From: Takakia lepidozioides
Lineage: Eukaryota; Plantae; Bryophyta
DNA: 64,000 nt
Reading direction: 5' to 3'
NCBI GenBank assembly: GCA_030704615.1
Contig: CM060733.1
Coordinates: 54,188,001-54,252,000 of the forward strand
Below the pieces are notes generated by a model. It was given only the letters and a program-made list of their open reading frames with translations. It was not told where the DNA came from and ran no database searches. Below are positions 1 to 64,000 of the stretch, piece by piece. Numbering within the stretch: the stretch's first letter is position 1; every line of letters begins with the position of its first letter. Position numbers and translations under genes: made by a program.

Positions 1-430
1 CTTAAATCCTATTCATACTGTATACATGTGATAACTATACTATGACTCTTTATATGATCAAATAACCATAATTATCTACTTTCCAATCTAGATCTTATTT
101 TGACAAAATTTGTTCTTGCTTTAATTCTTGCTTTACCATGTAAGTTTACACCTCAATATTTAGAATATAATTCAAATCATGCACAATTTCCAAGTAGAGC
201 AATCAATCATATTTGTGATCTTCAATTTTAATTATTAGGAACAATTGCACATAGCTATTTGGATTCTCTTTAAATTAAATTCAGTTTCTAAGTTTAAATA
301 AAAAACAAAATCCAATATCTATCGTAATATCATATTAAATAATATCAACTCTATTATGGATATCATGTGATATTAAGTGTAGTATCAGATCACATATTTA
401 TATTTGATGTGGTCTTTAGTTCAACATAGT

Positions 431-1849
431 CCACCCAATCTTCTCAAATACTAATGTAGATAAGCATTTACACGGCGTGACGCTGTACGTAATGTTATGA
501 ATGTTGATTGTATATTTGCGAATGATTTGCGAATGTATACCAATATATGTCGAATGCAATATACATATGTAAGCAAGCGACATATATGATTGTATACCTA
601 TACAGAAGCGATTCGGAAAGGCATGATGCCTACCAGCAGATGGAAGAGTAACGGGGGCTGTCGCGATTAATAGAAGCACCCAAAATTTGTGAACCGCTAC
701 AATCCGATGAGAGTGTTGCGACAGCAGCGGTTTTGGCAACCCCTATAGCCGTCAAATCCTGAAGCCTAGAAAAAGCTGATGAGCAAATTCTTGCTATGTC
801 AACCATGCCGAGTTCATGTGAAACCATAGATTTCCAGATAGATATGGATCTTTCGTAGTCCATGCCGTTGTTTTTGAACGGAACCACCCGCCCTGCTGCA
901 GGATAGAATTGCCCGGACCTTAACATGAAAGAAGAACTGCAGGGAGTGTAGCCGAGAGCAGCTTACGCATTTTTTGTTTATGCCACATCTGTGCGCGCTC
1001 AAACATATTTTGGTGCGAGAGGCAGACCCGGTTTTTTGAGGCAAATGCACCGAACTTGACATTTTCGTCCATGCCTTGTTGCATCTGCTCAGCAACAATA
1101 TCCTTATGCACAAACCGGAAGTGCGGTTCATTGATGTCTTTCAACCAGTAGCCCACCATGCCAACAAATGTGTGAAGTCCCCTGTCCCTTAATAATTTGC
1201 AATGAACCAGATGACCGGGAGGCGCTCTAGCCATCCTAATTTCTTTTTTATGAGCGTGTCCAACATTTGGATACTTGAAGTATATACCTACAGACTATTT
1301 GCAGATGTAGATGCAGGAGGGTGTCACCATTTTCCAATGCACACAATTTAGCCAGACAAGCTTCCTGCATCCAAAGTCGTCCATCTTTGCCAGGGAATCT
1401 TCAGGAACATCTGCTCCTCCAACACCTATGGTGACGTTAGCTTGTAGAAATGTGTCCTCTGTCTTGCATCTAGCGGGCTTTGATCTCCTCTGTTCAGTCG
1501 GTTTCCTTCCTTCAATCTTCTCTTCGTTCTGCGCATGTCCTCTCTTTTGCGCTATCGTCTTCAGCATCGCCATGTCCCTATCACGTTCATACTCTGTCGT
1601 TTCTGTTCTTTTTTCCCAACCACCCGTCACCCTGCATGTAGTTTTCTAGAAGGATCGATTCTGGAACAGATCGCGGCCCGCAGTGCGTAGGTTCACTTGC
1701 GTGAACTATCCTCGATTTAATACACGATTGTCTTCCTGCCGTCTTTTTTTGGACCCTTCATTTCATTCCTTAATACACGTGGCCTTATTAGATTAGCCCC
1801 GCTTTCACTTCCTGGACCAATCTAGAATGAACCGGGCCCACCCAAACTT
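431..1849 (-). mobile_element. Replitron (HUH-endonuclease transposon), degenerate; candidate boundaries
   Basis: Contains the frameshifted HUH transposase listed next. Near-perfect direct repeat CCACCCAA(T/A)CTT at 431-442 and 1838-1849, coinciding with the switch to very AT-rich flanks on both sides. Confidence 0.65.
630..1573 (-). pseudogene. Replitron HUH (Y1) transposase pseudogene, several frameshifts
   Basis: Joining frames gives ANVTIGVGGADV...CALENGDTLLHLHLQIVCR (HUH motif)...IKKKLGW..APPGHLVHCKLLRDRGLHTFVGMVGYWLKD (YxxK)...NRVCLSHQNMFERA...MLRSGQFYP...GMDYERSISIWKSM. Motif order matches plant Replitron transposases; no helicase. Confidence 0.85.
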
Positions 1850-4304
1850 GGGGCGCTTATTGATGTATGCTACATATTTTTGTTTTGTACATTTTCAATT
1901 TGTATTGAAAAAACTTAGTGACCTTAGATATGTTCTTCTTTATAGATCTCTTAATGATATTCCTTTCATCCATGATTTTGTTTTTCTAAAGGCCTATTTA
2001 ACATTGAAGGTGATGACTTAAAACCCATTCATGTTATGAACAAAAATACTAGTTTCTAGCGTTTAGAGCTTTTATTTAAAATTTTAAATATAATGAGATA
2101 TCATGTTGACATTTATATTAGATTAAAATAAAATAATATGATATAATATTTTTTAAATTTCAAGATAGATTAATTATCCACTTATTTATTTTTACTTGTG
2201 ATGCTCCAATATGTTGTAATTTACCTCCATAGGTTTGTGAGAGCAAGGGTTCATGGATGAGGTTTTTAAAATATTTTTTTGTATAAAATTTTATCCAGGT
2301 TTAAAATGGTGTATTGTGATATATCAATAATATTATGCTTTACAAATTTTATATTTTATTGAATAGTGATAAGAGATTAGGCTTTTGTGATTAGAATTTA
2401 ATGACTGTAGACGATGATTGAAGATTAGAAATTAGCTAAGTGGTGGATTATGTGTGGTATGCAATAATTAGCATGGTTGTAGACAGATTGTTCACTTTGT
2501 ATTACAAACATAATATTATGATATCTTTAATTGAACAAATATGGTAATTTTTGTAATGTGTGTGGGTGTGTGTGTTTGTAACCATGAGGCAAGAGAGAAG
2601 GCCACTGAAGAGGCCAGGGAACTGGAAATGACAGATGCCGATGTAAGCGAGGGACGCACTGAAACGGTGGATCCCTCTAAGACAGCAAAAAGAGGCACTA
2701 AGACACCGGCTGCATCCTTGCCGATTACACCATCGCGGGTGGAGCAGCCCCCACAATTGCCCATATGGTGGAGATTGAGGGAAGGGATAAAACACCACAC
2801 ACACCACGGAATGTGGTAGGTGGAGGCTTCTTCAGTAGAGAGTGCCCCGAGTGGACCTACTCAAGCCGCATGAGATTCCAACTTACAAGCCTTTCAATTT
2901 GACGCTCAAAATGCCACAACTACAGTCGCTTGGTTATTGGGAGAACTAGGTCTATGATGTAGGAAGGGAAATTTCTGGATCAGACCAGTGCATTTGTTTC
3001 CCAAGACCACGTTCAAGCTGAATTAATTGTCTCCATTGCAGATGTGAGTTTGAATAGGCGCCCCCTGATCCGTGCCACCTATGACTCATCGCATTGTGTA
3101 CCCATGGATAGCCGGCTGCACAAACAGTAGTACGATTTGGACCATCTGGATAATTCAAATTGCACAAACCACATGACAATAACAAGAACGAATACCTCAG
3201 ATTTGCAATCTGCACACTATCCATCAAATTTGGCCCGAGTCGGCTCTTCCTTTTACCATGATCCTCAAGCTCGGCCTGACCTGGTTCTCCATTTTTAAAT
3301 ACTATCCTGTATTGACAAGAACAACCTCCAGGGAGTTTGCCAAGCTGATGGGTTTCTCTTAAACTATTCCCCCCAAGACCAAGAAAATGTGACGTTGCTG
3401 CTAGGCGGCTGGCTGCAGCCGCTTCACAAATCGACCAACTCCAGAATGTTGGGCTACCCTCGGCTCACAACAATTATAGGCTCCTCTTTGTGCCTGCACT
3501 GCCTCACCAAGTTGTAGCAACCGCTAGCCCCTGTTGCAAGCCTTCATCGTCCATGCTACTAGGAGGCTAAATACGGGCTGACCAGGCTCCTTTCCGAGTG
3601 CACATAAACATTCTAGGCTTTAGATTCTAACAACCACGTCACACTTCAGCCTTTTGCCTCTCACGAGCTGATCGCTCTATAGGGTTTTTAATACTGTCAA
3701 CTTCCAGTTCGTGAACTGACCGATAACCAACCTTGCGTCCCCGCAAGCCATAGTGCTTTGGTGATAGATCAAGCTAATTTCTTGTAGTCAAATAATCAAC
3801 ATGTAATGATCACCCCAAGCAATGAAGCGTTGACAAGCAACAAGATTCTACCGATTTCAAAATGAACCATAGTTTGCTGCTCCAGCTTTGTATATCATGC
3901 GTAGAGCCTACGAGGCTGTCCAAGCCTCCATATCGCCTCTTATTTGGCATCCCGTGTTGTGCCTCCCGTGCACGCCATCGTACCAGACCGCAAACGAAAC
4001 CAACATCAATGACTTCATCTTAACCACTCATTACGAGTGCTTTCCCTACTTCAAATACCATCGACATAGTCATAGTGCTAACATAAAGGAAATCCATCTA
4101 GCTTAGCACTACAAAAAACTAGACAGATCATCTCTCTCGAGTGATATGTAAACTAAACTCACACTGTTGACACAGAAACACGAAATACAACACAATCACT
4201 CGTTAAAATAAGAGTCGAGCCAGGGGCACCCCAAGCTATGGGGACTCCACCCCACAACATCCTACTCTCCCTCCATAAGTACACTCAGATGCTAAGCAAC
4301 GAGG

Positions 4305-4497
4305 GAGCTCGGTCGTGCAGGCTCAACTCGAGAGAGATGAGCCGCACGACTGACGAGCTCGTGAAGATAAGATGGTTCGGGTGTCAAGCTAAACTTGACA
4401 CCTGACTTAACACTTGAACTAATTCCAAGTGTTAAATACAAATAACTAGATTTATTCTAGTTAGTTTCACAATGTGTTTATGTAACTTGACAACACC
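4305..4497. repeat. Cluster of four stem-loops, possibly a MITE
   Basis: Hairpins at 4305-4360 (GAGCTCG/CGAGCTC, GTCGTGC/GCACGAC, GGCTCA/TGAGCC), 4380-4402 (GGTGTCAAG/CTTGACACC), 4407-4435 (TTAACACTTG/CAAGTGTTAA) and 4443-4463 (TAACTAGA/TCTAGTTA). TGTCAAGCTA near 4382 is inverted to TAACTTGACA near 4483. Confidence 0.6.
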
Positions 4498-4959
4498 AAC
4501 AGGAGGACCAGCACCTGTCAGAGGGCAGGGTGTAGGGCCACAAATGGCGGTACCTCCAAGACGCAGTAGAGATGGGGAGATGGCACGAGGAACTTTCGGC
4601 GGTGAATGAGGATGTTGAGGACGACGAGAGGGACATTTATGACGAGGATGACATCCTCCCGGAGATCCCCAAGCCCCAAACCCGGAGCATACAGGCTGGA
4701 TTTGGTGGTCCTGGTGGGCTGCCGGAGAACCCCCCTACAGCAGACGTCATGTCGGAGGCAGATATGAAGTTGGCCACTGCCAAGATATTGGAGGCAACCC
4801 ACAACAACATTGGCAGGGTCCGGGGAGGCAAATATTGTAACTATGGCCTTTCATACAAAGATATAAGTTAACACAAGCAACACAAGCAGCTACAACAACA
4901 ACATCGTCGTTATAATGGGTTATTATGATGCCTCCACTATGCGCGTGTTGGCATGGGAC

Positions 4960-5086
4960 CATAGCCCTATGATGGCATGGGGCACGCAAGAGAGATATGG
5001 CATGGGACCGTGTCAGTCAGGTTGTACTGCGCTCCTGCACGTGATGGCGACGTCTGCATCGTGCAGTCCACATGCAGCATGGCCAT
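4960..5086 (+). repeat. Diverged copy of a segment upstream of the SWI1/DYAD-like gene (18714-18831)
   Basis: CCGTGTCAG.CAGGT...ACGTGATGGCGACGTCTGCATCGTGC..CCACATGCAGCATGGCCAT is present at both loci. Confidence 0.8.
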
Positions 5087-5104
5087 GTCCTAGTTAGCCA
5101 CTAT

Positions 5105-5491
5105 TGTTTTGCCGATTTTCTGGTCCCTGGTCAGGATCTGAACCCGGGACTCCATGGGCAGAGAGAGAGTTCCCACGCCTCCCTCTGCCTCTCTTTGCCT
5201 CCACTTCCGCCCTTTTCTTTTCTCCTGTATGGACAACAACCCAACTTGAAGCTCTTCAACACCTTCCCTCACTCATATCTTTCCACGCTTTCGATGTGGT
5301 TGCTCCCTTCTCACCGCGATCTCCCTACGGATAATTTGAAGCTTGAAAGCTCCAAGCTGCAGCTTCCCATTTACATGAAATAGGGCTCCTTTTTTCCAAG
5401 ATTCAAGAAAAACCCGGATTAATGATATAGGATGAGAAACCCGAAATTTCCACAGATCCTTTTCATATCTATACCCAAATGGCTTGTCACA
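5105..5491 (-). mobile_element. Possible solo LTR (~387 bp)
   Basis: TG...CA termini (TGTTTTGCC / TGTCACA). It interrupts the duplicated segment, whose similarity appears to resume at GTGGGTCCA ~5503. No clean TSD. Confidence 0.35.
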
Positions 5492-6721
5492 CATAGACGT
5501 GAAGGTGGGTCCACAATGAAGGATTTGGAAGCACCTTCACCATCAGCCCACCTCAGATCTCTACCAGATCTCTACTCTACACACAGACACTGCGTCACCA
5601 ATCCTCCACGAGTCCTCCACCGCACTCTCAACAATTTCTCAACCCACATGAGACAGCTATTTTGGCAAAAGTGGAAATCGATATTTCGACCAGTAAATTG
5701 AGTCGTATACGAACGTGGAAAAATACTCCACCTACCACCGCAACAAATTTCAGCATCAGTTAAGTCCGTTGAGATTATTATTGGAGCTGCCCCTCGACCT
5801 GAGGTGAGAGAAGTACACTGAGCTGACCCTTCTTGATCCTAAGCCTTAATTGGCTACATTACCAACTTGCAGATCCCGCAGAATTGTGCTTAAGCAAATT
5901 CGTCTGGAGCGAGTCTGGTTTAGAATCAAGGACTTGTAACAATAGAGATCATCTTCTCGATCCTGAAGAAAGTTTGGATAACCATGCCCTAGACGAAAGA
6001 AGCGTAAATTATGGAGTCTCTTCGCCCCGAAGGGTTACTGCCTTCCGTTAGGAAGGTGGACACCTTTGTGACACCAATCGATGGATTGAACCCCCAACCA
6101 CTTCCGAGGTGGTATGTGCCCATTACCACTGGGCTACAACTTGGTTGTCAATGCCCTAGAGAAATCATGTGTCTGAGAGAGGCTTGCACAGAATGTCGAA
6201 GTACAATAGAGAGGAATTCATCTTGTATAGGAGAAGGGTCTCAAGAGACCCTTCTCCTGCGTAAAGAACCATGATATTTTTCTATTTTGCCAATGACCTT
6301 ACGGGGGCCGGAAGGTACAGTGCAATCTTCTGCCCTATAAACGACCTAAAAATGAACTAAGAAAATATCGTGGTTCTTTATGATCCTGAATGGGATTGAA
6401 AGGCCCCTGCTACAGAATGAAAACATAGATAGACTGTTACTTTATCACGTCCGCGGAAAACTCAAAGGGCGTGTGGGACACGAGAAAGCCCAAGACTTAC
6501 AAAATTGCCTTGGCGTGGAAGTTGTGAAAAAACACATCTTATGCTCGCATTAACTGGGCACCCTAAAACGCGCTGACTCTGAGTAAGTATGAGGTGTTGT
6601 GTACTTACCAGACTGAGTATAGATGGCAGTAGAATGATCAAATACCCAGAAAACCAAAAACTTTGGTTTTTGTGTGGAGAGAAGTAGATCTGTACTGAGT
6701 CAGGTTATAGCCCTTCACATA

Positions 6722-6790
6722 CCAGCCATAATCAAGTTCTCTCAATCTCAACTACCAACTCTCACCTAGAGAAGAATGGCTCTGATACCA
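6722..6790 (-). repeat. Second PBS + leader + ATG beyond the 3' LTR (remnant of tandem copia copy)
   Basis: 69 bp TGGTATCAGAGCCATTCTTCTCTAGG...GATTATGGCTGG, identical bar one base to 10828-10896. Confidence 0.9.
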
Positions 6791-7097
6791 TGTTAGAATT
6801 GAGCAAGAACATGAACAAGAACTAAAGTCTTAGACTAAAGCTAAAACTAAAGCTCTCATCCCAACCATAGAAGCCACCATCATACTCTTATACTTAGACT
6901 AGTGGCTTCACCCCCGAGCTTGTATAAGAAGGTCTCTAGAAAGTCCTACTTGGTCACTTCCACTTCCACTATGGTGACCATCCACCTTCTAGCCATTCAC
7001 CTTCCAAAGGTGAGTTAAACAAGATAGTCTCTTAGACTTCTAAACCTTTGGCCTTCAAGACTCTTAGTCTTCTAGATATGTTTAATTACTTCCAACA
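6791..7097 (-). repeat. Copia 3' LTR
   Basis: 307 bp, TG...CA, adjacent PPT at 7098-7110. Confidence 0.97.
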
Positions 7098-7119
7098 CTC
7101 CCACTCAATTAAACCATAT

Positions 7120-10100
7120 CATTGAGCTACTTCGTTTGTTTTTGGAGAAGAGACACCAAGTAAGGCTGAACACTTCATGTGTTTTGTTTGTGGTAGACTC
7201 TTCGTCAAAACATCCGCAACCATATCTCCTGTAGCACAATAGATCATCTTGATCTCTCCCTTGCATACAACTTCCCGTATGTAGTGATGTTGCACTTCAA
7301 TGTGCTTCGTCCTTGAATGATACTTCGGATTTTGACTTAGTGCAATCGCATTTTGATTGTGACCACTCCCACTGAATGTGCAATGTCTGGCCTAGTACAA
7401 ACCATGCAATACATCAAATTGCCGACTGCGCTTTGATAAGGAGTTTTCCTCATATCTTCTTGCTCTTCTTGAGTCTTAGGTGTCATATCCTTCGTAAGTT
7501 TCAAACCAACTTCGAGAAGAGTTGATGTTGGCTTACTCATCTCCAACTTAAACCTTTGTAGAATTGTCTCAATGTATTGTGGTTGATGCATGAATACTGT
7601 ATGGTTCACTCGATCTTTGCTGATTTGAATACCAAGACAAAACCGAATCTCACCCATGTCAGTCATGGCAAACTCAGCACTCAACAGCGCTTTGGTTTCT
7701 GGCAACAACCTTTGATAATCGTTGGTGACAATGATTGTGTCATCCACATATAGAGCTATGACCACAAATTCCTCTTCCATCTTTTTCACATAGATGTTTG
7801 TGTCAGCAATGCTTCGTTCAAATCTTGCCTTTAAGAGGTAAGCATCGATCTTAGCATACCAAGCTCGAGGACTTTGTTTGAGTCCATACAAACTCTTTTG
7901 CAGCTTACACACAATATCACTTCCTCCTTGTACAAACCCTTCAGGTTGTCTCATGTAGATCTCTTCTTGTAGTTCTTCATTCATAAATGCGGTCTTAACA
8001 TCCATTTGATGAACTTCGTGATCATGTTGAGCTGCAAGAGCTAACAACACTTTGATAGAAGAAATCTTCACCACTGGTGAGAAGGTTTCATTGTAATCCA
8101 CTCCTTGAATTTGTGCATAGCCTTTAGCTACAAGACGAGCTTTGTACCGGTTAGATCCATCAGCTTTGTACTTCAACTTGAAGATCCACTTGCAACCAAT
8201 GGCTCTTCATCCTGCAGGCAACCTAGTGAGTGTCCATGCTTTGTTTTGCATCAATGAATCCAACTCTGAGTTGATTGCTTCTTCCCATTTGTAGTTTGTC
8301 TGGAGAGCGCATCGCTTCCTCATATGTAGCAGGCTCAACCACTTGTGATGCTTCTTCCATAGCTTCAATGGCACTCATAGATGTAATCAGCATACTAGGA
8401 GCTTTCCTTTCCCGCTGAGATCTCCTTAGAATTGGCACATCTTCAACTTCATCTCTAGAGTCCATATCAACAAGTGGTTCACCAACTTCGACTCCTTGAT
8501 CAACTCCATCAAGTTGAACACCTCATCATTTGCTTCAGCCATCTCTTGTATTGGCTCCTCATAAGACTCCTCTTGGAAATGATGTAATGGCTCTAAGCTC
8601 ATTCCCATGTCATCTTCTCCCACTACCAAAGAGGGTATGAAGCCTTCATCAAACACTACGTCCCTACTATGTTTGACAGCCTTAGTTGTCTTATTGAACA
8701 ACTTATATCCCTTCACACTTTCTGTGTAGCCAATGAAGATGCATCATTCTGATTTGGAGTCAAGTTTCATTCGCTTCTGAGTAGAGATATGGACATACGC
8801 ACGACATCCAAAAATCCTACAATGAGCCACACTAGGCTTCTAACCACTCCATACCTCTTCTAGTGTTTTTCCCAACACTGATTTGGTAGGTATTCTGTTG
8901 TGAAGATATGCTGCAGTGCCAATAGCTTCTGCCCAAAAATGATTTGAAAGATTCACTTCTTTCAACATATTCTTTGCAGATTCTTGTAGTGATCTATTCA
9001 TCCGCTCAGCTACACCATTCTGCTCAGGTGTATATGGAACAGTAAGCTGTCGAGCTATTCCATTCTCTTGATAAAACTGATTGAAAGCCTTTGAGATGTA
9101 CTCACCATCATTGTCAGATCTCAAAATCTTAAGAGGCTTTCCAGTTTGTTTTTCTGCAAGTACTTTGAACTCCTTGAATTTCTCTAGCACTTGACTTTTC
9201 TGCCTTAGGAAATTCACCACAACCCTCCTTGACAAATCATCAATGAATGTCATAAAGTACCTTGCTCCTCCAAGTGATGTGGTTTGCATTGGCCCGTACA
9301 CATCATAATGTACAATCTCCAATATACTTGTGGCTCTTTGTCCACCATCATTAGGAAATTGACCTCGATGTTGTTTCCTTTCCAAGCAACCTTTGCATAG
9401 ACGCATATCGCTCATCTCCTTCAATGGTAGTCCTTCCACAAGATGGCTTGAGAGTTGCATCTGTCTCAACTTCTTAATGCTCACATGACCTAACCTTCTA
9501 TGCCACAACTCTATTTCTGACATGACAAGTGTAGATCCCAACTGTGGTGAAAATGTGGTAAGAGCACTAGAGACATGATGTTGTAATCTATACAAGCAAT
9601 TATCAAGAATAGCTTTTGCTACCACAGCTCCTGAGCTATTTGTGATAGTACAACTCTCATCTTGGAATACCACTCTGTATCCCTTTGCAACAATTTATCT
9701 TACAGACAGCAGGTTCTTTGTTAAAGTAGGGACATGTAGGACATTTTCCACCTCTATGGTTTCCCCTTCATTGAACATAAGAGAGACTGAGCCTTCCCCA
9801 CCAATGACATGCTTGCTATCATCTCCCAAAAGAACATATTGTGTAGGTGAAAGAGATCTATAAGATAAGAAATGTTCTCTCTCTGAACTCATATGTTGAG
9901 ATGCTCCTAAATCAACATACCACACATGCTTCTATTTAGTAGTGGCTGAGAGATACACAATAAATATAATAACATTCATCTGATGAGTAGTTATGTTCCA
10001 TTGACTCTCTCTGCTGCGCTCATCTGCAATGCGCTTTCTACAATCCTTGATCATGTGACCAAGTTTCTTCCAATAAAAGCACTTCACTTTGGCCTTTTTT

Positions 10101-10835
10101 TATCTTTGAGCTAGATTGAGGTTTCTGAAACCTCTGGGATTTCTGAGACATATGTGAAGGGAGTCTTCTGACTACTCCAGTCTTGCCTGTGAACAAAGCT
10201 CTGTCTACCTCTGTAGACGTACCTTGACATTTTCTTCTTGTTTCCTCATTGAGGAGAAGTCCTATGACAATATCAATAATTAAGTTGGTTTGTCCTGCTA
10301 GAGACACCACAAAACCATCATAGGATTTAGGTAAGGTTGCCAATAACACCACTGCGCCGTGTTCATCAGTCACGTTAGTTCCCACAGAGACTAGTTGATC
10401 TCGCAACACACAAAACAAATTCAAATGTTGTTCAACTGAGTCTGACTCGGTCATCTTCAGACCATAGAACTTTTGCGTCGCATACACTTGCGATGTGACA
10501 TCCTTCGTCTCATATATGCTTGCTAGCTTGTCCCAAACATCCTTAGCATTCTTAGCACTTATAATGAGATGCAACTGATTGTTTCTCAAGCTTGTGATGA
10601 TGCTAGCTCTTGCTTTATGATCTTTCTTATCTCATATGGCTTGGCCAACAATAGTGTCAGGTCTTGGGACTGATCCATCAACCACTCCTCATAGATCTTT
10701 GTCTAGAAGGACCATCTCCATCCTAAACTTCCAGGTTTGATAGTTAGCTTCATTGAATCGATCTTCCACTCTCATATCTAATGTACTCGTAATAGACATA
10801 GAAGGAGGATTGCTAGAAGACGACGCTCCAGCCAT
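7120..10835 (-). pseudogene. Copia gag-pol polyprotein pseudogene
   Basis: Gag (AKDVWDKLASIYE), degenerate zinc knuckle (CFYWKKLGHMIKDC), protease WYVDLGASQHM, GAG-pre-integrase LWHRRLGH, integrase [44 protein letters not shown], RNaseH tail [20 protein letters not shown]. Several TGG>TGA/TAG stops and frameshifts. A deletion at ~7360 removes the RT C-terminus and RNaseH N-terminus. Confidence 0.95.
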
Positions 10836-10896
10836 AATCAAGTTCTCTCAATCTCAACTACCAACTCTCACCTAGAGAAGAATGGCTTTGATACCA

Positions 10897-11203
10897 TGTT
10901 AGAATTGAGCAAGAACATGAACAAGAACTAAAGTCTTAGACTAAAGCTAAAACTAAAGCTCTCCTCCCAACCATAGAAGCCACCATCATACTCTTACACT
11001 TAGACTAGTGGCTTCACCCCTGAGCTTGTACAAGAAGGTCTCTAGAAAGTCCTACTTGGTCACTTCCACTTCCACTATGGTGACCATCCACTTTCTAGCC
11101 ATTCACCTTCCAAAGGTGAGTTAAACAAGATAGTCTCTTAGACTTCTAAACCTTTGGCCTTCAAGACTCTTAGTCTTCTAGATATGTTTAATTACTTCCA
11201 ACA
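10897..11203 (-). repeat. Copia 5' LTR
   Basis: 307 bp, TG...CA, adjacent PBS at 10885-10896. Confidence 0.97.
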
Positions 11204-11910
11204 AGTAGGAGGGGTAGAGAGAGCACCATGTACAACAAGCACAGAACATGTGTTCAACAACACACAGTAGGGTGGCAGCTCCGGCCTGCTGTTCCAAACT
11301 TCAAACCCCAAAAAACATCTGAACCGAATTTCTGCAAAGGTAAGATGCAGGATGCGAATAGATCAAGGACAAGTTTCAGAGAGTCATCTTATCTCGTACA
11401 AGGTGGCATAAATTGCATGGTCCGAAATTTCATATTAGAATATAGTAAACCTTAAATGCTATATAGTATACAACGAGTATACAACATGTTATAAGTTCTA
11501 GTACATCTGCTAAGCTTTGGATTCCAATCGTCTCCCTAGTTTACGGAGATTCTGAGAGTAGCTCTAGCATGATCCTCACTCGCTGCGAATGGATCACAGC
11601 TATTACATAATTGCTTTAAAACATCAAAATAACAGTTTATGTTGCTAGCTACAAAGGTCCAGTGAGATCATGAGTACATGAGTATTGCTTCAGTGCACCG
11701 CATAAACTCATGAGCAACATCTGTATACACAAATGAACCAAAATATGACTACCCTCTTTGTAAACCTACAGTCTTCAAAGACTTAGTACAATTGAAAGAT
11801 TACCCAGCTATACAGTTGCTCCACTGTGAAGATCCAGCAAGTACCTGAATGCAACATCAGTAGCTTCACCATCCCAATCCCAAATTCGAAAGATGTAGAG
11901 AAGCTCTGAC

Positions 11911-14900
11911 TCAAAGAAAGGCGGTTTTAATGACCGACTTGCCAGAGTTGATGGAAAGAGCTTGAGAACCCAGCGACAATGACAGGGACAGCGAAAGCGG
12001 CGGGTCTGCATCACCTGCTGGTAAAGGGCATTGTGGAGATGTCGGAGAAAGTGTCGAGCCCATTGCTGGTCTGTCACTAGCTGCCACCTGTCTGCCATGG
12101 ATCAAGCCAGGATCTGCAAGCACCCCAGTTAAAGGAAGAGTACTACACATTGATGGTGGGCGACCTTCGAAGATCATCCGTTGCTGCTGAATCGTGTTCC
12201 CCACCTGCAATCTGGGCTGGTTTGGAGAAACTGAATTTGGAGTTGTAAAAAATCGACTTAGCTCCCCTCCACGAGCAACAGGCTCCACAGAAAAGTGATT
12301 GTGGACATCACGCCAACTCCCCCTTGAACCATGGGTGAAGCTTGGCCTCTGAGGAAGGCTTATGAGGCGTGGCAAGGGAGGCGTATTTGTATTACTTACA
12401 TAAGCAGAATTTTCAACTTTAGTTTGCTGTGCCATGCAACTGAACATTCCTGCCATGGCTGCAGCAACATGGGAATCTCCGGCAGATCTGGCAGAGGTTG
12501 TCAAATGTATTGGCGATGTTCCAGGGGAGGATGTGGATCCCCCTGACAGTCTTGGTGAGGGACTGATCATTTCTTCAACGTGAATCTCTTTCGCACTAGT
12601 GCTTCCAGTGAAGTTAGACGTATATTGGCTGATGCTCATCATGCTGGCCGGCCAAGTGAAACTGCCAGGCGGACGGCACACCTTGAAGCCCGTGTTGCTA
12701 CTTTTCTGGGCGCCTCTATGGTCATGTCGAGGTAGACACTCAATAGGCCGCTTGGGCTCTACACCTGTCACAACTGCAGCTGCACCACTTAGAACCGTGC
12801 AGTTTGTCTGGGATGTCTTCGCTATGTCTCCCGTAGAGATCTCGTGAGGTCGAGTCACCAGACATCCAGAATCACTTCTTCCCAACATCTCTTTCGTTGC
12901 AGCTACATCATTGGTCACTGGGGCGCCTTCAGTGCTGCTGCTAGTCGCGCTATTCAAACCCGTGCCGTGTCTCTTGGAAATTTCATTAGTAGAACTTGGG
13001 AGTCCGACTGATGAGCTTGCTGGTGTCCGAGGTTCGGACATGGAAGCTGGAGGCAAATTGCATGTTCCCTCGCCAACAGAGATGGCCATCAAAGGCATTT
13101 TGTCCCCAGAAACATCAACAAACTGACTCAAGGGTCCCGTGATTAGATGCTGTGAAAATCCAAGTGTATTTAGAATGTACTGGACATCACCCTGCAAAGG
13201 AACATGCAGGCCGGGCCATGTAAGCACACCACAAACTCGTAGCTCAAAGGCCATTTCGATAAACATTTACAACACAGTAATTTCAGGGAGTATGACTTCA
13301 TATTGTACGAGTTGAAAGAACGCAGCTTGAACAAATGCAATTAGTTAATACCTGACGCTTGGTCAAGGGATGAACTTTAGGCCTACATACTACTGGAGGA
13401 TTTAATAATTCCAGGGCACTATATAAGGAGATAACGCCAATTTTTTCATGCAAGCTTCGTTTTTGTTGGTACGCATTTAACGACAGGTTTGCGAGCATGC
13501 TGCGTAACAATTGAGATGTGGTCGAAAAATGTAGTTACCTGCATGACGGAAACCGCCTTGCATACATCTGCAAGCTGACCTTCCAGATCCTTCTTCCCAG
13601 ATTTCAGATGTTCTTGTCGCATTCTCCGCTCCTTTTAATGGTCAAACAGCGTCCGATGTAAAACAGAGGTTAGAACTGCTCTGAAGAAAAAATCCTACCG
13701 GAAATTGACAAGAATATCTCTCCTTTTTTCTCTTTTTGAGCAGTGGAGGACATACGTTCAACACTTATTTGCATATATTTCTACTCGCCTTCGAGTTAAA
13801 GGTAACATCTGTACCTTGGGATTTTGTTCAGCTAATCCGGTTACTCTAATCAAGATGCCTTCTGGATCAAGGGAGATTTACCTCAGAGAGCTGTTGCACT
13901 TCATTTTCGAGTCTCTGAAACCGGTCCAAAGCTGTGCTGAAACTAGATCTGTTTGGAAGATCAGAGTCAACTTCATGCAAGCACTCAGAATGCTTGGACT
14001 CAGAATGTTGAAGATGGATATTGACTCAATATTATATTGCAAGAGACATTTGCATGTGCACTGTTCATGAATCTCCAATATGACTTGGCCGAACTTCCAG
14101 CTCACCTAATTAATTATGTATACCTGTAGCCATAATTGATGCTAGCCTAAAAATTTGAACGTTGGCCCTACGTTTTGGCATCAAGCGAGCTTAGAACTAG
14201 GACATTGCTAGATCTGTATAATTAAAAGAGGCAGAGAAGCGGTCCACCTCAAACATTTCCTCTCAACAGCAAAAGATTAAGAACTGGTAGACCCTAAGCA
14301 CTTACCCAATCTTACGGTCTTGGTCACGCTGCTCTTGCAAGCTGGATAATTCCCTCCTGAAGTCAGTCACTTCCATTGCAATTATCTGGAAAGGAAATTC
14401 CACATCAGGTCGGATTGAGATACACGAACATGTTACTTGTACATCTGAAGGGAAATCCTTTCTGGACGGTTCAAATGCAAACAGAGATTTATTGCTATGT
14501 AACTTTAGACCTGTGTCAGTTCCCATTATCACCTGGATGTATGCGCCAAGTGCGAGAATATCTAAGGAAGGCTCAAAGATTTCAACAAATCTAAATTATG
14601 AAAGACATGGACATCTACGTTGTACCTCTAGCTTTTTGTTCTGCAACTCGTCATCAAATTTGCTGGGGACTTCGTTTGAAGTTGTGCCGTAGTCTTGAGA
14701 CTTCTTCTCAGCAGTGAGAGTTTCAATACCCTTCTCTCTAAATCCTTTAAGTCGGCCACACAGCAGCTTCATTTCACTAGAGGAAAACAAAACAAATTCA
14801 GTTTAGTTAGTCCCCTTCCATTTGGAGGATCCGGACGAGAGCTTAAATAGAATATTCTCTGAATCCTTGCAGGCACACCTGATCTCCTTTGTAGACTAAA

Positions 14901-17895
14901 TTTATGAAGGCGCTGAATCTTGCACTACAAATCCTAATCATTCAGTACAAACTTAATGTAATACTTCATCGAGTGACTGTAGCATCCGGGTACGAAAGCC
15001 AAGTCTTTTTATTGGATTGGTATTCCGAATTACCTCTGGAGCTTTTCTACTGTGTCCTTTAGTTGCTTCATCTCTGCGGCTTCGGAAGAAGACATTCCCC
15101 GACTGACCTCCCACGGTCGCCCTGGTAGATTGTCTCCCGGTTTCCACCCTGGAGGAGGTATCCACGAGGGATCTTCAATGCCAGCAGCTTTTCTTAACTC
15201 CATTAGACTAGAGTCTTCAAGCCAATACTCCATAGCCCCTTCAGCATTATGTCGGCGTCGGAAACGCTCACCGGTGTTTACCACTGTGTCTGTCATGTGC
15301 TTCAACAAGTGGTCAAGTAGTCCAGTGTCTCCGATATGCTTTCTAGCCTCCTCCCTCAAGGCAGGCCTTAGAATGGGCTTTCCTGGAACCGCACCGCGCT
15401 CATGCATAATGTCTATAAGTTTTAGCTGCGCAGATTTGTACCTTCAAATTCCATAGGTGCACATGATCAGCCTTCTAAATACAGACTGGTCAATCTCTAG
15501 CTGTTTCTGCTGATAATTGAGTTATAAATTATGTTTGAATCCACAAGTTTCTTTGAGGATGTTGGTTCTCATGAGCTGAGCCTATGTAGTCAATTATCAA
15601 CGTTGTGATCCAAATTTCAATGGATTGTGGACTTGTAGGTCTACCTCTCACTGGACCAGCGTCCTTGCATGTCTTTTGGAAGCTTGAGAATGTTGACAGC
15701 AGCCCGGACTGGTTGTTTGTTTGGCCTTTCTCTCAAACTCTGAGAACTTGAAGACAAGGCACGCTTAACTCCACGCGAACATGATCTTAAGCCGTATAAC
15801 TCTCCTTGAACTGGACTTGCTACTGGTGTCCATCCGCCACAGTTGGAGTGCAAGAAGTCGTATGGGACAGCGTTGTATTCCTCTTGTGGGCTACTTTGTT
15901 TCTGCTCGTCGATGTGTATAATTCTTCCGTTTTGAGGCTCCAGGTCAAGCGTATTACTATTCATGCCCAAGTCACAGCTATCATTGCTGCGACGAATACC
16001 AAACGTCACCTTCTTTCTGAAACCCCACCGAATCGGCCCTTCACTGCCCTCCCCTTCTCCTAATTCTTCATTGCCCTTGTCTTGAATGTCTCGACCTGCT
16101 CCATTGAAGCCATGCCGTCCATGAGGAAGCGTCAGCTGAGTCAAGAGTTCTGCTGCAGCTTTAACTGTTACCATAGAAATTTCACACGAATTAGCGTTCG
16201 CCTCCTCTGTCGTGGTACCACTTCGCAGGTCCAAACCCGGTTCAGGGGGTGAATTCCTCGTGCCCTTCCACACCTGGCCTTCCATTTTAGGTAGCTGCAT
16301 CATTGTTTCAATTTGTCGAAGATCTCTTGAATTCTTGTCCATGCCGGAGTTTTGAAAGTTGTTGCAAAGATCTTGAGTTACCTGCTCCATTCTTTCCTCA
16401 ACATGAGAACCATTCTGGCCATTGGTATCAACTTGAGACAACGGATCGTAGATGCCATCAGACTTTGATGTGGATGAACCTGCAGCCATACATTTTCCAC
16501 GAATCTGATCTCTATAACTCTTGGCAGGTCCATCGTCAAGAGCCTGTACATCTTTAAAGTTTGCCTCAGAGCTCTGGGTGGAATCTGGTCCAATGAGCCA
16601 AAACGTTTTGAGATGTGCCTGATGCAGATATTCAGTGCATGAGATTGGTCGTACCAAGAGTCTTTCTGCCATTTTTGGAGTCATCACAAACTTGCCATCC
16701 AGTTCAGGCTTCGAGCCCATCAGAGGTTCCACATAACCCAGCTGTAGTTTGTACCTCGTGAGTTTCCGTGGTATGTTCTGCACATCCATGGCATAATCCG
16801 GGGATTTTCCGAAAAAATTCTGCAGCGAATTTGTGCTCGGAAAATTGACTGTGACATGTAGCCTTGTCTTTTCCGAAATCTAGAACCACCAAACACATAT
16901 TTCAGTAATCTTGAGAAAGCTCTAGATACGTGATTAAGCGTTACATCTCATTATCTCCAGGGATCGTCTAAACAATGAATAGATCTAAGTTTTCCAATTA
17001 ATATGACACAGAAATTAGGAGGGGCACACGCACTTGCAGTTGCTGCATTGGCATCAGAGACTCACCTGCTGGATAACGAAGATACTAAAGATACGAGTTC
17101 AGTAGCTTGCGATACTAAATAAATGAAGCAAACTGGTCAAGTTGCATAAGAGAACATTCAGAGATATATATACATATGACCAGAAAAAGGTCATATGGCT
17201 AATCAAGGCGAATCTTGGAGGCTCAGAACAAATGACAACAGGCGCAAAGGCAGCCGTTTGCATATAGCTCGCTCGGTCTCAAAGGATGGGGATTTCTGCT
17301 CGAGCAACCAGCAGAAACCAGATAGCTAGAGTATCTTAGACATGACTTACCACCACAGCACGAACACTCTGGAGATCCGAGGGAGCTTCAGGTGGCAGAT
17401 TCTTCAGATCTATCTCATAGGTGCTTCCCACACTGATAGCTGCAGATCGAACATTAGTTGAGGAATGAGTAAGTGTTAGGCAAAATTCGTTCAGGCATTC
17501 ATGATGTCATGACCATTTTAAGCTCAAGTCAAAACTGTCGAACACATATATGGCAGCCTTGCAACATGGTCCAATCTGAGCTTGTGTTAAGACCTCAATT
17601 CAAAAAGTGAGATTCTCTTCATCACTGAAAACTGAAGGCCCGTGGAAGGAGGAGTACCTGTCATATCATTGGCGTGGTTCATTTCAGTTGTTACGACCTG
17701 AAGTTGATCTGCTTGTAATGGAGAGACTCCTGTACTAGAGTTGCTGCGTATCTTCGTTACTTTGTCTAGTGATTTTCTCGACGAAGACGCGGAACTGAGC
17801 TGCTGATGCTTCTTAGGATTTTGCCCGGCGTCGGTGGCGTTAGTGCCTACAAGATCTTTTGCAGGGTCCTTATTGCAAATGTAAGAGCTCATCAT
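11911..17895 (-). CDS. SWI1: SWI1/DYAD/AMEIOTIC1-family meiotic protein, ~1213 aa, 9 coding exons
   Basis: GT-AG exons 17895-17658, 17439-17351, 16879-15645, 15441-15034, 14776-14626, 14385-14306, 13948-13882, 13631-13539 and 13191-11911 sum to 3642 nt in frame. Hallmark motifs: GSTYEID..LPP, ISEKT...FPS..SL..FF, PELD.KFVM, WG.RKKV, GRWSSERYKSA...LREEARKHIGDTGLLDHLLKHM...RFRRRHNAEGAMEYWLE...WIPPPGWKPGD, then a coiled coil. Confidence 0.93.
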
Positions 17896-17897
17896 GC

Positions 17898-17905
17898 GCG
17901 GGAAA
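17898..17905 (-). promoter_or_regulatory. Candidate E2F site TTTCCCGC next to the SWI1-like start codon
   Basis: Exact canonical E2F motif 2 nt upstream of the ATG; function unproven. Confidence 0.3.
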
Positions 17906-20900
17906 AAGTAATGCTTTCAAGAAACACGTCACGAAGGATCCCGTTTCACCTGAAAACACCATAAAATGTTGTAAATGACTGACTCCGGACGCGCACATAT
18001 TAGAGTTCTAAAACAATCTGCACAACTTCAAATTTTATCATGAGTCGCCTGGCCCTCGTCTTACCCTGGGCCGGTAATGCACGGAGAATGCGTGAAATGA
18101 GGCGCAGAATCTGACTCTCCCTCAGCTTCCCTACAACCAGATTATTTACACATTAATGAGCCGGCTAGAAATATTCAGCGAGGCACACAACTAGCTAGTA
18201 AAGCAGATATTGAACCTCCACCCGCACCTAAAGCCAGAGGAAGGACCTCCGGATCTCCTCCGGATCCATCGCGGAAATGAGAAAACCTCCAAGCTAAAAG
18301 CTCCAAACAGTAGGAATAGTAAAGATGCAGTTCTCGAGAAACCACACCAGAAAATCTACAACTGCAAGTACGTCTCTTACATCACCGCACCGCTTCAAAA
18401 GCTTTGTGGAAAGGGAAATCTCGCCGACGCAAGCAGACGGATCCTGTGTGGGGCCCGCATGTCGGCCGCAATGATGCAGAGTCAAACAGCAAAGGCAGGG
18501 AGGAGCAGAAGGGAGTGAGTGCGATGAAGCAACAAGCGCGAGCGAGAAGGCAGGGTGCAAGGCAGCTCACAGCCGGGTAGCGCATCCATCGCCATCCCCC
18601 GGCTGGCGGATTGCGTCGGGATTCCGTTTCAGCCGTGCGCGCCCACTCCTCCGTCGCATCCGCCCCCATGCATGGCATGGCATGGGCCGGTGAACCACTC
18701 AGAGGGCGAGACCGGCATGGCCCCATGACGGCATGAGGCATGCCAGCATGAGTCCGTGTCAGCCAGGTGTACCTCGCGGCTGTACGTGATGGCGACGTCT
18801 GCATCGTGCGGCCCACATGCAGCATGGCCATCGGCGAATGGCCTCCCCTCTTCTTGGTTTCGCCACTCAGTCTCGCCATTATTCGCCTGTGGGTCCATTC
18901 TCCTGGCAGCACAATAAAAAAGAAATAAGATGAATATTAGCGGTAAATACTGCTAGCTCTGGCATTGGCGAGTGTCGACTCAGCGTTGAAAAAGGGGCGT
19001 CGCGGTCGCCAGGTTCTGGCGCTCTCTGTGCGCACCTTCCCTGTTTTACTAACGGCCTTTTGGCTGTCGTCGTCTACTCAATGCCATGCCTTACCGCGTC
19101 CTCTCTACCCTAAATTAGAGCACAAGCTATCAGTCTTGCAAAAACCTCATAAAGCTGGGCACCCAGTTTTGGGGACCCTCACAAATATCAACTCCTCCTA
19201 GCTCAATACTATGCGTTTCATGCTCTGAGCCCACTTCGAGGGACTGGAATCATACTATTGCGAATCCATGGATGCTTGAAAGAGAAGAATTTTTTTGAGT
19301 TGAAGTACTACATACATGTCTTGATTGCATTTTCTGCCATACAGGGTGATATGATCAATGAATTGGACTTGAAAAGAGCCTTTCGTTCCAGAGTCAGAGT
19401 CGCATTAAAAAATACAGTGACCTGCACCTTTCTGGTACATCATGGGAGGAAAATAAGTAGCTAGGTAATTTACATCCAGTGCAATCCCAACTTTGATGAT
19501 GTCAGCATCAACCTCTTGCCTACTTACAAGGCTCCCGAAAGGCCTACCCAAGTTCTACGTCAAGTAATCTGAGGTATTGAAATGTAATCTGAGCAATACA
19601 CATCCGGATTATATGAATATCTTTAAATGGACGTCTTCATCGAGAGGCCAACTGTTATTCTACGCAGTGGAGCCCGACAAATGGGAAACCGGAATTGGGC
19701 TGAAGGAAGTAGGCCAAAAATATTCCCCGGTCTCTTCCTGATCTCGAATGAGTAGTCTTGTTAATTATGTACAATCATGGGCAGTCCTTCTTGATCCCAA
19801 GGGATGCTTCATTGAGCGGCCCACAATGGGCTACATAGGAAGTTCTTGATTGTGAGAGAGACACAGTCAAGTACAATGAACTACAATCCCTCTTGATTCT
19901 GGATGGGACTAAGCAAGAGCTGAGGCCCACAACCCTTCTTGATCCAGAAGAAGACACGTTTGGATTAAGTACAATGGTCTACTAAAACCTCTGTCTAAGG
20001 CGGATTACCGATAGTTTATAAGTGTCAGTGATTGGTGCAAGTAGAATCCTGAAGTGACAAGCATTAAAAAAAGCCAGCAGTGTTTATTAATGCAAGGTAC
20101 CTGATTTAAACTTCAAGGTCGCTTTTGCTGCAGCTTTATGCCACATGCCTGTTGCCCCTTGGATCAGGACTCTTGCTCCTCAGGGAAGTACCAAAATCAT
20201 GCATCCTTTTCCTCAAGACGTGAACATAAACAGCCCACATATGACTTGACACAGCTCTCTCTCTGCAAGCACGGCGGCCTCACCAAGCTACGAAAAAGCC
20301 ACATCTTTACTCTAGCATTTACTGTCCCAGCTTGTCCACGGCCATGCTTTCCCGCGTTTCCTCCAGAACGTGGAGCCCGGCCTTTTGCTGATTATGTGAG
20401 GCCTTAGAAAGCATATATTAGGCAGCCAGTACTTAACAGCTCACCTGGGCATATTAATCATGATTTGTCATCTGGACTTCTGAAGGAACAAATTGGGATA
20501 GAGGCTCAATCATGTCCCTGCACTCATCTGTTGCACGTCGCCATCGCTATATTCGTTTCAAGTGAAGGCCCACTATTCCGATTCCGCACACGATTCTTCC
20601 TGGAAAGCTGCTGATCTCCCTCTTCACACTTCTTTGCAACATCTGGCATCCACTAGTGGTGGCCTAATGGCCTTATATGGTTCTGGGCTCTCGGTTACGT
20701 GTACAAATATATGCTCACTGATCTAGATACCTTTCTTTCTCTCTATCTTTCTTCGGTATCACCTCGGTGGAAGACCCTCCAAATTTCCAGGAGCTCGGTA
20801 GGCAGATGATGGGCCCCGAAAATTCAGATGGCCCATCTGAAGCTCTGAGCTTCAATGGTGGCAACACAGCCAGCTACTTGCTCAACGCACTATGGGCCGA

Positions 20901-22009
20901 AATGTACTTTGGCCGCGTTTGCTGCACGATATTCACAGCACGCGCTGTGCAATGACTAATTGTTTAATGTATAGCCTGTACAATTCTGCACCAACGTTGA
21001 CATGGAGCCGGGCTTCTTATGAGAAGCTATACGGTGCACGAATTATTTGGCACTCACTAATATGACACTGCGCCCATGACACCAGCCCAAGCTTTCCCTT
21101 TGTTCATGAGCTTCTCTGACACTGCAAGCAAAGCACTCGGACGCTACGCGTTGAACCCAGGATCGCCCAGGCTGCAGCCATCTGGAATATTGGAATTCTC
21201 TAATCTGGTTGTAGATCTGAGACTACATGTGGGCGGTATGTCGACAGGACCAGCATCAGGAGCTTCTTCTCTGCCCCATGCTTGCATATTGTTGTTCACC
21301 AACAGTTCCGTGGCTTCTTCGTCGACAATCTGTCGACTGCACACCGTTCGAAATTTAGAGTGTGAATCCTGGCAGCTGACCAAAGTGAAAGCACAAGCTC
21401 CAGTCGAGAAAGATGGGAGAATTGAGTGACGACCTGAAGTAGTGCAAATCTTTAAGACTGTGAAAAGCAGGAGATCGCAGAGCGTGGGCACAGGCCTGTG
21501 CGCAGTGGCACACGTTAGTCTAAGACCTGGAGCGGTCCACACCGCGGATAGTGGACCCTCCATTCTTGCAATCATACCTTCCCCACTTCGAATCTGCTTA
21601 CCATTGAGGGGACCACCAGAATGGAGGCCAGTGATCGATTTACATGGTTCAATGAAGGGGACTCAGATCTATTGGAGGCCATTGCTGCCCCATTGCTGCA
21701 GGCTGGCAACATGCATATCAGTCTACATGTTCAGATCTGTTCAAAGATGGTTCCTAATTCGCAAAAACTGCATTGAAGACTGTGTGAAAAAAGTTACCTG
21801 TCTATCTGCCTGTAATCTGAGATGACGATGGGCTCCACGGCGTAACAGGAAAAGCGGGAAAATATAAAATTCAAGGCCCGCTAGGCGCTATCTTCATCTG
21901 GTTCTCCCTACATCATTATAAAATTAACTCCCTCCCCCTGTTCTCTTTAAAGAAAAAAAAAAGAAAAAAAACTAAGATTCTTTCTTTCTCTTTTTCTTTT
22001 TTCTTTTTT

Positions 22010-22440
22010 CTTGTTGTGGGGTTAAGCGGCCCTCAGTGAGAGCACGTGACTGCCACTGAGCTACAAAACGGTTCTTTTTCTTTTTTTCCTTTTTTGTTTC
22101 CAGAGACGCGATCCCCAGCCAACTGGCCACGAAACCAACACAGGACAAAGGTAGCAGGATTTGAGCCCCAAACCACTGGGGATTATTTTTCGGGAAAAGG
22201 GAAACACCCTGACTGAGCGGCTCACGCTTAATCATAGCCTAGTCAGAGCAGAAAATAACTCTTTCAAAACCCTCATCATGAGGATAATGGATTGGACACC
22301 TCCCAAGGGAAGGGGAAGAAAATTATTCGATTCTATTATACCACACGGCACAACGTAGCAGGAGTTGAACCTCGATTCAACTGGGTGCACGATCCAACTG
22401 CATGACCGAAAGGCCGGGGAGAACCGCAGGGCGCCAGCCA
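22010..22440 (-). mobile_element. Cluster of tRNA-derived SINE copies and fragments
   Basis: A-box-like TAGCTCAGTGG (~22052-22062) and B-box-like GGGGCTCAAATCC and GGTTCAACTCC. 22195-22415 shares body motifs (GGGAAACACC, GAAAATAAC, ATACCACAC, GTAGCAGGA) with the SINEs at 52.9 and 61.9 kb. Confidence 0.7.
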
Positions 22441-23204
22441 ACCAATGGGGAAAACCGGCCTAGTGGTTTCCAGGAATTTCCGAATGATAAATGAAAACCT
22501 TAGGAAATGGAACCGAGGGAAAAAAAACGGCCGAAGAGGAAATCAACCGGGTGCTTTGCTGTTAGGAAGGATATTTGTCTTTCCATTTCATTGCAGACAG
22601 GATATATGCCTTAGTTGGCAAGGCCTGGACGGATTCCGGCCGTTCCTATATTACAAAAAACAGAACTGCCATTGAAGTTCGCCAAATGGTGGAAATCCAG
22701 CGTGCCAGGCCGGGTTACTCCGACGAAGGGCATTTAGGTGGAAAAATATTGAACTCAAGAGGTTGGGGGCAAACCCTTCCTTAAGTTAGTTGCTCTCGCA
22801 ACCTTGCACTTGCTGCCTGCTGTCACAGCCCACCTGCCCACAGCTCAACATCTTGGTTGAGGTCCTTGCATTTTAGAAGGGTTCAATTCAACTGGTTTGA
22901 GGGCATTGGTAGGTCCAACTCCTATCAAGGATACCATGTTCTTATTTCGTTCTTTTTTTCAATGTGCTTCACTTGTTTGAATTGCTTAAAACTGGTTGTG
23001 TTTTTTTTTTTTTTTTTAAACTTATTGTTGTGCATTTGACACTTGTGTTGTCTTTGTATGAAGCCGATTTTTCACTTTCTTTGTAGAAAGTGAAAAGAGA
23101 AAAATTATAAGGGGGCAATCAAGATGGGTGTGGATGCATCTTAGCAAACTCATATTTCTTTATTAACATGTTTTCGGGTACAGCTGGTCTAACTACATGT
23201 TGCT

Positions 23205-23375
23205 TATATATATATATACGCGCTCCCAAAGGGAGTGTAATCTATGGTGTCTCTTCACCACAAGGGCTACTACCTTCCAGCTGAAAGGTAGACACCTTCC
23301 TGACACACCGGACCATGGTTTGAACCCACAACCACGTCCAACGTGGTATGTGAATATTACTATTGTATGACCTTT
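23205..23375 (-). mobile_element. Probable SINE of a second family with a (TA)n tail
   Basis: B-box-like GGGTTCAAACC; 3' segment CTCCCAAAGGGAG.GTAA..TATGGTGTC recurs at 29780-29808. Confidence 0.45.
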
Positions 23376-23959
23376 GTGGAGGGCACATCCTTGTCTGACT
23401 TTCATGTACAATAAATTGGAACCACTACCTCTATCGAACTAGGTTTTGAGGTGTTGGAACACCTACTAACTTGTCTTTAGCCCCCCTTTCATTCCCCTTT
23501 GTTTGTTGTGGAATACTACTTTCACTGGATACAACTGCGGTGGCCACTTTGCAATGGCTGGTTGATGCATAGACCTACGATAATTGAATGTGAGCAAGAA
23601 CTGAGTTTGCTCTAGTTTATACAGATCTTAGTTTATGATGGTAGTTTGTTGCTACCAACTCTTGTTCTCCTATATGTTCAACCATTTGATCTTCCATTGG
23701 ACATGGGGGTTTGGTGGCCTAATGTCTACAGTCTACACTGAATTTGTTGTTTTTGGGAATTCATCATTTGCAACCTTATGGAACCAAACATCTCATCTTG
23801 TCCTCGCACATTTTCCAGGACAATACTGTTTTGCTACATTGCATTTTGCTTCATACATGATTATAACTGCCATCACAATATGCATATAAGAACTATATAT
23901 CGGTGATACACTCGTTCAGAAAAACATAAATGCATAATGTACGTGGACTTTGTCAAACT

Positions 23960-24290
23960 CCATAGTGACCTTCATGAAGACGTGAATGGCGACATCATAG
24001 GAATGTCACGTCCAGTTACATATTAAATATAATGCATGCCAAAGTTTTGTGCTCCACCATCCAACACATTCCATATGTTGCACAATGGTGAATCAATGAA
24101 CCGTAAGGTCCCGATGAGTGCCGTTAGGATTTCCGTACTGACACATGCATATATGACAATGTTCATGGGGTCTACCGATGAAATCCCACGCAGCAGCACC
24201 ATTTCTTTCGAATAATTTCGCCCACCGCCTACGCACATACACTCGACGTGAATCATCCTCTGAACCATACATTTCCAAGTTCATTGTTGT
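23960..24290 (-). pseudogene. Decayed RING-like zinc-finger coding relic
   Basis: RRWAKLFERNGAAAWDFIGRPHEHCHICMCQYG...H*...HMECVGWW: a C-x2-C ... H-x2-C-x2-W pattern with stops. Confidence 0.35.
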
Positions 24291-24479
24291 GTATTTAAAA
24301 CATATGTCTCTCCAACCCCCATTTTGTATGTTTGTTGTCTTGCATTCAAATATCTACAAGGATTAAATTTGTCGTCTCCATCATCTTCATGTGCCATGCA
24401 ATAAGGGGTCAGCACTTTTTCAGTCTTCCTTCGCCATCGATGTATGACACTGTCCTATAGACACAGTTAGGAGGCATTA

Positions 24480-25423
24480 AGGACGCCCGCAGCCCATTGA
24501 GGGCTTGAGCAAGCGAAGCCAATCGCCGCGCCAGAAAATCAATGCCTCATGAGTCAATTTTTCTGCACATTCTGCACCAAATGCAGAAAAATGACTAAGT
24601 CATTTTAGCGACGCCACAAATGTTGCTTAATGCATAAAAATGAGTTAGTCATTTTTGGGTCGTTTTTTATTTAAAAAAACGACCCGACATGAAAATTTTA
24701 ATTTAATTTATTTTATTTTATTTTATTTTTAAAACCTGAGTGAGTTGCTTCAAAAGATGATGCGACCCAAAATAAGATTAAAAAAAACAAAAATAATAAT
24801 AAATAAATAAATAAAAATCGTTTTTCCAAGCGGGAGTCGCTTTGTGAAAAAAACAAATTTGAAATTTTTTGTAGAGAGATCACTTGTAAAAAACACCCCA
24901 AATGTAACTAAGTTATTTTTTAGTTTCTGCTGTAGAATATGCAAAACAAATGACGCCCTAGGCGTTGCTTTTTGGCTTGGAAGATGAAACTACATTGTTG
25001 AACTATCTTATATGCAATGAAACCATATCATTATGCATAAGTTTTGAAATTAGTATGCTAGTTAGTAGGAAGCGTCTTAGTGTTTCTATAATGTAAAGGT
25101 CTTGAGTTCAAATATGCCTAACATTCTGTCGGAACTTACGACGTGTCAACCTGCGGATAATGTCACGTGGTAGCTATCTGTACATTATAATCCCGCCATT
25201 ATCTTGAATTTTTATTTTTTTAGGAGTTGGTTTAAAAAAATGACGCCTGGCGCGACACATTTTATGGCCGAGAAGCCACCAAGTCACATCCCCGTAATAA
25301 CGACGTTGGAGCGACGACCTGGGGGTCGCTTTTAGGAACTTTACCGCGATGCGGTTTTAGGCGTAAAACGATGGAAGGGGCATCATTTAGGTGTCGTTAC
25401 CACCCCCTCCGAACGATATAGTG
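24480..25423. mobile_element. DNA-transposon terminal region (CACTA-like subterminal repeats, TAGTG end)
   Basis: Repeated (A)nTGACGCC / GCGAC(G/C)CC / GTCGCTTTT motifs in both orientations, ending in TATAGTG at 25417-25423. No matching left TIR found. Confidence 0.4.
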
Positions 25424-25473
25424 AAACGCAAAAAGAAAACGATTGTAGGAAATTGCTATTCATAGATTCCTCG

Positions 25474-25792
25474 TCAAGCGAGGAATCCAAGGTGCTAGGC
25501 CAGCAAACTCCTCTTCGTAGGAATGCCACCACCTAGTATGGGTAGCTCGTACGCCAGCAGCATTGCGTCCAACGCGCCCTTCTTCCAGCATCATCACATC
25601 CCCTTTAGTTGCGGGGAAGTGATGTGGAATATTACCATGCATATCCACAACGGGCTGGAGTACCGACGTGAGAGGCAGCGACGAGTTGATGGCTCTCGCG
25701 GTAACTTGCTGGTTAAGCTGCGATAATCCCATGGTCATTTGCATAGTGAGTGACTGCAGCATCTGCTGCAGTTTGTGTATTTGCAATTTCAA
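25474..25792 (-). pseudogene. Mug135-like/DUF1773-type small protein pseudogene (coiled coil + C-terminal domain)
   Basis: Correcting one frameshift near 25578 gives LQQMLQSL..GLSQLNQQVTARAINSSLPLTSVLQPVVDMHGNIPHHFPATKGDVMMLEEGALDAMLLAYELPILGGGIPTKRSLLA*HLG. This follows the N..L.P...G..P..FP.T...L..LL..Y.L......R..L..HLG pattern. Confidence 0.55.
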
Positions 25793-26137
25793 CTCATCTC
25801 ATCTCGACTTAACTTAAAATTCTTCAATTGAAACCACTGTACCTGTGAGTGAATTTTCACGTTGTGAATGTCAGGTAGAGGCTAGAAGAGTGTAAGCATC
25901 AGTATCTTTATTTCCACAAAGAACCCATCTCCAAATTGAACACATGCACCTCAACAAATCTCATGCATCATTGTGCACGGGGATATGCTAAAGAGTCATA
26001 TACACTGTATTGCGGAAATGCTGCATAGGACTGCAATGCGTCTCTGTAGGGCTCAATATGTATGTAATGCAACGTACGTACATATGAATTTGTGCACACA
26101 ACTCTTGACATTTGAAGGCTATCAGTGTGTTTATATT

Positions 26138-27518
26138 TGTCAAGGACGAGAGCATGACTGAACACAAACAAGAGATCAGACTAGAGGTACAAGACTAGAC
26201 AAGGAGTTAAGGTTGGCGTAGCCGAATGTATGATGAGTAAATAGGAATCAACTGGAGTACTGGAAACTGGAAACAAGAGTAGCTTGAACCGGTGTTGGCG
26301 AGACTGAAGAGTGTCCGGTCTCGCCTCCTATATATACTGGCTACTAAGAAGTTCCCTAAGAAGCTTCCCTTATATAGGTTTCTTGATGGAGAAGTTTCCT
26401 CCAAATGAAGCTTCCTGAGCAGTTTCCCAAGTTACTCTTGATAATTTGGTAAACTCCCGGTAACTTGGTAACTAATGATAAATCATGGTAAATTATGGTA
26501 AGTCATGGTAACGGTAACTTGGTAACTTCTGGTAGTTATTCCTGATAAGTTCCTCTGGGCTATGTCCGTGACATCATCCCCTGCTCTAGCGCCGAGTTTC
26601 TCGAGGACCGGTAAAATCTTGGACTTGCTTAGAATTGGAGAAAATCCAACATCGAGCGAATGGTACTTGTTAAGTATTCGGCTTTTCGTTCTTGATTCAA
26701 ATGATTTATAGGTCCCTGCAACCATCGATAGTGTCTCACCTTGAACTTGGGACCACGCAGTGATTTGAGCATTCTGATTTTCGAAATTGTCTTCAAACAT
26801 GATTTCATTTCCCTCTGGGTCCGAAGCCCCAAGCTCCAATAGAATTATCAGACTTCGAGTAAGTTCCACTTGCCGTCGTACGGGGTCCAGACGAGGAAAT
26901 ACGTATCACATTGGTGGCCCATCGTCTCGAGAGCGTCGGCGTGATGTTGAAAGTCGTGAGAGTCGGAACGGCTGATCTGGTAGTTGGGTAAGCAACAAAT
27001 CCAATGTATCTAGTTCCTATGACTCCATGCTGCCAATACAAAATATTGGAACACGACTTGGATACTGGAATGCTGGAAACTAGACTGGAGTACCAGATAC
27101 TGGAAACTAGACTGGAGTACCAGATACTGGAAACTGGGCTAGAGTACTGGAAACTGGAAACAATAGTAGCTTAAACTGGTGTTGGCGAGATTAAAGAGTG
27201 TCCAGTCTCGTCTCCTATATATATTGGCTACTAAGAAGTTCCCTAAGAAGCTTCCCTTATAGAGATTTCTTGATGGAGATGTTTCCAAGATTAAACAAAG
27301 GTTTCTTGATGGAGAAGCTTCCTCCAAATGAAGCTTCATGAGCAGTTTCCCAAGTTACTCTTGGTAATTTGGTAAACTTCCGGTAACTTAATAACTAATG
27401 GTAAATTATGGTAGATCGTGATAAATCACGGTAAGTCATGATAATTTTCGATAACATAGTAACTTGGTAACATCTGGTATTTACTCCTGATAAGTTCCTT
27501 TGGGCTATGTCCGTTACA
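26138..27518 (-). mobile_element. Internally deleted Ty3/Gypsy (Tcn1-like) LTR element
   Basis: 3' LTR 26138-26573 (TGTCACGG...CTTGACA) and partial 5' LTR 27140-27518 (TGTAACGG...). PPT AGAGCAGGGGATGA is preceded by a GPRETRR* pol-end motif. Flanks ATATT/ATGTT form a 5-bp TSD with one transition. Confidence 0.85.
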
Positions 27519-28245
27519 ATGTTCTTAAACCATGACATCTCACTTTCAATGCATTTACATTGTGCAACATACACAAATTATCTGCGCACTTTTTGTCTTA
27601 CAGGATATAATAGATAATAACAAACATGCAAAGTCATTCACTTTAGTAGTGGGTATTCAAAAGTACCCTAGCACGGCCAGAATCAATTACTGGTGATCAG
27701 GGCAGTCCATTGGAGAATTTGGAGGAACACGACGGCATGCCAGCATGCGACCTCGAAAGCGGGAGCAATTGATGGTAATTTAAGCTTGTGTCCTCAGGGA
27801 TGACGACAGGAGACAAGTTCTTGTCCAGAACCCCAAAAATGAAGTCAATGTCAAAACGTATCAAGAAGTTGAATGCAGTAGGCAAAGAAATAAAGGACTT
27901 GAGCACTCCGCTATCATCAAGTATCCACTTGAGAGTATTTCAGATATGGAACCTCAAAACTTTTATTGCATTCATAAAAATTTTATGTAAAGAATGAACT
28001 GTATCTTTGCCAAACTTTCCCCTTATCCAAGCGTTGTAGAATTTTTTGAAGATACTCCAGATTCAATATCTTTTTGTGGACAGACAAGTTTTTCCCCGGA
28101 AGGTGTGTACATTGTCATATGTTCTTGCAACAAGTGCATGTAGTGCCGAACTGTCTCCATGGCGTTCATAGTTTGAGCGCTGTAAACCTAGTGTTGTGTG
28201 CAGTAGGAGCACTAGATGTGACAATGTCTCTTGTGAGTGTAGCAT

Positions 28246-28875
28246 CACAAGAGGTGATAGTACCATTAATATCTCTCCGTCTGCTGATGTCATACTCACA
28301 AGAGGTGAAGGGTTTGGCAAAGGGTCAAACTCGATATGTTTGTCCGAGCAGATCCTTTGACCCCAAGTTTACACTTATAGGGAAATTGCAAAAAAGACAC
28401 AAGCTCATGCATGGCGATGACATACCAGCCGTAGGTGGTTTTTGCACAAGAGGTGATGTCATTCAGATATCTTCACCTGCTGATGTCATATTCACAAGAA
28501 TTGATGTCATTCATACATCTCTATCTGCACCCAAAAAAAAACCATTCAACTTCTGTATGTTTCCATGCTCGTGAATCTTGTGGCCCACACATCTTTCCCA
28601 GGGAGCTCCGATGTTCAGCGTGTCATGTCATAAGCTTTTCCAATGAGGGGCTTTGGTAGTACTTGTGCCTTCAATCATGGGATGATCGGAAAGAGAATAG
28701 GTAAAGATATATGAATGGCATCATCTCTTGTGAGTATGACATCAGCAGGTAGAGATATATGAATGGTGTCACCTCTTGTACAAAGACTGCTGGTGTCTTT
28801 TTTGTATCTCTTCAAATGTGAAGGTAAACTTGGGGTTGCAAGATCCTCTTAGACAAACGCATCGAGCTTGAACTT
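28246..28875. repeat. Inverted duplication built from ~48-bp units
   Basis: 28320-28530 (+) and 28700-28875 (-) are homologous; unit CACAAGAGGTGAT..CATTCA.ATATCT..ACCTGCTGATGTCATA.T occurs several times in both orientations. Confidence 0.8.
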
Positions 28876-29100
28876 TCACCGGTCCGTTTTTCCAATACAA
28901 AAACTTGATATACGCTCGGACAAGCAATGAGGACATCTTTTGTCGCCTTAATAATCCATCAGCTCCAGGGCGTTATCTCGCTGCTTTCGCTTCTTGAGCT
29001 ATCACCATGTAAATATGGCCCTCAGAGAATGATGCATTGAGCTTTGCCAATAAGTTGTATCCACCTTCATGTTCTTGGGCACATAAATACGGCCTCTAGA
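28530..29100 (-). pseudogene. CACTA/EnSpm TnpD (Transposase_21) relic
   Basis: 28530-28695 gives FPIIP*L..YYQSPSLEKLMT*HAEHRSSLGKMCGPQDSRAWKHTEVEWF; upstream RCPHCLSER (CPxC motif) at ~28940. Confidence 0.75.
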
Positions 29101-29619
29101 GTAAATTCTATTGTAGATGAACACTTGTCGCTGGATTCAAGTCATCAGACCACCTCAAGTCCACACATGAAAAAATCTGAATTGTGACCTTGGAGTATAT
29201 ATTACAAAAAATATGTGTGATAGTCGTTGATGTTGCCATCCATTGCAGTAATGGTATTTGTATTTATACTCGTCAGATAGATAGGCTCTTGTTTGCAAAA
29301 TAACCATAGAAAAGCACTAAAATTAGGCCAAGAACAAAGCACTTAACGTAAGCTAAAAGATGTTGCATTTGCTCCATCTGAAGCCTTAGCAATTTCTCAA
29401 CATAAGAGAGCGACTCTCCTCCAACAGTGACCTATATCATAACCAGTGTTCGGAGGTTATTATCTTTTATAAGACCCGCTAGTTCCAGGCATTGGCGGTG
29501 TGAGGTTGTGGACATACCCGCCAGAGAGCAATACTAGATTTATTTAGGATTTTACATACCTGGGGGTTATCAATCAAGCCCATTATCAAAATTATTAGAC
29601 AACATATCGTGGGGATCGC

Positions 29620-29788
29620 CCTTCAGGCATATTACTATTCTTAACATGTTTTTTTAAAAAAAATTAAAAAAAATATGACACCTCCCAAAGCCCCACATAT
29701 CCATGCTATAGTGATCTATGAGCCTTCAAGCATATTACTATTCTTAACATGTAAATTAACAAAAAAAAAAGTATGACGCCTCCCAAAG
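29620..29788 (+). repeat. Direct repeat (~70 bp x2)
   Basis: CCTTCA.GCATATTACTATTCTTAACATGT...TATGAC.CCTCCCAAAG at 29620 and 29723. Confidence 0.8.
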
Positions 29789-30188
29789 GGAGCGTAACTT
29801 ATGGTGTCACATGTTTAAGAATTGATATTTAGGAATGGAACTCAAAAAACAACTCAATTTTTATTTTAATTCTTGTCTTAAGTGAGCAATACGTATTCAT
29901 GGTATATTTTGAAGGAATGCGTCTTAAGTAAAATTCACTATTAGGATTTATTTTTTTCCAGCCAAAAACAAATTTATCTCTAATTAATCCTATTTTCTAA
30001 TATATTTAATCAATTAATTAGGACCTGGATCCCAACCCGTGAACCCACTAATAGTTCCCAACAACTACCCGGACCCGGATTTTCCAAATTTCAAAAACCC
30101 GGATCCAGAACTGGACTTGGTTCCAAAAGAGAACCCGTACCCCAAGGGTTCCTTAAAAAGGCACTACATGCACAACACTTCTCATAAC

Positions 30189-32737
30189 CTACTCTGTCAA
30201 TTTGTGGCCACTGTATACGCCACTGGGGTCGGCATTATTTACAATCCATGGATGTGTAAGCACTTTATGGAGAGGCAATCGTTGAGCAGAGTCTTTCACC
30301 AAGAGCTGCACACATCGAATCAATTTCATGTCACTTAGACTCGCTGATATTGCTGAAATCGCTGCGAACGTGATACTGCAACAGCAAAATCAAGTGCACG
30401 CAGAGTCCACAGACGAGTGAAAGAATTTCGGGGCAGCAAATTACCTGAGTGATAAGATCTCGGGCTGATGAAGAAATCACAGGCTTTGATGGAAATCTCA
30501 GATCAACACGAACAATACTGCATAAGGAAGCCAGTTAGATCAACAGACTCTGCTTAAAGAAATTGAACCAAGGCACCATCAAGTATCGGATTCAATTAAG
30601 AGCTTTAACTGACGAGTACTGATATATCATCATAGTGTGTTTCATAAGTTGGAAGGATTATATTAGGGACAGAACGGGAGCTAGGTATTACCGCTTGTAA
30701 GTGTCAGAATGCTTCTTCGCTTCAAAAGGTGGGGTGCCATACAAGAACTCAAAGCAAAGAATGCCCAAGCTCCACACGTCGACGCCGGCATCATGTTCCT
30801 TACCCTCAACTGCCGCACAGAACAGAGTAGGTAGCAGTCTGATAAGGACATGAGCGTTGAAGATCAGAAACTTAAAACAAGGGTGAGGTGCATACCCATC
30901 TCTGGAGGGAGATAATCCAATGTTCCACAGAGAGTCCTGCGTCTGTTGGAAGTATGTACGGACCACCCAAAGTCGGCTATTTTCAGCTCACCCTGCTCGC
31001 CAAACAGAATCTTTATTAGAACGACAGCACTGTGGCCGTTAGAGTAGAACTGAAATTGGACATAGATAAGCGTACTCGGAATACACGGAAAATGAGAGAT
31101 CTGATTACCTTCAGTCCTATCAGTAGATTCTCGGGCTTGATGTCACGGTGAATGACATGCTTCTCATGGCAATACATCAGAGCGCGGGCAAGGGAGGCAA
31201 TATACTGCACAATAAGACATGGCATTTAGATCGGCAGCCTAATACTTTTTTCTTCCCATATTGGGTGTTCTGGCATAGGGTTGATCTCAAGAGAGACCAG
31301 CCGCTCCCCTACAGAAGTAAAATCCATATATTCCCACCTGGAAGTGAATTTTATCAAATTTACACAAGAGCAATAGGGTTAGGAAGCGTCAGGTTCATAA
31401 AAAAGAGATCTAGGGTCTTCAGCATAGAGAGTCATCGGTTTCATATTTGAGGTCCAAACAGATTGAGACGGGAGGATGGACATAATCATACCGTGGCTGC
31501 TCTCCTTTCACTGAAGACTTTGCACCTTTGAAGCTCCTTGTACAGCTCACCTTTCGCAGCATACTCAAGAATCAGATAAACTCTTGACTGTCAACGAAAC
31601 AGTGAATAAGACACTGTTAGAAATGCTGCCCACGATGTAGCTCATGCAAGCACTGAAATTTCACCAGATCCCATTGAAAGAAGCATCAGATATAGGACTT
31701 TTCCGCACAGTGAATTGTTGGAAGGGGAATCCAAAGATCTCATCATTTGCTTCCTATCACACACGGAAACTAGGAAGATATAACCATCACTTTACACTGA
31801 CTGGTATTCACGGCATGGAACATGGAATTCACAGCACACTGTGCATTTCAGTTCTGACCTGATCATAAAAGTACCCATATAGGCGAAGAATGTTAGGATG
31901 GCGAAGGTGGGATTGGATCTCAATCTCACGACGCAGTTGATGCTCAACTTGGGATTGCTGAAGCTGGTTCTTGAATAAAACCTTCAAAGCGACGACATAC
32001 TTGCTCTGCAAGCGCACATAATCGAGTTAATTTTCAAACATACCAGGGCATACCAATTGCAAAAACCAGCAGGAAACTGTGATTTGGAATGACACGAAAC
32101 TAAATACCACAACAAATTAATGCCGAGGTTTATGACCACTTCATAGGAGGACAAGCAACAGTTGTTTATAGGCTCACTGAGAGACGATCTCATGGACTAA
32201 AACAGCAATGATCAAATGTAAATGCACAAGACCTAAACAGGGAATTCAGAACAGATTGGCCAACATTTTCGTGGACTTATGCAGAGCTAGGGTTTGCACT
32301 GTAGCCGGGTTTGGATATCCGTTGACAATCAGCATATTACTTGCTATTGTGTGGGGCTAAATAACCAGGAAGGAAAAAGCACGGAGCGAACAGACGAGAG
32401 GAAACATTTCAGCTAAACTAGATAGGTGGAGCTTGTTCTGACAGAGGAGACAGACCCAGAGCACTCACCTGTTTCTCACGGGCAAGGTAGACATTCCCGA
32501 ACTTGCCCCTGCCGAGAGGCTTTCCAATGTCAAAGTCGGTCAACGACCATCGCTTCTCCCCTTTGTTCTCACCCTCGGGTGCTTGATTGTCCTGGCGCAC
32601 AAATTAGTGAACAAAAAGGTTAGGAACACCACATAGAAACCTCCATACCATGAGCATTGGCATCCGAGTCCGCTTAAGGTCATTGCAATGAGCATTATCA
32701 GAATGAGTTGAAATCTCACCTTGGCATCCGAACCCAT
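30189..32737 (-). CDS. AUR1: Aurora kinase (alpha/AUR1-like), 294 aa, 9 exons
   Basis: Exons 32737-32720, 32591-32469, 32005-31859, 31587-31492, 31204-31109, 30992-30896, 30809-30692, 30517-30445 and 30305-30189 sum to 885 nt. Motifs: [92 protein letters not shown]. Confidence 0.97.
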
Positions 32738-33592
32738 CTCGATGATCCTCCCAGAGCCCGGTGTCGGCCTTTACCAGCTACACAGATTTCCACCCGACGA
32801 GCCAGCGATTACGAGTCGAGATCCCTACTGTTCCATTCTACTTTTTCGACTAATGCATATTTCGCACGCCCTACTCTCCTCACAGAGATCGATCGCCCTT
32901 CCTCACAATCCTTTCACTTCCCTCAACCTCCAACGCTGCCTTCGCACACCCTCCTCAAAACCCAAACCACATCCCTCCAACAAGCCCTCTCCTGTGATCA
33001 CCACCCACGAAATCCCACAGCATGCTCTCCCAATTCCGCTACTCCCCCCGCGCAAAACCACGAAGCGTAACCTGTCGATCCCTCAACTCAGAGACCAGAA
33101 ACACCTCCTCCGCATCACATCAGCAGCTCCGAAACAGAAACAGAACTTCGAAAAACCGGCTGAAAGATACCACAACGCTGCAACAGAAATGAAAAAAAAA
33201 AGAGTAACCCAAAAGGAAAATGAATCTCTACAAAGCTCTCTGAACTACCGTCGACTAAAGGCACACGAGTGAGAGCAGATGGGCAGCGAGCTCTACAAAC
33301 CTCGACAATGGCAGGCAATGCAGTCTGCGAGATTGAGGAAACACCCGCGTTCAAAAAATGGCGCTCTAACAGTCAACAGACTTCATCCACAAACGGTCTT
33401 CCAGGTTCATATTCTGTCATTTCATGGTCGGTTTTTGTAATGCCCAAGGTGTTGCTGTTTGTGGCATGTGACCCTCCTTGTGGATGCTTCAAGCTTGCAT
33501 CTACGATTCGAGAGCATCACGTATAGTGAGATCGTGTTCAAAACTGCTACAGTAATGTGAGAGCTGCAAGACCATGACGTATAGTAGGCATT

Positions 33593-33642
33593 GCGGGAAA
33601 ACCACAGACGCCATGTTCACAAGTTTGGGTGCCATTCCCGCC
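33593..33642. promoter_or_regulatory. Candidate E2F sites upstream of Aurora
   Basis: GCGGGAAA at 33593-33600 and TTCCCGCC at ~33635, in the likely promoter of a cell-cycle gene. Confidence 0.3.
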
Positions 33643-34209
33643 ATCACCTGCAGCTTGCGTTTCGAATTGGTATGTCTTCTTTGAACTTCTTTTCAGTTTG
33701 AGATGATTTCTGCTTGTGCTTCAGTGATTCTGATTATGTTGAGGGACGTTGTTTTGTGAATGATGACGATGGAAAGACATGCATGTCTCGAAATAGCAAC
33801 AAGTACTGTTATGATTAGGGTTTCATGTCCTGCGATGGCCGTGGTTGTTAAGAGTTAAGACCCGTTGGGAGGATGTGCGGTTGAATTTTAGGGTCTACGT
33901 TTGATGTGCTTCCAGAAGGAAGGATTTGGGTTCATTGGGAGGGAGAATTCGTGTTTCATTCTTTGGTGTGTCGACCAAGGTGGTGTTCGCATTGGATTTA
34001 AAGAATGGCTGAAGCACCGTCACTTTAGTATCTGTTGGTCTTTGATTGCCTGCTGTAGTATGAGGAAACATGTGCTCTATCCTGTAACGTCAACAGCATG
34101 TGTGTGGGAGATAGCTAGTATCGTCCATCAAGGGTATGCTTGTTAGCTGCGAGGAGATCTGTCCAACTAACTCCTACTTGTGTCTTGCAGGTGTGTTCAA
34201 TGATATTGC

Positions 34210-36591
34210 CATGATGCTGGCGTTAGGAAGGGAGTGCATTAATCTGCAATCTCGCGGGGTTTACGACTTACACAAGAGGGTCCAGTACTTTGGGAATCTG
34301 GGACGAATAGTTCCAAAATTCTTGCGTGTCAGCTGATATTGCAACAATATGGTATCCTTGTGCTCCATGACATGAATTCCAGTAAGGTTTACTGGAATAG
34401 TAGCAAAGCTGGACCACAAGATCACAGTCCTGTGAGTTGGGTCCTCAAGGTAAATCCAGAGAATGGAAATTTGAGTATCAGTGACATTGCGAACTCAAGC
34501 AATATCCTGTGGACAAACTCGGCAAACATAATTCACAGCCAAGTGACTCCCGTCGCGGCCCGGAGCCAAGTGAAGTTGACGGCCTCTAGTATAGATTGTG
34601 GTTGGGGTGGTCGGAGGAGCTTCTGTTATGGCCGTGGCTGCCTTAGGGTTGCACTTCTATGCACGAAAAAGTAAGCCTATTTCTATCCCCAGAATCCATC
34701 ATAGATTTTGTATTTGGCCTACGAGTCGCGTGCTGCAAATATTTGCATGGCGAGGTTCCTGCACATGATGATTGTATATGTAGTGATGCTGAAGTTTGTG
34801 CTTAATTATGAATCAGAATTTCTTGACCCAGCCGACAAGGCATTCCAGGAGTGACTGGGGGCCAACGGTGGGAATTCGCAAGTACTAACGCAGGAGAAGA
34901 TCAAGCTGACAACAACTACTCTAACCTGATAGGACGCGGGGGCTTTGGGGATGTGTTTTACGGCAAGTTGCCAGACCTGCAAGAGGTGGCGCCCAAAGTT
35001 TTGTCAGGGAACTCCCATCAAAGCAAGTATGAGTTCTACAATGAGGTCTGAGTTGGCTTTTTTCAACGAAACATTGCAAGTCTAATCACTTTTGTTCAAT
35101 GATCAGAGTAAGGTCCTTCTAGTTTAAAAGCCTCACAGCCGTACATTACCAGGCAGTGAGTGAATTATGTTAGCTTTCTAACATGGCTCGATGGTGTGAT
35201 GGGTGTGCAGATTGAGCTGCTGTCCAAGGTACATCGTTAGTACTTGGTTGCTCTTTTAGGGTACAGCTGCACATGCAAGCGTCAGATATTGGTCTGCGAA
35301 TACATATGGGTGGAGGAGACCTTCGACACCGACTGCAAGGTTCATGCCAACATCTATCTTACAACTGCTGGATTGTGTTCTCTAAGACAACTTATGCCCC
35401 CAGACGAATTTAATGGATTCCATTGAAATCATATTGATGACTCATTACACCTTGGTCTGCACGAAAGGGTGGTGCAGGGAATCCCTTAAGCCGGCGACAG
35501 AGGACAAGTATGATTCTTCAAGTTGCAGAAGGTATCTTGGAGTTTGAATCCTGTAACCACTTATGAAATAGTACACGTGAGGTGTTATCATTTTAGCAAC
35601 TTATTCTTGCTCAGGCATGACCAGTGATCATGTGCAAGTTTCCAATGATCTTCGTTCGTACGTTTAATCATTGACCTGCTCCTGGCTTTGGTGCAGGGCT
35701 TGAGTACCAGCTTCATGACAAATGATCGCCCCCAATCATCCATCGTGACGTCAAGAGCACCAACATTCTAGTCACAAACAAGTTGGTTGCCAAGGTGGCG
35801 GATTTCAGGCTGTCTAGACTGAAAGCCATTGGGCAGGAAGACGCCACCCATATCACGACAGTGCTGAAAGGAACTCCGGGATATCTCGATCCAGAGTAAG
35901 ATCAATCCCTTTCCACATCTCGAAGGCACCATCATGCTAATGAATTTCAGTGCCTTAATGTTCTTGTTTTCTACATAGCATCAAGTCTGTGCAACATTTA
36001 CAAACAGCTTGCAGATGAATGATGCTGATTTTTTCACATGGTGTTTTTTCAAATGGGTTGCAGGTATCACGAAACAGGGATGCTGACAGAGAAGAGTGAT
36101 GTGTACGCGTTTGGAATTGTGCTGATGGAAATCCTGACAGGACGTACTACCCATTATAGGAGAACATCATATATATATCTATATATGTATATATAGCTCA
36201 AAGGGTATGATATGCGAGAGCTGAACAATTGCATTGAACTGATTAATTGTTATGCATGGGCATCTGTAAGTAAGTGATGCAGTTTTGCTGGTTTTTTAGT
36301 TACAGGAGTACAACATCTACATCTTGGGATGGGGTCGCTTAATGAGTATGGTGGTGTTGTAATGCAGGTTGCTAACGCTTGGAGACTGGAATACCAGATC
36401 CAAGTATGGGATTGGATTATGATACAGAAGAACTTGAGAACCTGGTGGAGCTGGTGCTGTGGTACTTGAGGAGAATCAGTGTAGAGAGGCCACTTATGCG
36501 TCAGATTTTGCGAAGGCTCCATGATCTAGGGTTGGCCTCATCTGATCCGTCTCAACCTCAAATCGACGTGGGTGAGGAAAGTCAAATGACA
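34210..36591 (+). pseudogene. Bulb-type (B/G) lectin receptor-like kinase pseudogene, copy 1 (5'-truncated)
   Basis: B-lectin VLWESGT..CQLILQQYGILVL..VYWNS..ENGNLSI..ILWTNS, a TM remnant, and kinase [46 protein letters not shown]. Stops and frameshifts; the 3' end is cut by a SINE. Confidence 0.88.
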
Positions 36592-36675
36592 ATACCACAC
36601 CCGTCAGTAGCAAGATTTGACCCCAGAATCATCTGGGTGGCACTCAGTGCACTTAACCAAGCTATGGACTGGTGG
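36592..36675 (-). mobile_element. SINE head fragment (tRNA-derived)
   Basis: GTAGCAAGATTTGACCCCAGAATCATCTGGGTGGCACTCAGTGCAC is nearly identical to the copies at 40.5, 53.0 and 62.0 kb. Confidence 0.85.
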
Positions 36676-37260
36676 TGACCCCTTCATAGTGAGAGGAGAA
36701 AACTGGGGCTTCGCGTTGCTCCGCACTACTAGCTACGAATTCTGAGAATTACGTTCAATTTGCACAGAAAGGGCGGGTCATCCCCAGCGTTCCATACAGA
36801 CATCCCATATTTCTTTGGAAGAAGAATGGCGGAGTGTTGCCGAAGCTATCATGTCACGTATTTGCTTTTCATTGTCTGATGCAGCTACCCCTATCTGTGC
36901 CCAAGAAGTAAGGGGGTGGAGAATTTCCAGGATGTGAAGAAAGAAACCAAGGAAAGCACTTCCCTGTCTTCCACCCTCATATGTTTTTGAGCAGGGAGCC
37001 ACTTCACACTCTCTACTACACATGTTGGAGATTGCTATCTATGAAATGATGCAATGAATGCGTAAAGCTGGAGATTTGCAAAACATGGTTTTTTTAGCAG
37101 GTAATGTGCTACTTGCATATCCTCTAGACGGAGAGAATGTACTCCCGAGACATTGTTACCTTAAGACTTGGCCACAGACATGAACAGTTCGGGTAAGAAA
37201 AGAGATGAAATGAAATTTCCCTCTTGGATTCAGAGGCATACAAACACTCTTTTATAGAAA

Positions 37261-37390
37261 CTAGCAACACTCCTGCAAGATTGAGACGGAAGTGTTGGAA
37301 TTTGCATGAATGCCTTAAACGTGCAGAGCCCTTTTCAGTCGTCCTGCCTTACACAGCATCTTCACATCCCTGGTAGTGCCAGATGAGTTC
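37261..37390 (-). pseudogene. PPR protein N-terminal fragment
   Basis: RDVKMLCKAGRLKRALHV*GIHANSNTSVSILQECC*, typical of the first motif of PLS-class PPR proteins. Confidence 0.7.
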
Positions 37391-38113
37391 TGTTTACCCC
37401 CTCTCTTTGTTTCTCTTTCGAGTGCAGTGGCGATACCCCTGCAGCCAGTCTGATTGTCCAACAAGTGACTGTGCCTGATTCAACCTTGTCATCCCGAGTC
37501 ATGAACTATTTTTTACAAACCATACACTCCAACATAGATAATGTCTCAAAGCTCCTTGAATATAGCCTATCTTCATTAGGACAGGCTTCCTGGTACATAG
37601 CAATGGAGTTACTAAACTACAGTAGTCATCTTTAAGACTGTACAATCTCTATCTGTTCAGGTTTGACCCTTGGATGATCATCCATCTTTCCCCTTTTCCA
37701 GAGCTCCCAAGCTTGCACATGCATTGCATCAAATGTTTATTACACACACAACATTAAGGTCAAGATTAATCAGAAATGCAGTCTGTCGCACCTAGCATTT
37801 GACTCCATCTCTTATCTGATGGGTGTCGCAACTAGCACATCTTCCCACAATACTTCTGGACTACTATATTTCCCACAGGTTCATCTGCCTCCAAATTAAA
37901 TTGCCAGGATATTTAACCAAAGACTGTTTATTGAGTTTAAATTGATATAAGACAACCAACAAAGGCTGGCTGCAAGTTACATAAATCTAATATCAGGCTG
38001 GTAATCTTGATTCCCACTTTTTTGGCCGACACCAACAAATACACATTGGACACATATGGAATTGATAGACGAGACCATCACCCTGCCAGTACAGTGTTCA
38101 GAGAGACAGAGAC

Positions 38114-39648
38114 CTGAGCCAAGATGATAGGGCCCCCTTGCCAAGCAAAAAAATGTCGTTCCTTCATCAGGTCCACAATAATTTTCACAAAACCCTCCAT
38201 TGCGTCCTGTAGCCAGCTAAGACAAGCAAGCGGCTGCTGAGGTATACGAACTGCCTAACTTGCAATGCCTTCCCCTCTGCTGAAGGGGTCAGCATGTTTA
38301 CAAGCTAGCTCTGATTCGCACTGCAAATGTGCAGCATTTAGAGCTGATGTAAAGAAAATCTGTGTTCACAACAGACCAAGCAAGAGTACCAACTTTGTTT
38401 TGATACGGCATCTCATTCCATGTGAGAAACACTGGGCAGGAGATCACATCATTGACCTTAAGCAGCTGCCTCCTAAGACTGAGATACACACTCACAGTAT
38501 TTTCATAAGGTGTGTGCACAAAGCTCTCTCATCCACTCTCATTTGAGAAACCGCTGCGTTCCTAGAGTGCATTAAACAACCCTGGTAAGTCTACTTTTAT
38601 TTCTCAAGGCTCAACTTAACAAGGGACGTTTGCATTGTACTACCCATCACCTTCAATTGCAGGCAGATCCAGCTGGAATCAAGTCCTGCTTCTCTCTTTA
38701 TTAGTACCCCTCTCAATCTACAGACTACTGATTTGAAAAGAGTGCGACCAGGCAAGTAATTCTTATCCTTTTTCTCAGTACCACAAAATAATCCATGTGG
38801 AGGCATCACATCATGCAAGCCTTCATATATATGAGAAGCACGTGCTTGAGCCTGCTGGCTGATACTAGGCGCAAATAAGCCTCCAAATCCTTTCAGACTC
38901 AAACTCACCTTGAAGGGTTGATTGTCAGTGCGGAACACAATTCCGGGAACATCACGCAACCACACTGGAAAGCCCCTGCACCCAACCATTTCATTCATGC
39001 CACGTCTTCATTTCCTAACCATGCAACTTGCAACCAAATTACCTCATGCAGAAACAACAAAACAACTGTGATACATAAGGAAACAGCCAAGTTTGAGACA
39101 CGGCAGCCCAGAGGAGAGAGGGACAGAAGGATGGAGAAAAACTTGCAACCAAATAACCTCATGCAGAAACAACAAAACAACTGTGCTACAAAAGGAAACA
39201 GCCAAGTTTGAGACACGGCAGCCCAGAGGAGAGAGGGACAGAAGGATGGAGAAAAGGGAAACCACAGTATGGCACAAAGGACATATCTAAGAAATACAAT
39301 AGGATGAGAAGAAGTATAAAGACAGTATAAATTTAGGCATTGTCTACCCAAAATTCCAATCTGCACATGCATAAGGGCCGATTCGCAAATTGAGATAGAG
39401 GCCGGCTTCCTCCACCAGCTTCACAAACTTGGGCAGATCGTATCTTCCCGCAAAGTTATACTGTGCACCCACCCACATGAAGGCGAACATGAAAGCCACA
39501 CTTGGTCCAACCTCTCACCACCCAAACCCATTTTCACTCAATTGCTGCAGGTAAACAAGCAATCACGAGAAAGAGGGAAGAACCAGACCATGCGCTGCTG
39601 AGGCTCATGTCCGCTCCAGAATACATAAGTTTGTATCACGTCTGCTCG
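38114..39648 (-). pseudogene. BGAL: GH35 beta-galactosidase gene fragment (end of exon 2 plus three exons, introns retained)
   Basis: ADVIQTYVFWSGHEP (to 39589); exons 39460-39348 [34 protein letters not shown], 38975-38909 GFPVWLRDVPGIVFRTDNQPFK and 38206-38114 ..WQGGPIILAQ. GT-AG borders are intact; the IENEYG exon and the rest of the gene were not found. Confidence 0.93.
39025..39256 (+). repeat. Tandem duplication (~116 bp x2) in BGAL-fragment intron
   Basis: ACTTGCAACCAAAT.ACCTCATGCAGAAAC...GAAGGATGGAGAAAA repeated head-to-tail with few differences. Confidence 0.95.
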
Positions 39649-40140
39649 CTTCACACCTTCGCACATCATTTGCTCATAGGTCTCCAAAGCCTCCATCCTG
39701 CGCCCTTGCTATGCATATCCTGCAATCATCGCACTCCACGACACCACATCTCGTTCAGCCATACTGTCGAACACTCCCTTCATACATGTCCACGAGGGTA
39801 TTGTTCAGAATGACATTGGTACAATTGCAGCTCTGACAATGTCACCATGCACCTCTTCGCCCTTTTCCAGAGCTGACAGGCTTGCACACGCATTGCAAAT
39901 GCACACAAACGTGTTGTGGTCGGGCGTCACCCCTTCCCCCATCATTTGATCATAGGTCTCCAAGGCCTCCATACCACGCCCCTGCTGTGCATACCCTACA
40001 AGCATCGTGTTCGACGTTATCAAAGATCGTTGAGGCATTCTGTTGTCTCTGTTATCTGTGTTTTTCGAAACTTTCCTGTTGCCACATTGGCAGATGTCAA
40101 AATCACTCCAAAACCACCATAGATCCACCAACGAGCTAAC
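39649..40140 (-). pseudogene. PLS-class PPR fragment
   Basis: NTMLVGYAQQGRGMEALETYDQMMGEGVTPDHNTFVCICNACASLSALEKGEEVH..NTLVDMY../GVFDSMAERDVVSWSAMIAGYA*QG; frameshifts and a stop. Confidence 0.92.
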
Positions 40141-40649
40141 TTCCAGACTTCAACATGAAAATTTAGGACGACTCTCATGCGGTGGACTCATGATCTGCAA
40201 ATGTCTCCCTCCGCGCTCAAGCACCCGGCGGGCGTTTTCGGGCATTTCGGGCAGGTTCCAAGGAAATTGACGACGACGATGACGTGTCTACGAAACGTGG
40301 CGACGATGACATGGTGATGATGACGAGACACTATGGCACCCTATTGCTGCTCTAGGCTAAACTAGCTTCTGACCTTCCTAGCTAGAATAACCTCTTTCAC
40401 AATAATAACCTCTGTCATCGTGAAGGCTTTCCGATGCGACACCTGCGACACCTGCGCAAGGGGGGAAGGAGAGTACCACAACCATCAAGTAGCAGGATTT
40501 GACCCCAGAATCATCTGGGTGGCACGGTGCACTTACCAACTGAGCTACTGTCTACCGGTTTTATTTGGAGTTCTTGGATTTATTGCACGGGCGTACCACA
40601 TAGGTAACGAAATTCCTTGTCGCATAAGTAGCGACCTGCACGAATGGTG

Positions 40650-40840
40650 TAATTTTTATTTTAGAGAACAGGGACAGAGGTCCTGGTTTAAATTTTATTT
40701 GGACTTATCAAGGGGAAAAAAATTAAAACCCCCGGTTACACCATAAGGCACACACACCGCAATCAGTGAGATTTGAACCGGACCCCTCCAAGAGGGCGAA
40801 GAGAAACCAAGGGGATGAACCCTTTTGAACCAGCTAGTAG
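40650..40840 (-). mobile_element. SINE-like element (body related to 52140-52390)
   Basis: B-box-like GGTTCAAATC; body TGTGTGCCT...GGGG.TTAATTTTT.CCCC; 3' CCCTGTTCTCT plus A-rich tail. Confidence 0.55.
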
Positions 40841-41669
40841 GAAAAATCTAGTGAGAAGCACATTGCATAGACATTCTAGAAGAGTCCAATGAAGCTTGCA
40901 ACACTGCCAAGCTAGAACAAACTTAATATATTACATAATTAAAATTAATTCATATATTAAAAATAATATTATGGAGTATTGAGTCATTTAACTGTGAAGT
41001 TGCACAATCCTATTCATGTAACGTCGAACTGTAAATCGAATGACGTACTTTGTATCATAAAATAATGAATATAAGATCAATTGATCAATAAATTGGTAGA
41101 GATATGACATAAATAGAACATTCAAGAAGATAATATACAAATGATAAGTAAACATCCATACCATGCTTAAAGTATAGTACTATGAACCAATGTATTGCAA
41201 GTTCCCAATTGTTGGATTGAAACGTTGAATAGAATTAGGTTGGACAAGGAAACATTGGAATTAAGTTTCAAAATATTTAGAGATCATTTATAAAGGTATG
41301 AATGACAAACTAATATTGTGTGGCCCCATTATCAATAAATATCGAGGGCTTCCATCCCTTTAAAAAAAAAAAAAAAAATGTGGAACAGTATACTATAGAT
41401 TCATCTATAAAATCTTTGAACCAAATATCCCACCCGATTCTTTTGTACCACAAAACTAGAAAAAAAATTAAATAAGTATCAAACATTGGAATTACGTTTT
41501 AGGGTATAGAGTTTGCTAGGGTACTAAACATACTTCTGTATGGATCACGTATGGATGGACAAGAAAACATGGGAAAGTCTACAGATGACTTGTCACATTT
41601 GAAATTTGTAAATGAAATATCCCCACAGTTCTATTGTATCCAATCTAAGACGAATGCGCATCAAACATT

Positions 41670-41690
41670 GGTTTAGGGTTTAGGGTTTAG
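41670..41690 (+). repeat. Interstitial plant telomere-like repeat (TTTAGGG)x~3
   Basis: GGTTTAGGGTTTAGGGTTTAG. Confidence 0.7.
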
Positions 41691-44111
41691 AAATGTGTAA
41701 ATGGACAAACAATTCTGGAACTTGCGGATTCTGTCTCTGTCTACTTCGGCAAGAATGGGGGGCCTGAAGGCATGAAGAGTGACAATAGTGGGGGGTACGA
41801 TGTTGTTACAAGGTTGGTCTTTGACTTGCATGGGCGGGGCCATGTAGTGGTCACTAACAATTTTCTTACCTCACTTGAGCTGTTCTATGACATGGCCTTG
41901 TTGGGCACCCGGGCACAGCACCTGGGCAACTGGCACTGTCTGGCTGAACAGGAAAGGTCTCCCACCTACTTTGATAGGGTTGGAAAAATGCAACACAGTA
42001 GTGCAAGAAGATTCTTGGTTCTTGAGATGCATACCTCCTGACAGATAGTTGTTTATTGTGATGGGACAAGAAAGGGGTCTCGGCCAATCTCGGGGCCCAA
42101 CTCATCCGTCACAGTAAGGAGATTTGTTGGGAACTCACGAATTCATATTCCTTTTGTGCCAATGCATGTGCAGTATCAAAGTTATATGAGAGGGGTTGAC
42201 GTGCAAGATCAGTTGAGGGGTGCCTACAGCATACAGTTGAAAATCCATAAATGGTGGCACAGAGTGTTTTTCTTCTTGTTGGATACTACAATGGTGAATG
42301 CGTACTTGCTGCACTCTACACACCTAAATGGGATGGGCAAGCATGCCTTCAATCATATGGAACTCAATTTGACAATGGCCCACTGCTTGACTACTGGTAC
42401 TTGGACATCTTTGGGTGTGGCTCGGGCAAATGCAGCAGGGTGTGGGGATTGGCACCAATGCTTGCATTCCACACTTTGCCGAATGTGTGTTCGATGCAAG
42501 AAGCGGACACATTACTACTGTCCACATGAGTGTCAGTCTAGGTACATGTGTATGGGTGTTTGCTGGCGGGAGGCCCACCGCATGAGGGGAAGGTGACTTC
42601 ATTTCAATTACCAACCTATTTTGCTTGTGTTGTGTTCATTGTGGCGGGCCAGTGTGAGGGTCCACATTCTGACTGCCTATGTTTTTTGGTTGGCAGAGTG
42701 TATGTGGGGTGCCTGTGTGGGTGTGCTCAATGTTGTGAGGGCGGGCATTCAAGGGAGTGGCATGTGGGCAGGTGGTATTAGTGTGGGGGTCGGGCAAGCA
42801 TTTGCCGGTGGTGGGGTGTTGCTTCCTTTGTGCGTCATCAGTGGTTGTTCTGCTCTAGTTGTTGTGTTCTATTCTGTTGAGGTTGCTTTGGCATGGGTTG
42901 GGTTGGGAGTGGGTTTGATCGTTTCTGGGGTGTTTGTTGTTTTTCTGGTTAGAGGGGAGGTGCAAGCTTGGTGGGTTTATTGCAGTGTTTCTTTTTTCAT
43001 ATTTGCTAAATCGTTGGCGGGCCCACCTATGAATTCCACCTAGTGCCTATGTGGCGAGAATATCGAGTTGACAAAATTAGAAAGTGGCTATATTCCAAGT
43101 GTCACGTTTTCATTGGTCCACGTCGGCAAGATTAGGCTCCTGAAATTTATCTCCTGGTGTTTTTTGGCAAAAATCTCGGATTTTACCCCCCATAATTCCT
43201 TTGTACAAGTAGCTGACCAAGTTTCCAGGTCGAAATTATCTGGCGTTTTTCGCCAGAAAGAAAAACGCTGGTTTGTTGAGGGAATGTTTGGCTGCTTGGT
43301 TGGGGGGGGGGGGGTTGTCTGCATTATGGGCAGATCAGGGGGTTCAATCGCCCCTCGATTCTTGGGCATTGGTATCTGCATATAGTGGTAAAGGTTCTCA
43401 GCGCATCCAGTGTTCACGTGAAGGTGCCCGTGAAAATGTTTCGGGCTCTTGGAAAGGCACGCCGGGCGCACTTGTTTTAGCTTGCAAGGAAGCCCTTCAC
43501 ATCGCAGAGTTGTGAAGGACGTGGCATGGAACACGTGCCGGAAAAAGTAGACAGGTCCGGCCACTGATAGCCTAAGTTGGGAATAACCGAAAATTTCACC
43601 TGGCTAAATGTACATCTGATCACAAGGTTTTGGAATTTACCTGTCAAATTTGGGCAGGCTTGTGTGCACATCCATGGGGTGTTTTCACTTTGTAGAGTAC
43701 TTGCATGCTCATTTACCCCCCCCCCCCCCATTTTCACATACAAACCAACCTTGGCAAAACTTGTTGTTTGGATTTAAAATTTGGTGTGAGTGTCCTGCAG
43801 GTGCCTGCCATTCAGAATGTGGAGGGCATTTCCACAAGAAAAATAAAAAACATTGGGCAAATCCATGGTCAAAGCAGAATATACAAGGTGAAATGTCATG
43901 GACTTGAAAAACCAACAATAGAAAATTGTTATAATGTAACAATTGGAACGGGTGAAAACCCTGTAATTTCGCAGGTAAGAACATGTGCAGGTAGGATGTA
44001 AGTTGTAAGGTTCATTCCCTGGATGTTTGGGGCCAGGGAGACATGCCCTCATCCATGAAGGTATATACGTATTTGGGGGTGGCCCACCAAAAACAGCTCG
44101 TCGTTGATGGG
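41691..44111 (+). mobile_element. piggyBac transposon, 5'-truncated
   Basis: Transposase relic plus a right end GGG|TTAA at 44109-44115; left TTAA|CCC end not found. Confidence 0.7.
41715..42596 (+). pseudogene. piggyBac (DDE_Tnp_1_7) transposase pseudogene with Cys-rich C-terminus
   Basis: VYFGK..GYDVVTRLV..GRGHVVVTNNFLTSLELF (catalytic D changed to N), TGTV..NRKGLP, YMRGVDVQDQL...KWWHRVFFFLLDTTMVNAY, CRMCVRCKKRTHYYCPHEC..CMGVCWREAH; frameshifts. Confidence 0.92.
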
Positions 44112-45105
44112 TTAACTTATATTTAGAACTTTGAACATGCATGTTTTTCAAATGGTGTCCAAGAAATGCATGCTACAGTGCGTTGGATTCCCTTTCAACA
44201 TATTGTATTCCAATTGGTGATACAGTAGCGTTGTACTGTAGATGTTGTACAAAACTTAAAATGGTTGAGGAATCTGTGTTCAACAGTTATTTTCTAATAT
44301 ATTTAGAAATAACGTGAAAAGAGAGTTGACTCTGAGGCCACCACATTGTAGAGACGACTATTGTATCCCACAATTTCTAGATTCAAATTTTGAGCGGAGC
44401 CCTGTTTCTCAAATTAAAGAACGAGGAAAAAATGACCTTGTGAACGGCCATAAGACAATATTATGGGGGGGAATTAAATTGTAAGTAGTCAAATTCTATC
44501 AGTGGTGGCAACCACGCGTGTCGCCCTGGGAGGTTTGCCAGATTGTTATTGCCTGACGGCTTTCTTGAGGTTATATACTCCTCGTATTTAATTTGAGTAA
44601 TATCGGTTTTGTGCCCTTTATTTAAAGAAAAGAAAAGAGAAAACGTGTCTTACTAACTCGCTTGCCGGCCAGTTGAACGTTCAGTTGGGAGCTAGTTGTA
44701 CCGACAATTCGTGATTTTTTCCGGATCTCCTTCCATTCAGCCTTAGTGATCAGCTTGTGATGCCTCATGAGAAATATGGAGGTTGTCCATTCTTAATCTC
44801 CAAAGAACTAGAGTTGGCACGCGATTTCCGGCTTTGCTAGAACCTGTATCGCAAATGGTTATGCCCGAGAGCTTAATCTGCACACGGTCTTCTCTATTTC
44901 CGCTTACAGATCTTGAAGTTGTAAGATTTGCAGGCCTGACAGCTCGAAGATTTTCTGTGGCTGGCTGACTTTGAAGGAGACCACTTTTGGCAATATTGGC
45001 GCACTTGTGATTACTTACCAAGGTGAAGTTGCAATTTGCTTTACAAAAGTCAAAATACTTAGTTTCTATTTTACATACCTTCAGTGTGCGAATGACAAAG
45101 ACAAA

Positions 45106-48100
45106 ATGACTTTGATTTCAAGACGGTCAACTCTTGCTCTACTTCTCCTGATCGTTATGTCATGCCAGGTAATTCCAAGAGGACAGGCAATGAGTGTTTT
45201 GGTCGCCACCAAACCCTATTTCGTAGTGAACCCCAAAGAATACCTTTACGTTACGTATCTGACAAGTACTACTTAGTGATGCAGCCAAACTGCCATCTTG
45301 TTCTTTACAATTCCTCAGGGCAGCATCTGCTGGAGACAAATAGAGATCCTAGCTCCCATGGCTATACAGTTGGTCAACAAAATTGCAGCCTCGTCATGCA
45401 AGATGATGGAAACCTTGTAATCTACAATTTTACAAGAGAACAATATGACTAGGAGAACACAACTTGGGTTAACACAGTGTGGAATCATCCCTGGGATTTT
45501 TGTAGTATGGGCACAAAATGTTTGGAACTCCGAATATAACCATTCATTTCTACTTTTGGGAGGCGATCATAGCATTCTCGAGTTCTATTATAGCAATGGC
45601 ACACGCTTTCAAGACTTTACTTTCTACAGTGCACCCATAAATTCAAGTAGTATGCTGAACTATCCATCTTTTAGCCCAAATTCCACGGATTACAAGGCAT
45701 GGCAACCAGATGCATCTTTGGATGCATTTCCATACATGCCAGCAGGATACTTCCTTTCTGCGGGCAACAGATTGATAACGAGGACCTTAGCATTTGTGCT
45801 AGAGCTGAATGCAACTGACTGTAACCGACTGCAACCTGCAATCTAAACAAGTAATGTATGGTGATAGGGTTATCTGGCAATCTAATACGAAGTCTAGTTC
45901 GGAAAATCGATCTTGTCGGCTTGAACTGCTGCAGAATGGGCGCCCCATCACCCATCGCTCCTGCGAGCTCCCCAGCAAGCACTCTAGCAAAGTCGCACGG
46001 GCCAATTGTGTGGATTGTTGTGGGTGTGCTGGGTGGAGCATTTGTGTTGGCCATGACAGCATTTGGGTTGTATTTTTACGCAGGAGAAAGTAAGCATCTC
46101 TCTTACCAAAATTCAATGTCTTTCTCTTGCCCAATCTCACTAGTGAGTCTCTCTGAATGCTTGCCCATGATTGCAGTGGGGACTAGATCCACATGATGAT
46201 GATTGCACTGATATTGCATGTTTTTTTCCATTAGCCTTTCTTGAGCCTGCCGACAAGGCGTTCCAAGAGCGACAAAATTCTCGAGAATTAATGGAGGCTA
46301 AGGTCAAACAAACAACAAGCAACTACGCTAAATTGATAGGACACGGGGGCTCCGGGGATGTGTTCTACGGCAAGTTGTCGGACGGTCAAGAAGTGGCTGC
46401 CAAAGTTTTGTCCAAGAACTCCCATCAAAGCAAGCACGAGTTCTTCAACGAGGTTATTGCCCAATGTCTGATATCAGTCATCGGTTTTGCTTCATTATTT
46501 GACCAATGTGGACTCCTCAGTTTTGAAATCTTAAAATCCCTAATGGATTTGTACTCAGATTTGCATTCTAAGATGGTAGCTAGCCGGGGCCATGGGTGTG
46601 CAGGTTGAGTTGTTGTCCAAGGTGTATCACAAGCACCTGGTTGTTCTTCTAGGGTACAGCTGCACCCGCAAGCACCAAATATTGATATACGAGTACATGA
46701 GTGGAGGAGACCTTTGACACCGACTGCAGGGTGCGTCCAAAACTCTCTCGCAAGTTGCCCGTGGATCATATTTTCCAACACTGATCATATCAAAACCCTT
46801 TAACCCACAGACAGTTAATTAAGATGATCAACTTCATGATTTAACGTAATTGATGGCTGATCTACGGTACCTTGTTGATTGATCTGCAGGAAAGGGTGGT
46901 GTCGAGAATCACTTGAGCTGGCGACAAAGGAAAAAATTACAAATATCATCCTCCAAGTTGCATAGGGTAAGTTAGGGCTGAATCTTACACCTAACTGTGA
47001 GTGAACTGTCATTGTACAAGTTTCCCAATGTTCTAATATGTCAATGACATCTCTTGACCTAGATGTGGCTTTGGTGCAGGGCTAGAGTATTTGCATGATA
47101 AATGCTCCCCTCCAATTATCCATCGCGACGTCAAGAGCGACAACATTCTACTCTCAAACAAGTTGGACGCCAAGGTGGCAGATTTCGGGTTGTCAAAACT
47201 GAAAACCGGTGGGCAGGAAGATGCCACCCATATCACAACCAAGATGAAAGGCACTCTAGGATATCTTGATCCAGAGTACAACTGTTTATTTCCCACATGA
47301 TCGCCAAGACATAATCTTGTTTAGTTCAGGACCTTCTCTAAGCCTTGTATGCTGACTGAGTAAGACATTGGTGCTTGTGGTGGCTTTCATGTTTGGCTGC
47401 AATTACAACGTCAACATCTTAATTAAACTGCAATGATACATATAGGTTTGCATACAGTAAAGTAAATGGGTCATAATATGGAATTAATTGATGCTAATAG
47501 GGTTAGGCGCCTGATATTTTTCAAATGAGTTGCAGGTATCGTCAAATAGGGATGCTTACAGAGAAGAGTGATGTGTACGCGTTCGGTACAGTGATGATGG
47601 AAATCCTGACATGACTACCTGTTATAGGAAAAAATCATGAATACATTGCTCAAAGGGTAAGACAAGCGTTAGCTGAACAATTGCATTGAACTGCTGAAGT
47701 GTGGTGCATTGGCATCTGTAAAGTGGTGGCACAGTTTGGGTGGTTCTTTTACGCCGTGCAGGGTTACAATCTTTAAGTTATAACTGGAATGAAGGTGGCT
47801 TATAATGAGCAATGTATGAGGTGTTGCTATGCACTGTGCAGGTTGGTGACGCTTGGAGACAAGATCAGTTGACGATTTGGAAGATCCAAATATGGGATTG
47901 CTTTTAATAGAGAAGAACTTGTTAACCTGGTGGAGGTGGCGCTTTGGTGCGTGAGGAGCAGTAGTGCAGAGAGGCCATTTATGCGTCAGGTTGTGTGAAG
48001 GCTCCATGAGCTAGGGTTGGCCTTGTCAGAGCCGTCTCAACCTGAAATTAATGTCGGTGAGGAAAGTGAGATCAATGTCACCGCACTCACCTCAACTCGT

Positions 48101-48160
48101 CTCAACTCTGAAAGTTCTGCAATTGAGACCACTAGTACAGTTCCTTTAATCTTCTTTTAG
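45106..48160 (+). pseudogene. Bulb-type lectin receptor-like kinase pseudogene, copy 2
   Basis: Signal peptide MTLISRRSTLALLLLIVMSC; B-lectin YYLVMQPNCHLVLYN..CSLVMQDDGNLVIYN; a second, partial B-lectin; TM IVWIVVGVLGGAFVLAMTAFGLYFY; kinase [31 protein letters not shown]. Frameshifts at ~45260 and ~45450 and in-frame stops in the late kinase exons. Confidence 0.9.
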
Positions 48161-48374
48161 CAGTCCATCAGTTTAGGCGTGTTCACAGGTCCACTGTTGG
48201 CGGTGCCTTGACAGATTATGTCAACCTGACCGCTTAGCATTACCCAGTTTATATCTAATTATTGAAGTAAGTTTGCGAGAAGGTTGTTAACTGTGATGTA
48301 GGCCATTACAGTACCAAAATTAGAGTCGCGGTTTCAAGCACCTGCAAATATTCCTAAGGTTTTTTTTTGGTTTG

Positions 48375-48906
48375 TTTTGCCTTATATACGTCCATTTGCC
48401 TTTATTGTCAACGATTGTGGATTCGGCCTCATGCAACTACGGCCACCGAAAAAAAAAAAAAAACCTTGGGCCAACAATATTTATAAATGCTGGGAACCAC
48501 GATAGTTGATGATCGTGTTAGCACTACCTTCTGCAGTGTTGTGTTTTGTTCATATTTATGTACACTGATAGTGGAAAAATTAGAGTTTTCATATCTACCA
48601 CGATCACGGTTTCCAGCACACGCATTACTGTTGGCATATATTTTTTAATTATTTTACCTTATATACGACCATTTGCCTCAATCGTCAATGACCGTGGACT
48701 TGCAGCTAAGGATTGATATTTTATTATTATTATTATATATTTTAAATAAAAATAAATAAAAATTAAAAAAAACAAAAAAAAACCCTTAGTCCAACATTAT
48801 TTGCAAGGCTGGAAACCACGATCGTGGTAACATTACCTTCTGTAGTGTTTGTTTGTTCATATTTGTGTGTACCGATAGTGGAAAGAATGAGAGTCTCCCT
48901 ATCTAC
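48375..48906 (+). repeat. Diverged tandem duplication (~280-bp period)
   Basis: CCTTATATACG.CCATTTGCCT...ACCACGAT...ACCTTCTG.AGTGTT...GATAGTGGAAA...TATCTAC occurs twice. Confidence 0.85.
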
Positions 48907-48949
48907 AACTTTTTTGTCAGTTTACGTATAGTCCATCATGTCTATTATT

Positions 48950-50330
48950 TCTACGACAGACAGGTTCGGAATATTTTCATCCTTGAGAAAGTCCTGAGCA
49001 CCATCCTTGATTTCTTGTATTTGGTCCTACCCTAGAAATCTAAATACAATGTTTACAATGGATATTTGCTGGGCTCAATTTCTGCACATTTTCCAGAGTG
49101 TGAATGGCTAAGGATTGTCCCCCCTCCATGAGTTCACTTAAAAGAATCATAATGACAACGCTGCCACTTCTGCATCACTTAGTGATGAGGAGATTCATGA
49201 GTATATAATTTCTTTTGCCTTAGGTGCAGAGGCCAGAAAAAAATCGTTGACGATCGTGGCTTTCTTTGCTGCAAGGTAGTACAGACTCATATTCCCTTGA
49301 GGAACTTGTAAGAAAAAATTGTACCTGTAGACAATCCTTATCATAATTCCTTCCCCGTTGAGTTGGCTGTCGAAGTCATTTGATTTGTTGATGCCACCAT
49401 CCCTAGAAAACCCTCTATAGAAACAGTGCTGCCACACCAGCCACTTCTATTTCTAAATGTAGGTCTCTTGTGTCATTTTAGCGCAACCATGGTAATATGA
49501 TAATCCTTAAACTGTTAGACCAAAACGAGTAGTGAACCGGTGCACTGTGGGTACACCTTTGCAATCTAGGGTTGCCCATCTTGAAGATAAGAAGAAGTTT
49601 GGTCTTGCAAATTATAAACGAAAGCTTGACACCCCTCCTGGTTAGATGGGGATGCTCAGCGGCCCGATAGAGACAACTTCTCACTGGACCTCGAGGTTCT
49701 CCACTCCATACAATGTCATCTACAAATTCATCTGCCGGTGGATCGTCTTCTAGCCAACCCATTCCTTCATTTCCAACCTGTACAGTTGATTATGTGGAAC
49801 CCATTATGTCAGCTGTGGAAGAGTCCATTTGTTTCGACGTTGTGTGGCATGTAGAGCAGACTCCAATTGGATCTAGAGTGAGTTGTACAACTATTAGGGC
49901 AATTTTTTTGTCAAGTGCACTTCAAAGGTAGCAAAAAATGCTACTGGTACTTCTGCTCCAATGTTCACATAGTTGTTTCGACCATTTGAGACGAGAGCTT
50001 CACAAACTCTGCTTCTGCCTAGATGATTTCACACGTTGTATCTCTGAGACTGTGCATAAGTCCGCTATAATGAAACCTCAACCACCTAATGTCATTTGGC
50101 CAGTAAAGGTAGGAACGTCCATATCTTTACAAGAGATTATTATATTAGATGACATTGGGTTTCTCCTTCCACATTGTCCAATGTTGCCTAAACCTATCCC
50201 AAGTGTCGTTTTGTCTTATGGTCCTCAAGTTCATCCTGTCGATGCCAATTTGAACCATGCGAAAAAGAATGGAAAACAATGCGTCATGTCCAAATCATGA
50301 CTACATGGAGTCAGCAAGATTTTTTTGGGC
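48950..50330 (-). pseudogene. Highly decayed copia-like RT/RNaseH relic
   Basis: Remnants in the expected order: QMTL..GFIIADL (QMDV..AFL.A.L-like), FVDDIV (YVDD-like), SLSDAEVAALS (S..EAE-like), FRFL..DQIQE; many stops. Confidence 0.4.
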
Positions 50331-52141
50331 GCGGGTGATAGGTATCGTGCCTATTCTTCTTCTTGGCTCTGGGCGTGTGTACACATTGGTCACTTCTTGA
50401 TATAAAAAAAACTCATGATATGTTAAATATTGAAAGGCCTACTGCTGATATAAATGTGTACAAGGATGCTTCTCATTGATTTTATTCCTCAAAGTATTCC
50501 TCAAGTTCCTCAAAGTATTGATACCTAGGTTTTCCTCACAAATATGGATATGGTATTGGTATCATGTACCAGATTTTCAACCACCTATCAGACTGGTAGG
50601 GTATCATCCACAATATTAGGAAGCAGATACCAGGCCAATACGGGTATATGCTAGGTAGTGGCCTGAGGTGATACCAGACTGGTATGATATTTCATATCAG
50701 TATACATGCCAGTATTGATACCAGTTTCTTATCGGTAAACGAGACCAACACTGGTTCATACCATTTTCTACGTCAATCAATCTTCCGCTCGTGGCGAAAA
50801 AAAAAAGAATAATAATAAAATTGTGGAAAATCACGATTATCAACGATTGTGCTTTCTCCCCTCTCATGATGGGTGCATGATATTCTCCGGAACTTTTCTG
50901 ATCATTCTGGTCTTTTTCCGCGGTAATCGGCCTTTGGATCTATATCCTCGGGTATAGGCCCTCTTTCTTTATAACAACACCATGCGCTCATGCTTAGCAA
51001 GCGTAAGCCTAGGCTCACGCTTAACGGGTGAAGTGTGAGCCTAGCTCATACGCTCACTGGGCTAGGCTCACACCGGAGCTATGCTGGATGATGATCTCAT
51101 CTATCCAGGAAATTAATGTACATTTGTTCTGACGATTAAAAATTAATCTCCAATTTTTTTTTTTTGGGGGATAAACAGGGGGGAATTTGAATCTCACTGG
51201 CGTTCAACATCGCTGTTTGACAATGCACGTAAAAGGCATAAATGTGCGACGAGGCATGCATGTATGACAACCCTCACGATTTGGATGCATGTATCATGGT
51301 GGTGCACTTCATGTATTTCATGCATGAAGGGAGGGGAGCCGGACGTGGGAGGAAGTAGAGGCCTGGTTGTGGCGACCGCGGGCCGCGGCGTTGCTGCCAA
51401 GGGGGGTGGAGCAGGGGGTGAGGGCCAGGCCACGTATGCACACCCGCCCAGGCCGCATTCAACTTCTAGGCCTTTTCTATTACTTGGCAATGCATAGGGT
51501 GGTTCCACATCTCTTGTAATTGCATAATGTATAATGTCTCTTTAAAAATATGGTACTAGAATATATGCTGCCATAAAAGATAGGGTTAAAATATTTTATA
51601 ATAAAGTTAATCAGGGCTGCAATCCCTAAGAAAAAAAAAAGAGGGGATTATTCCATACTGGTATGTCCATTTTGGCATACCAAACTGGTCTTGGTACGCC
51701 TAATGGACCTCTAAGGGCCATGTAGATCCAATGGCGTGGGTAGGGTACATGGCTGGTATGAATATGTAGAGCAGTTCCATTCGGGCCCTATACATTCTAG
51801 AGTGGTCCAGGAATTACTGTGGCCCGGGAATTAGAGGGGAGGCTTATGTAGTAAGGGAATGTGTATTAAGGAACGAGATCAAGGGGTCCAAAAAAAGAAG
51901 GGAGGAACGCGAGATGTATTAAATTGGCCAAATTTAGATAGGGACTCTTGTAGGGCTGACATGTGTCCAAGGCCTTCTAGAAGGTCCCAGGGTCGGAAGG
52001 TCCCACCGCCATGAGAGGGTTGGGAGGCCCCCTTTTACTACCTACTAACTTACTACTTCCTAAATTAGTAAGCAGTGGCCCCCCAAAAGAAACAGCAAAC
52101 ATGAATCTATTAATTAATAGAAACCACAATACCCACCATGA

Positions 52142-52390
52142 ACACGCATTGACTATAATGCACATCAGTTGGTAACTCAGCCGGTAGGTGCACAGTGTGT
52201 TGCCATGTGGTTCGGGGCTCAAACCAGCTGCCCTTCCTGGTGTGCGGATCGTTCGTGACCAGTTGGTCTATTGGTGACCTTCCCACCTGTGTGCCTAAGA
52301 CAGGGGATTAATTTTTCCCCCTCCTTAAGGGCCTGAGTTGTGAGCAGTCGCTCCCAGGTTTCTTTTTGAAAAAGAAAAAGAAAAAGAAAG
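52142..52390 (+). mobile_element. tRNA-derived SINE (subfamily 2)
   Basis: Head TAACTCAGCCGG...TTGCCAT...GGGGCTCAAACC; 3' AGGGCCTGA..GAGCAGTCGCTCCCAGG plus A-rich tail. Confidence 0.75.
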
Positions 52391-52882
52391 AAATTAAAAA
52401 ATCATAATATTGCCATGTGTCCCCTATTTTTTATATCTTTGTAAAAAATAGCAAAGATATAATGCTATTTTTTATATTGCACAAATGTGAATGAGGATAA
52501 GCACAAAGAAATTGTATCATTACACATACCCATGCTAGCTTGGGTTCATGGGGGTCTCAAGCCGACTATGAAAATAGTTCATACCTGGTATGGTAGGTAG
52601 GAGGGTAGGTCCAATGTTCAAAACCAGGTGTCCAGGGTATAGCCGGGGTATAAGCCCCAAGACATACCCAACTGGTATGTTCTACAATACCCTTACTCAT
52701 ACCATTGCACATACCCAGGCGCAAAGGGATATACCAATACAACACTGGATTATTGCTTTGGTAACTAGGTGGCCTAAATATATTAAAAAGTCAATGGAAA
52801 GAACTTGCGCTTACCGGTAAAAGACAAAGCCATGTAAGTAGCCGACTTATTCTCCAACATCTAGTACACAATACATGAATTG

Positions 52883-53116
52883 TTTTTTTTTTTTTTAAGG
52901 GAAAAACATCTGGGAGCAACAGCTCACCGTCAAATCTGGCCCCTTAATAGTGCGAGGAGAAAATAACCTCTTTCACAGTAACTGCGCCTTGGAGGCGTAG
53001 AATTGGAACACCGCCCAGGGAAGGGGGGAGAAGAGTATACCACACACGTCGATTTGACCCCACAATTATCTGGGTGGTACTCAGTGCACTAAACGACTGA
53101 GCTACTGACTGTTGGA
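52883..53116 (-). mobile_element. tRNA-derived SINE, near full length, poly(A) tail
   Basis: A-box TAGCTCAGTCG, B-box GGGGTCAAATCG; colinear with 61895-62112. Confidence 0.9.
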
Positions 53117-54779
53117 CGAGAAATCCCTCTCATTACCTAGTTTTATACAGGTTGCTCCTTAAAATTTTGTTTTCCATTTTTTCTTTTGATAACAGAAAAA
53201 CAAAGTAAAAAAAAAAAGACTCTGCTAGTAGGCCGCGGCTTCGAGTAGTTGTGCCAACACGAAGAGAGAAAGGTTCTTGTAGGCAAGATATGGTGTGCAG
53301 CCCTACCCTACCCACTGTCACCTCTCTCACTGTTCTCTCACTGCTTGCTGCCTTACTTTTCTAGCTTTTCTGAACGCCATGGCCATGGCGATCGGGTCCC
53401 AGAGAAAGTGTCATCAAGGGAATTTTCTTCTTATGAGCCTGTTCCTCCCGTGCCCCTCAACTTTGTGTCGTGTGGTGGAAGAATATAGATGTTGCTGGAC
53501 GAGCTGTGCAAGGATGGGACTCATCAGCTCGTGACACCAGGCGAACACGGCTATGTCGATTTTGTAAGTTTTCCTTTGTTCTCTTCATTTGAATTGATCC
53601 AAGAATCTCTGCAAATGGCCACAGAATACACAGTTTTTCTGCTCTTTAGATTTTTGAACGTCCAATGGCCTTCGGAATTGCTTTGACCGTTGAAGTACAC
53701 AGTGTTGTCGTCTTTAAGGAAGAAATGAGTCCCTAACGCCGCGGTAATATCAAGGGATTCTGAGGACCTTTGACTGCCGTCTAAATTGCATTCCAACACT
53801 TTGAAGATCTCCTCCTTCAGTGATTTCGAGTGTCGTACATTTTAATAAACTATTTCAGATCGGAACTGCGCCACAAATATTTCTATGTACTCCAATTCTT
53901 GTTCTTTTGGATACGTATCGTTCCAATCAATGGTCTGAATAATGAGACAACCCGTTGAGCACCTAACTTGACAAAGATTAGTATCCAGTTAGAGCAGAGC
54001 ACATAGACAGGGGTGTTCATAGGTTATGGATTGAAATTCTAGGGTACAGGAAAATAATCACCCCTCATGCAGTGTGGTCTTTACAGACATCACCTCCAGA
54101 GGCTATTTCATGGATGTGAACGGTTTTAGCACCAGCTGCAGGGCTGATAATCCTGAAAAACAGCACAATGTACCCCCACCCAAACATACCACTGGGGAGA
54201 AATGACAATCACAGTGAATGTCCATCTCTGTGCTTCCATGGTAGAGGCATATTGGACTGCCAAGGGTTTAGGGTTTATAAGCAGTCCCAACAGACCGGCA
54301 ATTTAGCAGGCTCAAATGCAGTTTGCCAAATCCTGCCAAAAACATCTCCCTGGAAATGTTAGACAGGTTTTGTCACAGTGCATGTAGAAAATAAATTGGC
54401 GTTACCATGAAACTAGCTCATATTTCCCATCATATTCCTTAGTCAATCTCTAATGTACTTTAGCTACTTTAAAGTCAATTTCAAAATTACCATGTTCTGC
54501 ATCTTGTACGACACTCGTTAGTCAAGCTGAGTTAGATACCGCATACCGTGCTGGACTTAGCTGATGCACACAAATTGTGACCTCCGGATTTCTGGGGCAA
54601 AAGAGCGAATTGTTGCAAGTGATATGCCAATATTCTTGGATATGATATTTTGTTCAGCGTGCTACTGATTTGCCCCTGTAACATTGGGCAACATGCTCAC
54701 TATGTTCTCTACTGTCCTTTCACATGACAGGTCATCTGATCAAGGTATGATATGACAGCATTGATGGATTAGCTGGGAT

Positions 54780-57700
54780 ATGAGAGTTATGGAATCAAGC
54801 CATTCCGAAAGAAGAGTAATGGGGGGTGGTATTAGCAGGAGTAGACGAGAAAGGCGACTGCTGAAACTTGACATAGGGGCAGAAACCTGTGATAACCTGC
54901 TGGAACGAACTGGCCAAGAGGGACGAGTAGGAGACCAAATGGACGGGAAGGGCATGAAAGGGAAAGAGGGCAGGTACTTGTACTTCTGGGCTTCTCCTCT
55001 CTCCACTTATCCGTCTGGTTGTTCCTCCTTGCCAAATGTTCCAGAACAGGAACAAAGAGGGCATGGGGAGAGAGAGGGAGGGTCCAGGGAGATGCCCCCA
55101 GCAACAGAGTCAGGGCAGACAACTGTGACTGACGTGGATATGGACAGCCTAGTCTTGTGTGCCTCCAATTTGGCACAACGTGATTTGGCTAGCATGGCAA
55201 TGACTTGTCGACGGTTTCGGGATGCAGCATATTCAGACACTATTTGGGAGCTACAGTGCAGGTTGCCACTGCACTCTCAAATTCCTTTGGTACTAGTAGA
55301 TTGTAGACTTCAGCTTTATCTGGTTCTTGTTATTCTTTTGGGCTGTGTACCCCGTAGTTAGTTGTTTGTTGTTGTTTCTCGGTTTCTCCCCAGGTATTAC
55401 TCGAGCAACCTTGTAACCAAAGTGTCATTTGGTTGTCCATGAACTCTTCAACAATTTTGACCTGATTATTGTAGCATAAACCACTCTGGACTGTTATGTT
55501 TCTGCAGGGACCATGTGATAATGATAGGGCAAGCCATTATCCGCAGGGAGTGATCTAGAAGTAGCTGTTTCCTATCTCAAAGAAGGTGGTGGTTTCAGAT
55601 ATATTACGCCCATAGTTTAGTTTCACACAGGTTTTCTAAAATAGGAGGTACTGAACTCACAGGCAACAATGGCCCCCAAAGGAACTGTGTTGTGGGGGCA
55701 CATTCCAGTACTGTGGAGGGAGGGAGGCCTATGTTGCACGGCATACCGCCATTCAGCAGCTACGGTACACAGATCCAATGGATGTACATTTGCACCTGCT
55801 GCCGATGCCTGTCAGCCATCTCTTGCTAGATGACGACACTGTCATTGTTGCCCAGGTTAGTCTTATACGGACAAGCCTCATCTTAGTCAGAGTTTGATGG
55901 TTGTATTGGTATTCTATGGGTTATTGGAGGCTTCTCCATGCGTTGTCAGGAAAATGTATGTGCTTACTAGATATTCCACCCAGAGTTGCTTTTGCATTGA
56001 AGGACCAGAAATTGACAGTTTCTCTCTTGATGTCTTAGATGAGAGGGAGAGAGAAGAAGACAGGAGAAAACGGGTACAACATGGGTGGGTGAAAGAGAGA
56101 TTTAGGGGCAGTTGCATGCCCCGTAGCATTGAACAGGCTTTTTATTATTCAGTGCTTGAAACAGGGCCCCATTATAACAGTTTGGAAGGTTACGCCCTCA
56201 TCAGAGGGGCACATGGAGGCACCCATTGTCTCTCAAGCACTGAGGGATCACAATGCTCGAATCACATGCATGAGGTATCTTTAGCAAACTCCTTTGTCGG
56301 TGTGCGCAGAGAGAGGAAGAGAGAATGCTGGGTGGAGGTACTATGGGGCAGGAGATAGACAAACACATGGACAAAAAGGCAAGAGGGACATATCCCTCGT
56401 ATGAAAAGGAAAGGGACAGGGGGTGTGAGAAGAGGTTGACAAGCAATTCTTCAATGTCTATTTGTCTTGAAAGGTTGCTAACATGTGGGCGTGCAGGTTG
56501 GTACCTGTGGGAGCACTGGGGGCTCTACGTAACTTTTCAGGTGGAGCTAGCAACTTTCTCATTACATCCAGCTGTGACCACACAATTCGTTTGTGGGGTA
56601 AGGTAAATAATTTTGTCCTCTATTTAAGGGCCTACTTCAACTCGGTTGTCTTTGTATATGCTGTCCTTCATTCTCTTTGTATTACCCCTGGGGACGGTAT
56701 AGATTCTCTCTTTCTTTCTTTCTTTCTACATTTTGTTTCAATTTTTTAACAGACTGTACCTTATGCTAAATCAATGTAAAGTGGTATGATGCTTATTGTC
56801 TGTCTGTTCTCTCTTTTGGTTGTTCAATACTTCAGTATACACTTCAGTCCAAGGGGGATTGGGGGGAGAAGGGATGGGTTGAGAAGTAGGGTAGAGGGAC
56901 CTTGGTTGGAGGTAGGCTAAATAATTGCATAACATTGAGGTTAGCTAAACATATTCTGCAGTGCCTCAACATTTGCGTAAGACCATTCTTTGTTTCTTGT
57001 GTCTCCCTCTCTCCTGTGGGACGCTTTCTGCCTGCTTGCCTGCCTGCCTTGTTGAGTAGCACTGTGGGCCTCCTTTTCTAAGGATCACGTTGTTTTTCAG
57101 GGGTAGGGTGTGAAAAGGTGCATAAGATCTACATCCACTTTTGACCTCTGTAAGATACAAAACTAATGCATTCTGAGTTGACTCTACAGGGCCGTTCTTT
57201 GCGCACACTACGAGGTCATCAAGGTCCAGTGAGCACACTGGCAGATCGATTGGTTGGCAAGGATGGATCTCCGCCAGTTCTAGCTAGTGGTGGTGCAGAT
57301 GGCACAGTTCGGTTATGGGGTCTAACATCCTCAAGTAGCAACAGAGGACGTTCCCCACTTTTAGCAACAATGCATGGGCACGAACAGTCTGTGAAGGAGC
57401 TTACAGTGGCTGGGTACTTTTCCCTACAGATGTGTTCTATTTGTTGGTGTTCTTCTAAACAGCTGTATTTGTGGGAATTCTGTGTCTATTTATATCATTT
57501 TTGTTGCAGGTTTTCTTGACCTCTTGTTTCTTTCCCTTATGGTGTATTTCCTTTGTGATTTGCACCTCTTAGGAACCCCGCAATGGCACATACAAGAGGG
57601 GGCAATTGTTGTCAATTGGCCTCAATGAAGGTATTGCAACCTAAGTATCTGCGGTCACACATCTAATGTACACTTATGGTAGTGATGGCTGGTTAAGGGA

Positions 57701-59325
57701 GGTGTTAAGGGTTTATTTATCTGACTGGTCCTGGAACTGACTGTGCTGCATGCTTCTTACTGCAGACACAACTCTTCTCTTTTGGTGAGTGCAGCAATGG
57801 CAACGAAGGACTCGAAGGTGATATTCTCCCCGTGTCTTTCTATTTTCCCACACACTTATCTTGATGTGAATCGATTAATCTCCATTAAATGTAGGCGATG
57901 CGGGAATACAGAGAGTAGAGAGGTTTTCACAACAATGCTTGCATTGGGTAGGTGCTAGTCTACTTTGAAGGACATGCGGAAAGTTTCTGATTTAATCAGA
58001 CCACTCTGGAACAAGCTTCTTCACCTACTTTTTCAACCTCCACTACTTCAGCCTGAGGATTCAGCAACCTGATATGGACATGAAAGTGAAAACAGGTGGG
58101 GGTTCAGATTGACCGTCCAGGGATAAAAGGAGAAGACTACCTTAGTGTATGTCCACCATCTTAATTTTACATCTGAGTCAATTAGTAGCAAAAGCTATCA
58201 GGCAGTTCTGAAGGTCCCATTCAAAGCATGTATGTTCCATAAATATGATGGAATCCCACTTATCTTACCTCTTCACTGCAGGTACGAGTGTGGGATGTCA
58301 TGACAACGTTGTCAGTTGGAGCAGGCACCTGTGTGGGGACTACCCGAGGGACCTTGGGGGTGACCAGTGGTCTCAAGTGCGAGGGTTCTTTGTGTTATGT
58401 GGGAGTGGGCTCAGCAGTAACTGCCATTGATCTCCGAACGATGCGAACGGTTGCAACTGTTGCAACCCATGAGTCCAGCATCTTGACTTTTGCCATCGCT
58501 CCGTCCGGAGTGGGAATTTGCACTGGAGGCTGTGACAGGTACTACCGACTCTTTCTATAGATGTTTTTTGCCTGGAGGGAAGGTTTGTGTCGTACATGGA
58601 TCTGATGGGGCCACAATGCAAGCACTGAGGAATATACAATGACACCTCTTATGCCCCCCTCCCACCAAGGGAGTATGCCCAGAGAATAAGTCCTCGAGCG
58701 GGCATATGACTATCAATGTTTTGAATCCCTGGATCATGCTTTGATGTCTCTCCTGCTTTCCACTAGTTCATGGTTTTGCCATTGCCAGGGTTGCACCTAA
58801 ACCTAGGGTTTTCCCCCCTTCTAGGTAGCAGTTGCTAGATATCTCTAGGTTCCTTCCCATTTCATTCCCCTTGAGTTCACAGCTTCTTATAATTGTTTCA
58901 GTTGTGTATTGATGGACAGAACGGCAAAACTATGGGATCTCCGGAAGTGCGAAGCTTGTCCTGACCCATGGGCAGTGTTGGGAAACCATGCGGGACCTGT
59001 GCACTGTCTGCACTATGATTCTTACAAAATAATATCTGGGGGCCACAGTGATCGTCACGTTCGTGTCTGGAATGCTCAAACTAGTGATGAGATATCGACT
59101 CTTGATTGTGCTCTGGCAGTATCTAATTCTGGGAATATTGGAGTCAGTGCTCTGGTTGCTGAGAAGGGGAAGCTTGTGACGGGCACATGTGGTGAAGATC
59201 CGGGAGTTGTACGAGTGAGAGATTTTTCAAATTGTGCCAACCTTATGGTTGATGTTGTAGAAATCGGATCCACAGAGCATCCCAGCTCCAAGTTTTGGGA
59301 AACTAGCTTTGATTCAGTTACGTGA
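54780..59325 (+). CDS. F-box/WD40-repeat protein, 8 coding exons (start codon uncertain)
   Basis: F-box VTDVDMDSLVLCASNL..DLASMAMTCRRFRDAAYSDTIW. Approximate exons 54780-55261, 55663-55855, 56166-56273, 56498-56601, 57190-57413, 57766-57817, 58282-58538, 58920-59325. WD repeats DHNARITCM..SSCDHTIRLW, GHQGPV..SGGADGTVRLW, GHEQSV..DSKVRVWD, DRTAKLWD, HAGPV..DRHVRVWN. A probable 5'UTR intron spans 53564-54730. Confidence 0.9.
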
Positions 59326-60222
59326 TGGGTCATCTTCAGGAAGTGGAACAGAATCCTTTCCCTTTCTCTTGTTTTTGTATACATAGAGGGAGGACTTCTT
59401 ATTCTCCCTTTCTTCCGAAAGGTTATTGTAGGATATTTATGTAAAAAAGCAGTCATGTGCTTTATAACATTGGAGTGTGCTGCAGATGAAGAGACCCTCC
59501 AATGTGCGGTGGTTTGTCTCTCATGCTCCACCAACTAGACGAGCGCATAAACCAGCAAATAAGATGTCTCATGTGCCGTTGGGGTCCCCTGTCAATGGTA
59601 TTATTTCTTCTTTCTTCTTGTCTGTGGGAGAGCCATGGCAGGTCTTCATGTGCAGCAACCAGACGAGTCAATTTGAAATGGAAAGCATTACATTAAAGAG
59701 GCCGGGGAACCTGTACGTCAAACAAAACCCAAATGACGAGATTGACACAGACAATGGTAAGCCAAGCAGCGTTAGCAGTTACAACCATACCAGGAGTGTT
59801 GCAGGAATTTAGAGATGAGTACTACCTACGAGACTCGCCTCAGTCTCAATGGTGTGCGTGCAGAAAGTGTGAGCATGATTGTCTAGAGACCACAGGGATT
59901 GCATGTTTCTTCCTGGTTTCTCTTTCTCTTTATTTATGGATTGACATAGCTATTTGATTTGGTGGGTTACAAAGGAATCCATGTGGCGGAAGATGGCCTC
60001 AAACTATGTCAGATTTACTGTGTCAATGCATTGTTTTAGCAGTGGTGGTGGGACAGTCAATGTTTCCCAAATATTAATTGTTTTTCTTTTTGGATAAGGG
60101 AAAAATAAAAAGCCTGTGAGGCAAAAAAAAAAAATTGTTTTTGGTACTCAATGTACTTTATTCCTTGATATGCAATTTGTTTTTTCTTTTTGAGTAGGAG
60201 GGGAGGAAGATGCATTTTAGAT

Positions 60223-61340
60223 TTGTTTTTTTTAAAGGAAAGGGACGGTTGCCCTTTAATCGAATTAAATAAAGTAAATAGTCACATCAATGGAAAAAAT
60301 AACCACTGTAGAGGCCATGAAGGCTAACTGCGGGGAAACTTCCCTGTAACCCTAGCAAACTAGCGCTAAGCAGGTACGATTGGAGGGGTGAGCTTGAGGA
60401 GATCAGAGAAGATTTAGGAGGGAGAGAAGGTGTTGGGGGGAGCTTGATAGAAGGAGGGGTTGGGGGAAGAAGGTTTTTTGGGGACAGATGACAGCAGTTT
60501 TGAAATTGTTCTAAAGGCAGGTAACTACTGCCAAAGGCGAAGGAGAGGAAGAAAAGCAGCTGGAGAGCTCAGAATTTCAACTGTGTTTTCAGCTTAGTAT
60601 CTCTAGCTCGTTTGTGGCGCCAGTTGAAATCAGCTTCATCTCCCTCACCAGGAGACCTCCCATTGTGGGGGGGCGGTGTCTTGCCAACGAAAGTGTCGGT
60701 GGACCGAGCAGGTTGATTTTACCCCAGGACTGATGGAAATCTTGAAGCAACTTCCTCCCGCGTTGTTCATTAACTCTGGGAATAGCTGCACATAGTTGGC
60801 CCCAAGCTTTCGTCCCCTCAATAACCATATCATGAAGTATGAAACAAAACAGATCTGTCTCTGGGGGCTTTACCCTCAAATACCCAAGCACATCTAGCTT
60901 TCCACATATTCCATAAAGTGTGAACTCTAATGGAAGCCCAAATTGGGCAAGCATTGTGCGAGCTGGAAGGAAATTTAAGAGAGGGAGGGAGGGAGGGAGG
61001 GAGGGAGGGAGGGAGGGAGGGGGAGGGAGGGGGAGGGAGGGGGAAGGAGTTCCAGTTAGAATAGAAGGCAAGCACTTGAGTCCCTATTCTTTTAGACAGT
61101 GTGCAGAAAACGAGACAATGCTCGGTTGTCTCTGGCTCAGAAAGACCCAAGGTGCACACTGGTGAATCTGTATGCGTTGCCTATCTTCGTGGAAGAATCC
61201 TGTGTTCCATAAGAAGCCCGATACTTTTGCTGCTTTTGCTGCACGGTCCTTTCTCCAGACATCTTTCCAGATTTTGACCCAGTGGGGCCTGCGTAAGGTG
61301 GTGGTGACTTCATTTAGATGACCATTTAGCAAGGAACGAA
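60223..61340 (-). mobile_element. 5'-truncated L1-type LINE (zf-RVT region, 3'UTR and poly(A))
   Basis: WVKIWKDVW....AKVSGFLW...CTLG..EPETTEHCLVFC...WASIRVHTLWNMWKARCAWVFEG; 3' end TTAAAGGGCAACCGTCCCTTTCCTTTAAAAAAAA. Confidence 0.88.
60981..61046. repeat. (GGGA)n microsatellite inside the LINE
   Basis: GAGGGAGGGAGGG... tract. Confidence 0.95.
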
Positions 61341-61395
61341 GATGAAGACTTTCAGCTCATCTATATAGCATTTAAGCATGTATCTCACTATAATT

Positions 61396-61456
61396 AAGGG
61401 GCCTGAATTTTGGGCAGTCGCTCCCGGGTATTGTTTTTTCAAAAAAAAGAAAAACA
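61396..61456 (+). mobile_element. Isolated SINE 3' end
   Basis: AAGGGGCCTGA...GCAGTCGCTCCCGGG plus A tail, matching 52327-52375. Confidence 0.65.
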
Positions 61457-61855
61457 AGTGAGGTCTTATCATTCTGGGCTTTTGCAGGTTCTATTTTTTT
61501 TTCCCTCTCTCTTATTAATAAAGCTCTTTGCTCTTCCCCAACCAAAAGAAAAGAGCTTCAAAGTTTTTCATAATTAATATTTATCCCTTATCAAGATTGA
61601 GGCTAATTTCCCTTTTGCCCCACCACATGGGCAGCCCCTCTTGTGTCCCGACCCCCACCCTCAAGGCAAAGGGCCGTGACACAATTATACCAGTTATCAA
61701 TGTACTTATAAATCAATATCTTATACTATACTTATATATGTACAGTCAAACCTGGATAAATGTTATGCTCCAAGAGTAGGAACTCTATAACAATTAGGCA
61801 GTTATATGAAATAACAGTAAAACAGGTCGAAATTTCATAACCTAACAATTAGAAA

Positions 61856-61860
<5 letters not shown>

Positions 61861-61897
<37 letters not shown>

Positions 61898-62112
61898 GAA
61901 ACACCTGGGAGCAACGGCTCACGAATCAGGCCCCTTGATAGAGAGAGGAGAAAATAACCTCTCAGTAACCTCGCCGTAAGGCTTTCTGATGCGACACCGC
62001 GCAGAGAAAGGGGAGAAGAGTGTACCACACCCATCAAGTAGCAGGATTTGACCCCAGGGTCATCCGGGTGGCACTCAGTGCACTTTACCAACTGAGCTAC
62101 TAACTGTTGGTT
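61861..62112 (-). mobile_element. Full-length tRNA-derived SINE with (TA)n tail
   Basis: Minus strand: A-box TAGCTCAGTTGG, TGCCAC anticodon-loop-like segment, B-box GGGGTCAAATCC, ~140-bp body, (TA)17. A 17-bp near-duplicate TAACA(G/T)TAAAACAGGTC sits at 61812 and 62113. Confidence 0.9.
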
Positions 62113-62834
62113 TAACATTAAAACAGGTCCTTCAAATGTAAGATAACATTTAGAGAGAGGGCAGAAGAGCTGAAGGTGTCATCGTGCTTAACCTACTATT
62201 CTTTGTTCCCATAAACATTCGCAGTACCCTACCAGGAGGTTCAGGAGGTTCTCGAGTTCCCTGGAGGCCCCCAAACCCTAACATGCGACGTTCTCCTGGC
62301 CATTTCAATATTGAAATGCCCATCTCAATAGTTCAAATGGCCTCTCATTTTTGAATAATTGGGAGTTTATGTCGCGCGTATGGGACATGGCGCGCACGGC
62401 CGCACGGACACGGGGTCGCCCTCCCCCCCCCCCCCACCCCCACCTGCCAGCCGCGCAGCGTGGTCGGCAGCCCCGCAGCCCTGCCCGCACGCCGCCCAGC
62501 CCGCCCGCCCTCGCCGCTGGGTCCGCCCGCCATCGGGTCCCCAGTGGGTCTGCCCAAGCTCGGTCTGCCCGCTAGTGGGTCTGCTGGGTCTGCCGCCAAG
62601 TAGCCCGACGGCGGCAGACCCAAAAGCACCCCGGATGACGTGGCGCCCATCTCACTGTGATGCCGCACTGCTATGTGTGCATCGTAGCTTGCGATGCTAC
62701 ATTTGGAACTAACCATCACAAGGTCTACCGTGGACCCTCTCCACAGGCTTCTGCTAGCATGATAGCATACTACAATGGTCTCCCACTCTTGTGGTGCATT
62801 GCTTATTCGTCCTCAATCCCGATAGACCTAACTA

Positions 62835-63042
62835 TTGTAGACCCTGTCCCAGTACACCCTGTTCCAATAGACCTTCCACTGCACTCTGTTTTAGGGCAAA
62901 CCCTTTTGCGTGTTCACCCTGTTACAGTAGACCCTGTGCATGTTCACCCAGTTGCAGTACACCCTGTGCGTGTTCACCCAGTTGCAGTAGACCCTGTGCG
63001 TTTTCACCCTGTTGCAGTAGACCCTGTGCTAGTACACCCTGT
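62835..63042 (+). repeat. 15/30-bp minisatellite in MULE intron 1
   Basis: GTAGACCCTGTGC.TGTTCACCC.GTTGCA units. Confidence 0.9.
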
Positions 63043-63296
63043 TAAAATAGGGCCTGTCGGTACGACACTGGTCTGCTAATTACGAATTGTCATTTCATGC
63101 AGTTCCCCTTGTACACGTTGATGGTGTTCGACCAATGGTTGAACGGAATTCCAGTTGCATACATATTGTCAGCACGCAAGCGAACATCAGACCTTTTCCC
63201 GTGGATGTTAGCATTGCGTGATGCCCTCCTTAAGGAAAAACCCACCTGGCGGCCAAATGCCTTCATTGTTGACGTGAAGCAGAAATCAATGCAACC

Positions 63297-63530
63297 CGGT
63301 ATGCCACATCTCAATCTGCCCTATGGTATGCTCTATGGTCCACTACACGGTCTGCTATATGGTCTGCCTTGTCTGGTCTCACGCTTGTGGCAGTACTAAA
63401 TCCGGTATGCCACATCTCATTCTGCCCTATGGTCTGCCCTGTGGTCTGCCATATGGTCTCAATCTGCCCTATGGTCTTATGGTCCGCTCCAGGGTCTGCT
63501 ATATAGTTTGCCCTATTTGGTCTGCCCTGT
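63297..63530 (+). repeat. 12-bp (TATGGTCTGCCC-like) minisatellite with duplicated donor site in MULE intron 2
   Basis: CGGTATGCCACATCTCA at 63297 and 63403; many GGTCTGCC units. Confidence 0.8.
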
Positions 63531-64000
63531 TTGGTCTCATGCTTGTGGCGGTGCTGAATACGAATGCCCGGTCCAGGCACTTTTGACTTTGTGGCCGCAT
63601 GCAGGTCTGTTTTCACAGGAGTATGCATTTTCCTCTGCCTTTGGCATATACGGAAGGCCTGGGTCAAGCAATCATGCCAGAAAATCAGTGATCCGGGAAC
63701 AGCCTCGAAATTGTTGGCAAATATGGGCGACCTTATATATTGCAGAGGTGGACCGCAGAAAGAAGACGAAGCTGTGAAATGGGTTAAGAAAAAATTGAAG
63801 GCAATGAAAAAGAAATATCCTGCTGGTCAGTTGTTCCTCCACTACATTCATGCGTACTGGGTTCCCAAAATCGCTATGTGGTGTACTGCTACCCGCAAGA
63901 TTCCACATGCAAGCCAAGATACTAATGCAAGCATTGAGGCATACCACGGAAACTTAAAGGCGAGACTTAATATGGGCAAAGGCAAAATGTCGGGTCGAAG

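Follow-up and report, generated by a model that had tools for sequence, protein, structure and literature searches.

The analysed window, a 64-kb stretch of Takakia lepidozioides DNA, contains at 36703-40387 (minus strand) a segment of 3685 bp that separates two parts of a tRNA-like SINE and carries pieces of host genes, which raises the question of whether it arrived as a mobile element and, if so, what kind of enzyme moved it. The position of the segment, the anatomy of its ends and its cargo together support the non-autonomous, gene-capturing rolling-circle element proposed in an initial annotation, and probably make it an HLE2 (Helitron2/Helentron-group) transposon, presumably moved in trans by a RepHel protein encoded elsewhere in the genome.

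Insertion site

Two intact copies of the SINE (~215 bp, with a tRNA-like head) are present in the window, at 52896-53115 and 61893-62110. The flanks of the segment (36676-36702 and 40388-40553), once joined, align to both copies with no indel across the junction (37/41 of the first columns identical to the 52.9-kb copy), as expected from the empty site that the initial annotation had read from the same two copies; the 3685-bp insert and both end sequences quoted there are also present as claimed. As the flanks rejoin to intact SINEs in this way, 36703-40387 is a genuine insertion that postdates the SINE copy receiving it, and the empty site defines the element’s ends and target exactly.

The target SINE, in the same orientation as the insert, retains its 5′ part (40388-40553, minus strand, identified by similarity to the intact copies) and the last 27 bp of its 3′ part (36676-36702, minus strand; 24/27 matching the 52.9-kb copy). 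This 27-bp left half abuts a second, 3′-truncated SINE head (36585-36675, minus strand, identified by similarity to the SINE copies), which ends where similarity to a kinase paralogue (47.5-48.1 kb) begins. The earlier description of a clean insertion into a SINE thus holds for the junction and not for the SINE, which is incomplete; its left-side truncation leaves the element boundaries unaffected. The kinase-like gene itself is duplicated and decayed (34581-36582 and 46000-48067, 70–83% identical), and its first copy stops exactly where the truncated SINE head starts. Short SINE 3′-end fragments were also seen at 52325-52388 and 61394-61457, the second inverted with respect to a full copy ~470 bp away.

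On the element strand the empty site reads A followed by four T, while the insert is bordered by two T at one end and four at the other, and the two surplus T’s can be assigned to the 5′ end of the element, to its 3′ end, or one to each. The target is therefore a T run compatible with A|T, T|T, TT|TT or a TT duplication, and the exact cut is ambiguous. Insertion without target duplication at A|T had been proposed; the insertion stands, and A|T as a fixed site was rejected since a T4 run with two extra T’s allows several cuts. The same ambiguity of terminal T’s has been described for non-autonomous Helentrons (PMC4067079), and a T4 run of this kind, HINE-like in its two extra T’s, corresponds to the T-rich, T|T target of HLE2 elements, which is used without duplication.

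These junctions also bear on whether the segment is a transposon at all. Templated repair filler in a SINE break, or a Pack element moved by cut-and-paste that duplicated TT, would account for the multi-source content (such fillers do occur at breaks), for the truncation of the left SINE half 27 bp from the insert and for the surplus T’s, a TT duplication being formally possible at this site, but is very improbable given that zero bases were lost at the junction, that improbable signals are correctly placed at both ends, and that the segment lacks true terminal inverted repeats such as those of CACTA, MULE or hAT elements. Pack-MULE and Pack-CACTA were each rejected, the segment having neither true terminal inverted repeats nor a 3-bp or 8-11-bp target duplication.

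Element ends

The ends carry an asymmetric inverted repeat of 13 bp with two mismatches (11 bp with one), which is close to a perfect palindrome. The 5′ arm (40375-40387, minus strand; core CTAGCTAG) starts at the first base of the element (offset 0), and the 3′ arm (36727-36739, minus strand) ends 24 nt before the last; only 59/40000 random end pairs from the window (0.15%) equalled the 11/13 match between the arms. A 7-bp asymmetric subterminal repeat had been recognised initially, and its extension to a nearly palindromic 13 bp with 11 matches changes the length and not the presence of the repeat.

Downstream of the 3′ arm are two GNA mini-hairpins, GCGGAGC and GCGAAGC, with an AAC spacer (36708-36724, minus strand), followed by CCCAG. 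The window contains ten GCGNAGC heptamers, counting both strands; a twin arrangement appeared anywhere in 3/300 simulated windows and in 0/100 shuffles. As single strands, GCGNAGC heptamers fold into mini-hairpins of very high stability (Tm 73 and 76 °C for the GCGGAGC/GCGAAGC pair; PMC13037366). Such mini-hairpins go unscored by standard folding, and because only GNA loops form them, the twin forms on the element strand only. GCAACGC, suggested previously as the core of a 3′ hairpin, was rejected, its place being taken by the GCGGAGC/GCGAAGC pair, while the CCAG end given there was confirmed; a single base change separates it from CTAG. At the other end a possible hairpin with a 6-bp stem, using the 5′ arm, and a 12-nt loop (40362-40385, minus strand) is included in the MFE structure with a z of -0.7, not above shuffles. 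The first ~350 bp of the element, CpG-rich non-coding DNA (~40040-40387), include an ATC/GTC triplet-rich stretch (40263-40332, minus strand; 12 triplets vs 1.9 expected).

In the published Helitron2 layout, short asymmetric inverted repeats are placed with the 5′ arm 0-2 bp from one end and the 3′ arm 20-30 bp from the other, upstream of a hairpin, and the target is T-rich (PMC3627910, PMC4067079). The insert has a repeat within the 8-15 bp range of HLE2 with its 5′ arm at offset 0, a 3′ arm 24 nt from the end and two mini-hairpins after it, so that its ends, first described as non-canonical, match the layout known for Helitron2/Helentron elements. Against HLE2, the perfect matches in the inverted repeat are shorter than the 12-15 bp usual for Helentrons.

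The same ends could be read as those of a canonical Helitron (HLE1) with worn termini, in which TC marks the start, CTAG has mutated to CCAG and the mini-hairpins serve as terminator. This reading, which we consider unlikely, draws on the closeness of CCAG to CTAG directly after the hairpins, on the possible A|T reading of the insertion site and on heavy gene capture, which is typical of HLE1. However, HLE1 starts with TC directly after a host A, and here TC is preceded by T in all readings compatible with the empty site; the 3′ end is CCAG and not CTRR; and no 16-20 nt palindrome lies ~11 nt from the 3′ end, mini-hairpins being found instead. An asymmetric inverted repeat is present, and HLE1 has none, while the combination of 5′-TT, 3′-CTAG and A|T is itself known from proto-Helentron, which is grouped with HLE2.

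Orientation alone does not dismiss a Replitron reading, since the repeat is palindromic and its two arms can also be taken as short direct copies of TAGCTAG. Replitrons carry short direct repeats in or close to their termini, mostly lack target duplications and are present in non-seed plants (PMC10288648), and a decayed one lies in the same window (431-1849). In Replitrons as described, the element extends 0-11 nt past the repeat, whereas the insert runs on for 26 nt, placing the 7-bp direct reading 26 nt from the 3′ end and outside the ~11 bp expected. The Replitron at 431-1849 differs from the insert in its repeats and shows no similarity to it, the ends of the two not being shared, and the Replitron paper (PMC10288648) nowhere uses the term ‘gene capture’. 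A non-autonomous Replitron derivative is thus very unlikely, and a Replitron-type enzyme, offered at first as an option for mobilisation, appears disfavoured.

Captured host-gene fragments

Six-frame translation of the element yielded no transposase-like frame, as already noted in the initial annotation, and an Rfam search of the element stretch gave no match. The cargo begins, after the CpG-rich 5′ segment, with a decayed fragment of a PLS-type PPR gene (39648-40040, minus strand; Pfam PPR_2, E 1.5e-9; two motifs 78% alike), damaged by one frameshift, by the loss of roughly 9 codons and by one stop. Its assignment agrees with the PLS-PPR piece first named there, and the protein search returned no close homologue for it. 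Fused to it in frame is the 3′ part of a GH35 beta-galactosidase (BGAL) exon with a GT donor (39589-39647, minus strand; PF01301, E 0.005; residues 51-67 of the plant enzyme 3w5f). Three further BGAL exons with intact AG/GT signals follow on the same strand: 113 nt at 39348-39460 (3w5f residues 70-107, E 3e-16), 67 nt at 38909-38975 (residues 107-130, E 5e-7) and 93 nt at 38114-38206 (residues 131-160, E 8e-5), the last followed by a truncated intron. When searched singly, rather than as a joined model, the four exons are collinear with residues 51-160 of 3w5f and their introns are kept, bearing out the earlier recognition of intron-containing BGAL exons. Self-comparison revealed a 115-bp tandem duplication (97%) in one of these introns (39025-39255).

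A short second PPR scrap (37685-37728, minus strand), 86% like 39854-39897 across 44 bp, lies towards the 3′ end. Just before it (37780-37840) a 14-bp motif occurs twice around a short palindrome, possibly a junction remnant. At 37264-37368 (minus strand) is a probable first PPR motif of another gene, containing a stop; the match fits the PPR N-terminus suggested before, but is a weak call (Pfam PPR_1, E 0.048). A putative exon (36781-36894, minus strand), in which a short open frame follows a possible splice acceptor, had been listed as an unidentified terminal exon of host origin. Acceptor and frame are both present, but no credible homologue was found among 1.84 billion protein representatives (two HMMER matches represent weak scores summed over repeat proteins) or in the other collections searched, and this frame may be the element’s own 3′ sequence.

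Of the three to four host-gene pieces on the element strand originally counted, those identified as PPR and GH35 are therefore all on the minus strand, the terminal exon drops out as unsupported and the 44-bp PPR scrap is added. The common orientation of three or four pieces is suggestive only. The pieces join mid-exon, those derived from PPR genes are broken, and the window gives no sign of functional cargo.

Classification and proposed mechanism

With these features the element falls cleanly into a known kind, the Helitron2/Helentron group, and does not represent a new one. Palindromic repeats are known in mite HINEs, hairpins with GAA loops occur in Fusarium HLE2 ends, and HLE2 elements are known in land plants. 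No RepHel partner was found in the 64-kb window, and no second copy of the element was found elsewhere in the window or in metagenome, viral or prokaryote collections. Scanning for the end pattern gave no match in viral and prokaryote contigs, and 0 strict and 64 relaxed matches in metagenomes, none resembling the insert ends or the SINE. Two metagenome contigs (L002, 3655-3682; L010, 2805-2832) carry TAGCTAG and an AAC-separated GCGNAGC pair spaced as in the insert, without an upstream repeat partner, and are unrelated or chance occurrences.

By extension from the biochemistry of Helraiser, an HLE1 element (PMC4778049), an HUH enzyme would nick the 5′ end of the element and a helicase would displace one strand. 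On the strand so displaced, the 3′ arm of the inverted repeat together with the mini-hairpin pair would provide the stop signal, and the copy would then be joined into a T run without duplication. Retention of introns in the cargo implies capture at the DNA level. Cargo was presumably copied from genomic DNA into the interior of the element in several separate events, with template switching or gap repair as the likeliest route, and would have decayed afterwards. No internal copy of either end was found inside the element and fragments join mid-exon, both of which favour these two routes over simple read-through beyond a former 3′ end.

A broader proposal is that the insert is one member of an HLE2 family, spread through the genome, that terminates in a GNA mini-hairpin pair, captures and shuffles host exons at the scale of maize Helitrons and constitutes a main, hitherto unreported route of PPR amplification in a PPR-rich non-seed plant, sometimes giving transcribed chimeras (PPR::beta-galactosidase); we regard this as tentative and rather doubtful. 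The interest of the locus possibly lies in such a family, with its mini-hairpin terminator and potential role in PPR amplification, beyond what a single window establishes. Gene capture has been reported as rare for Helentrons and HINEs (PMC4067079). The large PPR expansions in non-seed plants have been attributed mainly to retroposition, and Takakia has been described as having dispersed duplication but few features of retroposition (PMC13386178). The number of PPR genes in Takakia lepidozioides is about 2,000. A PPR-carrying HLE2 family, if real, would be a testable alternative source of these expansions; among the papers searched, none joined Helitron, moss, PPR, expansion and RNA editing. 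Ends like these would escape tools relying on TC/CTRR termini or on longer perfect repeats.

Other features of the window

The decayed Replitron-like element at 431-1849 (minus strand) retains Rep-motif remnants and 12-bp terminal direct repeats, and part of it (1715-1839) is 71% like 51783-51924. A copia element occupies 6722-11203, with 376-bp LTRs that are 98% identical; the best matches of its RT in the protein collection are only about 45-56% identical, and the RT used as bait yielded no usable sister genome. Ten window ORFs looked for in the protein collection were absent from it. Long intact ORFs of 451 and 382 aa (11911-13266 and 15641-16789, minus strand) have no Pfam match and are probably exons of one host gene. 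A nested inverted-repeat cluster at 28228-28876 (arms of 89, 53 and 47 bp) is possibly foldback or MITE-like, and tandem repeats of 30 bp and 12-14 bp extend over open frames at 62812-63562.

Comparison with known systems

The closest layout is that of Helitron2 (Bao and Jurka 2013, PMC3627910; including Helitron-5_SMo from Selaginella), which shares an 8-15 bp asymmetric inverted repeat with a terminal 5′ arm, a hairpin preceded by the 3′ arm at 20-30 bp from the end, a 5′ T and a T-rich target; the Helitron2 5′ arm can form a hairpin, as that of the insert possibly does. The Takakia element differs in having two 7-nt GNA mini-hairpins as its 3′ hairpin, several host-gene fragments and no coding capacity. 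HINE/DINE-1 elements (Thomas et al. 2014, PMC4067079) resemble it in their palindromic subterminal repeats, ambiguous terminal T’s, lack of target modification and simple-repeat stretch near the 5′ end, but their 3′ arm lies 38-60 nt from the end, compared with 24 nt here, and gene fragments were rare in that survey, whereas this element is mostly cargo.

If the boundary of the initial annotation is taken, the 5′ TT, CTAG-like 3′ end and A|T site are those of proto-Helentron-Pi (PMC4067079; moved to HLE2 in PMC11417382), the A|TT...CYAG|T reading of the element matching proto-Helentron; that oomycete element is autonomous and has another repeat layout, and its Takakia counterpart ends in CCAG. 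HelenSM92 of Sphagnum (HELIANO, PMC11417382), compared by description and not by end sequence, is likewise an HLE2 element of a non-seed plant with short repeats and a TT target, but is autonomous and has a GIY-YIG domain.

Gene-capturing HLE1 Helitrons of maize and bats, including Helraiser (PMC4778049), similarly carry intron-retaining fragments of several genes, make no target duplication and use a hairpin terminator; unlike them, the element has no A|TC start or CTRR end and does have an inverted repeat. Replitrons (Craig 2023, PMC10288648) share HUH-type insertion without duplication and a short repeat at both ends, from which the element departs in the placement of its repeat and in a 3′ extension with hairpins, as it also does from the Replitron of its own window.
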